Of a stretch of 64,000 nt of DNA, positions 1 to 64,000 are shown piece by piece. Source of the DNA: Phyllosticta citribraziliensis (taxonomy: Eukaryota); the NCBI RefSeq assembly GCF_038025025.1, contig NW_027117338.1, positions 2,480,001 through 2,544,000 of the forward strand, read 5' to 3'. The translations under genes and the position numbers were made by a program. The notes under the pieces are model-generated. The model made no database searches, had not been told where the DNA came from, and saw only the letters and a list, made by a program, of their open reading frames with translations. Numbering within the stretch: the stretch's first letter is position 1; every line of letters begins with the position of its first letter.

Positions 1-1807
1 GCGGAGGAGGCAGTAGGAGTAGGAGTAGGAAGAAGGATATGTGGGCACGAGGGTTGAATATATCTATAGTCCGTCGTCGGGCCAGTCCGGTCGCGTGTGG
101 GCGCCCTGATGGCGCAGGGCAGGGTCAATACGGAATGATTCTGTGCGTCATTCTCTGCTGGGCTGGAGTGCAGGGCAGGGCGGGAGCTGAAGGCGTGATC
201 CCTAGGTGCGTAGGTCCAAAGTGAGCCGACTGTCATGCCATGCCAGGGCCATGGACTTTGCCCCGCGCACGCAATCCTGATGCCACTTCAGGCATCTATC
301 ATCCTCGTCTCCACGCTCGCCACACCCTGCTTCCCCTTGGTGCACTCCGTCTTCGGCCGGCTGTCGACGATCCACGCGTGCGCGTCCAGGTTAGCCTGGG
401 TCCTCTGCTCTTCTTAGTTACAGTAGGAGTAGAGAAACAGTTACACCGCATCCAAGGCACAATGAATTACCCCGCCTACATGCAACGAAACAGGCCCGTT
501 GAAACGCCCACATCGCCCAGGGGGGGGGAAAAGATCTCTGCCGCTGCTGGCTGCTGGCTGCTGGCTGCTCCGGTCAGCGCTAAGCCGCCTCGCTTCTGCC
601 ACCCACACCACACCACAACTGCCCAGCCATCACGAACTCCGACCCAATCAACCGCCGACTGCGACAAAAGAACTCAAGAGATCTGTCATACATGCCCGCC
701 ACATGAGCCGACTTGACAGACCACTGCCCCGCCCACTTTTCCGAGCAGCAGCAATTGCATCTGTGTGCAAGCAGACGCTACCCAGGACTGCCCATCCGTT
801 TTAGGTTCATGTACACAGCACGCCCCACGGAGCATCCAGACAGCCCCAGCCCGTTACCGTGCAACACTGGCACCGCACCGCCCGTCAGACTGCCAGTTTA
901 CCCGATTGAGGCGTTGAATGCTCAGTAGCAGACTCGCACCAGCCGTGACATCTGAACGCTCCGCGCTACTCTTTCAAGACAACTCATCCAGACAAACCCC
1001 ATCTCCATCGGCTTTTCAAAATTACTCACTCCAACACTTTGACCACAACCCATGGCAGCGCAACCGAAACGCAGCAGCAGCCCTCGGCCAGCCTAGCCTA
1101 AACACGTACCCAACTTAACTACTGCCGTGCCCGCACCCGCTGCAACGCCCGCCGCGTCCTACCGCACGCCACACAACCCCCAACCCTTGCCCATATCACC
1201 CTCCGTTTCACCCACCTGCCCCCTTCTGGCAAGGCGCAAGCCGCATGCTTTGAAATGACTGCCTCGCTATTGGACGCCCGTCAGGGGGCACTCGTCAACC
1301 CGCCCGCCTACCTTGTGCTCCTGCGGGATTGTTGCCCGTGGCTGACTGCTGGGCCAGCCGGTCGTCCGTGGGCCTAGCTAGCTGGCCGCGTGCGTGGTCC
1401 GTCTCATATGCGCGGCGGCGCACGCAATCTATCGCTGCTGTCGTCCACTACACAGTTAGGCTTGTCTGCTTTTGCTATACGCACACACTCGATAGGTTGC
1501 TTTGAAATCAGTCGTGTCTGTTTGCGTGATTATGCTGCGGCGGCACGGCGGAGCGGCCAGCGAGCTGCTTTCCATCCATACACACATGGATAAAGACTAG
1601 GCAAGGTAGGTATGGGACCTACACAGTCACCTGAGAAAATCACACCTCCCCGTCCAAGATGGGCAGAGATACGCAGACAACTCGCTTGCCCGCCGTCCTC
1701 TGTCTGTATGTATGTGCATATGTCGATAGCACGCAACACTATCGTCAATCAAATAAACATGCATGTACAGTGCATGTGCCCTTGCGCGCATGCAGACAAC
1801 TACTAGA

Positions 1808-1830
1808 CCAACCAACCAACCAACCAACCA
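1808..1830 (+). repeat. (CCAA)n microsatellite
   Basis: ccaaccaaccaaccaaccaacca. Confidence 0.9.
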
Positions 1831-2310
1831 AAAACTCCCTTAATTCAAACCCACGCAGCAGAGCAGAACCATCGCACGCATAGGGCAGGCAAGCCGCGGC
1901 ACTCGCATTGCAAACGACCCGCCGCCGATTGGCCGCAAGGTTGCTCGGAGATGCGTATGGTGCGGCGCGGCGCGACGCGACGTGGCGTGGGTGGGTGGAC
2001 CACAAGGTACATGGTCCGTAAAGAGCCATCATTGTCTCCTCCCTCGCTCGGATGTGATGAATGACGGACGGTGGTGCCTGTTTGGGTCCGACGGCGAGTC
2101 GATGGAAGGCGTCGCTCTTCCCATGTGAACCACGGACGAGGAGGAGGGACTGTTGTCGCGTGCATGATGTGATGACAGGGGGGGATCCGATGAAAATCGA
2201 ACACTTTGGTCTGGTCGACGTGGTCTAGATTCTGAGAAGCCCTGCGCGATGTGTTGGGAAGAGAAGAGTGCATGGTGGCGCGGGCGTTTGGGAATCAGTT
2301 TGTGCTTCCC

Positions 2311-2334
2311 TTTTTTTTTTTTTTTTTTTTTTTT
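2311..2334 (+). repeat. Poly-T tract (poly-A on the CDC16 strand), downstream of the CDC16 stop
   Basis: Run of about 24 T. Confidence 0.9.
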
Positions 2335-2485
2335 CAAAGAAAAGAAAAACGACCAGCAGAGACGTGGTGGAAGCAGAAAAATCCAAAGCTTCATGTTGTA
2401 CGTATGTATTGAGCTGGACGCTGCTCCATCCAAAAGACCATGTTTTTCATGCCTCCTCCGTGTCCAACGCCATGATATGCCCGAG

Positions 2486-2520
2486 TGCTTGCTTGCTTGC
2501 TTGCTTGCTCGCCTGCTTGC
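2486..2520 (+). repeat. (TGCT)n microsatellite, probably in the CDC16 3' UTR
   Basis: tgcttgcttgcttgcttgcttgctcgcctgcttgc. Confidence 0.85.
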
Positions 2521-2606
2521 TGCAGAGCGTTCCGCGTGAAGAATCAACCAACCACCATCCAATGATCCCAAGTAAACTCCCCCGTCTTCCGAAGCGCCAA
2601 TTCTCA

Positions 2607-4527
2607 CTACACCTCATCCACAACCATACTGTCGCCCACGCCCACCAGCGAATCCTCGACCTCCCTGACCGCCCGTCGCCGCGTCCTCCTCCTCTGCCCA
2701 ACCCCGACCGGCCTCCCCTTCAACCGCCGATCCACTTCTTCCTCCTCGCTCTGCCCCATCAGGTCCACGCTCTCTACCGCCTCTAGTGCCCGACTCAGGA
2801 GGTCCGTCGCGATTGGGTCCTGCGGACTGACGGCCAGGGCCTCGTGCAGAACAACCACCGCGTCCCACGCCCTGTCCATGGACAGTAATGTCAGTCCTTT
2901 GGCACAGAATACGCCCGCGTCCTTGCCGCCTTGTCTTAGCACCTCATCAAAGGCTTCGAGCGCCTTGTCGTACTCTTCGGCACAGCGATATGCATGGCCT
3001 AGGTTGGTGCGCGTGGCGAGGATTGAAGGAGAGGCCGGTGCAAGAGAGAGTTGCCCCGAGAGCTGTAGGGCGATGTTGAAGATTTTGATTGCTGACGGAA
3101 GGTGCTGCTGCTGGTAAAACACCACTCCCAGCTCGTTGAGGAGCAGCGGGTCCGTGTTGCAAAGACCATAGGCTGTTGTGAGGTATTCGTGTGCCAGGGA
3201 GAGGTTGTTCAGCTGGAGATTCTGCATTCCCAGAAACAGCTGCGGCAGATGAGTGCCCTGAAAGAGACGAGCGGCCGTCGAGTACGCAGAAATGGCTTGA
3301 TCGTGCTCGCCTTCAGCGGCGAACGTATGTGCAAAGCCAATCCATGCTGGGCCAAAGTGCGGATCCATCATCGAGGCTTTGGAAAAGTACCGCCTTGCGT
3401 CTGCTATTCTGCCAATGGTGAGGTAGTAAACGCCAATCGCAAGCCACGAGGTTGGCTCCTCTGGGTGATTGTCGGCAAGGTCGTGTGACAAGAGGAAGAG
3501 GGCGTTTTTGTTGTTCAGTTCGTGGAGACAGGCGAGATGCACAGGTAGGGTAGAAAAGCTGTATTTGTCCCGCTCGAGGATGGAGGAGGTCAGAGTCAAA
3601 GCCTCATTGAACCGACATTGGGTAAAGAGCTGTTCGGCCTTGGAGAGGACAATGTCTGGATTGTTCCCGAGGTTGTAGTGCGTCGATAGGGTCTCTGTGG
3701 CAGCTGTAAAGTCATCTGGGTTCTTGTATTTTGATAATCTCGTAATGTAGAGCATCTTGGTAAACTCGGCGGCCTCCTGCGATGACGAAGCGTCCCCGGT
3801 GCTTATTGTCTCAAAGTTGAGTGATTCTAGAAAGTGCCATTCCTCTTCTGGAGACATGAGGCTGTTCTTCATGAGCTGATCAAACGCCTCGAAGCACTGG
3901 ACGTCGATCCGAACTGCGTCCCTGTAGCATTCCTTGGCACGGTCAAAGGCGTTTTGCTTTGCGTAGCAGACTCCGCGGAGGTAGCACATGGAAGCTTCCG
4001 CCTTGATGTTGTTGAGGTCTTCCCTCTCGCGCTCCTCACTGCGGTCCACGCGATCGCTCCTCAAGCCAGACTTGAAGTCCCTTCTGCCTTGCAGACCATT
4101 GCGGGCGTTTACGTCGACGTGCTGAAGCTTTTTGCGAGCGCTATCGGGGGCCGATATCAAGTGTGTTGGGTTCTTGTCGCCGAGAACGGACATTGCCTCG
4201 TCGTATTTGCCCTGCTTCACGCAGCAGAGAGCCGCGAGGTATTTACTTCCGGGGCTAACGTCGGGTTTCGAAAAGAATCGCGAGAGCAGGCTTTGGGCGC
4301 GTGCGTAGTTACCGGTCGAGAAGTGAACCTGGGCCAGCCAAAAAGCATCTCGTTCATGGTCTGCTGCAAGTCAATTGGTGCTCTCATGCGCTGAAGCTCT
4401 CGGCCTTGAGTGGAGGTGCGCCGTACGTACTGCTAATGGCGAGGAGCTTGTCGCCGATGAAAATGGCAGACTCGTATTGATGCTTGTTCAAGGCATCTTG
4501 CCGCCACTCGCGCAGGAACCTGTCCAT
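2607..4527 (-). CDS. CDC16: Anaphase-promoting complex TPR subunit Cut9/Cdc16/Apc6. Exons 4527-4431 and 4360-2607, intron 4430-4361, about 616 aa
   Basis: Exon 1 reads MDRFLREWRQDALNKHQYESAIFIGDKLLAI. The intron GTACGT...TTGAC...GCAGCAG joins it in frame to NHERDAFWLAQVHF and on into ORF 2607..4220. Family-typical TPR text includes ARRYFSKASMMDPHFGPAWIGFAHTFAAEGEHDQAISAYSTAARLFQGTHLP. Confidence 0.95.
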
Positions 4528-5073
4528 TGGGTTTTGTGTTGGGGGAGGTCCGTAAGGGCCATGGAAAGGTCGAAGAGGACTCCAATGTTTGGTGTTTTGG
4601 GCGACATCCCGGTCCGCGACTGCCCTGTGCGCCAGCATCCTGGATTGTGTCTGCATCAACTCATCCCCGCAACTGCAACACTCGAGCTCGACGCGAGATA
4701 AATTCTTCGTGCTGGATGAATCCAACGGTGGAGCAGTTTGACAAGAATAGAAAATGAGCCAACATCAAGCTGACGACTGGGTTGGAATGTGAACAACAGA
4801 AGGTGCCTTGGAGCTGGGCCACCATTTTAGTGCCTAAGGCCAAGAAGCGGCCTGCTGACAAAGCTCCCGCCTCCAAAGCGGCCCTCTCCTCCGCCGCGGC
4901 CTTGACAGCCGAACTCTCCAACCTTCTTCAGCACGTCACAAAGTTCCGAGTCCTCCCCAGCTCCAAGCTCTCCTTCACCACACTACTCGACAAAGCCGTC
5001 TAACCTGCGACGCCTTCGGATTCGCAACCCTTCCTGTCAACTCGTCACCTCATAATCCACCCAAGCAACCGCC
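4528..5073. promoter_or_regulatory. Short divergent (probably bidirectional) promoter region between CDC16 and YJU2
   Basis: 546 bp separate two head-to-head ATGs (4527 minus, 5074 plus). No individual motif can be assigned with confidence. Confidence 0.6.
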
Positions 5074-5865
5074 ATGTCTGAGCGCAAGGTCTTGACCAAG
5101 TACTACCCCCCCGACTTTGATCCCTCAAAGATCACTCGGACCCGCAAGCCCAAGGATGCCGGTCCCAAGTCCCAGACGGTCCGTCTCATGGCGCCATTCT
5201 CCATGAAGTGCGTGTCCTGTGGCGAGTTCATCTACAAAGGAAGAAAGTTCAACGCGCGCAAAGAGACGACCGACGAAAAGTACTACGCCATCCAAATCTT
5301 CCGCTTCTACATCCGCTGCACGAGATGCTCGTCGACAATCACATTCAAGACGGATCCCAAACACATGGACTACGAATGCGAACGCGGCGCCAAACGAAAC
5401 TTTGAGCCCTGGCGCGAGTCTAAATTGGCAGAGGAGACCGAAGAGGAGCGCCTCGACAGATTGGAACGTGAAGAGGCTGAACGGGACGCCATGGCTGAGC
5501 TGGAAACGAAGACCCTCGACGCCAAGACCGAGATGGCCATTGCCGATGCCCTGGACGAGATCAGGACGAGAAACGCGAGAATCGAAAGGGGCGAAGTTTC
5601 AGCAGAGGCGCTGGTGGCCCCCGATCCTCTGGAAGCGGAGCGGAAAAGGCAGGACGAAGAAGACGCAGAAGCTGCGAGGAAGGCATTCGAGACTTCGAGT
5701 GGCGAAAAGGTGCGCAGGTTGGACGATGAAGCATTTGTGGAAAGTTCAAAGCCGGTTGAGGAGCCGGCTGTCGCTATGCCGCCTCCGACGTTCAAGAGGA
5801 ACGTGAAGAAGAAGAAGGATCTCAGCTCGGCATTGGGTATCAAGAAGAAGTCATCTCTGGTGTGA
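5074..5865 (+). CDS. YJU2: Pre-mRNA splicing factor Yju2/Cwc16/Cwf16 (CCDC94 family), 263 aa, intronless
   Basis: Diagnostic N-terminus MSERKVLTKYYPPDFDPSKI, VRLMAPFSMKCVSCGEFIYKGRKFNARKE and CTRCSSTITFKTDPKHMDY (zinc knuckle), followed by a coiled coil. Confidence 0.96.
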   Translation: MSERKVLTKYYPPDFDPSKITRTRKPKDAGPKSQTVRLMAPFSMKCVSCGEFIYKGRKFNARKETTDEKYYAIQIFRFYIRCTRCSSTITFKTDPKHMDYECERGAKRNFEPWRESKLAEETEEERLDRLEREEAERDAMAELETKTLDAKTEMAIADALDEIRTRNARIERGEVSAEALVAPDPLEAERKRQDEEDAEAARKAFETSSGEKVRRLDDEAFVESSKPVEEPAVAMPPPTFKRNVKKKKDLSSALGIKKKSSLV

Positions 5866-6410
5866 GTGAGGGCATCGCAACAGCGGCTTTTTTGCAATTT
5901 GTTTCAAGCATGGCGCTCAAGAGGACAGGGGTTTGGTTTTTGGGATTCGTGATGCAGACATGGACCAGGAAATGGAGCTATCCGAGGGGAGTCTGATCCT
6001 TAATCGATTTATACCTACGTGCTTTGGGAAGGGATATAGGTATCTCTTGAGATATTCGAGTAAACGGTACATGGGATACAGAGCATGCCATGCAGGCGCT
6101 GTGTAGTGTGACCGCATGACAGAGATTCGAGAAAATCCCCAAATCCAGTCAAATTGGACAGACACATGGGAGGGCTATGAACGCTGCGTTCCTCTCACTC
6201 TGCTCGAGGCGCAGGGTTGTAAGCAACGCAACGCAACGCAACCTTGACTCTAATTACATAGAGTTGCCCTATATAATAGGCTTCACCAATTATATTATAT
6301 AATTAGGTAGTTTAATTATATAGAATTACTTTTATTACTCTTACTACTAAAAATTACTACCTAGTAGAAATAATTTAATTTCTCCCCTATAATCTAAATA
6401 TACTAAAAAC

Positions 6411-6569
6411 TACTACCTACTACTCTTACTACTAAGAGCACCCCTTATTTAGGGCTATCTCTCTTATATATATATATATAAAAAACTAGGTCTTAGTATT
6501 TTATATATATATATAAGAGAGATAGCCCTAAATAAGGGGTGCTCTTAGTAGTAAGAGTAGTAGGTAGTA
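6411..6569. repeat. Near-perfect inverted repeat (arms of about 70 bp, short spacer) in the hAT subterminal region
   Basis: TACTACCTACTACTCTTACTACTAAGAGCACCCCTTATTTAGGGCTATCTCTCT(TA)8 is followed by (TA)7 plus its exact reverse complement, ending at 6569. Confidence 0.95.
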
Positions 6570-6769
6570 TTTTATAGAGGTAGTTTAGTAGTATATATAT
6601 ATATAATATAAGTATATTTTTAGTACTAAGACTTAGTATACTAAGATTTTAACTTAATTATCTAGTAATAATTAGTAAAATAGTAGGAGACTATAGAGAG
6701 AGAGGTAAATTTAAGTATATAAAATATATAATAATAAAGAGACTAGTCCTAAATAACTACTCTAGTATA

Positions 6770-9000
6770 GATCTAAGATTAAAGTATCTAGATAATAGTA
6801 ATAGTATTACTCTCTAAGTAGTTATATAAAGGTATAACTATCTAACTAGCTATACTAAATATATACTTAACCTCTAATAATATTATAGGAATAGATAGAA
6901 TATTAAGTACTATTTAAAATAGGTATAGATACTACTATTAGTAAAGGTACTAATACTTAAGAGGGTTACTACTTAACTATTCTACTTAAGGTTAGCTTAA
7001 GATCTAGTTATTATACTTATCTTAGTCTAGTAGTATTATAGCTTACTTAAAATATATAGCTATCTAGCTAGTAAACTTTCTATTATCTTTATACCTTTAT
7101 TTCTTTTAGGCTAGCTTAATATCTTTACTTAGCTACTACTCCTTATAAAGCTCCTAAAGCTATCTTATATATTATTTAGTCTAAGATAGCTATATAAGAT
7201 AAGGACCCTCCTACTTATTCTTAAGCTAGATTTATTAGAGTTATAGGTAAAGAATAACTATAGCTATATAAATAGAACTATCCTCTATCTTATTATAGTA
7301 GTATTAGAGTTTTCCTATAATAGTATCTAGATTTACTTAAAAGATATTATTTTAAACTTATATAGTATAGTCCTTAGCCTTCTTAAGGTATAAAAGAAGG
7401 TACTTAATTATAAAAAGGACCTCCTAAACTATACTACCTTATTTATTCTCTATATTCCCTTCTAGTACTTTTATAATTTTAGTAAAGTATTTAAGGATCT
7501 TATAGTAGTATAAAAGTATATTCTAATTATTTAAATCTAGTATATTATTAAGGACTATAGGTTAAGACTTTTAGTATAGTAGAGGTACTTATTATAAGGT
7601 CTAAGTAGTCTACTAGGACTACTAGTAGTAGTATTAAGAAGTAGAGGTTTTACTATACTTATACTTATAGTACTTATCTAATATAAGGGCTTTAATTAGA
7701 CTAGTAATTTAAAGTATATAACTAATTATATACTTAGTTAAGTTCTACTAGATAGTATTATTAAGGATAATATTATATATTAGATTACTCTCCTTAAAAC
7801 CTACTTCTATCTTCTAGTATAAGTAGAGGCGCTTTATAAGTAGTTAAGAGTAATAGATCTAGTATATAATATTATAGAACTTACTAATTACCTCTTTCTT
7901 ATACTATTTAAAGTACTAGATTAAGGACTCCTTATCTTTAATTAAGTTAATATTATTACTAAAGAGGAGCTTAAAAGAAAGGGCCTCTATATACTTATTA
8001 TTATTACTTATATTATCTATAATAAAATACCTAACCTTCCTATATATACCCTATATATAGATAATATCTAATACCTCCTCTATAAGATAATTACTAGTAT
8101 AATGCTCTTTAAGGGTAGGGAGGCTAATAAGGAGATAGTAGGGCTTTATATCTTTATTAATAAAGTAGTAGATAATTCTAAGTAGTTAGGTATTATTATA
8201 GGTAGTCTATATATTAAAGGAGATATAAATTAGGCCTAGGGTACTTTAAAGGAGATTTATAACTATACCTATATACTAGTTAAACTTATTAATAATATAC
8301 TTATAGATAGTAGTATAGGAAAGGCTAATTAATTAAGCTTTAGGGTAAATATAGTTAAATAGAGTATAGAATATAGGTACTTTAAGCTTTAAGAAGGGAA
8401 TATTCTTATATATTATCTAATTAATAACTAGCTACTTAAAGTACTCTAGATTAAAGTCTTAAATAATATAGTTTAAGATACTTTACTCTACTAGGTTATC
8501 TATATTTAACTAGAGTCTTTATATAATAGAGATAGTTATATACTTCTATAGCCTTTTACTAGTTAGGTCCTTAATCTTATAGATAGTTATTAGGTAGTAG
8601 GTATAGTTAGTAGTACCCTTAACTTAAAGAGTAGAGATTAAATAGGCCTTCTTATTTATATAGAGCTTATAAATCTATAGGTATACTTTAGTATTAAGGT
8701 ATTTAATATTAAAGCTATACTACTAGGTCTATCCTATATATATATAGTTTAGCTTAGCTATCTTCTATCTATAAAACTTTAGCTATAGAAAGTTCTCCTA
8801 GCCTATATAGTATTAGCTATAGCTATTATAAGCTTTATTAATAGATAGTATTAGGTATTCTAACTTAAGGACTATCTTAGAGATATAGTTAGTATCTATA
8901 GTAGTAGAAAGAATAGGTAATAAAGGAGGTATTAGTAAGGATAAGTATACTAGTAGTAATAAGGAGTATACTAGTAGTAAAGAGAAGTAAATTAGTATTA
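6770..9000 (-). pseudogene. RIP-inactivated hAT transposase
   Basis: De-RIP reading gives IHISFDAWT (~8230-8205), GYFVTDNASNND (~8035-7995), DNATRWNST (~7765-7735), KL.YYYNK.EDSS.Y.A.VIL.P (~7315-7245) and the dimerisation motif MALDILSIPAMSSEVERVFS (~6915-6855). Start and stop positions are approximate. Confidence 0.88.
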
Positions 9001-9189
9001 GTAGTAATAAGTAGATAGGTAGCTAAGGTACACGCGCGCGCGTATATTAGAGTAGTATAGTAGGTATAAGGCTTAAGGATAAGGATAAGGATAAGAAATA
9101 GAGATTTTAGAGGTAGAAGATATAAGAGAGGTATATATAATATATAAATAAGATAATATTTATAATAGTAGAGTAGGTAGATAAGTAAA

Positions 9190-10605
9190 TATAATAGTAT
9201 TACTTAGGCTATCCCTATAAATAGGCTTAATAGCTAAGACTACTTAGATATATAGATAATTTCCCTAAGTACCTAATTCTCTTATATAATCCTTAAATAA
9301 TTAAGTAATTACTTAGAGAGAAATTAGCCTCTAAGTAGATATTACTATATACTAGGGCCTAGTCCCCTTAATATAATAAATATATATTATTATATAAGTA
9401 TTTAAGGTAGGATTATAGCTAGTAGAGGTTATATAACCCCTAGGTTCCCTAAAATAGAATACTAAAGTAAGGAGGTATAGCCTTATTTTAGTATTAATAT
9501 AGAGGAAGACTACTATAGAAGCCTATATTAAGAAGAATATCTCTATACCCTTTTAATCTATTTACTAGTAGGTTATAGGATATAAATCTTAATAGACTAG
9601 TAGTCTTAAATAGATAGAAAAAAGTCTTTTAAGTAAAAAGAATAAATTTAGTAAAAAGTAATTAAAGAGTTAAAGAAAGAGTTATTATTAGAAAAGCTAT
9701 TTAGAGGGACTTAAGGCCTTCTTATATATCTTTTTCTAGTACTAAGAGAACTAATATCTATTATATAATAATAGACTAAAGTCTCTAACTAAGTATATTT
9801 TTTCTAGTAAAGTAAAATACTAGAGAGTTAGATAATACCTAACTAATAACTAGAAACTAGAAAGAAGGTACTTTACTAATTAGTAGTTTCCTTAACTACT
9901 AATAAAATATACTATCCTAATTAATCTAGAGCCTAGTATCTAATAAAAATTATAAAAAGGATCTTTCTTCCTATATAATTATATAGTAGTTATTTACTAC
10001 CTATATAATTATATAGAGGCTATATCTAAAGTAAAACTAACTTTTTAATAAAACCTAGTTTTAATTAGATATTAAGGAAGTAAGGATTCCTTAATTAAAG
10101 TAAAGTTATTAAGTAGATTATTCTTCCTAATAACTTCTAACTATAATAACTTAATAACTAGTTAAGATATAGTAATTCTAAAATATATTTTAGAATTCTA
10201 TTATATAGAAGTATAAAACCTAAATATAAGGTTTTTAATACCCTAGTCCCTATTAGGTAGGTAGGGAGGTCCTAGCTAGGTCTTTATATAGGAAGGACCT
10301 ATATATTAAGATAGATTAAAAAGTAACTAAGCCTAAGAAGTATTATTATATAATACCTTAGGGGCTATAATATTTATCTAGAAGTTCTAAAGTTTATCTA
10401 TCTACTAGGTAATTTTCTATAGAAATATATTATTTAAGTATTTCCTTCTCTTTTAAATATCTTACTAATAAGTTACTAGATTAGGATAGGAAATATACTA
10501 TTTAAATTATCTAATTCTACTCTATAAGCTTATATATTAAGCTTATCTAAAAGTTACCTAAAAAGCTTCTAATTTAGTAAACCTTCTTAAATAAAGGTTA
10601 TTATA
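9190..10605 (-). repeat. Gypsy-A 3' LTR (1416 bp)
   Basis: Colinear with 61070-62485, same length, differing mostly by transitions. Confidence 0.95.
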
Positions 10606-10688
10606 GCTATCTCCCCACTTCCTAGAATATATCTTATATTCTATAAGTATATAGAGACTATAGAGGTCTAGTTCTAGATAGAGTAATT

Positions 10689-11360
10689 ATATCTCTTTCT
10701 ACCTAGTACCCTTATATCCCTTTATTTAATAGGGGTAAGGGTTTTAGCCTTCTAGATAAAGATAAGAAACCCTACTAATCCTACCTTAAAAACTTTAAAT
10801 ATTACTACTACTTAGGCTATATCTAGTCTAATAGAGATAAGGATAATCCTAAGGGAGAACTATTTATTATTTATTCTTATATAAATTATATAAAGAATAA
10901 GATAACTTACTCTTTTAGTAAGTTCTCTACTCTTAACTATATATATAAGTATAATACTAATATATATATTATTAAATAACCCTATAAGGCTAAAAGGACT
11001 CCTCTAAATAGCCTTAAGAATAAGATCTATAAGATAGAGTAGTCTATTCTAAATAAAAGAGCTAAGATAGGGGTTCTAGAGGAATAAGTTTCTTCTCTAG
11101 AAAGAGAGCTAGCTAAGACTAGAGATACTCTTTAAAGGATCTAAGACTTTTCTAATCTAAGTATAGGATATATTTAGAATTCTAGTCCTATTCTAGAACT
11201 AGAGGATAAGGTATATAATAGCTATACCTTATTTACTTATCTAGGAGAAGAAGAGTTCTCTATTAGTATTAATTTCTTTAGTCCTAACTAGTTCTAGTTC
11301 TAGAACTATTTAGAACCTTTATATATAGGCCTTAGTAAAGGTAGCCTTAAAGAAATCTAA
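10689..11360 (+). pseudogene. Putative antisense accessory ORF of Gypsy-A (Cys cluster plus coiled coil), RIP-damaged
   Basis: Frame from ATA(ATG) at 10689 gives Cys-compatible TAT/TAC codons spaced C-x2-C-x6-C at ~10878-10910. A heptad-like stretch follows (LDSLENKIRK.EQSILDKRAKMGVLEEQVSSLERELAKTRDAL after de-RIP). Only one copy is available, so the reconstruction is ambiguous. Confidence 0.5.
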
Positions 11361-13452
11361 CTATAGTCTCTCTTTAAATATTTCTTTTTTTTATAAGAAA
11401 AGGTAAATTTTCCTTTTTTCCTTTTATTAGAGTAGTACTAGGGGTATATAGATCTAAGTAAATATATAGTCCTAAAGAGTAGAATTCTACTATTCTAAAA
11501 ATATAATAATTTTAAAAATCTATCTATATTTAGTTAAATAATTAATAAGGGAAAAGGTTTCTCCTCCTTAAGTAGTATAAATTTTTCTATAGTAGATTAT
11601 ATAATATTATATATTAAAAAATCTAGAAAAATTTATAGATTATAAATATATAAAAATTTCTTAGATTATACTACTAGTTCTTCTACTATTAAGGCTAGAA
11701 GTTATAGTAGAAGTAAGTCTTAAGATAGATATTAGTTTTAGGTATATTAGCCTAGTATTAAGCCTAAAATAAGCTTAATAAGACTTTATATAAGTAGTTA
11801 TATAAATAACTAAGTAGAAGAAAAGTATAGGTGCTTATTTTTCTTTTTTTTAATAAATTTATTAAGATACTTCTCCTTAAATTCTTTAAGTAAATTCTAG
11901 GCTCCTATAAGGTTTTCCTCTAGTTCCTAGGAGTTCTTATTAGATAGATAGTCTAGCTATTTAATTAAGTATTTATAAGCTCCTTTATAGTATTTATAGT
12001 CTAGTATTTTTTCTACCTTATAATCTTTATCTACTAATAGAGAATCTTTAGCTTCTCTATTAATTATAAGAGGTATATTATCTAGATATTTTTCTAATAG
12101 TAATATATAGAATACTAGATATATAGGTAAGTCCTTAGATAGTTATAATTTATAGTTTAGACTTAAGACCTTTTTAATAATTTTAAAAGGTCCTACTTTT
12201 ATATAGTCTAATTTTTTAGAGGGTCATCTTATAGAGAGGTTTCTTTTTAATAAAAATACTTTATCCCCCTCTTTAAGGTTTAGTATATCCTTATACTATT
12301 AGTTATAATATTTAGCCATTTTATAAGAGATAAAATATATATCTTTAACTAAAGATTTATATAACTCCTTTAAATTATTAGATTTTATAATAGCATCTTA
12401 AGCTAACTTATTATAGAGTTTAGGTTTATTAAAGTAATTAGGCTTAAAGCTATAATTAGTATAAAATAGACTTATTCTAGTAGTTTCTATTATAGAGGAA
12501 TTATAAGTAAATTAAGCTAATAGTAATAGAGATACCTAATTATTTTATTAATAATTAGAGTATATCCTAAGATATTACTCTATTACTTAATTTATTCTTT
12601 CTATTTAACTATCTATTTATAGATAATAAGCTATAGATAATTTAGTTTTAGATCCTAGTTAATCTATAAGGGTTTACTAGAATTTAGATATAAATTTAGA
12701 ATCTCTATCTAAGATTATAGTCCTAGGTATTCTATATTAACTAACTATATACCTAAGGAAGGTATATACTAGTATCTTAATATTAGAATCTTCTTTATAA
12801 GATATAAAGTAAGAGAATTTAATTATCCTTTTAGTAATAATTAAAATACTATTAAATATATCTTTAGATCTAGGGACTTTAGAGCTAGATAGCTTAATTA
12901 TAAAGTCTAAAGCTATAGAATCCTATAGCTAGTTAGGTAGTTTAATAGGTTTAAGAGCTCTATAAGGTATATATCTAAAATATTTAGATTTAATATATTC
13001 TAGGTAACTTTTAAGGATATCTCTTAATCTTTTATATAAATCTAGTATATAAAAGTTCTAGCTAATCCTTTCTACTATTTTAGCTATTCCTTAGTATCTA
13101 TAGATAGGAGATTTATATATAGCCTTTATAAGAGTATTATACTATTTTTTAGGTATATAAAGTAGTCCCTAAAATATAATAGATCTATTATCTATTACTT
13201 TAATATCTAGATCCTTATTATTAGCGGCTAATAATAGTTCCTAAGCTATAGTATATTATGGCGCCTAGTAGAGCAAATTAATACTAACTACTAATAATTA
13301 ATAGGTAAGGAGTAAGAGTAGTTACTATAAAGCCTATATAGAAAGACTATCTACTCCTTATAGCTAATACTAACTATATATAGCTAGTATATAGGAGAAA
13401 GGTATTACTAAAACCTAAAAATACTAGAGGTATACTAGTATATATAATACTA

Positions 13453-13483
<31 letters not shown>

Positions 13484-16400
13484 TAATAAGCAATAACCTT
13501 ATTACTTAGTTAGGAGTCTAGCTAATAGGTAGCTATAGTCTTAGGTACCTTTTATAATACTATAGAATAATATTATATATAGTATTAAACTCTCTATTAT
13601 CTATAGTATAAAATATATAGTCTAGTAGGTAATTTACCTATTAGACCCTAAATTAAAGGCTACTATTAGCTAAGATCTAGTAGCTAATAATCTCTTTAAC
13701 CTCCTATTTAGTATTCTTATTATTATCTTAGAGAGCTGGCCTAATAGCTAGTTATTAGCTAGGTAATAGATTATTACTAGTAATAATAAGATGAGAGATA
13801 TTAAATTTATTATAGGTTTAAGACCTAATAGGGAGCTATAATATAGCCTAATTACTATATATATCTAGTATATAGTATAGGCTATTATTATAGTAATCTA
13901 GGGTAGCTAGCTAGTTATAAAGTATGTAAGTATACTTAGTATAGATAAAAATATACTTATCTAGCTCTACTATATAATTCTAATAATATTAGTTTACTTA
14001 TATAGCTATTTACTATTATATAACTAATAGGCTTTATCTTATCTCCTCCTAAACTTATTAGATAGTTTAGGTAAGGGCCTATATAGTTTATAATTAGAGG
14101 GAATAAGTATCTATAATTAGGCTATAGATACTATAGATAGCTACTTTAGTATTAAAATTAAATTATAGTTTATAGCTATAGTAGATATAGAAGGGAGAGT
14201 AGCTATTAAGGCTCTCTTATAGTATACTATTAGTAGTAAACTATATAATAGATAATAGTAGTTTCTAATTATTCTAATAGAACCTAATAAATTATCTTAA
14301 GTAGTTCTTAAGGTCCTAGTTAGCTTATTTAGTTTATCTATTAGTTTAGAGATAATAGCTAGTAGATAGCTTTATACTAATACTAATAATATAAGTAAGG
14401 CCCTCCTATAAGTAAGAGATAAACTAGTTACTATAGTCTAAGATAATAGAGAGAGGGAAACTATAAATAGTAAAAATATAGTCTATAAGTATATAAGCTA
14501 TAGCTTTAGCTATAGTTCTATTATCTAAGATATTTATAGTAATAAAGTAATATACTCTACTAAAGTAGTTATATACTACTAGGATTATATCTATATCCTT
14601 ACTATAGAATAGTAGACCTATAAAATCTATAGTAATATATTACTAGAGATATAATAGGATAGGTAGAGGCTATAGCTAGCTAGAGATTATAGAGTAATTT
14701 CTTTAGACCTAGATATATAAGGGATAGTTATTAATAACTTAGGTAATTAACTAGATAAGGTATAGGAACTAAAAATAGGGTATAAGTAGGTTATATAGCT
14801 AATTATAGCTAGGGTAGCTAGTAAGTAGCTACTTATAGATATAATAAATAAGAAGAGGTCTTAATTTAGTTAGGATAATAAGATAGCTATCTATAAAGAT
14901 ATTTCTATACCTATTAACTAAGAAGGGTAAGTCTAGCTTACCTACTTATCTTCTCTACTTATTTATCTTATTATTATTAGCAGTATTAGCTATAAGTAAA
15001 TAATATATAAGGAATAGCTTATTATTAGGGGTAATATTTATAGGAGTAAGCTCCTAAACCTTATATATATAAACTAAAAGTTTACTATCTAGTAGTAGGA
15101 TTTAGTATTATTATTAGTACTAGGGGTTATTAGTACTAGGAGTATCCTATAGGTAGTAAGTAAGAATATTAGCCTTAATATTAGTATAGCTAGGATAGTA
15201 TATAATCTTAAAATTATATTTAGAGAGGAGTTTAGCCTAGTAGACTTATTAGTATATTAGCTACTTAGTTATAGTAAAGTAGTATAGTATCTAGTAGTTA
15301 GTAAATACTATAAATAGTACCTAATAAGCCTTAAGATCTAGCTCCTATAGTTCTAAGGTATAGATAATAGCTAGGAGCTCCTTATTATAGATAGTATAGT
15401 TAAGCTCTACTAAGGCTATAGTCTTAGAATAGTAGATAATAGGGTATAGTTAGTTATTATTACTATACTATAAGAGTAAGCTACTACTTATCTAGTTAGA
15501 TAAGTCTATTTTAACTACTATCTTATAAGTAGGGTTAAAATAAGTAAGGACTAGTATAGTTATAAGAGCCTTCTTAAGACTATTAAATAACTATTATTTA
15601 ATATTAGTCTAATACTATAGAATATCCTTATAAGTAAGCTAGATAAGTAGCCTTATAATCTTACTATAGTCCTTTATAAATTACTAGTAGAAATTAGTAG
15701 TACTAAGGAAGGACTAAACCTATTTTACTATTATAGAATATTCCTATAATATAATTATATTAACTTTAGTAGGGTCTATATAGATACTATTAGTTAAGAT
15801 AATAACTCCTAAAAACTTAGTCTCCTAGATATAGAACTTATACTTATTTATATTAACTTATAAACTATACTCCTAAAAATAAGAAAGGACTTTCTAGATA
15901 TAGTAATAGTACTCCTTAAGTATTTAGCTATAAATAAGGATATTATTAAGGTATATAGTAGTATACTTACTAAGATAGTAAAATAAATACTTATTAATTA
16001 AGTATTACTAGGTACTAGGCCTATTAGCTATACTAAAGGGCATTACTAAGTACTTATAGGTACTATATTAAGTATAGAATATAAGTAGGTCCTTAGTCTA
16101 AGAGTCTACTATATAGATATAGTAAAAAGCTTACTTAATATTAAGCTTAGTAATATACTTAGCGCCTTATATCTAGCTAATTATCTTATTAAGTAATAGT
16201 AAGGGATAGTAGTCTTTTTTTATAAGTTTATTAAGCTTCTAGTAATTAATATAGAAATAAATACTACTATTAGGCTTAGCTACTAATAAAACTAGTAAGG
16301 CTATACCTATCTTACTATACTTTAAGATACTAAGGTTAAGACCCTCCTAGATATAATACTTAATCTCTACTAACTAGATATTATTAGTATAGTAGAGGGG

Positions 16401-18880
16401 TATATAGCTAAGGTCTTTAGGTTTAGTACTATCCTTTAGCTTAATCTTAAAGTCTATCTAAGGATAAGTATAGAGGAGTAGGTTATTATTATAGAATATA
16501 CCTAATAGGTTATAGTACTTATAGGGGATAGTATAATATAGATAAAGCTTATTACTACTAGCTAGGATATAAGTAGTTAGCTCTACTAAATAAAGTTTAG
16601 TATACTCTAGTTTATTAATAGGAGTAAATATATAGACTAAGTAGACTTTATAGCTATACTATTAATAAAGGATAGTAGTATTAAAGGTACTAATTAGAGT
16701 AATATTAGTTAAAGAGCTAGCCTAGCCCTAACTCTACTTATTAAGGTAACTTATAGTCTCCTTAATAGAAGTAGAACCTAGTTTAGATAGCCCTTAGTAC
16801 TAATAATAGTATCTTAGCTAATAGAGGTATTCTAAGGGATAAGGTTTAAGGTAGTAGAGGTATTATAGCTAGCTAACTTATTTAGAGCTAACTAAGAGGT
16901 ATAGTAAGGTTAGTAGTAGGATAGAGTTAAGAGGTTTACTATAATATAAGATCTTAACTAGAGTTATAGTAGTAGGTATAGATAGTAATAGTAGTAAGGT
17001 AGAAGCTAAGGATAACTAGCTATTATTCTAAGAAAAGGTTATCCTTATAGTTAGTATTAGTAGTACTAAGGTTAATATAGGGGAGTCTAAGGATAAAGAT
17101 AAAGTCTAAGATACTATAGTAGTAGGTAGTAAAGACTTAATTAGCCTATAGACTATTTAAGGTTTAACTAGTAGGATATCTCCTAACCTTAAGTAGTTCT
17201 AGTAAGTCTTTATAGACTTTACCCCTCTAATACTTATTACTATACACCCTAAGTCTAGGATGAATATAAACTAGTATATATAATCTAAGCTAATAAATAA
17301 ATTATATATAGGACTAATCTAGGTAATTATTAGAAAAGTAAGTAGATTAAATAATATAGTAGTACTATAATCTACTAAACTAAATAATAGGCTAGTAATA
17401 AGCTTATAAGTAAGGTATTAGGTCTAGCTATAGGTATAGTTACTAATTATCTAGGGCTTATATAGCTACTACTTCTAAGTACTAGTAGTAATAAGTTTAT
17501 ACTTAAGGGACTAACTTATATATAGGTATTATAGCGCCTAGTAGAGCGAGTTAATATAGACTACTAAAAATTAATAGGTAAGGAGTAAGAGTAGTTATTA
17601 TATAGTCTATATAGAATAACTATCTACTCTTAGGCTAACTAGAAATAGCTAGTATATATAGAAGAAGTAAATACTAAGTACTAGATACTATAAAATATAA
17701 GTAGTATATACTATATTATATAATACTACCCCCCCCCCCCCCCCCCCCCTCCTAGTAAGTAATATCCTTATTACTTAGTTATAGGTCTAACCTACTAGTA
17801 AGTAAAGGTTAGGGTATCTTTTATAATAGTATAAGATAATATTATATATATTATTAAACTTACTATTATTAGTATTATAGAATACCTAGTCTAGTAGGTA
17901 GTTAGTCTAGTTTACCCTAAACTAGAGTCTCCTATTAGCTAATATCTAGTAACTTATAATCTCCTCTACTTCCTAATTAGTATCTTTATTCTTATTAATA
18001 TTATCTTATAAGGCTAGGCTATTAGCTAGCTATTACCTAGGTAATAGATTATTACTAGTAATAATAAGGTATAAGATATTAAATTTATTATAGGTATATA
18101 ACCTAGTAGGCAGTTATAGTATAGCCTAGTTACTATATATATTAGTAACTTAATATAGACTATTATTATAAAAATTAAATATAGTAGGATAGCTATAGAG
18201 CATATATATATAATCTATATAGATATATATATATTTACCTAGTTTAATAATATAATCCTAATATTAGTAGTTAGCTTAAATAGCTATTTATTATTATATA
18301 ACTATAAGACTATACTTAGTCTTATCCTATACCTATTATATAGTATAGGTAATAGCTTATATAGTCTATAGTTATATAGAATAGGTATCTATAATTAGTC
18401 TATAGATACTATAAATAGTAGCTTTAGTATTAAAATTAAATTATAGCTTATAGCTTTAATAAATATAAAAGAGGGAGTAGCTATTAAGGCTCTTATATAA
18501 TATACTATTAGCTATAAACTAGGTAATAGATAGTAGTAGTTACTAATTATCTTAATAGAATCTAATAAACTATTTTAAGTAGTTCTTAAGGTCCTAATTA
18601 GCTTATTTAGTCTAGCTATTAGTCTAGGGATAATAGCTAGTAGATAGCTTTAGGCTAATACTAATAATATAAGCTAGGCCCTTCTATAGGTAAGAGATAA
18701 ACTAGTTACTATAGTCTAAGATAATAGAGAGAGGGAAATTATATATAGTAAAGATATAGTCTATAAATATATAAGCTATAGCTTTAGCTATAGTCCTATT
18801 ATTTATAGTATCTATAGTAATAAAGTAGTATACTTTACTAAAATAGTTATAAATAACTAGGATGGTATCTATACCCTTAC

Positions 18881-21800
18881 TATTATAATAGGCGTACACG
18901 CGCCTATACGAGCACTAGGGCCAGCACAGACAAACCCAGCATTACACGGTTATAGGAAGCACGAGCCTCACCTTAGGTAGCAGCCTACTACAGCTTAGGC
19001 TAAAACCTACAGGCTAGTACCAGCTACTATAGCCTAGCACCAGCCACTACAGCCTTAGGAAGATACCACGCAACAGCCCATTAATACCTCACCTTTATAA
19101 CTTACCTAATAATAACTAAGGACCCTTATATAAAGGATAAGAGGTAGAATAGTATAAAGGAAGGACTAGGAAACATATAGGTAGTAAGTATCTTTTATAT
19201 TTTATTCTTTTAACTTATTAGATTTAATTAAGATACATACATATTCCCTAGCAGTTTACCTTTAGCCCTTACCTATATAATAAGAAATCTGCAAGTTATA
19301 ATAGATATAAAAGATTATTCTAAGTTTTAGCTCTATCCTACTTCTTTACCTATAAAGGTATTATAATATTCAACCCAAGTAACATCATACGCAGCTATAG
19401 TCTTATATAAGACTACTTATTACTTTTCCCTGGCAAACCTAAGTTGTCTTTATTAGGCGCATTAGTATTATCTAAGGACCAAGGAGCATTAAGTATATAT
19501 TAACTATAGAAGTCTTTAGTTAAGGCTATAGGGCAGCATATAAATATTTAGGAGGCATCCCATCTATAACCTACTTAAGGGATATTCTAAGTAGAAGACT
19601 ATAAAGATAGTATAGCTAAGAATAAAGCCAATACGTCTAGCACTACTAAAGGTGTTAGTACTAGTTAATCAACCTAACAAGATTTGCGCGAAGGAACTAA
19701 AGATTTATATAATACTAGATACTTATTAAATAATAATAAGAGAGGACCTACCCCTATTCTCCTATATAATTTCTACTTAGTCCTAGTAGTAGAGGTAAAA
19801 GAACGTACCTAAGACCTAGGGTCAACTTATATAGTTTAAGCTCTAGTTATAGAGGTATTTATAAAGGTACCGCGCTCAGATATTAATTAATTTAAATCTA
19901 AGATTACATCCTTAAACAAGTCTTAAGTACAGCAGCAACTAAACTATATATAAAGGCAAAACTAGGCTCTTAAACAAATACTCTTAAACTATACTAATAG
20001 ACTTAGGGAAGTTCTAAGGGAAGGATATATTAGGCCCTCTTTATTAGCTTAGTACCTAAGACCTATTACCCTCTCTTAAGATCCTTCTACTAGTAGAGTT
20101 ATAAGGACTCTTAGACCTCCTCCTAACTATATAAGGGAAACCACTACTAAAACCTCTACTTTATCTTTAAGTAGTAAGAAATACTAAAGTAGTAAGGTTC
20201 CTAATCCTCCTCTTCTTACTAATAGAGAAGACCCCTTATATAAATACTAGACCCTCCTTATATAAAACAAAATTAAACAAAACCACGATCACTTTACTAA
20301 AGATATAGTAGAGGAGACTAAATAGAACATTACAGGTTATATTATTTTCTATATTAGTAGAGAAGTCTTATATTACCTAACTCCTTTCCTTACTTCTTAT
20401 ATAAAGGCCAATAAAGTTACTCTAGATAAGGATATCTTTAAATTCCTAGATAACCTCCTCTAGAGTCTATATAAATATAAGGATATAAAGAAGTAGTTAC
20501 GCTCTCTTATATACTACATCCCTATAGACCTTTAGAAGTTTTAATTAAACTTTATACGATTAGCCTTAGATATAGATCTTCCCTAGGAATAGTAGAAAGA
20601 GGACTTTTATAATATAATAGATCCTCTCCTTTAAACCCACATAGTTACTATAGAGTAAGATAGGGATGTTAACTTTTATAAGTACCTCTAATAAGCCTAC
20701 CCTATTACTTAAAGTCTTAGTAACTACTATTCTAACTATAGAAAACCAACGCTCACGTCGCGCGAGGAATAAGCAAAGAAGAGATAATAAGAATGAGTAA
20801 AGATAACTACCTTAGATAGTATAAGTACTTTATCTTCTAGTTATACCTAGGCGCGATCTATATCCAGGGCTCCCTTATATAATACAACCTGTAAAGGTAA
20901 AGTAGAAGTCTATATAGAGATTTAACTATATAATCACTGCGGCTAGTTTAGCTATTTATAGAGATAATACCCATAACCTAAGATAAAGGCAATAGAGTTA
21001 GTTAAAGAAGAAAGCACTAAAGATATCTATATAAATAAAGGAGATTAGTCTTTATTAGAAAATAATAAGGCCTAGGTAAAGTCTCCTACCTTAGGTCTAA
21101 ACTTAGAGTAATATATATTAAAGGTTCTTATATAAATCTTAGTCACTTCATTAGAGGTGTACCCTTTACTATATAAACCTTAATTATATCTAACAGCCGC
21201 GCCTTAGAAATTTGTGCCCTAGCTAATACTAGTACTAGTGGTATAAGTTTTATTTACCCTAAGCTACTACTAACTCTCTAGTCTATAGGTGCTATAAAAA
21301 AGAGAATAATAGGCGAAGGGCTTAATATTACTAGGTTTAACTAATACATAAATAAGAAAGTTAATTTTTACTTTTATCTTTAACTCTACTTCTAGGATTA
21401 AATAGTTTCTACTTATACTTTTATTTATAATATTAGCCATAACGACATAATTCTTAGGCAATAGTTTTTTAACTAGCACGATGTTCTTCTAGACTATAAA
21501 TAATATAAACTAGTCTAGAGACAGCTACTAGTTAACTAATCCTTTTAGTATCTTTTATACCTACTAAAAGTCTCTGTGCGAAGCAACAAACCGCAGAAAG
21601 AACATTAAGTAGATATAGACTATAGAGATAAAAACTTTAATAAACACCTTCTTCCCTTAGTACAGGTTATTAAGGGAATTAAATTTTAAACTTAAGATGC
21701 TTTTAAGCTTTCTATCTATAAAATACAAGTTGCGCTAATAGAGATCTATACTATTAACCTTATATAAGTTTAAGTAGCTCTTAAAGATAAAGAAACTAAG

Positions 21801-24800
21801 GAATTATTAGCTTCTAAGCTACTAGCTACTTATAAGGAATTTTAAGATGTATTTTCTAAAATAGAGTCTAACAAGCTACCACTATATCGCGTAGGGGTTA
21901 ATTATAAAATATCTCTTACACATAATAGTCTACTAGAGCTTCTACCTAGTCCTCTTTATAGAATGTCTCTAGAGCAGCTTAAGGCTATAAAAGAGTATAT
22001 CATTAAGAACCTTTAGAAAGGCTTTATTACTAAGAGCTTTACTGCCTATACTTCTCCTATTCTCATAGTAAAAAAGCCTGGTAGGGGATGGAGATTTTAT
22101 ATAGACTACTAATAGCTTAATAAATAAACTACTAAGGATTTATACCCCCTTCCTCTTATTATAGAGTTGCTTCAGCGCGTTAGAAAGGGTAAAATTTATA
22201 CTAAGCTTAATATTTAATAAGCTTTCCACCACATTTATCTTACTAAGGATTCTAAAGACAAGACTACCTTCTATATAAGATATAGCTTATTTAAATACCA
22301 TATCTTGCTATTTAGATTAAGCAACAGACCTACAGCCTTTTAATATTTTATTAACCAGGTTCTCTTTAAGTATTTAGATGATTTTATTATAGCTTTTATA
22401 GATGACATGCTTATTATCTCTAAAGACCCTATGGAGTATAAGGAATAAGTAAAAAAAGTACTAGTAAGACTATAAAAAGTAGGACTACAGGTAGATTTAA
22501 AGAAGAGCAAGTTTTTAGTTACTTATATAAAGTTCCTTAGATATATTATTTCTATAGAAGGCATTTAGATGGACCCAGATAAGGTGGAACCTATATAAAA
22601 CTAGCTAATACCTAAAACCCTTAAAGCTCTTTAATCCTTCCTAGGTTTCTATAATTTCTACCGACGATTTCTCCCTAACTATAGATAAATTAGCTAGCTA
22701 TTAGAGAAACTATGCTCTAAGGCAAAATGGCGACTACTAGGACCCCTAGAAGAGGAGGTAATTCAACAACTTAAGAAGCTAATATATAGTAATATACTTC
22801 TAGCCAACTATAACCCTACTCTTAACACTTATATAGAGACTAATATAAGTAATAGAGTTACTATAGGCGTTTTGATACAGCTCTAACAACCTTTATATAA
22901 TTAGAAACTAGTAGCGTTCTACTCTAAGGCAATGGCTGATGCAGAACTTCATTATAGAATATCTAATAAAGAACTACTAGCTATTAAGAATAGACTAGAA
23001 GAATAGAGACTAATACTTATTAGCCTTAAAAAACCTTTTCTTATAATAACAGACTATCAGGTATTAGAGTACTACTCTACTAAACAACAACTTAATTAAT
23101 AACAAGCTAGATAGTCTGAGTTTTTTATAGAGTTCCACATATAATTCTCCTATCAGCTAGGAAAGGAAAATATCATTACTAATTACCTTACTTAAAAATA
23201 AGAAGACCTAAAGACTTAAAAAGAAAAAGTAAAGGCTGTATAAGAGATATACCTTATCCTACTAGAGACTATTATCCCTCTTTCTATTTTAGAATAAAAA
23301 CTTCCTTCTCTAGTATTATTTTTAGATGAACTTCTCTGTATAAACTAAGAAGATTCTAAATTAGAACTCTAGAGATAGAAGGCCCTCTTAAAAGACCTTA
23401 AATAAAGAAATGGTTAGGAACTAAAGGATGGTCTTTTATTATAATACAGCACCCTCTTTATACTAGATCGTAATAACCTCCGCGCGAGAACGCTTAATAC
23501 TTTATATACTACCTATATAACTACCCATCCTAGTATTATAAAGATGCGAAAACTCCTTAAGTGATATTACTACTAGCTAGCTATAAATTATATAATTAAT
23601 ATTTACAGATAAGGATACCATATTTGCTGCTAAATAAAAGAGTTTTATAATAAAGACCTAGGCCTTCTATAACCCCTAGAGATTCCTACTTGACCCTGGT
23701 AACACTTAGCTATAGATTTTAAAGAGATGCCTAAAGACTAAAAAGGCTATAATACAATCCTAGTTATTATAGACTAGTTAAGTTAAAGAACCTTTAGCTT
23801 ACCTTATATAAAGAAGATCAATACTAAAGGAGTCTCTAGACTCTTTTATAAATATATCTACTATATTTATAGAAACCCTAAGTCTATCCTATCTGACTAA
23901 GGCCCTTAGTTCATCTTAGCGTTTATAAATAAACTATATAAGCTGACTAGTATAGAGTAGCATTTTAACTCATCCTACTACTCTTAAACTAATAGTATTA
24001 TAGAGATTATTAATCAGCATCTTATATAAAGATTAAGACCTTTTATTAATTACTTTTAGAATAATTAGTCTAATCTTCTACTATTAATAGACCTTATATA
24101 AGTAACACTTCCCTATAAAGCTACTAGACTTTTACCTTTTAAGATTAAGTTAGGATATTCCCCTTAAATATACTATAACTAGTAATAAAGAATAGAGACC
24201 CCCTAGCAACTAGAAAAGATGGCTTATATAGTAGTGTAAATACTATAAAAGAGAAGATAAGAAGCTTTTAAATTTATAAAGAATCTTATTCTTAAATCCT
24301 AAGAGTGTATATGCTAATAAGCCAATAAATACCGTCGCGCGCTAGACTTTATAGTTGGAGATTATATCTATATTAAGAAAACTAGATGGTCTACTAATTA
24401 GCTAAACCTTAAATTAGACTTCTCTAATACTGGACCTTTTAAGATTATAGGAATAGAAGGACCCTCCTATATCCTTAATCTTCCCTTATATATAAAGATG
24501 GTTAACCTTTTCTATACTAATAGGCTATATAAGGCCGAAATGGAACAGCTTCCTAGTTAGGAATATACTAAACCTAAACCTAAGATTATTTAAGATAAGC
24601 CTAAGTGGGAAGTAGACTATATTTAAGCTAGTTAAGTCTTATATAGGAAGCTTTAATACCAAGTTAAATAGACTAGATATAACTAAGATAACTAGTGGTA
24701 TAATATAAGTTCTTTTAGCGGCGCGCTGCAGAAAATTAAAGAATTCCACTTATTATACCCTATTATAGCAGGACCACTAAAAAATCTAGAAAAATAGAAG

Positions 24801-27120
24801 GCTGCCTTCCTCTAAGAAGAACTATAAATTAAAATAGAAAGTGATAATAAAACAAGTCACTTAGGCCTATAGTAAATATTATAAAGATATAGAAAGTAGA
24901 CTAATTAGTTTACTATCTACCCTTATATAAATACTATTAATCTTAACTTCTACTCTCTAGTCTCTCCTTTTTACTACTTATTCCCTACTATCCTCTTCTT
25001 TAATTTCTACCCTTTACTTCTTTCCTTTTCCCTTCTTCTTATTATAATAGTTATTATATAAGACCGTCTCTTCTAGATCCTCTAGCTTATTAGGTAGGAT
25101 GTCCTACTTAGCTAAAGCCTAATTAGTTTAATCCTCTAACCTAGCTTGGTAGTATAAGTTCTAGAACTCCTCTATATAAATTTTATCTTTATACCTCTTA
25201 TAATAAGTAGGCGGCTTGGCACCCTTTAAGTTACTTATAGTACAGTTAAGGTTACCTATACCCTAAAGGCAGTTAGTATAGCGGCCCTATAAGAAACTAG
25301 GTAGGTAGTAATAACTAATAAACGCGCGAGTGTTAGTATTGTTATAACACTTGGTGTAGCTAATAGGGTTGTTAATTCTAGTATACTAGATAAGAAAAGC
25401 ATCGCGCAAGCTGGCTTAAGTTTTAACTAATAAGTAGTTAAATTGCTAAGTAGAAACTATAATATATAAGTAAGGTATGCTGTCACCTAAGGCCAAGATG
25501 CGCTTAGCGCACTCTTGCGCTTTAGAACTACTAAGGTGTGCCTATATAGTTAGTTAGATAAGAATCCCTTATATTAGCAAGATAAACTTACTTATATAAT
25601 ACTCTCTATATTCTTATAAGGGATATAAAGCATTAACTTAAAGTCCTACTTGATAGGTACCTTATTAGAGCTAACTGGCAATGCCGTAATATGAATCTTA
25701 CTGTTGCTGCTGTTATATAAAGTAGCAGGTAGTAAGTACTTAGCTACTAGAACCTAATAAGCTATAGGATTATAATAATGGCGTATATAAGTAGGCTCTT
25801 TACCTTCTTCCTCTAAAATAGGCTGTGTGATAGTAAACTAGTAGTAATGTGGCATAATGGGCTGGTTAGTAGTAGGCTGTATAGCTGTAGATGATGAACC
25901 TTATATAATAACTAATAATACTAATTGAGTAGAACCTGATACTGTAGTATGCTATAGGTAAAGTAATAAGCCTGTAGCTGTTCCTAGCTAAATAAGTAAA
26001 GCCTGGCCTAACTAAGTCTTTATATAAGTGTCCTCCTCTATAATTATATTGGTTAGTAAGACGGGACGACGAAGTAGTAAAACCTAGATATATAATACTA
26101 CTTAATAGCCTAGATAATAATTAGTAATAGTTAGAGATAGAATTAAAGTTCACTTACCTTAGGACTCTATATAATAGTCCTTATAGATACTACTAGCTAA
26201 AATAGCTCTCTAAGTGAGCAGTAACTATAACGGATCGTGAATGATGCCGCGTAATAATAACTTAATGCTATAACTCTTATATAATAGTAATGAGTCCTAA
26301 TAGACCAGACTATAATAAGTAGTAGATGTATTAAGTATATAGTGGCTAGGAATGTCTACTTTACTATTAGTAGGGTATAAATTATTTAAATTATTAGAAC
26401 CTTCGCGCGCGACAGTTAGTTTACTAGATCATGGCTAAATTAGACTGGGATAATAATATACTTTAATAGGGAGCTTTAGATATAGCTAAGTAAGATGGCG
26501 ACCTTCTATAGGTTATATAGTAAAAGAGATGGTAATAGAAAGAGATGGTATAGTAGTAGACCTAGACTAATAATTATACTATATATATAGAATGCTTAAA
26601 TTACTAAATCACTACTATTATGCATTATAAGTCTGCGCCTATATAAGCGCCTATAGCTGCTAATTCCTATGATTTCAGCTTCTCTTTAGGGGGGGCATAT
26701 CATAATAGGTGTACACATGCCTATATAAGTACTAGGGCCAGTATAGATAAACCTAGTGTTATATAGTTATAGGAAGCACGAGCCTCACCTTAGGTAGCAG
26801 CCTACTATAGCTCAGGCTAAAACCCACAGGCTAGCACCAGCTACTATAGCCTGGCACCAGCCACTATAGCCTTAGGAAGATACCATATAATAGCCTATTA
26901 ATACCTTACCTTTATAACTTACCTAATAATGACTAAGGACCCTTATATAAAGGATGAGAGGTAGAATAGTATAAAGGAAGGACTAGGAAATATATAGGTA
27001 GTAAGTATCTTTTATATTTTATTCTTTTAACTTATTAGATTTAATTAAGATATATACGCATTCTCTAGCAGTTTGCCTTTAGCCCTCACCTGTGTAATGA
27101 GAAATCTGCGAGTCGTGACA
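18881..27120 (+). mobile_element. Gypsy-B copy 1: full-length chromovirus, 8240 bp, 423-bp LTRs, TSD CTTAC, inserted in Gypsy-E integrase
   Basis: LTRs 18881-19303 and 26698-27120 (ending GTGACA); CTTAC at 18876-18880 and 27121-27125; PPT AGGGGGGG at 26688-26695. Gag CCHC ~20929-20970, protease ALADTGA ~21216, RT FIDDML ~22395, RNase H ETDAS ~22836, integrase GPF ~24432, chromodomain EWEVDHI ~24603. Confidence 0.97.
24870..26480 (-). pseudogene. Antisense accessory gene of Gypsy-B1: intron-containing, 6-Cys DUF3716-like domain
   Basis: Two-copy consensus reads ASSRDAFLIQ.TG..NP..CTKCRDN.NTRAF..CRHLP.F..GRCANCL.GTGN.DCT (~25415-25235). Minus-strand introns at 25591-25542 (GTAAGT..CTAAC..TAG) and 26157-26110 (GTAAGT..TACTAAT..TAG). 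Gene ends are approximate. Confidence 0.75.
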
Positions 27121-30100
27121 CTTACTATATAGTAGTAGGCTAATAAAGTCTATAGTAATATACTACTATAGCTATAATAGGATAGATAGTAGTTATAGCT
27201 AGCCTAAAATAGCTAGATAGGCCTTATAGATATATATATAGGTTATATAATTATCTATAACTTAGGATATAAGTAAGATAAGGTAAGGAAACTAAAATTA
27301 TAGTACTAGAAGGTTATATAGCTAAGTTTAGCTAGGGTAGCTAGTAAGTAGCTATTTATAGATATAATATATAAGGAGTAGCTAGAGTTTAGTAGGTATA
27401 ATAAGGTAGCTATCTATAAAGATATTCTACTACCTATTAATAGTAAATAGTAAGTCTAGCTTACTAGTATAATACCTCTAATTATTTATCTTAGTATTAT
27501 CTATAGTATTAGCTATAAGTAATTAATAGAGTATAAATATATTATTATTACTATTATTATTATTTATTAGGGCTAGCTCCTAGTCCTTATATATACTAGC
27601 TAAGAGCTTATTAGCTAGAAGTAGGGTCTAGTATTATATTTATTATTAGGGGTTATTAGTAGTAGGGGTATCCTAAGGATAGTAAGTAAGTATATTAGCC
27701 TTAATATTAGTATAGCTAGGGTAATATATAATCTTAAAGTCATATTTTAAGAGGAGTTTAGCCTAGTAGGCTTAATAATAAGTTAGCTATTTAGTTATAG
27801 TAAAGTACTATAATATCTAGTAATCTATAAATACTATAAATAGTATCTAGTAGGTCTTAAGATTAGGCTTTTATAACTCTAAGGTATAAATAATAGCTAG
27901 GAGCTCCTTATTATAGATAGTATAGTTAAGCTTAGCTAGTACTATAGTTTTAGAGTAGTATATAATAGGGTAAAGCTATTACTTATTATTATACTAGGAG
28001 AGAAAGCCCCTATTAGTCTAATTAGATAAGTCTATTTCTATAACTATCTTATAAGCTAGGTTAAAGTAGGTAAGGACTAGTACTATTATAAGGGTATACT
28101 TAAGACTATTAAATAACTATTATTTAGTATAGGTCTACTACTAATTAGTACCCTTATATATTAGCTATATTAGTAGCCTAGTAGTCTTACTATAGTCCTT
28201 AATAAATTACTAATAGAAATTAGTAGTACTAAGAAAGGACTAGACCTATTTTACTATTATAGGCTATTTCTAAGATATAATTATATTAATTTTAGAGGGA
28301 TCTATATAAATACTATTAGTAGAGATAATAATACCTAAAAACTAAGTTTCCTAGATATAGAACTTATACTTATTAATATTAACTTATAAACTATATTTCT
28401 ATAGATAAGTAAGGACCTCTCTAATATATTATTAGTAATCTATAAGTATTTAGCTATAAATAAGGATATTATTAAGATATATAGTAGTATACTTACTAAG
28501 ATAGTAGAATAGGTACTTATTAATTAGCTATTACTAGGTACTAGGGCTATTAGCTATACTAAAAGGTATAACTAAGTACTTATAGGTACTATAGTAGGTC
28601 TAGAATATAAGTAGGTCCTTAGTCTACTTATCTATAATATATATTTAGTAGAAAGCCTATTTAATATTAAGCTTAGTAATATACTTAGTACCTCTTATCT
28701 AGCTAATTATCTTATCTAGTAATAGGAGGGGATAGTAATCCTTCTTTATAAGTTTATTAAGCTTATAATAATTAATTTAGAAATAAATACTACTATTAGG
28801 CTTAGCTACTAGTAAAATAGGTAATACTATACCTACCTTACTAGGCTCTAATATACTAAGATTAATACCCTCCTAGATATACTACTTAATCTTAGCTAAC
28901 TAGATATTATTAGTATACTAGAGTAGTATATACCTAAGGTCTTTAAGTTTAGTACTATCTTTTAGTTCTATATAGAAGTTAGTCTATAGATAGGTATAAG
29001 GGAGTAGGTTAGTATTATAGAAAGTATCTAAGAGGTTATAATACTTATAAGGGATAGTATAATATAAGTAAGGCTTATTACTACTAGTACTAAAAGCTTA
29101 TAGGATAGGCTCTAATAAATAAAGTTTAGTATACTTTAAGTTATTAATAGGAGTAAAGGTATAGATAGAATAGGCCTTAATACTAAGCTATTATTAGAGT
29201 AGGACTATATTAAAAGCTATAATTAGTACTATATTAGCTAATAAGCTTACCTAGGAATAACTCTACTTATTAAGCTAACTTATAGTCTCCTTAATAATAG
29301 AAATATCCTTAGGTACTTAGTAGTAGTATTATAATTAAGAGAGCTCTCTTAGTAGGCCTATCTTATAATATATTAACTAGTACAGCTAGCTAACTTACTT
29401 AGTACTAACTTATAGGGGAGAGATTATTAGGTTATTATTAAGAGGTTAGCTATAATATAAGATCTTAATAGGAGTTATAGTAGTAGGCTATAGTAGGGAT
29501 AAGGTAGTATTATTTATAGATAGTAATAGTAGTAAGGGATAGTTATTAGATAACTAGCTATTAGTCTAGGGGAGAGTTATAGTTATAGTTATAGGTAGTA
29601 GTATACTAGCTATAGATATAGGTAGGTAGACTATACTAGACTATAATACCTAAGATAATATTTAAGTAGATAGTAAGGATTTAATTAGCTTAGAGGCTAC
29701 CTAAGGCTAAACTAAAATATTCTAAGATTTAGCTAAAAAATTATCTCTTAAATTAGTACTATACTAATATAACCTATCTAACTTTACTCTACTAATCTTT
29801 AATAATATATAGCCTAGATCTAGTATAAAACTAAACTAGTATATATACTCTAAGCTAATAAATAAATTATATAAAAGACTAATCTAGGTAATTATTATAG
29901 AAGCCTATAAATTAAAAAGTATAGAATCCTTCCTATATTCTAAGCTAAATAATAACCTAGTAATAAGCTTATAGGTAAGATATTAGGTCTAGCTATATAT
30001 ATAGTTACTAATTATCTAGGGCTTATATAACTATTACTTCTAAGTACTAGTAGTAATAAGTTTACTCTTAAGGGACTAGCTTATATATAGGCTACTAGTA

Positions 30101-31963
30101 TAGCTAGAGTTAATAAGGATATAGATAGGCTATAGTAGTATATTAGGATATAAATAGATATATATAGTATAAGAGTAGTAAGAAGGACTAGAAACTCTAT
30201 TCCCTAATTATATTAAATAACTAATAGCTATCTTATAGGTATTACCTCCTATAGTAGTTTTATAGGAGGCTACTCATTTCCTAATATCTTATCTAAATCT
30301 ATAATATTACTACTACTAATAATAATAATACCTAGGTCCTTAACTATATCTATAAACTTATTAGTAAACTCCTTTACCCTAGTAGCCACGCAGGTATAAA
30401 TTAGCTACTAATATATAGGCTTACTATAGGGATAGTCCTTAATCTAGTACCCTAGACTACTATAATACTAATAACTATAATCCTCTAGTATAACTATATA
30501 CTCCTATTTAATACTACTAGTAGTACCTTTAGTAGTAGGAGTGGCCTAATAAGAAGGCCTAGCTAGTATAGGTATATAGAGGGTACCCTTATAGTAGTTT
30601 ACTATTTATAGGGTTAGTACTAGCTTAGCCTAGTAAATATTAGTAGCCTAGCCTAAGATATATAATAGTTTAGTATAGCCTTTTATAATATTAGTAATAG
30701 TAATATTATAGAATAGCTTATATAGCTTATAGATTAGCTAATCCTTAGCTATATAGCTATCCTAGCTAGTATATTAAGCTAATATATAGAATATATATAA
30801 GCTATCTAATAAGGTCTAGATAGCCTTAGGGTTATTAGTACTATCTTTACTATTATTATTATTATTAATAATAATAGCAGCTAATATAGCCTTACTAGCT
30901 AGGTAAGAGTAAATATATATAGCCTAGGCTATATTATCTAGATACTAGCTACTATTAAAGAGCAGCTTATCCTTAATACTACTATACTATATATAGTAGT
31001 TATCTAGTGTGCTATTACTAGACTAGTACTTAGGATTAGTAAACTAGTACTAGACCTTATAGCCTAGTATATTACCCCTATTATAAATTACCTATATAAG
31101 CCCTAGGACCTGCTCCTAGAGCTACTAAGTTATTAGTATAGTAATAGTAGGTAGTTTATTATTATTATTACCCTAAGGGGTAATAGGTTAACTAGATAAT
31201 AGGCTAGTAGTTAAGGACTACTAGCTAGCTATTAGTATTATCTAAGGAGTAGTTAATAGTACTATACTATTAGTAGACTAGCTACTCTTAGCTATTATAC
31301 AGGTTATTAACTATATAATATAATAAGATATTATATCTCTATTACTAATAGGACTATCTTAGTCTAGAATCTTACTTATATACCTTATCTAAGGCTATAG
31401 ACTATAAAAATAATAATACCTAGTACTTCTAGTATATCTAAAACTATAGTATTTTAACCTAATACCTTATAGGGCATAATTAAAGTAAGAAAACTTATTA
31501 ATAAGGGATAGATAATAAGTCTTATCCTCTTATAAGTAGTAAGAGACCTATTAATAGTATTATAGTACCTAGTAGAGTAAGTTAATATAGACTACTAATA
31601 ATTAATAGGTAAGAAGTAAGAGTAGTTATTATATAGCCTATATAGAATAACTATCTACTCTTAGGCTAACTAGAAATAGCTAGTATATATAGAAGAAGTA
31701 AATACTAAGTACTAGATACTATAAAATACAAGTAGCGCGCGCCGTATTATATAATAATAGGCTACTAGTATAGCCTAAATTAATAAGGATATAGACTAGC
31801 TTTAGAAGTATATTAGGATATATATAAATATATATAGTATAAGAATAGTAAGAAGGACTAGTAACTCTATTCCCTAATTATATTAAATAACTAATAGCTA
31901 TCTTATAGGTACTACCTCCTATTATAGTTTTATAGGAGGCTATTTGTTTTCTAATATCTTATC

Positions 31964-34900
31964 TATAAGAGGCTTAAAGAGGTAAATAATATATTTAGCT
32001 ATCTTAAATCTAAACTAGAGAAGAAAAGAAGAGATAGAGGAAAGAAAAGAAGAAGAACTAAATACTATCTTACTTAATAGCTAGGCTTAGTAAGCCTAGC
32101 TTATAATATTATATAATAGGTTTACTAGGTTAAATTCTAGTACCTAGATCCTTTAAGTTATAGTCTAATACTACCCCTCCCTTTACTAGATAAAGTCCCT
32201 TAAGCCTAAGATACTAGTATATCCTCCTTATTAATAGGGTCTTCCTAATTAAGTAAACTATTAGGGGGAGGTAGTAAGTATAGGTTTAGCTAATAAAAGT
32301 TAAGGATAAGGTAGTAAGAGTAGAGGAAGTTAATCTAGAGTTACTAGAGTAGATTAGTATTTTATTTATTTTATAGATTAATATATATTATCTTATACTA
32401 AATACTATACTATTTTATTTCTCTAAAGTTAATAACTTTAGATACTTTAAACTTATTATATTTACTATTACTATCCTAGATAAGGGACCTATATAGTAGT
32501 TTAGGAGCTTATCTAGGGTAAGAATTAGTAGTAGTAAGGTAGAGTTTCTAAAGATAGAAAATTAGGATAGGTCTATTAGCTAACCTATTAGTAGGTACCT
32601 TAAGCTTATAAGCTTTATAGTTAATAACCCTCTTAATAGGCTAGGGCCTAATAAACTTCTAGTTAAGGCCCTTACTAAGATATAAAGATAATAGGTTATA
32701 GGTATTAACCTAAATATAGTTACTAATCTTATAGTATAGGTATAGTAAGTAGTACTTATTAGTATAATAGGAGTATTCTACTTAAGCTATTTATATTATT
32801 ATAGCTAGATAGGAGTCTATAGCCTTAGTTTATAATATAATATAGTTAGTATATTTAATTTAAGAATCTTAGAATTTATTTAGGTTTACTAGCTTAATAC
32901 CTAATTATAGGTAGTAACTATAGTTAGTAAAGAAGAGGGATATTTTAGTAGACTAGTTAATATAGTTATTTAAGGTAAACTTAGTATAGAGAAGCTAGGC
33001 TATCTAGGTACTCTATATATAGTTAATATATATTTATAGGTAGATTTTAATAGCTTTATTCTTAATCTTAGTCTAGCTATTAGTCTTAAGGTAATAGGTA
33101 GAGGAGTACTTAATCTTAATTCTATAGTATTTATATATTCTAGATTAAAGCTTAGTAATTATTATACTTCTATAGTTATTAATAAAGTTAGAGATAAGGC
33201 TATAAATAGAGAATAGGTAGTAGTTTATTACTTTATAGAGTAAGTTAACTAAGTTATCTAGGAGGCCCTTTAGGATAATAGCTTTAATTAGATAGTTAAC
33301 TATAATAAGGATATACTAGTAGTTCTTATTTTTCTAGTAAAAGAAGGGGAGCTTTTTAATAAAGTTAAAGCTAATACTATTCTAGTAGTACTTAGGGGGG
33401 TCTAATAGCTATAGGAAACCTTACTTCTTAGTATTATTACTATAGGTAATAAAGTATATATAGTAGGTAGAGATAAAGGTATAAAGGTCCTAGTATATAT
33501 ATAGCTAGTAGTAGTTCTAGGATATAACCTTAAATATTAACTTATAGCTAGGGTAACTAAGGTATAGTAGGAGATAATATAGCTATATTAAATAGAAATA
33601 TACTTCTATACTTCTAGAGATAAAGAATTAATCCTTTATATATAAGTAGCTATTTCTAATCTATAGGTACTCTATATAGTATTTATAGCCCTCCTTAATA
33701 AGTCTAGTAGGGAGTTTTTAATTTCTAGCTAGAATAGCTATTATTATCTCCTTTATATTAGTATCCTTCTAGTATACTTATTCTATTAGATTATTAAGAT
33801 ATAGGGTATTAGAGATACTATAGTTCTTAGAATATAGTTTCTTAATTAGAGATAGTAAAGATATAGTATCCTAATTAAGGTTAATCTAGAGAGGTAATTC
33901 TAAGAGTTTATTTAAGGTTATAATAAGATAGGCTAAGTCTATATAGACCTATTAGTCTATATAGTCCTTCTTTAGAATAGTCTAGAACTAGAATTCTTAT
34001 TAAGTATTATTTAGGTCTATAGGTAAGTCCTAAGAATAGTATATAAGTAAGTTAGGCTTCTTATCCTATTTCCCTAGTTAGTATATAATCTTAAAGTTAA
34101 ACTTAGATAGGAACTTAGCCTAATATATTTAATAGTAGCTTAGGTTCTTTATTATTATAAATTATTCTAGATTCTAGTAGTTAGAGTATATCTTAATAGG
34201 ATTTAAAAGTTCTATACTTATAGTCTTAGGTCTCTAGTTTTTAAAGGCCTTAATAATAGCTAGGAGTTCCTTATTATAGATCTTATAATTATACTTAGTA
34301 GATAATATCTTTTTTAAAAAGAAGATAATAGATTAGAGATTTCTATCTACTATCTAAAAAAGAATTTTAGTAGTAATAAAGTCTAAGGTATCTATCTCTA
34401 TCTAGGTTTCTTAAAAAGGGTTAAAGTAGGTAAGTATAGAGGTTAAGATAAATATACCTTTTAACTTATTAAAAGCCTATTAGTACTTCTAGGACTAGTA
34501 GAATTATCTATAAATCCTTTAATAATAGCTAGATAGGGAGATAGAGGTCTTATCTTAGATAAGCTCTATTAGGGGCTTAGCTAAAGTAGAGAAGTTATAG
34601 ATAAAATAATAGTAAAAGTTAATAAAGCCTAAAAAGGCCTAAATATCCTTAATATTCTTTAGGGTTTACTAGTTAATAACTATAGAGACTTTTTAGGGGT
34701 CTATCTTAATACTATTAGCTCCTATAATTAGGCTAAGGTATATAATTTTAGTCTTATAAAATTTATACTTATAGATATCTATATAGAGCTTCTATTCTAG
34801 TAACCTCTTAGCTACCTTATAGATATACTCCTTATATTCTTCTAGAGTATAGCTAAAGATAAGGATATTATTAAGGTATATAGTAGCCTAAAGATTAAGG

Positions 34901-37501
34901 TATTTATAGAGGGAGTTAATAATATAACTCTAGAAAGTACTAGAGGTATTATAGAGCTTAAAGGGTATAACTAGGTATTTAAATTAGCTATATCTAGTAG
35001 TAAAAGCTATTTTCTACTTATTACTAGTAGTAATCCTAATATAGTTAAAGATAGTAATAATATTAAACTTAGTAAAGAACTATAACCCCTAAATCCTTTA
35101 TAGGGTCTTATAGATATTAGGTATTAGATAGTAGTTCTTAATAGTTACTTTATTTAACCTATAATAGTCTATATAGATATATAGGCTACTATTAGGCTTC
35201 TAGATAATAAGAATAGGGGTAATAATAGGAGAAGAGCTCTAATAAATATAGCCCTTCTTAATTAGCTTATTAATATATTACTTAATAGCTTTAAGCTTAA
35301 GGGGGGTTATAGGTTAATATCTATATATAAATAGGGGCTCTTTTCTAGTTCCTAGGTAGATCTTATAATTCTTAGGTAAATATTTAAGGAGTAGGTCTAT
35401 AGAATTATAGTTAAATAGTTTAAATAAGTTATAGAGGTACTTAGGGACCTAGGCTAGTAACTCTTTATAGCTTAGTTATATTTTCCCTTATTTAAACTTA
35501 GTATAGTCTTTAAGGGTTACTATATTAGCTATAGTAGTATTAAGATATATTTTAGGGCTAGTATTTAAAGGGAAGATAATACTAGTAGAGTAACCCTTTT
35601 TTTAGGTTAATTTATAAAATTCTACTATATTTAGAAATTTTATATCTAGGCTATTAATCCTACTTTTTAGCTTAGGAGTATTAAGTATAAGGATATATTT
35701 AGGTTTACCTTTATTAAGGTATCTATTATAGAGATAGTCTTCTAATAATAAGAGGAGGGATTAGGTTTTATAGTTTATAATAGCCTTATATTTATAGAGC
35801 TATAAATTACTAATAATAGTAGAGTAATAAGGGACTTAGATTATATAGAAGAAGACTTTACTAATATAGCTCCTAAAAGAGACCTTAACTAGAGAGGTAT
35901 AGGAGAGGACTAAGTATATAGAGCTATTAGTATTAAGAAGTTTAACTAGGTTAGAGAGTTTAAATATATAGATTTTATTATACTTTATAAAGAATTTATT
36001 AATAATATTAATTTTAGTACTACTATTATATAAGAGTTAGGTAGAGAGTCTATTTAATTCTAAATAAAAGACTAAATAACTCTTAACTAACTTTCTATTT
36101 TTATTAAGGGTTAAAATCTTATACTATAGTAGCTATATTATTAAATAGGAAATAGAGAATAATAAAATCTAGTATAAGAGGCCTAAAGGGTAACTATCTT
36201 TTAGGCCCTATCTTTTAATATCTCTTTATTATTAGAGGGTAGCTCCTCTATATAGTTAGAGGCCTCTATTATATTTAGGTTCCTAATATATATAGAGTTA
36301 GTAATATTCTTAGAATAGACTAGGTTAACTAATAAGTAGCCTAAGCTATAGTAATAGAAGTAATAGTATTATATAGCTAACTTTACTTAGCTTAAGTTAT
36401 CTAGTTATAGTAGGTTTTCTAGTAGTTTATACTATATACTAATCTAACTAGAGGGTTTAGTTACTATTAAGGTTTATAAGGAGGGAGTTAGAGTACCTAT
36501 TACTATTTAGAGGGTTATATAGGAGGATATAAAGTAAAAGGAGTTAGGCTTTAGTATAAAGGAGTTAGAGAAGAACTAGTTTCTAGTAGAGTTTATTTAG
36601 AGATATATATAGTTTATCTATTTAATATAGGGTATCTTCTTTCTTAGAGATAGTAGTTTAAAGAGATACTCTACTATCTAAGTTTTCTTTTATAAGCTTA
36701 GAGTATCCTAGAGAGGTATTTAAAAAGAAATTAAAAAGGTAGTTAGTAATAGAAGGGACTAACTTAAGATAATTATTAAGATAGTAGCTAAAGATAAACT
36801 AGAAAGATATAAGGTATAAGTAACTAGAGTTATAGAAGAGGAGTAAGATAAGATTAAGTTCTAGGCTTAAGATCTTTATTCTAGTAGAGCTAAGGCTAAG
36901 TTAATTATAGGCTATAATAGACTTATAATCTATATCTTTAATTAAGGGTAAAAGGATATTAGCTAGATTAACTATAGCTTTACCTTTTCCTATTTTAAAA
37001 AGATTAGAGGTAGTAGTATAGTAGGATTCCCTAATATTTAAGATCTTTATAGAGTTTTTCTTAAAGATAAGGATATAAAAAGAGGCTAATTTAACCTTAC
37101 TAATATAGGATAAGAATAAGATAGATCTAATATTATATTAATAGTAGCTAGGTCCTAGGGGTAATAGGTTATTAAAATTATTAAAGTAGTAGTTAAATAT
37201 AGTACTAGTATTATAGTTCTTAGTATAGTACTAAGGGATTAATATATAATCTATTAATTAATAATATTAAATATCTAAGAGGAGAGTTTAGATTTATAAG
37301 AGGCTTAAAGAGGTAAATAATATATTTAGCTATCTTAAATCTAAACTAGAGAAGAAAAGAAGAGATAGAAGAAAGAGAAGAAGGAGAACTAAGTACTATT
37401 TTACTTAATAGCTAGGCTTAGTAAGCCTAGCTTATAAGATTATATAATAGGTTTACTAGATTAGATTCTAGTACCTAGGTCCTTTAGGTTATAGCCTAAT
37501 A
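31964..37501 (-). mobile_element. Gypsy-F: chromovirus-like element, about 5.5 kb, 207-bp LTRs, inserted in Gypsy-C near the gag/pol junction
   Basis: LTRs 31964-32170 and 37295-37501; PPT AAGGGAGGGGTAG (minus) at 32171-32183. Integrase SAYHPETDGQ ~33105-33073 and KFIGPW ~32660-32640, RT VYLDDIL ~34882-34862, chromodomain-like segment ~32455-32285. The TSD is not clean. Confidence 0.92.
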
Positions 37502-40500
37502 TCTAAGGCTATAATGTCGCCTTTACTAATAATAGTAAATTCTAGCTCTTTAACTATATCTATAAACTCCTTAGTAACCTCCTCTATAACCGCCGCGCTA
37601 TAAGTAAAGGTATATAGTTAGCTAATAGGGTCTAGGTATAGATAATCCTTAATCTAGTAGTCTAGATTACTATAATACTAATAACTATAGGAGCTAGGGG
37701 TCACTTCCTACTTTATAATAGTAGCTAGAACTACTACTAGGGTTACCTAATATAATATACTAACTAATAGGCTATAAACTATAGCCTTATTTCTAACTAA
37801 ATAGGAGCTTAAACCTAGATCTACTATTACCTTACTAATATTAGCTACTTACTCTAAGTTACCTAGGAGCTTATTATAGTTAGTTATAATTTAGGCTATA
37901 GTAACTAACTAAAGTAGTCTAGTTAGCCTCTAGAGTAGCTAGTTCTTACTTATTTTAGCATCTTAGCTAGCCTAGTAAGTAAGGATCTAGTATATATAGA
38001 GATCCTATTTAAAACTAGTACTAGAGCTAGAGATTAAATATAGCTAGGCAAGCTATAAGAGGGCGCGGCTATATATATTAGTAATACTAAATAGGCTATC
38101 TAATATAGCCTAGACCTTAAAGGGATCGGTCTTATTATAGTTACTAATAATAATAGAATATACTACTATACCTAAGAGGTATAACTAGATATATATAGCC
38201 TTTACTATATTATCTAGAAAGTAGGCCTTATTAAATAATAGCTTATTAAGAATATTTTAATACTAGATATAATAGTCCTCTAGTATACCCTTACTATTAA
38301 AATATTTAGGATTAGTAAGTTAGTACTAGACCTTATAGACTAGTATCTTACCTTAATTAGCTAGTTTACTATAAGTAGTAAGCACCTATATAAGCTCTAC
38401 TAGAAGCTTATAAGTTAATAGTTTAGGGTTATTAACTCTTAGGGGTAGGTTATTATCCCTAGTAGTACTAGGAATAACTAGAGGGCTAGATAATAGACTA
38501 GTAGCTAAAGACTACTAGCTAGCTACTAGTAAGGTTTAGGGAGTAGCTAATAGTACTATACTACTAATAGAGGTTTAGCTACTCTTAGCTATTATATAGC
38601 TTACTAACTATATAATATAATAAGATAAACTATCTCTATTACCTTTAGAACTATCTAGGCCTAAAATCTTACTTATATACCTTACTAGAGGCTATAGACT
38701 ATAAACTTAATAATACCTAGAGCTTCTAGTATATCTATTAATATAGTATTTTATCCTAATACCTTATAGGGCAGGATAGAAGTAAGAGAACTTATTAGTA
38801 AGGAGTAGATAGAAAATTAATACCCTCTATAAGTAAAATTAACCTATTAATAGTATTATAGTACCTAGTAGAGCGAATTAATACTGACTACTAATAATTA
38901 ATAGGTAAGGAGTAAGAGTAGTTACTATAAAGCCTATATAGAAAGACTATCTACTCCTTATAGCTAATACTAACTATATATAGCTAGTATATAGGAGAAA
39001 GGTATTACTAAAACCTAGAAATACTAGAGGCGCGCTAGCGCGCGTAATATAGTATCTTTAGAATAACTATTCTTAAAGAGTTCTTCCTAACTAGTATTAG
39101 GTAGGATAGAGGTAGAAGAAGTAGAAGAAGAGGTAGGAGAATTAGATATATTATCTCCTATACCTATAGGAATATCTTTAGAAATAGCTATATCTTCTAT
39201 ACTAGATATAGAATTATAGAATTCTTCTAGAGTAGTTAATATAGGTCTATTTCTTATAGGTAAATCTATTAGTATTTCTTCTAATTCTAATAACTAGTCG
39301 CGCGCGCGCTTATTAGTACTATAGGTAACCCCCTTATAGGCGCCTTCCTTAGTAGGCCCCCCCTACTTATAGGTCCCTATTTAATAGTTAGCTTAGTCTA
39401 ATTAATAAACCTTACTTATAATACTTATTCCTATTAGATAAGAATCTACTATCTCTATAGGGCGACCTATATTAAAATAGTAGCTAAAAGTATAAAAGTA
39501 CTACTACCTACTTTTCCCCTTTAGTTAAATATATAGTAAAAGCTATACTAGATCTAATAACCTTTCCCTTAAATAAATCTAATAGTAAAAGCTACTACTA
39601 TTTTAACTCTTAGCTCTAAAAGGTACCTCTTATAAATAGCTAGGATACCTATTATTTCTTAATACTTCTACTTTATATCCTAACTATTTATTCTAAGAGA
39701 ATTTACTTCTATATAATTTAGCTTAAACTTACTTCTACTTAATTTAGTAAAGCTCCCTAGGGCGCTATACCTACTATAGATAGACTACTAGATAAAATAG
39801 TAAAAAGAGTATAGAATTTAGTTAACTAGAATAATAACTTTCCCTAGTATACCTATATACTAGGAACGGCTTATTTAGATATTCTTAACTATATAAGATA
39901 GTATAATTATCTAGTTATATAGTTATTATCCTATACTAGTACTAGCTCTTAATAGTCTAAAGAAGTATAATAAGTATATCTAATTATATAGTATAGGACT
40001 AGGAAAGACAGTTCCCTAACTAGCTTAGCTAAGAAAGTAGTTAATTACGCGCTTAATAAGTAGTAGTAATAGTATATAGAATATACTTATATGCCTTATA
40101 GCTTACTAACCTAACCCCTATAACTAACTCTAACTATACTATTATCTACTATACTCCCTACTATATAATTATCTACTATACTCCCTACTATAAGTACCTC
40201 TACTTACTCTTAGACTCTAAAGAAGTAGCTACTTCTAGGAGGATTTAGTCCTTCTATATATCCTAAGGAGATAAGGGTAGTTACTATAAATATACTAGAA
40301 CTAGTATACCTAAAGGATCTACTATTTCCTTTATAGTTATTATTATATACTCTAACTACTTAATAGGGTAGTAATATATAGATAACCCTTTAATATACTA
40401 TTTCTTTAGAGTTACTTAGGTACCCTACTATATCTCCTATCTTACCCTTATTTACTCCTACTAGTTATCTAATAACCCCCTTAACTATATTTTATACTCC

Positions 40501-43500
40501 TAAATAAACTATTAAAATAATATTAGGTTAATAGTAATTACCCTTAGCTCTACTATAGCCTTATCTTTTAAATTAGTTTAGTATTAGGGTAGTCTCCTAG
40601 CTAGTAGCTCTATTAAGACTAGGGTTTATCCTAGTACTTCCTTTAGAACCCCTATAGAGTAGCTACTTTAGTACCTTAATACTAGCTATATTACCTAATA
40701 ATTATCCCCTCTTTTCTATAGCTAGTCCCTCTACTTAGTTATCCTAATCTTACCTCCCTTACTTAACTTATAGTCTACTCTATTAAAACCCCTTCTAAGA
40801 TCTCTTATTAATATTAAACCTTTCTAGCTAGTCTACTCTACTATTAGTATAGTTAAGTTAAGTATATATTACTAGTAATTTAACTATAGTCCCTCTTAAC
40901 CTATCCTTCTAGCTAGGCTATAAAGCATCCTATACTTAAGACTTATTATTAACTAAAAGAGGATACTACTATATTACTAGTCCTAGTTATAGCTACTTAC
41001 TATTAATATATAATAGATAATAGAGTTAATAGTAGTACTAACTTATCTTAATAGCTAATATAGGAGTAGGTTCCTTATCTTAGCTACTATATATATCTAT
41101 AGAGATAGAGGATATTCCCTAACTAGAATTTTATACTAATAATACTAATAATAATTATATTTCTAATATTAAGCTTATAGTTAAGGAGCTATTTACTCTA
41201 TATTAAGTAGATATATTAAAAAGGTTATTAGTAGATACTCTTAAAGAGATACTCCCTATATTAATTTAGGAGGATAAAGGCCTACTACTTAAGTACCCTA
41301 CTAATAAAATATCCTTATCTATATAGTAATAGGAAGTAACCCTATAAGCCTATAAAGATATACTTAAGTATAGAGAATCTAAACTCTACTATAATACTAT
41401 AGAACTCTACTATAAGGCTAAGATAGTATAGGCTACCTAGTAGGATATAGAAACTACTTATATATAGAGATAGTAAGTTTAGCTTAGTAGTATAAATACC
41501 TTATATTTCTAACTAGAAGAAGTAGGCTACTTTAATCCCTACTTAAGTACCTAAGACTTTCTAGAGGGAGACTCTATTAACTATAGTAATAAGGTCTACT
41601 ATTAAGATATATATATATATTTATTAATTCTACTTCTATTACTACTAGTTTTAGTAATGCCTTAGCTATATATAATAACTTATATAGATACCTCTAAGGT
41701 ATAGTACTATCCTAGTATATAACTTAACTTACTAATTTTAAATAAAGCTTAATATAATTAGGTATAGGTATAGATATATAGTTAGAGCTACTTAAGTATA
41801 AATAGGGACTATCTCCTATAATAGTATAGAAGGTACTATATAATATATAATATATAGTTTAAGATATCTATAAATATACTCTACCTACTTAATTTATCCT
41901 TAAAGTTATATAATATACTAAATTAATTAGTATAACTATATCTACTAAAATCCTCCCTATTATATATACTAAGATAGAAGCCTAACTAAGGGCTACTCTT
42001 CTTACCCCTTATACTAATATAACTATAGAAGACTTTATTTAATAAATAGAAGATTATATAGAGGTCTAGAATAAGATATACTGCCTATACTAAGTCTAGC
42101 CCTCTACTTATATAAATAAAGGTTAGTATAACCCTCTAATAAATTAGTACTTAATAACTAGGTAAGATAATATAAAAGGATAAGAGTCTAACTATGCTAA
42201 TACTTATATATCTTTAGGAGGTAGCTATAGTAATAGCTATACTTATAGTAATTATTAGGGTCTACTATTAGGTTTAAGCGCTACAGTACCTACTTAAATT
42301 AAGTACCTACTATAGTAGGTAATTACTAATAGAAAAGGGTTAGGTTTATTATCTAACTACTATAATTATCTAAATAACTATAATAGAATAAACCTAGCCT
42401 TAGAGATTACTTAATAACTATTAGTACTAGTTGCTGCTCTAGATAATATAGAAGAGGCTACTAAAGATACCTTAGTCTCTAGTAATATAGAAGTAGGCCT
42501 AACCCCTAATAATATATTAGAGGACTCTACTATTAATAGCTTAACTAATAAAACCTTATTTATCTAAGAAGATATATATTATAAGGGATTAAATTTATTT
42601 ATAAATATAGCCCTCTTAAGTCTATTTAAATATTTATACCCTCTAGTAAGTAACTCTATATATAAATACCTACGCTACCTATAAACGTTCCTATTATAAA
42701 ATAGACTCTATAAGTATATTTATACTAACTATAGCCCTATTATAGAAAACTATAGATCTATAATAATTGTTATATTACTAGTATCCCCTAATATAATACT
42801 TTTTAAAGCTAGTAAGATAGTAAAAGACGACCCTAACTTCTTAGGGTTCTACTTAGAAGAATTAGATACTATACTTAGTCCTTATAGATCTACTATTAGA
42901 GCTATCCTTAATATAGGCACGTCTACCTATTTAGTTTAGTATAAGTTTATTAACTAGGAATATCTATATATCCCTTATATCTAAGGTAACGCTATCCCCT
43001 TATATAGTATTACTAAGATAGTATAGTTAAATAAGTTTATCTTATTACCTATTTATATTACTAGAGCTATACTAGATAGGTCTATAACTATTAGCTAATT
43101 TAACTACTATATAAGAATTATAGACTAGCTAGTAGTTCCCCTATTAATTAGTAATAATTTTATTAACCTAGAGGAATTAGTTCTAGACTATAGTAATAAG
43201 ACTATCTAATTCCTATATATAAATAATATAACTATATCTATCTATATATGTACTTATAAGGTCCCTACTATACTCTATAGGGTTTATATAAAGGAATAAG
43301 TTATTATACCTAGTTATACTATTAAGTATATTTATATTACTAAGATAGATAATAAGTACCTACCCCTAAATAGATATTATAAATTTAAGCCTAAATACTT
43401 ATTACCCCTATTAAAGGGTTTTCTTAGTAATAGTAGTATTTTATACGCCCTAATAATAGATAAGTATTTTACTTATATCTAGGCATGTAATAACTCCTAT

Positions 43501-46218
43501 AATTCTATAGTCTTACCTATAAAACTCTATATAGGTTAAGTTTTTACTACTAACTATAATAGTTTATATAAACTCTATAACCTAGAAGTATACTATATAG
43601 CTAGACTCCTATCTAATTTACTAATTCTTAAGACTATTTTAAAGAATAGTATAACCTTCTATAGAGAGAATAACTAAGTTAAAAAATATTAAAAGATTAT
43701 TAGGAAGTTCCTAGAACTATTTATAGATAGGTATTATATAGTTAATATCCCTCTAGAGGAGTATCTCTACCTCCCCCTAAAACCTAGCTAGGAAAATACT
43801 AAGCTTAATACTTATATATATCTAGTCTCTAAATATAACTAAGAACTTATTAATAAGACTTTTAATAGTATATATAAGAATAAGAAGATAAAGTAGGTAA
43901 AATATTTTATACTTTTTAGTTTTTCTACCTTTATAGTTTAGAAATAGCTCCTTTATAATAGTAAATAGATTTATAAGGGCCGCATTATTATTAATATTTA
44001 GGGCCTTAATACTATTAGCTATAAGGACTCCTACTAGTTACTACTATAATTAGAAATTATTAGCTTACTCTATAGGAGTAGCTTTATTATAACTATAGAT
44101 ATAATTGCTTTTTTCTACTAATAGTTAGTATATATAGATAATAAGTATATCTTTATAATTAACTCCTATTAGGGCTAAGAATAAATATATATTATAATTA
44201 TAGGCTACCTAAACTCTATTTAGTATATCTAGTAATAACTTAACTATATTCTCCGCCCGTTCTAGCTATATATATATATATATATATATAGATAATATTA
44301 TTATCTTCTCTAAGATATTTAATAACTATCTTAATTATCTCTAATAAGTCTTTAGTACCCTTAACTATATAGGAGTCTCCCTAGCCCCTAGTAAGGCCTA
44401 TTTTAGTTACCTATCTACTTATATCCTTAGATAATATGTTAGTAGGCTAGGCCTAATAATAGATAATAAAAAAATTACTACTATTACCTAACTAGAGTAC
44501 CTAAAGATACTTACTTAATTAGAAACATTCTTAGGTCTTACTAGATAGCTATATAATTTTATTCTATACTATACCTAATTAGTAGCCCTTCTAGAACTTA
44601 AAAAAAATAAACTCCTTAAAGAGGCCTAATAGTATAGACTCTAATAAAATATAAGGCGTGCTTTTACTCTCTATATAATATATTCTCTTAAGGGGGAGAG
44701 ATAATAAGTATTTAATATAATTAAATCCTAATTTACTATAAATCTCTTTTTATATTACTATAACCCTATATACCTATTATATATAGATATTAATACCTTA
44801 AAAGAGTTTAGAATTAGTACTATAGTATATTAAGTCTATAGTAATCCTAAGCTACTATTAGAAGATTAGATACCTAACCCCTTAAGTATTATATTAGATC
44901 TAGAATATTATAAGGCTATAACTAAGTAACTAAAAAAGGCTTACTACTTCCTATAAGTAGACCTATAACTAATTATATTCCTTTCTAAATAATTAAGTCC
45001 TATAGAGACCTACTACTAGCCTACTAAACTTAAAATAATTATACTTATATAGATAATATATAAGACCTATCTAATAGTAGATAGCTCTCCTAAGATATAT
45101 ATCTTTACTAACTACTTAGCTATAATAGCTATTACTAAATAGTACTATTTACCTACTACCTCCTTAGCTAATAAACTTAATCTATATCTTATATAAGTAT
45201 CTTAATATCTTTTCTAGTTTATTCTAATAGTCCTCTATTATCTAGGTTATATATATATTATACTAGATATACTTAGCTAACTCCTATTAAGTGCCCCTAT
45301 AGATTCTAGAGATATTTTAGATAAACTAACCTTCTAGGAGGATAATATAACTCTATTAGTTAATTATATACTAGCTATATTTACTAGTTATATCTATAAT
45401 ACTAAGGATAAGTAGAGCTTATTCTATATTACCCTAGTAGAAATAAATAATACCTTTAAATAAGAACTATAACTTAGCTACTAAGTAAACCCCTAATAGG
45501 TAAAGGTATAGATTATACTCTAAGTAGAAAAAGAGTAATAAGCTATAGATAGTAATCTCCTATAGGATATAGAGCTTCTTCTACTAGGACTCTAGTTTTT
45601 CCTTTATAATAATATTATATACTACTTTAACTATAGAAACCCTAGATAAGAATATTTATATATTCCCTTAAGTTAAGAGGCTAAAATCTTCTAATTAGTA
45701 TATAATTAGTAATTCTATAGTAGAGTAGATAGATATATAGATTACTTAAGAGCCTTATTTTTTATATATTATATAGAAAAGTAACTTTAGTTATATATTG
45801 CTTACTACCCTAACTATCTAGATAATTAGATAAAATAATACGCGCTATATAGTTTTTTAAATCTAATTAATACTAAGCTAATTCTCTTCTATACTATTAT
45901 ATATAATTTTATTACTAACCTTTCTAATATAACTAATAGATTTAATATACTCCTTATAACTATAGATAAAGTATCTAAATAGGTAAACTTAGTTATAGGA
46001 GCTAAAACTTAGTCTACTACTAAGTAGAGAAGTATCTAGATTAAGTTATTACTTACTTATAACTAGGGCTTACTATCCTATATAATTATTAACTATAATA
46101 GATACTAGCTTAATAAGTTTATAAGTATAGTTTTTATATAATTAGGTATTAACTTAATAGCCTTAACTATATATTACCCCTAGATAGATAGATAATTAGA
46201 GAGAATAAACTAGATAGT

Positions 46219-46641
46219 TATTATAATAGGCGTACACGCGCCTATATAAGTACTAGGGCCAGCACAGATGAACCTAGCATTATATAGTTATAGGAAGCAC
46301 AAGCCTCACCTTAGGCAGCAGCCCGCCATAGCTTAGGCCGAAACCCGCAGGCTAGCACCAGCTACTATAGCCTGGCACTAGCCACTACAGCCTTAGGAAG
46401 ATACCATATAACAGCCCATTAATACCTTACCTTTATAACTTACCTAATAATGACTAAGGACCCTTATATAAAGGATAAGAGGTAGAATGGTATAAAGGAA
46501 GGACTAGGAAATATATAGGTAGTAAGTATCTTTTATATTTTATTCTTTTAACTTATTAGATTTAATTAAGACACATATATATTCTCTAGCAGTTTGCCTT
46601 TAGCCCTTACCTATATAATAAGAAATCTACGAGTCGTGACA
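46219..46641 (+). mobile_element. Solo LTR of family B (423 bp) inside Gypsy-D integrase, no TSD
   Basis: Colinear with the B LTRs and ending GTCGTGACA. The flanks ATAGT and GTATC do not match. Confidence 0.95.
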
Positions 46642-47240
46642 GTATCCTATAAGTATAGTACCTTAGCTACTTCTATTATATCCTATAATATTACCTCTAA
46701 GCGCTAGTATATAACTAGCCCTATATAGGATTCTAATAGTAGCCCTTTTAATTAGACTATTCTAACTATATTAACTATAAATATCTCTTTATACCCTAGC
46801 TAGAAGCTAAAGAAAACTACCCCTACTATATTATCTATTAATTTATATAATTCTTTACCTAAATAAGGCTAGTCTAAGTTCTACCTATACTTAGTATTAA
46901 ACCCTATAGGTTACTATAACCTAACTAAGCTTAGATATATTAATATAAATATCTCTCCCTACCTAAAAAGTACTATAAATAGCTTACTATATACGCCTCT
47001 ACCTAGGTTTAGCTAGCCCTATTATTATAATAGTAGTACGAAATTCCTAATACTAAAGTTAAATATATCTAACTCCCTAACTAAGTATGCTATTACTCTA
47101 GTAGAGAAGAAGGATATAATAGTACTATAGACCTTATACTTAGGGTCTTATACCTTATTACTCCCTAATACCCTACCTATAAGGCTATTAACTACTTCTA
47201 CTATTATCGCGCCTACTATAGTAACTCTAATACCTCTAGA

Positions 47241-47415
47241 TATCTCTTTACCTTATAACCTAACTATATCTATAATAGAAAAGTCTACTCTATTAAAAGC
47301 TACTATTCCTTATACCCTAGTTATATATATCCCTTTACCTTATAATCTAACTATATCTATAATAGGAAAGTTTACTCTATTAAAAGCTACTATTCCTTAT
47401 ACCCTAGTTATACCT
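47241..47415 (+). repeat. 87-bp tandem duplication (29 codons), with further degenerate units to ~47740, in the Gypsy-D 3' extra region
   Basis: TATC(T/C)CTTTACCTTATAA...AAG.TACTCTATTAAAAGCTACTATTCCTTATACCCTAGTTATA occurs at 47241 and 47328. Confidence 0.85.
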
Positions 47416-48723
47416 ATAATAGCTACACCCCTAGTAGCTGCTATATTAATATCTACTTTATTAAAAATTCTAGCTTATAATGCTCTAAGTATACCTACTA
47501 TAGTTATAACCTTAATACCTACTAGGTCTACTCTATTAAGGATCCTAACTCCTTATACTCTAGTTATACTAAATATATTAGTACCTTTAAGCTTAGTAGT
47601 AGCTCTAGTCCTACCTATTATAGACCTAATAAATATAGGTACTCTATCTAAGACCCCTTTAACCCTTACTATAACTATATAAGTAGTAGTTTCTAGTATA
47701 TTAAAGGTTACTATCCCTTATACCCTAACTATACCTACTCCTATAGTATTATTAAGCTTAGTTATAGATCTATTTATACCTACTAAGACTATACCTATAA
47801 TAGTAATAACTTTAATATCTACTACTATTAATACTACTTATACTACTTATATAATATCTAGTATAGTAAAGAAGTCTACTAATAGAGCCCTATAGGTAGA
47901 TAACTATAAAATTATTCTAAGAGTTAATAAAGAAGAGGTAAAAATTTATATACCTAACTTATCTAACCCTAGTAGGGCTAATATTCTTAACTATATAAAG
48001 AATATTACCTAGCTATATAAAGAGAATAAGGATAAAGTTTAGCTTATCTATATAGCTAATATTAGCTTAGATATTTAGAAGGCTATATATATATAAATAG
48101 AGAGGATTACCTAGGGCTTACTATACTCCTAGTATAATATAGATTTCTTAGCTGCCCTTATAGAGTTATCTATCCTATTAGACTATATTATAAATAACCC
48201 TACCTTTATAGTATATATTAATAACTAAGTTATTTTAAAATATATTCCCTATTAAGACTATACTTCCTATACTTAAGTAGAATTAGTTCTAATCTCTACT
48301 AATATAGATAATTTTACCTCTCTACTCTATAATTAGATAATTTAAGGACTATTTATACTATTATATAACCCCTTTATAGCTGATCTTATAGTAGTATATC
48401 TCCCTACTAGTAGCTTACTTAAGCTATTATTTAAGCCTTATACTATTAATATTACTTATATTACTCCTCCTATAAATACTAATTAGGTATAATTCTATAC
48501 TAATATCCTATAGGACTAAGCTCTCCTTTTAACTATATACTTATAGCTTTAGCCTTCTCTCTTAGTATACTATACCTATCTATAGGCCTTTTATTCTAGC
48601 TCTAACTATAGATATATAATATAAATATATACCCTTCTAGCTACTAATACCCTTACTCTAATTATAGATATAATAGGGCTAGACTCCTTATATATTAAAG
48701 TTCCTTAGTTATTATTAACTATT

Positions 48724-48794
48724 TTTTCCTTTATACTTTAGCTTAGCCTTTTCCTTTATACTTTAGCTTGGCCTTTTCCTTTATATTTTAGCTT
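48724..48794 (+). repeat. 25-bp tandem repeat, about 3 copies, in the Gypsy-D 3' region
   Basis: TTTTCCTTTATACTTTAGCTTAGCC repeated about three times. Confidence 0.85.
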
Positions 48795-49172
48795 AATACT
48801 ATTTTTCTATTTAGGCTTTAGAATCTAGGTCCCTAACTAAAGATTACTATTTCTTCTACTTAGTACTTAAGAGGCTTTAGATCCTATATTATATAACTAA
48901 AGCTCTTAGTTTTAGGTACCTATTAGCTTAGGATCTATCTAGGGGACTTACTTCTATCTAATAGAAGATACTCTATATTACTTTCTCTTATACTAATAAT
49001 TCCCTTACTCTTCTACCTAAGTGTTTACTTTTTCTTATTAGGATAGTAGGAATGTAGCAGGATACTTATATTAACTTTTAGCTACTATACTAATAACTAG
49101 TCGCGCGCGCGCTTATTAGTACTATAGGTAACCCCCTTATAAGCGCCTTCCTTAGTAGGCCCCCCCTACTTA

Positions 49173-52100
49173 TATCATAATAGGCGTACACGCGCCTATA
49201 TAAGTACTAGGGCCAGCATGGATAAACCTAGCGTCGTATAGTTATAAGAAGTACAAGCCTCACCTTAGGTAGCAGCCTGCTATAGCTTAGGCTGAAACCT
49301 GCAGGCTGGTACTAGCTACTACAGCCTGGCACTAGCTACTATAGCCCTAGGCAGATACTATATAACAGCCTATTAACACCTTACCTTTATAACTTACCTA
49401 ATAATAACTAAGGACCCTTATATAAAGGATAAGAGGTAGAATAGTATAAAGGAAGGACTAGGAAATATATAGGTAGTAAGTATCTTTTATATTTTATTCT
49501 TTTAACTTATTAGATTTAATTAAGATATATATATATTTTCTAGTAGTTTACCTTTAGCCCTTACCTATATAATAAGAAATCTGCAAGTTGTAATAGATAT
49601 AAAAGATTATTCTAAGTTTTAGCTCTATCCTACTTCTTCACCTATAAAGGTATTATAATATTTGACCTAAGTAACGTTATGCGCAGCTATAGTCTTATAT
49701 AAGACTGCTTATTACTTTTCCCTAGTAAACCTAAGTTGTCTTTATTAGGCGCATTAGTGTTATCTAAGGACTAAGGAGTATTAAGTATATATTAACTATA
49801 GAAGTCTTTAGTTAAGGCTATAGGGCAGTATATAAACGTCTAGGAGGCGTCCTATCTATAACCTGCTTAAGGGACATTCTAAGTAGAAGACTGTAAAGAC
49901 AGTATAGCTAAGAATAAAGCTGATGCATCTGGTACTACTAAAGGTGTTAGTACTAGTTAATTAACCTAATAAGATTCGCGCGAAGGAACTAAAGATTTGC
50001 GCAATACTAGATACTTATTAAATAATAATAAGAGAGGACCTACCCCTATTCTCCTATATAATTTCTACTTAGTCCTAGTAGTAGAGGTAAAAGAACGTAC
50101 CTAAGACCTAGGGTTAACTTATACAGTTTAAGCTCTAGTTATAGAGGTATTTATAAAGGTACCGCGCTTAGATATTAATTAATTTAAATCTAAGATTGCA
50201 TCCTTAAACAAGTCTTAAGTATAGCAGCAACTAAACCGCGCGTAAAGGCAAAACTGGGCTCTTAAGTAAATACTCTTAAACTATACTAATAGACTTAGGG
50301 AAGTTCTAAGGGAAGGATATATTAGGCCCTCTTTATTAGCTTAGCACCTAAGACCTATTACCCTCTCTCTAGATCCTTCTACTAGTAGAGTTATAAGGAC
50401 TCTTAGACCTCCTCCTAACTATATAAGGGAAACTACTACTAAAACCTCTACTTTATCTTTAAGTAGTAAGAAATACTAAAGTAGTAAGGTTCCTAATCCT
50501 CCTCTTCTTACTAATAGAGAAGACCCCTTATATAAATACTAGACCCTCCTTATATAAAATAAAATTAAATAAAACCACGATCACTTTACTAAAGATATAG
50601 TAGAGGAGACTAAATAGAATATTATAGGTTATATTATTTCCTATATTAGTAGAGAAGTCTTATATCACCTAACTCCTTTCCTTACTTCTTATATAAAGGC
50701 TAATAAAGTCACTCTAGATAAGGACATCTTTAAATTCCTAGATAACCTCCTCTAAAGTCTATATAAATATAAGGATATAAAGAAGTAGTTACGCTCTCTT
50801 ATATACTACATCCCTATAGACCTTTAGAAGTTTTAATTAAACTTTATATAATTGGCCTTAGATGTAGATCTTCCCTAGGAATAGTAGAAAGAGGACTTTT
50901 ATAATATAATAGATCCTCTCCTTTAAACCTATATAGTTACTATAGAGCAAGATAGGGATGTCAACTTTTATAAGTACCTCTAACAAGCCTACCCTATTAC
51001 TTAAAGTCTTAGTAACTACTATTCTAACCATAGAAAACCAACGCTCACGTCGCATAAGGAATAAGTAAAGAAGAGATAATAAGAATAAGTAAAGATAACT
51101 ACCTTAGGTAGTATAAGTGCTTTATCTTCTAGTTATACCTAGGCGCGATCTATATCTAGGGCTCCCTCACACAATATAACCTATAAAGGCAAAGCAGAAG
51201 TCTATATAGAGATTAGACCGTATAATTGCTGCAGCTAGTTTAACTATTTATAGAGACAATACCTATAACTAGAGATAAAGGTAATAGAGTTAGTTAAAGA
51301 AGAAAGCACTAAAGATATCTATATAAATAAAGGAGATCAGTCTTTATTAGAAAATAATAAGACCTAGGTAAAGTCTCCTACTATAGGTCTAAACTTAGAG
51401 CAATACACATTAAGGGTTCTTATATAAATCTTAGTTACTTTATTAGAGGTGTACCCTTTACTATACAAACCTTAATTATATCTAATAGCCGCGCCTTAGA
51501 AATTCGTGCCCTAGCTAATACTAGTACTAGTAGTATAAGTTTTATTTACCCTAAGCTACTACCAACTCTCTAGTCTATAGGTGCTATAAAAAAGAGAATA
51601 ATAGGTAAAGGGCTTAATATTACTAGGTTTAACTAATATATAAATAAGAAAGTTAATTTTTACTTTTATCTTTAACTCTACTTCTAGGATTAAATAGTTT
51701 CTACTTATACTTTTATTTATAATATTGGCCGCAACAACATGATTCTTAGGTAATAGTTTTTTAACTAGCACAATGTTCTTCTAGACTATAAACAATGCAA
51801 ACTAGTCTAGAGATAGCTACTAGTTAACTAATCCTTTTAGCATCTTTTATACCTACTAAAAGTCTCTATATAAAGCAACAAACTGTAGAAAGAACATTAA
51901 GTAGATATAGACTATAGAGATAAAAACTTTAATAAACGCCTTCTTCCCTTAGTATAGGTTATTAAGGGAATTAAATTTTAAACTTAAAATGCTTTTAAGC
52001 TTTCTATCTATAAAATACAAGTTGTACTAATAGAGATCTATACTATTAACCTTATATAAGTTTAAGCGGCTCTTAAAGATAAAGAAACTAAGGAATTATT

Positions 52101-55100
52101 AGCTTCTAAGCTACTAGCTACTTATAAGGAATTTTAAGATGTGTTTTCTAAAATAGAGTCTAATAAGCTACTACTATATCGCGCGGGAGTTAATTATAAA
52201 ATATCTCTTACACATAATAGTCTACTAGAGCTTCTGCCTAGCCCTCTCTATAGAATGTCTCTAGAGTAGCTTAAGGCTGTAAAAGAGTATATTATTAAGA
52301 ATATTTAGAAAGGCTTTATTATAGAGAGCTTTACTACCTATACTTCTCCTATTCTTATAGTAAAAAAGCCTAGTAGGGGATGGAGATTCTATATAGACTA
52401 CTAATAGCTTAATAAATAAACTACTAAGGATTTGCACCCCCTCCCTCTTATTATAGAGTTACTTTAGCGCGTTAGAAAGGGCAAGATTTATACTAAGCTT
52501 AATATTTAATAAGCTTTCTACTACATTCGTCTTACTAAGGATTCTAAAGACAAAACCACCTTCTATACAAGATATAGGTTATTTAAATACTATGTCTTAC
52601 TATTTAGATTAAGTAATAGACCTGCAGCCTTTTAACATTTCATCAACTAGGTTCTCTTTAAGTATTTAGATGATTTTATTATAGCTTTTATAGATAACAT
52701 GCTCATTATCTCTAAAAACCCTATAGAGCATGAGGAACAAGTAAAAAAAGTACTAGTAAGACTATAAAAAGCAGGACTATAGGTAGATTTAAAGAAGAGT
52801 AAGTTTTTAGTTACTTATATAAAGTTTCTTAGATACATCGTTTCTATAGAAGGCATTTAAATAGACCTAGATAAGGTAGAACCTGTATAAAACTAGCTAA
52901 TACTAAAAACCCTTAAAGCTCTTTAATCCTTCCTAGGTTTCTATAATTTCTACTAATAATTTCTCCCTAACTATAGATAAATTAGCTAGCTATTAGAGAA
53001 ACTATACTCTAAGGCAAAATAGCGACAACTAGGACCCCTAGAAGAAGAGGCAATTTAATAACTTAAGAAGCTAATATATAGTAATACACTCCTAGCTAAT
53101 TATAACCCTACTCTTAACACTTACATAGAGACTAATACAAGTAATAGAGTTACTACTAGCGTTTTAATGCAGCTCTAGCAACCTTTACGCAATTAGAAAC
53201 TAGTAGCGTTCTACTCTAAGGTAATAGTAGATGCAGAACTTCATTATAGAATTTTAGATAAAGAACTACTAGCTATTAAGAATAGACTAGAAGAATAGAG
53301 ACTAATACTTATTAGCCTTAAAAAACCTTTTCTTATAATTATAGACTATTAGGTATTAGAGTACTACTCTACTAAATAATAACTTAATTAATAACAAGCT
53401 AGATAGTCTAAGTTTTTTATAGAGTTCTATATACGATTCTCCTATTAACTAGGAAAGGAAAATATCATTACTAATTGCCTTACTTAAAAATAAGAAGACC
53501 TAAAGACTTAAAAAGAAAAGGTAAGGGCCATATAAGAGATGTGCCTTATCCTACTAGAGACTATTATCCCTCTTTTTATTTTAGAATAAGAACTTCCTCC
53601 TCTAGTATTATTTTTAGATAAACTCCTCTATATAAACTAGGAAGATTCTAAATTAGAACTCTAGAGATAGAAAGCCCTCTTAAAGGACCTTAAATAAAGA
53701 AATAGTTAGGAACTAAAGGATGGTCTTTTACTATAATATGGTATACTCTTTATACTAGATCGCGATAACCTCTATATGAGAATGCTTAATGCTTTATATA
53801 CTACCTATATAACTGCCTATTCTAGTATTATAAAGATGCGAAAACTCCTTAAGTAATATTACTATTAGCTAGCTATAAATCGCACGATTAATATTTATGG
53901 GTGAGGATGCTATATTTACTACTAAATAAAGGAGTTTTATAATAAAGACCTAGGCCTTCTATAACTACTAGAGATTCCTACTTGACCCTAGTAACACTTA
54001 GCTATAGATTTTAAAGAGATGCCTAAGGACTAAAAAGGCTATAATATAATTCTAGTTATTATAGACTAGTTAAGTTAAAGAACCTTTAGCTTACCTTATA
54101 TAAAGAAGATTAATACTAAAGGAGTCTCTAGGCTTTTTTATAAATATATCTACTATATTTATAGAAACCCTAAGTCTATCCTATCTAACTGAGGCCCTTA
54201 GTTCATCTCAGCGTTTATAAATAAACTATATAAGCTGACTAGTATAGAGTAGTATTTTAACTTATCCTACTACTCTTAAACTAATAGTATTATAGAGATT
54301 GTTAATCAGCATCTTATATAAAGATTAAGACCTTTTATTAATTACTTTTAGAATGATTAGTCTAATCTTCTACTATTAATAGACCTTATATAAGTAACAC
54401 TTCCTATAAAGCTACTAGACTTTTACCTTTTAAGATTAAGTTAGGATATTCCCCTTAATTGCACTATAACTAGTAATAAAGAACTAAAACCCCCTAGTAA
54501 CTAGAGAAAATAGCTTGCATGGTAGTATAAATGCTATAAAAGAGAAGATAAGAAGCTTTTAAATTTATAAAGAATCTTATTCTTAAATCCTAAGAGCATA
54601 TGTACTAATAAGCTAATAAATACTATCGCGCGCTAGACTTTATAGTTAGAGATTATATCTATATTAAGAAAATAGGATGGTCTACTAATTAGCTAAACCT
54701 TAAATTAGACTTTCCTAATACTAGACCTTTTAAGATTATAGGAATAGAAGGACCCTCCTATATCCTTAATCTTCCCTTATATATAAAGATAGTTAACCTT
54801 TTCTATACTAATAGGCTATATAAGGCCGAAATGGAACAGCTTCCTAGTTAGGAATATACTAAACCTAAACCTAAGATTATTTAAGATGAGCCTAAGTAGG
54901 AAGTAGACTATATTTAAGCTAGTTAAGTCTTATATAGGAAGCTTTAATACTAAGTTAAATAGACTAGATATAACTAAGATGACTAGTAGTATAATATAAG
55001 TTCTTTTAGTAGTACACTATAGAAAATTAAAGAATTCCACTTATTACACCCTACTATAGTAGGACTACTAAAAAATCTAGAAAAATAGAAAACTGCCTTC

Positions 55101-57404
55101 CTTTAAGAAGAACCCTAAATTAAAAGAGAAAGTAATAATAAAATAAGTTACTTAGGCCTATAGTGAATATTATAAAGATATAGAAAGTAGACTAATTAGT
55201 TTACTATCTACCCTTATATAAATACTATTAATCTTAACTCCTACTCTCTAGTCTCTCCTTTTTATTACTTATTTCCTACTATCCCTTCCTTTACTTCCTT
55301 CCTTTTCCCTTCTTCTTATTATAACTATTATTATATAAGATAGTCTCCTCTAGATCCTCTAGCTTATTAGGTAGGATGTCCTACTTAGCTAAAGCCTAAT
55401 TAGTTTAATCCTCTACTCTAGCTTAATAGTATAAGTTCTAGAACTCCTCTATATAAATTTTATCTTTACACCTCTTATAATAAGCAGGCAGCTTGGCACC
55501 CTTTAAGTTACTAATAGTGCAGTCTAAGTTGCCTGTACCTTAAAGGCAGTTGGCATAGCGGCCCTATAAGAAACTAGGTAGGTGGCGATAACTAATAAAT
55601 ATATAAGTATTAGTATTGTCGCGACACTTAGTACAGCTAATAGGGTTATTAATTCTAGTGTACTAGATAAGAAAAGCATCGCGCGAGCTGGCTTAAGTTT
55701 TAACTAATAAGTAGTTAAATTATTAAGTAGAAACTATAATATATAAGTAAGGCATGCTATTACCTAAGGCTAAGATATATTTAGCGCGCTCTTATACTTT
55801 AGAACTACTAAGGTATACCTATATAGTTAGTTAGATAAGAATCCCTTATATTAGTAAGATAAACTTACTCGCGCGACACTCTCTATATTTTTATAAGGAA
55901 TATAAAGTATCAACTTAAAGTCCTACTTAATAGGCGCCTTATTAGAGCTAACTAGTAATGCTGTAACGCGAATCTCACTATCACTGCTATTATATAAAGT
56001 AGCAGGCAGTAAGTACTTAGCTGCTAGAACCTAACAAGCCGCAGGATTATAATAATAGTATATATAAGTAGGCTCTTTACCTTCTTCCTCTAAAACAGGC
56101 TGCGCGACAGCGAACCGGCAGTAATGCAGCATAATATACTAGTTAGTAGCAGGCTGTATAGCTGTAGATAATGAACCTCGCGCGATAACTAATAATACTA
56201 ATTAAGTAGAACCTAATACTATAGTATGCTATAGGTAAAGTAATAAGCCTATAGCTATTCCTAGCTAAATAAGTAAAGCCTAGCCTAATTAAGTCTTTAT
56301 ATAAGTATCCTCCTCTATAATTATATCAGTTAGTAAGACGGGACGATAAAGTAGTAAAACCTAGATATATAATGCCACTTATTGGCCTAGATAATAATTA
56401 GTAACAGTCTAAAGAGATAGAATTAAAGTTTACTTATCTTAGAACTCTATATAATAGTCCTTATAGATACTACTAGCTAAAACAGCTCTCTAAGTAAGCG
56501 GCGACTATGATAGATCGCGAATAATACCGCATAATAATAACTTAATACTATAACTCTTATATAATAGTAATAAGTCCTAATAGACTAGACCACAATAAGT
56601 AGTAGATGCATTAAGCATATAGTGGCTAGGAATATCTACTTTACTATTAGTAGGGTACAAATTATTTAAATTATTAGAACCTTTACGCACGATAGTTAGT
56701 TTACTAGATTATAGCTAAATTAGACTAGGGTAACAACGTACTTTAATAGGGAGCTTTAGATATAGCTAAGTAAGATAGTAACCTTCTATAGGTCGCGCGG
56801 TAAAAGAGATAGTAATAGAAAGAGATAGTATAGTAGTAGACCTAGACTAATAATTATACTTTATAACTATATAGAATACTTAAATTACTAAATTACTACT
56901 ATTATATATTACGAGTCTATACCTATATAAGCGCCTATAGCTACTAATTCCTACAATTTCAGCTTCTCTTTAGGGGGGGCATGTTATAATAGGCGTATAT
57001 ATACCTATATAAGTACTAGGGCTAGTACAGACAAACCTAGTATCGTGCAGTTATAAGAAGCACAAGCCTTACCTTAGGCAGTAGCCCGCTGCAGCTTAGG
57101 CTAAAACCTATAGGCTAGTACCAGCTACTACAGCCTAGTACCAGCCACTACAGCCCTAGGTAGATACTATATAACAGCCTATTAACACCTCACCTTTACA
57201 ACTTACCTAATGATAACCAAGGACCCTTATATAAAGGATAAGAGGTAGAACAGTATAAAGGAAGGACTAGGAAATATATAGGTAGTAAGTATCTTTTATA
57301 TTTCATTCTTTTAACTTATTAGATTTAATTAAGACACATATATATTCTCTAGCAGTTTGCCTTTAGCCCTCACCTATATAATAAGAAATCTACGAGTCGT
57401 GACA
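49173..57404 (+). mobile_element. Gypsy-B copy 2: full-length, 8232 bp, TSD ACTTA, inserted in the 3' LTR of Gypsy-D
   Basis: LTRs 49173-49595 and 56982-57404; ACTTA at 49168-49172 and 57405-57409. Colinear with 18881-27120 throughout. Confidence 0.97.
55170..56770 (-). pseudogene. Antisense accessory gene of Gypsy-B2 (paralogue of 24870-26480)
   Basis: Retains TGT ACT AAG TGT CGC GAC, GCC AAC TGC and GAC TGC codons on the minus strand (~55640-55515). The first intron is conserved at ~55868-55819. Confidence 0.75.
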
Positions 57405-60400
57405 ACTTATAGGTCCCTATTTAATAGTTAGCTTAGCCTAATTAATAAACCTTACTTATAATACTTATTCCTATTAGATAAGAATCTACTATCTCTATAG
57501 GGTAACCTATATTAAATTCTTATTCTTCCTCTTTTTTACTAGGACTTCTAGTAAGAGCAGCTATAGACCTAACTATAGGCTAATAAGAGGAGTTCTTATT
57601 AGGCTTTAGTTTAGACTTATATAGTATATTTACTTAAGGTTTATTAATAATTAAATCTCTATTTTCTATTTTATTAAATATAGTCTTAAGAGTAGACTCC
57701 TTATTTAATATATAGTCTAATTATCTAGATAAGGTATTAGCCCTATTATTATCCTTTCCTTTATAGTAGGAAATAGTAAAATTATAGTTAAATAGTATTT
57801 CTAACTATCTAGCTTAGTAGTAAGTTAATTATTTAGTACTAGTAAAGTACCTTAAATTAGAATAGTCTATTATAATAGATATAGAATATTTAGAGCCTTC
57901 TAAATAATATCTCTATTCTTTAAAAGCTATTACTATAGCTAGTAATTCTTTATTATAGATATTATAGTTTAATTCTACTAGAGATAGCTTTCTAGAGTAA
58001 TAAGCTATAGGATAAAGGTTTCCTTCTATATTAGGCTAATTTATATAAGCCCCTATAGTATAATCTAAAGTATTAGTTTCTAAAGTAATAGGAGATTTAT
58101 AATTAAAGATCTTTAAAACTAGGGTAGTAGTAAAAGCCTCTTTTAGTTTATTTAAAGAATCTTCTTACTCCTTAGTCTAGTTAAAGGGTATATCTTTTTT
58201 AGTAAGGTATATAAGAGGCTTAGCTATTTTACTATAGTCTCTTATAAACCTTCTATAAAAGTTATAGAATCCTAGAAAGGACTATATCTCTTTAATAGTC
58301 TTAGGAGTAGGCTATTCTAATAAAGACTTTACTTTATTAGAATCTATAAGGACTTTATTAGGCCTTATTATAAATCCTAGGAATTTAACTTCTTAAGAGG
58401 AGAATATATAGTTTTTAGGCTTAACTAGAAGTCTTCTTTCTCCTAGTTTAGCTAAAACCTTTAATATATATTCTTTATACTCCTCTAGACTATTAGAGTA
58501 GATTAAAATATTATCTAGATAGATAGTTATAAAGATATCTAAATATTCTTTTAGAGTATTATTTATAAGTACCTAAAAAGTAGCTAGAGTATTAGTAAGG
58601 CTAAAGGGTATTACTAAATACTTAAATAATTTAAAGTAGGTCTTAAAGGTAGTTTTCTACTCTTCTTCTTCTTTTATTCTTATTAAATAATACCTATCTC
58701 TTAAATCTAACTTAGTAAAATACTTAGTACTATTAAGCCTATCTTATAGTTTATCTATATAAGATAGGGGCTACCTATTCTTAATAGTTATACTATTAAG
58801 CTTATAGTAGTCTATATAGAGGTATAATTTATTATTAGATTTAGGTATAAATAATATAGGAGATCTATATAGAGAAGAAGAAGGTCTAATATAACCTTTC
58901 CTTATATTCTTATCTAAATAGGTCTTAAGAGCCTCTAATTCTATATTAGATAGAGAATATATAGGACTAAATATAGAGTTTTCTCCTTCTTTTATAGGAA
59001 TTTTATAGTCCTAAGGCTAGTACTTAGGTAAAGTACTAAAATCCTCTTTATTAAGAAATAAATCTAGGTATTAATAATATTCCTTAGGAACCTTTTCTAT
59101 ATAGCTTTTTTCTAGGGAGCTATCTTTATTACTTCTTTTACTAGAGAGTATTTTTTCCTTAGTATTATAAATAGTTTTAAGTAGCTTCCTAGATTAGACT
59201 TTTAGCCTAGTAGGGTCTTAAATATCTATATTTTTTAAATTATAGTCTATAGGCCTTAGTTTTATAGGAGTAGGTAATTTATCTAGTTTATACTAGTAAA
59301 TAAAGATATCTTTATTTTTTCTTTTCTTCTTAAGAGACTTATAGGATATAGTAAATATCTAAGTTTTAGGCTCTATAATCTCTAACTTAATATCTTATAA
59401 TAGTAGGTATTTTTTATACCTATAGTTATAGATATTAGCTAGATTTTTAGAGTAAAAGATAATAGGATTAGACTTTTTAAAGTCTAAAATAGGCTCCTAT
59501 TTCCTTAACTAAGGTATTCTAAGTATTAAATTATAGCCTAGGATCCTAGTAATATCTAATATAATTTTTTTCTAGTAGGTCTTTCTATATTCTAGGGCTA
59601 TAGGTTTAGTTTCTAGTAAAACCTACCCTTTATCTTCTTTTACTAGACTTCTATCTATAGTATAAAGCTTATAGGGTATTATTTTATCCCTTATAGCTAT
59701 ATTATACTATCTCTAGAATTTAGAGTCTATATATATTCCTTAGGCTCTAGTATCTATTAAAGCTCTAGCTTTAATTCTATTTAGATATACTATAATAACT
59801 AGGTATCTATTATAATTATTCCCTCTCTTACTAGTATTACTATAAGGTATAGCTTCCTTTATAGATACTAGGGATTTACTTCCTTTATTAAAAAGTAAAG
59901 TAGTAGCTTTAGTAACCCTATTTACTAAAGCCTTTTCTAGTTTTTTACCTTAGAATTAATTCCTTACTCTTTATTATTATTTATAGTATCTAGGGGATCC
60001 TTATAAGTAATATAAGCTATAGAATAATTACCCTTATTATTCTTTTTCTTATAGCTAGGCTTATTATTATAGTTATAAGACTTTTTCCCCTTAGGATTAG
60101 AAGGATAGTATAGGTTATTTCCTTTATATATTACCCCTATATCTATAGAGTCTCCTTAACCTATAGAAGTATTATTATTATAATAATTTACTCCTCTAGT
60201 CTCCTTATATCTTTAGTAGCTTCTACTATTAATTCTAATAGTAGAATTTATAAGACTAGATAGAGAAGAAGGAGGATCTTATCTAACTAGCTTATCCTTA
60301 ATTCTTTCTTTTAATTCTAATTTATATTAGTATATTAAGATAGCCTTATTCTAGTCTACTTTAGTAGCTAATTACTAGAATAAAGTAGTATAATCTATAG

Positions 60401-61069
60401 TAGCTTTTTATTATTTTAATTAAGTAAGGTATCTTTCTATATCTTTCTTTTTATTATAGATACTAAAGATCTCCTATATAGCTTTAGTATAATTATTAAA
60501 GCTATTAAATAGGTCCTTAATAGAATCTCTCCTATAAAAATAGTCTTTCTTATTAAAATCCTATCTAAAAGAGTTAAACTATTTAAAGATAGATCCTTTT
60601 AGAAAGGAAGTAATAAATATAATTATTTCTATTTTACTACTAAAGAGATAGCTAAAGAATAGGAAATAATTAGAAATCTAAGCTAAGTAAGGTTCTAATT
60701 TATTTCTAGAGCTATTATAAGTATCTAGCTTAGATACTTTAATATAGTATTTATCTTCTAAATTACTAAAGGTTTCCTAAAGAGGTACTAGTAGTAGAGG
60801 TACCTAATTATTTTCTTATTAAACCCTTAGCTTATTAAGGCTAAATTAAATACCTTCTATTATTCTTTCTATAGTAGAGAAATAAGTATTATTAGAAGCC
60901 TCTATATTAGCCTAGATAGTAGCCTAATCTAGAATAGGTTAAGTAGGATCTATAGTCTAAATAAATAAAAAGAATATAGATATATAGTAAGTATATCTAA
61001 TATTCTAATAAACTTAGATAGATAAAAGTCTAAGAAAACCTAGAGAACCTTCTCTAGAAGTAATAAAGC

Positions 61070-62485
61070 TATAATAGTATTATCTAGGCTATCCCTATAA
61101 ATAGGCTTAATAGCTAAGACTACTTAGATATATAGATAATTTCTCTAAATACCTAATTCTCTTATATAATCCTTAAATAATTAAGTAATTACTTAGAGAG
61201 AAATTAGCCTCTAGGTAGATATTACTATATACTAGGGCCTAGTCCCCTTAATATAATAAATATATATTATAATATAAGTATCTAAGGTAGAATTATAGCT
61301 AGTAGAGGTTATATAACCCCTAGGTTCCCTAAGATAGAATACTAAAGTAAGGAGGTATAGCCTTATTTTAGTATTAATATAGAGGAAGACTACTATAGAA
61401 GCCTATATTAAGAAGAATATCTCTATATCCTTTTAATTTATTTACTAGTAGGTTATAGGATATAAATCTTAATAGACTAGTAGTTTTAAATAGATAGAAA
61501 AAAGTCTTTTAAGTAAAAAGAGTAAATTTAGTAAAAAGTAATTAAAGAGTTAAAGAAAGAGTTATTATTAGAGAAGCTATTTAAAGGGATTTAAGGCCTT
61601 CTTATATACCTTTTTCTAGTACTAAGAGAACTAGTATCTATTATATAATAATAGACTAAAGTCTCTAACTAAGTATATTCTTTCTAGTAAAGTAAAATAC
61701 TAGAGAATTAGATAATACCTAATTAATAACTAGAAACTAGAAAGAAGGTACTTTACTAATTAGTAGTTTCCTTAACTACTAATAAAATATACTAGCCTAA
61801 TTAATCTAGAGCCTAGTACCTAATAAAAATTATAGGAAGGATCTTTCTTCTTATATAATTATATAGTAGTTATCTACTACCTATATAATTATATAGAGGC
61901 TATATCTAAAGTAAAACTAACTTTCTAATAAAACCTAGTTTTAATTAGATATTAAGGAAGTAAGGATTCCTTAATTAAAGTAAAGTTATTAAATAGATTA
62001 TTCTTCCTAATAACTTCTAACTATAATAACTTAATAACTAGTTAAGATATAGTAATTCTAAAAGATATTTTAAACTTCTACTATATAGAAGTATAAAACT
62101 TAAGTATAAGGTTTTTAATATCCTAGTCCCTATTAGGTAGGTAGGGAGGTCCTAGCTAGGTCTTTATATAGAAAGGACCTATATATTAAGATAGATTAGA
62201 GAGTAACTAAGCCTAAGGAGTATTACTATATAATACCTTAGAGGCTATAGTATTTATTTAGAAGTTCTAAAGTTTATCTATCTACTAGATAATTTTCTAT
62301 AGAGATATATTATTTAAGTATTTCCTTCTCTTTTAAATATCTTACTAATAAGTTACTAGATTAGGATAGGAAATATACTATTTAAATTATCTAATTCTAC
62401 TCTATAAGCTTATATATTAAGCTTATCTAAAAGTTACCTAGAAAGCTCCTAATCTAGTAAACCTTCTTAAATAAAGGTTATTATA
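61070..62485 (-). repeat. Gypsy-A 5' LTR (1416 bp)
   Basis: Colinear with 9190-10605 and followed by TSD GTAAA. Confidence 0.95.
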
Positions 62486-63140
62486 GTAAAGCCTTACTAA
62501 AAACCTTAATACTATAGCCTAGCTAATAAAGGTAATAAGTATAATCTATATAGCTAATTAATTATATAGATGTTATATTATATAAGGTACTAATTATATT
62601 GTATAATATAATGTTGCGCAATGCCATAAATCTATAAAGGCAATTGTATGGAATTGCTAACAACTCTGTCGAGGCGGCTTGGATGCTCGTTGTGGACAAG
62701 TTTTGAGAATTCATGTTTTTTTCCACGTAGTACTCCTCCGCTTCTTTCCTCGCCAGCATTCCATGCTTTCCCCAGCAAGCCTCGGGAGCTAGAGACAAAC
62801 CAAGAGCAGATCATGTTCGACAGCGGGCCAGTCGAGATTCGGAGTGCCTTGACGACACCCCTGTCGCCTCGTTACATCACTCGCATGGAGCTACCCGGTT
62901 GATCAGGCGACAACATCAACATCAAGGAAGTAGACCATCTTCGCATCTCTGCACTTCAACAGACCCAGCATCTCAGTCTTTCGCGTTCTGACTTTGCTTG
63001 CCAAACCAACCCGTCCCAGCATTCCTCACCCCTCTTTGTTCTGTCAACGCCAGACCCGTGAGTGGGGTCCACGGCAGCATCAACGGACTGGGGGCACATT
63101 ATCCGCCAAAAGCAACGCGGGGCCAAAGAAAATCGAAATC

Positions 63141-64000
63141 ATGGTCGCAGTGGATCGCGGACACCAAAATCCGCTTTTCTTCGATGAATTCAACGCGACG
63201 AGCTACGGCGGATCTCTAAAAGAGCAAGGAAAGGTCGGAAAAGAGGCATTTTGGCAAGCAAGTGATGACCCGGACGAGCAACTGAGACGTTGCTGGCGGC
63301 TGCAGACGTGCGGGTCGTGCTTGAGCGAGGGAGGTGGGAGGTCATGTGGGTGGTGTCCGTTGGTGAGTTTTATTTCCCTATCCTACTGCTCTCTTGTCGC
63401 CGGCCATAATCAACCACATCGATTACCAGCGCACATCTACAAGACTTTTCCTGATCCCCGAATATGACCACCACCTCATCCACTCTTGAGCCTTCCAATC
63501 TCTCCTTCTATTTCCACCACCACCAAGCACAAATCTAACAACCTACCCCTCGGTCCGCAGTCATCAACATGCGTCGCGCTGCCCACCTCCCCACGCTCCC
63601 TCCCCCTCATCCTGCTCCCCCTCGCCCACCCCGACATCTGCAGCCAGCCGTCCGAGCGCTTCGAACTGCGCACCAAGTCGTTTGGCCGCGACAGCTGCAA
63701 CGTGTCGACGCTAACGGTGCTGACGGCCGTCGTCGCCGCCGCGTGCGGCGTCGCGCTCGTCTTCTTGGCGTGGGCGCTCTGGCGCGCCGGCGGTGGGCTG
63801 TGGAGGAGCTGGAGGGAGGCGCGGGGTGGGACGGAGTTGTTGGTCGAAGAGGATGGCGTCTGTGGGCAGAGGAGGACGTGGCGCGTTTGGGAGAGAGGTG
63901 ATGGGAAGGATGGATGGCGGGGGTTTGTGAGGAGGTGGAAGTGGTTCACGGGTGGGAAGCGGGAAGAGGACAGTGCGGATGCGGAGAGGAGAGCTTTGTT
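63141..64000 (+). CDS. Cys-rich (PSI/plexin-repeat-like) single-pass membrane protein. Exon 1 63141-63362, intron 63363-63560, exon 2 63561 to beyond 64000 (3' truncated by the window)
   Basis: The GTGAGT...CTAAC...CGCAG intron joins CWRLQTCGSCLSEGGGRSCGWCPL to SSTCVALP...DICSQPSERFELRTKSFGRDSCNVSTLT in phase 0. A hydrophobic segment VLTAVVAAACGVALVFLAWALW follows, then a basic, Trp-rich tail. Confidence 0.85.

What the first reader, a model, noticed from the sequence alone, without database searches (positions are those of the whole stretch)
10606..11830. A second family (Gypsy-A) also has an antisense Cys-cluster/coiled-coil ORF between pol and the 3' LTR
Seen: a 1.2-kb spacer follows the chromodomain. 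The antisense frame from 10689 has a basic patch, Cys-compatible codons (C-x2-C-x6-C, then further candidates ending in PC) and a leucine-heptad-like helix. Knowledge: a Cys cluster followed by a coiled coil is the Zn2Cys6 transcription-factor layout. Antisense genes driven from the 3' LTR are known in HTLV-1 (HBZ) and some plant Ty3/gypsy elements. Inference: two families independently place a zinc-binding antisense gene in the same slot, while C, E and F lack one. This suggests a recurrent accessory regulatory or counter-silencing module in fungal chromoviruses.
Basis: inference. Interest (0 to 1): 0.7.

Follow-up and report, generated by a model that had tools for sequence, protein, structure and literature searches.

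The report
Dead antisense six-cysteine gene in Gypsy
A mutation-wrecked fungal jumping gene keeps, backwards between its polymerase gene and its end repeat, the remains of a small extra gene that probably coded for a zinc-binding, coiled-coil protein; this layout is already known from a Botrytis element and is common in this element's intact relatives.

Summary
The stretch is the pol-to-3'LTR spacer of a RIP-destroyed fungal chromovirus. The + frame 10689-11159 (antisense to pol) keeps a coding signal (best of six frames, 0 of 2000 shuffles) and a seven-heptad coil, so a former gene is likely. Y-x2-Y-x6-Y occurs in 89 of 270 RIP-mutated frame tiles, the Gal4 six-Cys spacing is absent, and the 'further candidates' probably lie in a 54-nt intron. 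Cys cannot be confirmed: all three copies lack CpA, TpG and CpG. A long-loop, DUF3716-like six-position motif at 10770-10910 fits better, but that pattern was tuned after seeing it and pairwise support is weak. Family B's gene hits DUF3716 weakly, and sister family A' matches a host DUF3716 gene. The generalisation holds: 15 of 16 intact loci in A's clade carry an antisense six-Cys gene, mostly with a coil and under purifying selection where measurable. A's own gene does not score against that family. The layout is published (brtn of Boty; plant antisense aORFs); I found no paper on the domain content. This scan noted such genes before, on other DNA of this and other genomes. Function is inferred, not shown.

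The parts
9190..10605 (-). 3' LTR of element A (1416 bp); inferred source of the antisense promoter
   Evidence: 96.5% match to 61070-62485; TSD GTAAA on both flanks; promoter role is inference
10610..10623 (-). Polypurine tract
   Evidence: AGGAAGTGGGGAGA just before the LTR on the - strand
10689..10917 (+). Candidate exon 1 of the antisense gene (start uncertain), with a basic patch and the six-position motif
   Evidence: Best-scoring frame, 0.05 bits/codon; same frame in 3 of 3 copies
10770..10916 (+). Long-loop six-position motif: Pro, Tyr codons at 10773, 10782, 10818 (after Gly), 10878, 10887 (after Asn) and 10908, then Ser-Phe; Cys-compatible, DUF3716-like
   Evidence: The strict pattern occurs 3 times in 111,996 codons of the RIP part (here and in both B genes) and in 5e-5 of shuffles; pattern ranges were set after seeing this site
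10918..10971 (+). Probable 54-nt in-frame intron (GTAAGT ... ACTAAT ... AG)
   Evidence: Acceptor AG in the C11 and C4 copies and in run contig X4, absent in the window copy; 4 of 59 GTAAGT in the RIP part have branch plus AG; donors 2-3 codons after the last Cys in relatives L071, L074, L075, L091
10972..11291 (+). Candidate exon 2: basic patch, seven-heptad coiled coil (11004-11141), then an acidic/Ser-rich tail of uncertain end
   Evidence: 0.11 and 0.09 bits/codon, best of six frames; heptad register
11831..13257 (-). 3' part of pol: integrase, SH3_Tf2-1, chromodomain (RIP-broken)
   Evidence: Pfam E 0.0038, 1.8e-12, 4.2e-7
57515..61069 (-). gag and 5' part of pol (PR, RT, RH) of the same element, separated by 44 kb of nested insertions
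   Evidence: Colinear with the C11 and C4 copies; tblastn with P0002-P0004
61070..62485 (-). 5' LTR of element A

Best explanation
Element A is a dead fungal Ty3/Gypsy chromovirus that carried a third, antisense passenger gene between pol and the 3' LTR. Shown: position, orientation, residual coding signal, heptad coil, presence in all three copies, and clade context. [quoted passage not shown] An intron on the antisense strand survives retrotransposition because the packaged RNA is the sense strand. The product would be a protein of about 180-200 aa with a long-loop six-cysteine zinc-binding domain of DUF3716-like rather than Gal4 spacing, a basic patch and a dimerising coil. The most likely job (about 50%, given the gene) is a nuclear DNA-binding regulator of the element's own LTR. 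The slot appears to be refilled with different six-Cys genes in close relatives.
For: Coding score best of six frames, 0 of 2000 resamples. Heptads. Strict DUF3716-like pattern only here and in the two B genes within the window, and in all 6 A and A' loci but none of the other 18 SH3 loci. B gene hits DUF3716 as its only family (E 0.062). A' gene scores 73-83 against host DUF3716 gene L119, null maximum 43. A and A' fall in a 99-support clade where 15 of 16 intact loci carry an antisense six-Cys gene, against 0 of 31 informative rows outside it for the short-loop type. That family has dN 0.02-0.06 against dS 0.4-1.05 in three close pairs and 429 database members. Its model resembles Zn2Cys6 domains. 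Six of 15 carriers have dense TGATC/TGAGC arrays on the LTR side of the gene.
Against: No homologue of A's own ORF was found (the single hit P0115 is a repetitive coiled coil). It does not score against the clade's short-loop family. Pairwise scores against host DUF3716 genes are weak (p 0.02-0.08 among 17 targets). Its best pairwise match is the non-DUF3716 long-loop gene of L057 (44; 0 of 372 null tiles). It does not align with its sister's gene (p 0.35-0.44) and only weakly with B (p 0.04). The last spacing is 6 residues where the DUF3716-type genes seen here have 8. The strict pattern was tuned after seeing the site. The candidate intron is in frame, stop-free and scores as coding (0.19), so it could be exon. 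No RIP image of the LTR array is enriched in A's LTR, and CGG pairs are not enriched in carriers' LTRs. The tree is the quick one and the RIP rows have odd composition.
Confidence: 0.6

Rival explanations
1. The gene was a diverged member of the clade's short-loop Zn2Cys6-like plus coil family, with its first Cys at 10878 and the second half in 10938-10985.
For: Phylogenetic position and slot; Y-x2-Y-x6-Y followed 10 codons later by another Tyr codon; a coil follows, as in that family.
Against: No second Y-x2-Y in frame; profile score at null level while held-out members score 13.9 and 46.7; the second half overlaps a donor-branch-acceptor signal.
Confidence: 0.12
2. It was a real antisense coiled-coil gene with some other Cys/His/Arg-rich N-terminal domain, neither DUF3716 nor Zn2Cys6; the six-position pattern is partly a RIP coincidence.
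For: TAY is four-way ambiguous and Cys is the least likely source per codon; exon 1 has 11 Tyr codons, more than six ligands need; no match to the sister's DUF3716 gene; L075/L091 show that other long-loop patterns exist in this slot.
Against: Pro, Gly, x-Asn and Ser-Phe context all fall where host and B DUF3716 genes have them; looser patterns still give shuffle frequencies of 0.002-0.005.
Confidence: 0.2
3. The spacer was non-coding, and the motif and coil are artefacts of RIP composition; or the antisense RNA itself, not a protein, mattered.
For: The half motif is common by chance; no database homologue; PMC7264820 discusses RNA-level roles for antisense transcripts.
Against: Frame-specific codon signal comparable with pol and absent from LTR tiles; seven consecutive hydrophobic a-positions; 15 of 16 clade relatives have a gene here.
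Confidence: 0.08

Closest known systems
[quoted passage not shown] 2011, Virology 417:248; not held; seen only as cited in passages of PMC7264820 and PMC8365987)
   Same: Additional antisense gene between pol and the 3' LTR of a fungal Gypsy element.
   Different: Sequence relationship not tested (no brtn sequence on hand); the passages read give no domain for brtn; the gene here is dead.
Plant antisense aORF-3R genes (Grande gene23, RIRE2, Retand, PvRetro13; PMC7264820, parts 1-2 of 3 read)
   Same: Same slot and orientation, present in most copies, own promoter and nuclear product reported for Grande, proposed accessory role.
   Different: Reported domains are SMC-like or transposase_28; 'zinc' does not occur in that review; plant elements.
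DUF3716 (PF12511) proteins, including REP9-1 and REP9-2 of a Zymoseptoria tritici class II transposon (PMC8232023; abstract and passages read)
   Same: Fungal six-Cys domain carried as a passenger by a transposon; A's motif has the same context residues; B and A' genes in this genome are of this type.
   Different: REP9 is a DNA transposon; A's last loop is 6 rather than 8 residues, its third loop is longer, a coil follows, and no Pfam or clear pairwise match was obtained.
Gal4-type Zn2Cys6 factors (Gal4, Ppr1, Put3, Leu3, Hap1, Pho7; PF00172)
   Same: Six-Cys cluster followed by a dimerising coil; intact clade relatives have the canonical spacing and a model whose listed Foldseek rows are 14 of 16 these proteins.
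   Different: A's frame lacks the spacing; relatives score below the Pfam cut-off (3 of 11, best E 0.068), all Foldseek E are 0.59 or worse, and CGG pairs are not enriched in their LTRs.

Membership tests
Ty3/Gypsy chromovirus | RT-RH-INT order with C-terminal chromodomain, LTR pair, PPT, 5-bp TSD | tested here: met
Antisense aORF between pol and 3' LTR (brtn-like layout) | Coding frame antisense to gag-pol in the pol-PPT spacer, shared by the copies | tested here: met
   Coding score; same frame in 3 of 3 copies
Antisense aORF between pol and 3' LTR (brtn-like layout) | Transcribed from its own promoter and spliced | not testable with these tools
   Only splice-like signals were seen
brtn itself | Sequence homology to brtn | not tested
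   Paper and sequence not available
Zn2Cys6 (PF00172) | C-x2-C-x6-C-x5-12-C-x2-C-x6-8-C spacing, read on Tyr codons | tested here: not met
   Absent in all six spacer frames
Zn2Cys6 (PF00172) | The ligand codons are Cys | not testable with these tools
   All copies are fully RIP-mutated; TAY is four-way ambiguous
Zn2Cys6 (PF00172) | Coiled coil after the cluster | tested here: met
   Seven heptads at 11004-11141; not specific to the family
Clade's short-loop six-Cys plus coil antisense family | Profile match after allowing for RIP | tested here: not met
   At most 2.9 bits in 3 copies, null maximum 5.6 of 114; held-out L014 46.7, L057 13.9; the divergent L075 also scores 0
Clade's short-loop six-Cys plus coil antisense family | Element lies in the carrier clade and the gene is in the same slot | tested here: met
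   Quick tree, 99 SH-aLRT, with a composition warning for the RIP rows
DUF3716 (PF12511) | P-C-x2-C ... [GS]-C ... C-x-N-C ... C-S-F context, as seen in L119, L120, B and A' | tested here: inconclusive
   Pattern met on Tyr codons, shuffle frequency 5e-5, but ranges were chosen after seeing the site
DUF3716 (PF12511) | Pfam or pairwise sequence match | tested here: inconclusive
   No Pfam hit with X at stops; pairwise p 0.02-0.08; null-level against A'
DUF3716 (PF12511) | Eight residues between the last two Cys, as in the L119, L120, B and A' genes | tested here: not met
   Six in A; whether eight is obligatory in the family was not checked

The most novel reading that the evidence does not exclude
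One clade of fungal chromoviruses keeps a fixed antisense slot behind pol that is filled, and repeatedly swapped, with six-cysteine zinc-cluster genes (short-loop Gal4-like, long-loop, DUF3716). These encode element-specific transcription factors that bind short palindromic arrays (TGATCA/TGAGCA type) in their own LTR, a Tat/HBZ-like autoregulatory circuit in a non-viral fungal retrotransposon. DUF3716 would then be a long-loop Zn2Cys6 relative exchanged with host genes.
Probability: 0.25. Interest if true: 0.75.

Novelty: new variant of a known kind. Interest (0 to 1): 0.45.

Why it matters
The function of antisense accessory genes in LTR retrotransposons is stated as unknown in PMC7264820. 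A widespread, selected, small six-Cys/coil family in fungal chromoviruses, with candidate binding arrays in the LTR, would make that question testable with intact natural relatives. It would also suggest a function for DUF3716, a domain that already has a phenotype as a transposon passenger (REP9-1 lowers pycnidia number; PMC8232023). This particular locus is a dead relic. It adds one more instance and a hint of gene turnover in the slot, not a mechanism.

Tried and rejected
Homologue searches with the window frame read with X at stops: no Pfam family, none of 237 candidates, one chance coiled-coil hit among 1.84 billion representatives, no look-alike in earlier findings. Less-mutated copies: the DNA and protein searches of the own genome gave the same three copies and the SH3 search added only sister and other families. 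No RNA holder was listed. Run contigs covered only short parts of the spacer and none of the motif codons. A first context-free RIP-aware pairwise scan of 571 segments gave no signal, even for A'. CGG-pair enrichment in carrier LTRs was not found (mean z -0.4 over 13 loci). A RIP image of the TGATCA array in A's LTR was not enriched. The DUF3716 model from two host genes was unusable (pLDDT 45) and was not searched. The wide fold search of the relative's model returned only generic coils (best Z 7.2) and did not test the Cys domain. No DUF3716 relative was found in viral contigs. A sense-strand, env-like reading was rejected because all three - frames score negative. A second intron near 11161-11244 was considered and left open. 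Literature searches (listings only unless stated) found brtn and REP9 but no paper describing zinc-cluster or DUF3716 antisense genes in fungal LTR elements. Most subscription papers, including Zhao 2011, and all supplements (for example Fig. S1 of PMC8365987) were not seen and may hold a domain assignment.

Full report
Setting. The window is a fungal chromosome stretch (G000:C1:2480001-2544000) whose middle 56 kb is a nest of RIP-mutated transposons, with GC near 25% against 55-59% on the flanks. Element A lies on the - strand: 5' LTR 62485-61070, gag and the 5' part of pol to 57515, 44 kb of nested insertions, the rest of pol 13257-11831, a 1.2-kb spacer, the PPT, and the 3' LTR 10605-9190, with the duplication GTAAA on both flanks. 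The LTRs differ by 45 transitions and 4 transversions in 1416 columns. Two more copies exist (C11 and C4, 93-95% identical).

What RIP allows. In element A, CpA/TpG and CpG are essentially gone (0.0003 and 0.0001, against about 0.07 in host and intact DNA). A simulation that removes only these dinucleotides reproduces A's composition (GC 0.244 against 0.242). Every Cys codon must therefore now read Tyr, but His, Arg and Tyr codons can read the same. All three copies show Tyr at the motif positions, and run contigs do not cover them. Y-x2-Y-x6-Y is weak evidence: it occurs in 89 of 270 RIP frame tiles.

Was there a gene? Probably yes. The + frame 10689-11159 scores 0.088 bits/codon under a RIP-aware coding model, best of six frames, against -0.081+-0.043 in 2000 resamples. 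Pol controls give 0.05-0.20, a gag tile only 0.03, LTR tiles are negative, and the three - frames are negative. Seven successive heptad a-positions are hydrophobic; some Ile codons may be RIP products.

The relatives. Using the closest intact pol proteins I fetched 81 loci. A chromodomain end was located in 61, and 50 had at least 450 nt behind it. Fifteen carry C-x2-C-x6/7-C-x8/9-C-x2-C-x5-8-C on the antisense strand and none on the sense strand (L077 and L086 are near-identical). A profile adds L014 (frameshifted) and, weakly, L057 (long loop; E 0.013). In a quick integrase tree of 74 rows, A and its sister A' fall in a 99-support clade in which 15 of 16 intact loci are carriers; 0 of 31 informative rows outside have the short-loop gene, though 4 of them have long-loop six-Cys exons. 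L014 and L027 were not in the tree. The family has 429 hits among 8000 scored candidates, and 117 of the 120 listed keep the six-Cys spacing. Three close pairs give dN 0.02-0.06 against dS 0.40-1.05; two more give 0.28-0.31 against 0.73-1.5; two are saturated. The antiparallel pol-strand frame shadows this, with lower dS in all five. An AlphaFold model of one member (pLDDT 78) has a small cluster and a 74-residue helix, and 14 of 16 listed Foldseek rows are Pho7, Leu3, Ppr1, Hap1, Gal4 or Put3, all at E 0.59 or worse. Pfam Zn_clus is below cut-off (3 of 11), and atlas neighbours are unnamed ascomycete clusters.

A's own gene is not that gene. The canonical spacing is absent, and a RIP-aware profile gives at most 2.9 bits in the three copies (null maximum 5.6 of 114 frames), while held-out members after simulated RIP give 46.7 and 13.9. 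Earlier scan notes on this genome pointed me to DUF3716 and to brtn; I treated them as leads. Tested here: the genome has two intact host DUF3716 genes (one search agrees for one). Family B's antisense gene hits DUF3716 only (E 0.062). A' matches host gene L119 at 73-83 against a null maximum of 43. In A, Tyr codons at 10773, 10782, 10818, 10878, 10887 and 10908 sit with Pro, Gly, Asn and Ser-Phe where those genes have them. That pattern occurs three times in 111,996 RIP codons of the window (A and both B genes) and in 5e-5 of shuffles; looser forms give 0.002-0.037. The ranges were set with A in view. Against this, A aligns only weakly with the host genes (p 0.02-0.08 among 17 targets), best with the long-loop gene of L057 (0 of 372), not with A' (p 0.35-0.44) and weakly with B (p 0.04). 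Its last loop is six residues rather than eight. Family membership stays open.

The intron. Directly after the motif, 10918-10971 begins GTAAGT, has ACTAAT, and ends in AG in the two other copies and in run contig X4, but not in the window copy. Only 4 of 59 GTAAGT sites in the RIP part have a branch and acceptor at such distances. Four intact relatives have a GTGAG donor 2-3 codons after their last Cys. It is in frame and stop-free, so an exon reading is not excluded.

Mechanism. Inferred from anatomy and from known cases: an antisense promoter in or beside the 3' LTR (as for Grande gene23 and HTLV, per PMC7264820) made a spliced mRNA for a small zinc-binding, basic, dimeric protein. The most likely role is regulation of the element's own LTR. 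Six of 15 carriers have dense TGATC/TGAGC arrays 160-330 nt from the gene start, which would suit a cognate factor. CGG pairs are not enriched and no such array is visible in A's mutated LTR. Counter-silencing has no evidence here either way.

Comparison and novelty. The layout is published for a fungus (brtn, Zhao 2011, seen only as cited in passages of PMC7264820 and PMC8365987) and for plants (PMC7264820, parts 1-2 of 3). DUF3716 is a known passenger of a Zymoseptoria DNA transposon (PMC8232023, abstract and passages). Passages of PMC3248453 show no mention of 'antisense' or 'zinc'. Seven searches found no paper on six-Cys antisense genes in fungal LTR elements, but subscription papers and supplements were not seen. 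The scan has noted such genes before in this and other genomes. The HBZ and Tat comparison, beyond what PMC7264820 says, is recalled.

Verdict. Observation partly confirmed and interpretation partly supported. This is a dead antisense passenger gene, probably six-Cys of long-loop or DUF3716-like type plus coil, in a clade where that slot is nearly always filled. New variant of a known kind; interest 0.45.

Noticed in passing
L020, L027, L028, L038, L057, L070, about 160-330 nt on the LTR side of the antisense start: Dense arrays of TGATC[AC]/TGAGCA (5-10 sites in up to 600 nt) in 6 of 15 carriers; 0-5 in up to 1000 nt of 27 non-carriers. TGATCA is the top pooled 6-mer (17 against 2.9 expected). 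The pattern was chosen after seeing it, the regions are not position-matched and the carriers are related.
   Followed up: partly
L096:238-363, L098:216-341, L099 (G000 C6, C5, C13) and L119 (C11:1304896-1305060): A sister family A' (72% DNA identity to A in pol) carries a different, clearly DUF3716-type antisense gene that matches one intact host gene far better than the other (73-83 against 36-37). Possible exchange between host and element.
   Followed up: partly
window 25367 and 55644, - strand: Family B's antisense gene is less mutated and keeps real Cys codons; its only Pfam hit is DUF3716, below the cut-off (13.7 bits).
   Followed up: partly
L071:1965-2222, L074:6972-7298, L075:7248-7526, L091:7428-7733: A separate Gypsy clade carries antisense long-loop six-Cys exons that end at a GTGAG donor 2-3 codons after the last Cys; no informative Pfam hit.
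   Followed up: partly
window 9190-62485: Element A (about 9 kb) has been expanded by 44 kb of nested insertions inside pol; the two other copies share a 244-nt insertion at the same place that matches window 39048-39291.
   Followed up: no
window 6403-6577: A 79-nt, 96% inverted repeat with a 17-nt spacer at the edge of the AT-rich island.
   Followed up: no
window 47131-47682: A 183-codon stop-free frame with internal tandem repeats inside the RIP region.
   Followed up: no

Follow-up and report, generated by a model that had tools for sequence, protein, structure and literature searches.

Here we examined a window of 64,000 nucleotides, the whole stretch of DNA that was analyzed, which is GC-rich at both ends and has a GC content of 24-31% from ~6 to 62 kb. 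The window holds five LTR copies and two full elements of a Ty3/gypsy chromovirus, family B, which lies on the + strand (Table 1). The LTRs have TG..CA-type ends, with the TG mutated to TA in most of them. Each full element is bordered by its own 5-bp target duplication, and because the two duplications differ (CTTAC and ACTTA), copies 1 and 2 are separate integrations and not the product of a segmental duplication.

Read through its stops, + frame 3 matched RVT_1 (E 1.7e-18) and two RNase H families in Pfam. The integrase core (rve) and SH3_Tf2-1 domains of the family B pol reached 21.4 of the 32.6 bits and 18.4 of the 30 bits set by their respective cut-offs. The chromodomain at the end of pol gave no Pfam match, although it is plainly visible by eye, and the text at ~24600-24720 agrees with the consensus of 16 intact relatives. 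The nearest protein relatives of the family B pol are fungal Ty3/gypsy polyproteins at identities of 38% or less. Many of the relatives contain a Chromo domain, and the named ones come from Aspergillus, Rasamsonia, and Curvularia.

Downstream of the chromodomain, both copies contain a gap of ~1.8 kb before the polypurine tract, as the original prediction had reported, and the position of the tract indicates that the gap is real. This extra region is 88% identical between the copies, with transitions accounting for 217 of the 227 substitutions over 2,035 aligned columns. Across the whole element, 224 of the 357 C-to-T differences between copies are in CpA (CpG 76, CpT 36, CpC 21), and 161 of the 291 G-to-A differences are in TpG (CpG 84, ApG 35, GpG 11). 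The pattern is that of RIP, with its preference for CpA/TpG. RIP turns CAA, CAG, and TGG codons into stops, and it turns the TGY codons of Cys, which include the TpG target, into TAY (Tyr). Both family B copies in the window are dead.

That the extra region transposes as part of the element itself is supported, since both full copies carry it and each has its own target duplication. Parts of the stretch were also present in public sequencing data (nine runs from six studies). In four runs labeled as four other organisms, the extra region was covered in 29, 25, 24, and 8 of 30 bins by contigs of 100-340 nt, whose differences are mostly transitions, and one of these runs shares the 14-base deletion that copy 2 has near 24996. 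Among these contigs we found no long or unmutated copy of the extra region. Since all four of the runs examined contain parts of it, the region goes with family B wherever the family is seen, always in mutated form. An exact search of the metagenome collection with a 29-base segment of the window gave no match.

Table 1 Features of the two family B elements and of the putative antisense gene. Positions are those of the window.
Feature	Copy	Position	Strand	Remarks
Family B element	1	18881-27120	+	LTRs 18881-19303 and 26698-27120 (~423 bp)
Target duplication CTTAC	1	18876-18880 and 27121-27125
Family B element	2	49173-57404	+	Independent insertion
Target duplication ACTTA	2	49168-49172 and 57405-57409
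pol	1	22068..24720	+	RT, RNase H, integrase core, SH3_Tf2-1, chromodomain-like end; all RIP-damaged
Extra region, pol to polypurine tract	1	24900..26687		Within the window confined to the two family B copies
Polypurine tract AGGGGGGG	1	26688-26695	+	Directly 5' of the 3' LTR
Six-position Cys/Tyr motif	1	25242..25358	-	Y,C,Y,Y,C,C
Six-position Cys/Tyr motif	2	55635-55519	-	C,C,Y,Y,C,C
DUF3716 (PF12511) match	2	55513..55650	-	E 0.048, 14 bits, profile 10-58 of 59
Putative domain exon	1	25014..25541	-	176 codons to TAA, 9 internal TAA/TAG stops
Intron-like motif A	1	25591-25542	-	50 nt; GTAAGT, CTAACTAAC, TAG
Intron-like motif A	2	55819-55868	-
Intron-like motif B	1	26157-26110	-	48 nt
Intron-like motif B	2	56387-56437	-	51 nt, starts ATAAGT
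Upstream 'exons' 2 + 1 of the original prediction	1	25592..26479	-	Putative
ATG kept in copy 2	2	55755-55753	-	In frame, ~40 codons ahead of the Cys motif

A cysteine motif on the strand opposite pol

In the extra region, the original prediction had placed an antisense gene for a six-Cys, DUF3716-like protein. We found a six-position Cys/Tyr pattern in both copies, which in copy 1 lies at 25242-25358, between the end of pol (~24720-24900) and the polypurine tract at 26688. Pol is on the plus strand, and both the motif and the DUF3716 match were read from the minus strand, so the Cys domain is indeed antisense to pol. The spacing reads C-x2-C-x11-C-x10-C-x2-C-x8-C, which corrects the middle spacer from the x9 given earlier and otherwise leaves the pattern standing, and the text before the motif is A-F-L-I-stop-Y-T-R. 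Several of the Cys codons survive, as had been claimed, at three of the six positions in copy 1 and at four of the six in copy 2. Position 1 is encoded by TAC in copy 1 and by TGT in copy 2, which implies an ancestral TGC. At positions 3 and 4 both copies have TAT (Tyr), so a Cys at either position is one that we infer. Tyr is common in RIP-mutated translations, and this weighs against the gene. There is an additional Cys/Tyr pair 16 residues past position 6.

To assess chance occurrence of the motif, all six frames of the window were searched in a RIP-aware manner, with C or Y permitted at each position. This gave 11 matches, and those with at least three true Cys were found in the two family B copies only. 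The mean for such motifs in 30 Markov-shuffled sequences was 0.03, which argues against the reading that there was never a gene here and that the Cys/Tyr pattern, a weak DUF3716 match, and intron-like motifs coincide in a RIP-mutated non-coding spacer. We regard that reading as improbable overall, and several of the results below bear on it.

The DUF3716 likeness comes from a Pfam match made by a 73-residue tile of copy 2. The only family that this tile reached among 24,736 Pfam families was DUF3716, and the alignment (tile residues 15-60) extends over the profile's entire cysteine core. For a coincidence, a chance match would have had to land on a fungus-specific cysteine family and along nearly its whole profile. 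The score falls short of the gathering cut-off (14 of 22 bits, or 64%), and the corresponding tile of copy 1 gave no DUF3716 match, so we claim likeness to the family and not membership in it. The true pol domains of family B drop to 61-66% of their own cut-offs or vanish altogether, and the DUF3716 shortfall may therefore be RIP damage of the same kind. The family indicated is a fungus-specific cysteine domain, the same one that had been named from the sequence beforehand. DUF3716 is described as widespread in fungi (PMC8232023), and the setting here is a fungal one, with a RIP signature in the host and fungal relatives of pol.

As a control, 100 tiles of the same size as the copy 2 tile were taken from the AT-rich part of the window and searched against Pfam. 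One of them gave a true match (SH3_Tf2-1 of another element), two matched other families spuriously, at E 0.024 and E 0.033, and none of the 100 matched DUF3716. Since two controls produced spurious matches as strong as that of copy 2, an E-value of 0.048 alone is not decisive, and the same rate is a point in favor of coincidence. So is the outcome of the protein searches, which yielded no relative. The long read-through frames (six frames of ~537 residues each) had no Pfam match, and a HMMER profile of both copies run against 1.84 billion proteins returned two matches, both repeat-protein artefacts. Word-based protein searches with the window translation at near and longer lengths gave no match, and a search of PDB sequences with the window tile gave chance-level rows alone (E 0.55 and E 3). 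On balance, family B probably had an antisense gene with a DUF3716-like cysteine domain that was killed by RIP.

The Zn2Cys6 domain of fungal transcription factors was considered as another candidate for the motif, as it too has six Cys in two CxxC...C halves. Its spacing is C-x2-C-x6-C-x5-12-C-x2-C-x6-8-C, with a first spacer of 6 in the consensus compared with 11 in family B. There was no Zn_clus match at E-values up to 10, and this assignment was rejected.

An intact antisense gene in a related element

Using an alignment of 16 intact pol proteins, we gathered 80 related metagenomic loci and determined LTR pairs for 35 of them by self-BLAST. The distance from pol to the 3' LTR is 314 nt or less in 27 of the 35 related elements and exceeds 700 nt in the other 8, where some of the pairs are located at the ends of contigs and could result from overlaps in the assembly. 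An antisense gene is therefore no general feature of the clade. By the same comparison a spacer of 1.8 kb is unusual, which again speaks against a mere non-coding spacer in family B.

A strict six-Cys search of the related loci found no site in 812,681 bases. A looser search of the same bases found two, in loci L056 and L009. The latter is an intact metagenomic chromovirus with 49% GC and a pol frame of 1,397 codons, and its Cys site is on the antisense strand ~800 nt past pol. The antisense gene of L009 has a TATA-like box and an ATG at 5319, and it is interrupted by three introns (lengths 51, 52, and 46 nt) whose signals are GTAAGY, CTRAC, and YAG. When spliced, the frame runs for 221 codons, versus a stop at codon 96 when unspliced. 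The product contains seven Cys. Its motif, C-x2-C-x10-C-x9-C-x2-C-x6-C, begins ~35-40 codons after the start, and beyond it come a Glu/Leu-rich segment and a patch of basic residues. The gene ends ~100 nt from the pol stop, with gag further on.

As proposed for family B, L009 has a tail-to-tail antisense Cys-rich gene at the same position beside pol. The intron positions differ, however, and no sequence similarity between the L009 gene and the family B domain was detectable. Nor is the element itself a close relative, with pol proteins that are 33% identical, no closer than those of other loci. L009 demonstrates that the architecture proposed here occurs in intact form among elements of this group, without implying homology, and it is a precedent that counts against coincidence in family B. 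The L009 protein had no match in Pfam, and a PDB sequence search returned no rows. In a language-model atlas, its look-alikes are Ascomycota hypothetical clusters (0.86-0.89), and the first cluster that has a family assigned is DUF3716 (28% of members) at only 0.78; we treat this proximity as a lead and not as evidence. A single-sequence AlphaFold model of the protein has a mean pLDDT of 40.4, too low to be of use. The window copies are dead and a direct test on them is impossible; the intact L009 gene offers a usable lead.

Intron-like motifs and gene models

According to the original prediction, the family B gene was a real spliced gene of three exons with introns of 50 and 48 nt. Both intron-like motifs are present in copy 1 as described, and removal of the 50-nt motif A puts the Cys-domain frame in phase with the EEEGKEP...ESVAR frame seen in copy 2. 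The length of motif B is divisible by three in both copies. Introns in such a gene would survive retrotransposition, because the genomic RNA has the opposite sense and they would not be spliced from it. A continuous spliced frame was not recovered: a C/G-preferring consensus of the two copies still has 23 stops in the 464 codons of the spliced model, and upstream 'exons' 2 and 1 matched no Pfam family. No joint at either intron-like motif was found in the DNA contigs of 100-340 nt from the four runs labeled as other organisms. In the window as a whole, the pattern GTAAGT..CTAAC..TAG has 10 matches compared with 3.0 expected, a number reached by 2 of 100 shuffles, and taken alone this excess is borderline as evidence. 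Outside the putative gene, the motif occurs at three distinct sites, one of which is on the + strand of the extra region in copy 2.

The terminal TAA of the putative domain exon comes after a Lys/Gly-rich tail in copy 1. Over 184 codons of this frame, copy 1 has 10 stops and copy 2 has 15, and all 25 are TAA or TAG. The stop density of the proposed frames in copy 1 (5.4-5.8%) is close to that of pol (5.6%). A neighboring minus frame has a similar density (12 stops in 183 codons in each copy), and in copy 2 it is better than the domain-exon frame. A codon score trained on pol chose the right frame for the pol of copy 2 and for an unrelated element. In the extra region, the proposed frame came first in three of six segment tests, but a non-coding LTR scored equally high. 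At this size, neither stop density nor the codon score distinguishes the proposed frame from noise, and the failure of both to mark it as coding is a further point in favor of there having been no gene.

These results also bear on a simpler gene model, in which the gene was real but short, with a single exon of ~155 codons running from the copy 2 ATG to the TAA after the basic tail. The intron-like motifs and upstream 'exons' would then be due to chance in AT-rich RIP-mutated DNA, or would belong to an untranslated leader. The ATG of copy 2 is a possible start for this shorter gene, and it corresponds to ATA in copy 1 (25476-25478), a RIP-type difference. Its distance of ~40 codons from the motif resembles that in the L009 protein, the upstream segments have neither a family match nor a clear coding signal, and the three further sites show that the intron-like motif can occur elsewhere. 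Conversely, two motifs on one strand within 1.6 kb far exceed the rate in the rest of the window (three other sites on ~124 kb of strand), the in-phase join at motif A would have to be fortuitous, and the L009 gene has three such introns. The shorter gene fits the data equally well as the three-exon model; as an explanation for the region as a whole, we consider it somewhat unlikely.

Antisense accessory genes and DUF3716 in mobile elements

Antisense accessory genes in LTR retrotransposons have been reported in plants and in Boty, according to the account in PMC7264820. In the plant aORF-3R class, which includes Grande1, RIRE2, Retand, and PvRetro13, the gene is antisense between pol and the 3' LTR, and a regulatory or nuclear role is suspected (PMC7264820). 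The putative family B gene resembles this class in its position, its orientation, and its presence in most copies of the family, here both of the two full copies. The plant genes differ in their hosts and encode unrelated proteins, for which the account cited describes no such cysteine domain (PMC7264820). An open reading frame, which also characterizes the class, is lacking in both copies of family B, as the frame is interrupted by internal TAA/TAG stops. The feature described here is a fossil gene and not a live member of aORF-3R.

For an antisense gene at this site, there is a published fungal precedent in brtn, the additional gene of Boty-like (BcGypsy1) elements in Botrytis cinerea and Sclerotinia, as described in the sources cited (PMC7264820, PMC8365987, PMC4227169). 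Like family B, Boty is in these accounts a fungal Ty3/gypsy element with a chromodomain, and its extra gene occupies the interval from pol to the 3' LTR in antisense. The precedent is another argument against coincidence in family B. The likeness is one of position and orientation, with no sequence compared, and the family B copies are RIP-dead. The brtn gene is said to have been described originally by Zhao et al. 2011, Virology 417:248.

DUF3716 has itself been linked to mobile elements. In Zymoseptoria tritici, the class II transposon REP9 is reported to contain the DUF3716 genes REP9-1 and REP9-2 (PMC8232023). REP9 is similar to family B in having a DUF3716-type gene as cargo of a fungal mobile element, but it belongs to the DNA transposons and its transposase is integrase-like, whereas family B is an LTR retrotransposon and its match is below the cut-off. 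In the literature searched, none of the text naming DUF3716 or PF12511 concerned retrotransposons. The kind of gene proposed here is thus already known; the DUF3716 assignment, if confirmed, would be new within these searches.

DUF3716 genes are reported to be common in fungal genomes, as well as occurring in the REP9 DNA transposon (PMC8232023), and most relatives of the element have no region of this sort. Both points would fit a passenger without a role in the cycle of family B, taken up once by the ancestor of these copies either as a DUF3716 gene of the host or as part of a different mobile element. We find this unlikely, as the region was retained through at least two separate integrations and is present in runs with four other organism labels, and as its orientation and tail-to-tail site beside pol match those of known antisense accessory genes (as described in PMC7264820).

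The best explanation for the 1.8-kb region as a whole, which we hold with moderate confidence, is a DUF3716-like antisense accessory gene that was borne by the element and killed by RIP. Such a gene would have belonged to the retrotransposon itself, on the strand opposite gag-pol and tail-to-tail with pol. The best-kept part of its product would be a small domain with six, perhaps seven, Cys in two CxxC...C halves. From its sequence, this domain appears DUF3716-like and would probably hold zinc. A Glu/Leu-rich stretch and then a basic tail appear to follow the Cys domain. If it was expressed, the live protein was most likely a nuclear nucleic-acid-binding factor serving the element. Among the properties that had been suggested for the gene, a promoter located in the 3' LTR, binding of zinc, and a part in anti-silencing are conjecture. 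A cysteine domain of a named family would provide a testable biochemical handle (zinc and nucleic-acid binding) on antisense accessory genes, and it would connect a widespread fungal orphan domain to two classes of mobile elements.

A broader reading, which we consider doubtful, is that DUF3716 is at heart an accessory domain of mobile elements, found in chromoviruses (family B, perhaps L009 and Boty) and in REP9. Each element would then have its own zinc-cluster nucleic-acid-binding protein, which would steer its transcription, targeting, or escape from silencing. For the retrotransposon version, antisense expression from the 3' end would allow the introns to persist. If this were true, many 'orphan' DUF3716 genes of Ascomycota would be domesticated or decayed cargo. 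A Neurospora DUF3716 protein is cited as binding telomere sequence (PMC10776026).

Antisense gene of an intact relative

The best live model for the antisense Cys-rich genes of such elements is found in L009, a metagenomic chromovirus locus related to the RIP-damaged Ty3/gypsy family B, where a gene of 221 codons with three introns and a six-Cys motif lies between pol and the LTR. Its product has no Pfam family. Chance produces intron-like motifs in the DNA of the window, of which the plus-strand motif in the extra region of copy 2, between pol and the polypurine tract, is a reminder.

Features of the window and of the related L009 locus
Feature	Position	Strand	Remarks
SH3_Tf2-1 integrase domain	12002-12220	minus	E 2.5e-8; well kept
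Family B chromodomain	24600-24720		readable by eye; agrees with consensus of intact relatives
14-base stretch	24996-25009		copy 1; missing in copy 2
CGCGCG/TATATA sites	25782-25783, 26231-26251, 26404-26413 and others		
Solo LTR, family B	46219-46635		
GTAAGT..CTAAC..TAG motif	56009-56058	plus	copy 2 only
Six-Cys gene	L009:4400-5400	minus	intact metagenomic chromovirus

RIP and domain detection

Where one family B copy has runs of CGCGCG, the other copy or contigs of other organisms read TATATA. RIP here acts strongly at CpG as well, with CpA not its sole target. Although the chromodomain is visible in the RIP-mutated sequence, a Pfam search with an E limit of 1 did not detect it. Domains in such DNA are badly under-called by profile searches.

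Reading frames, indel and other retroelement pieces

By codon score, a frame measure trained on pol, gag (19600-20400) lies in a plus-strand frame other than that of pol, and if this assignment holds, a gag-pol frameshift would be needed in family B. The 14-base stretch is also missing from a contig of one public DNA run under another organism label; the indel is common to copies under different labels. The ends of the solo LTR were read for a 5-bp duplication, with no matching pair found. The SH3_Tf2-1 domain belongs to a retroelement family other than family B.
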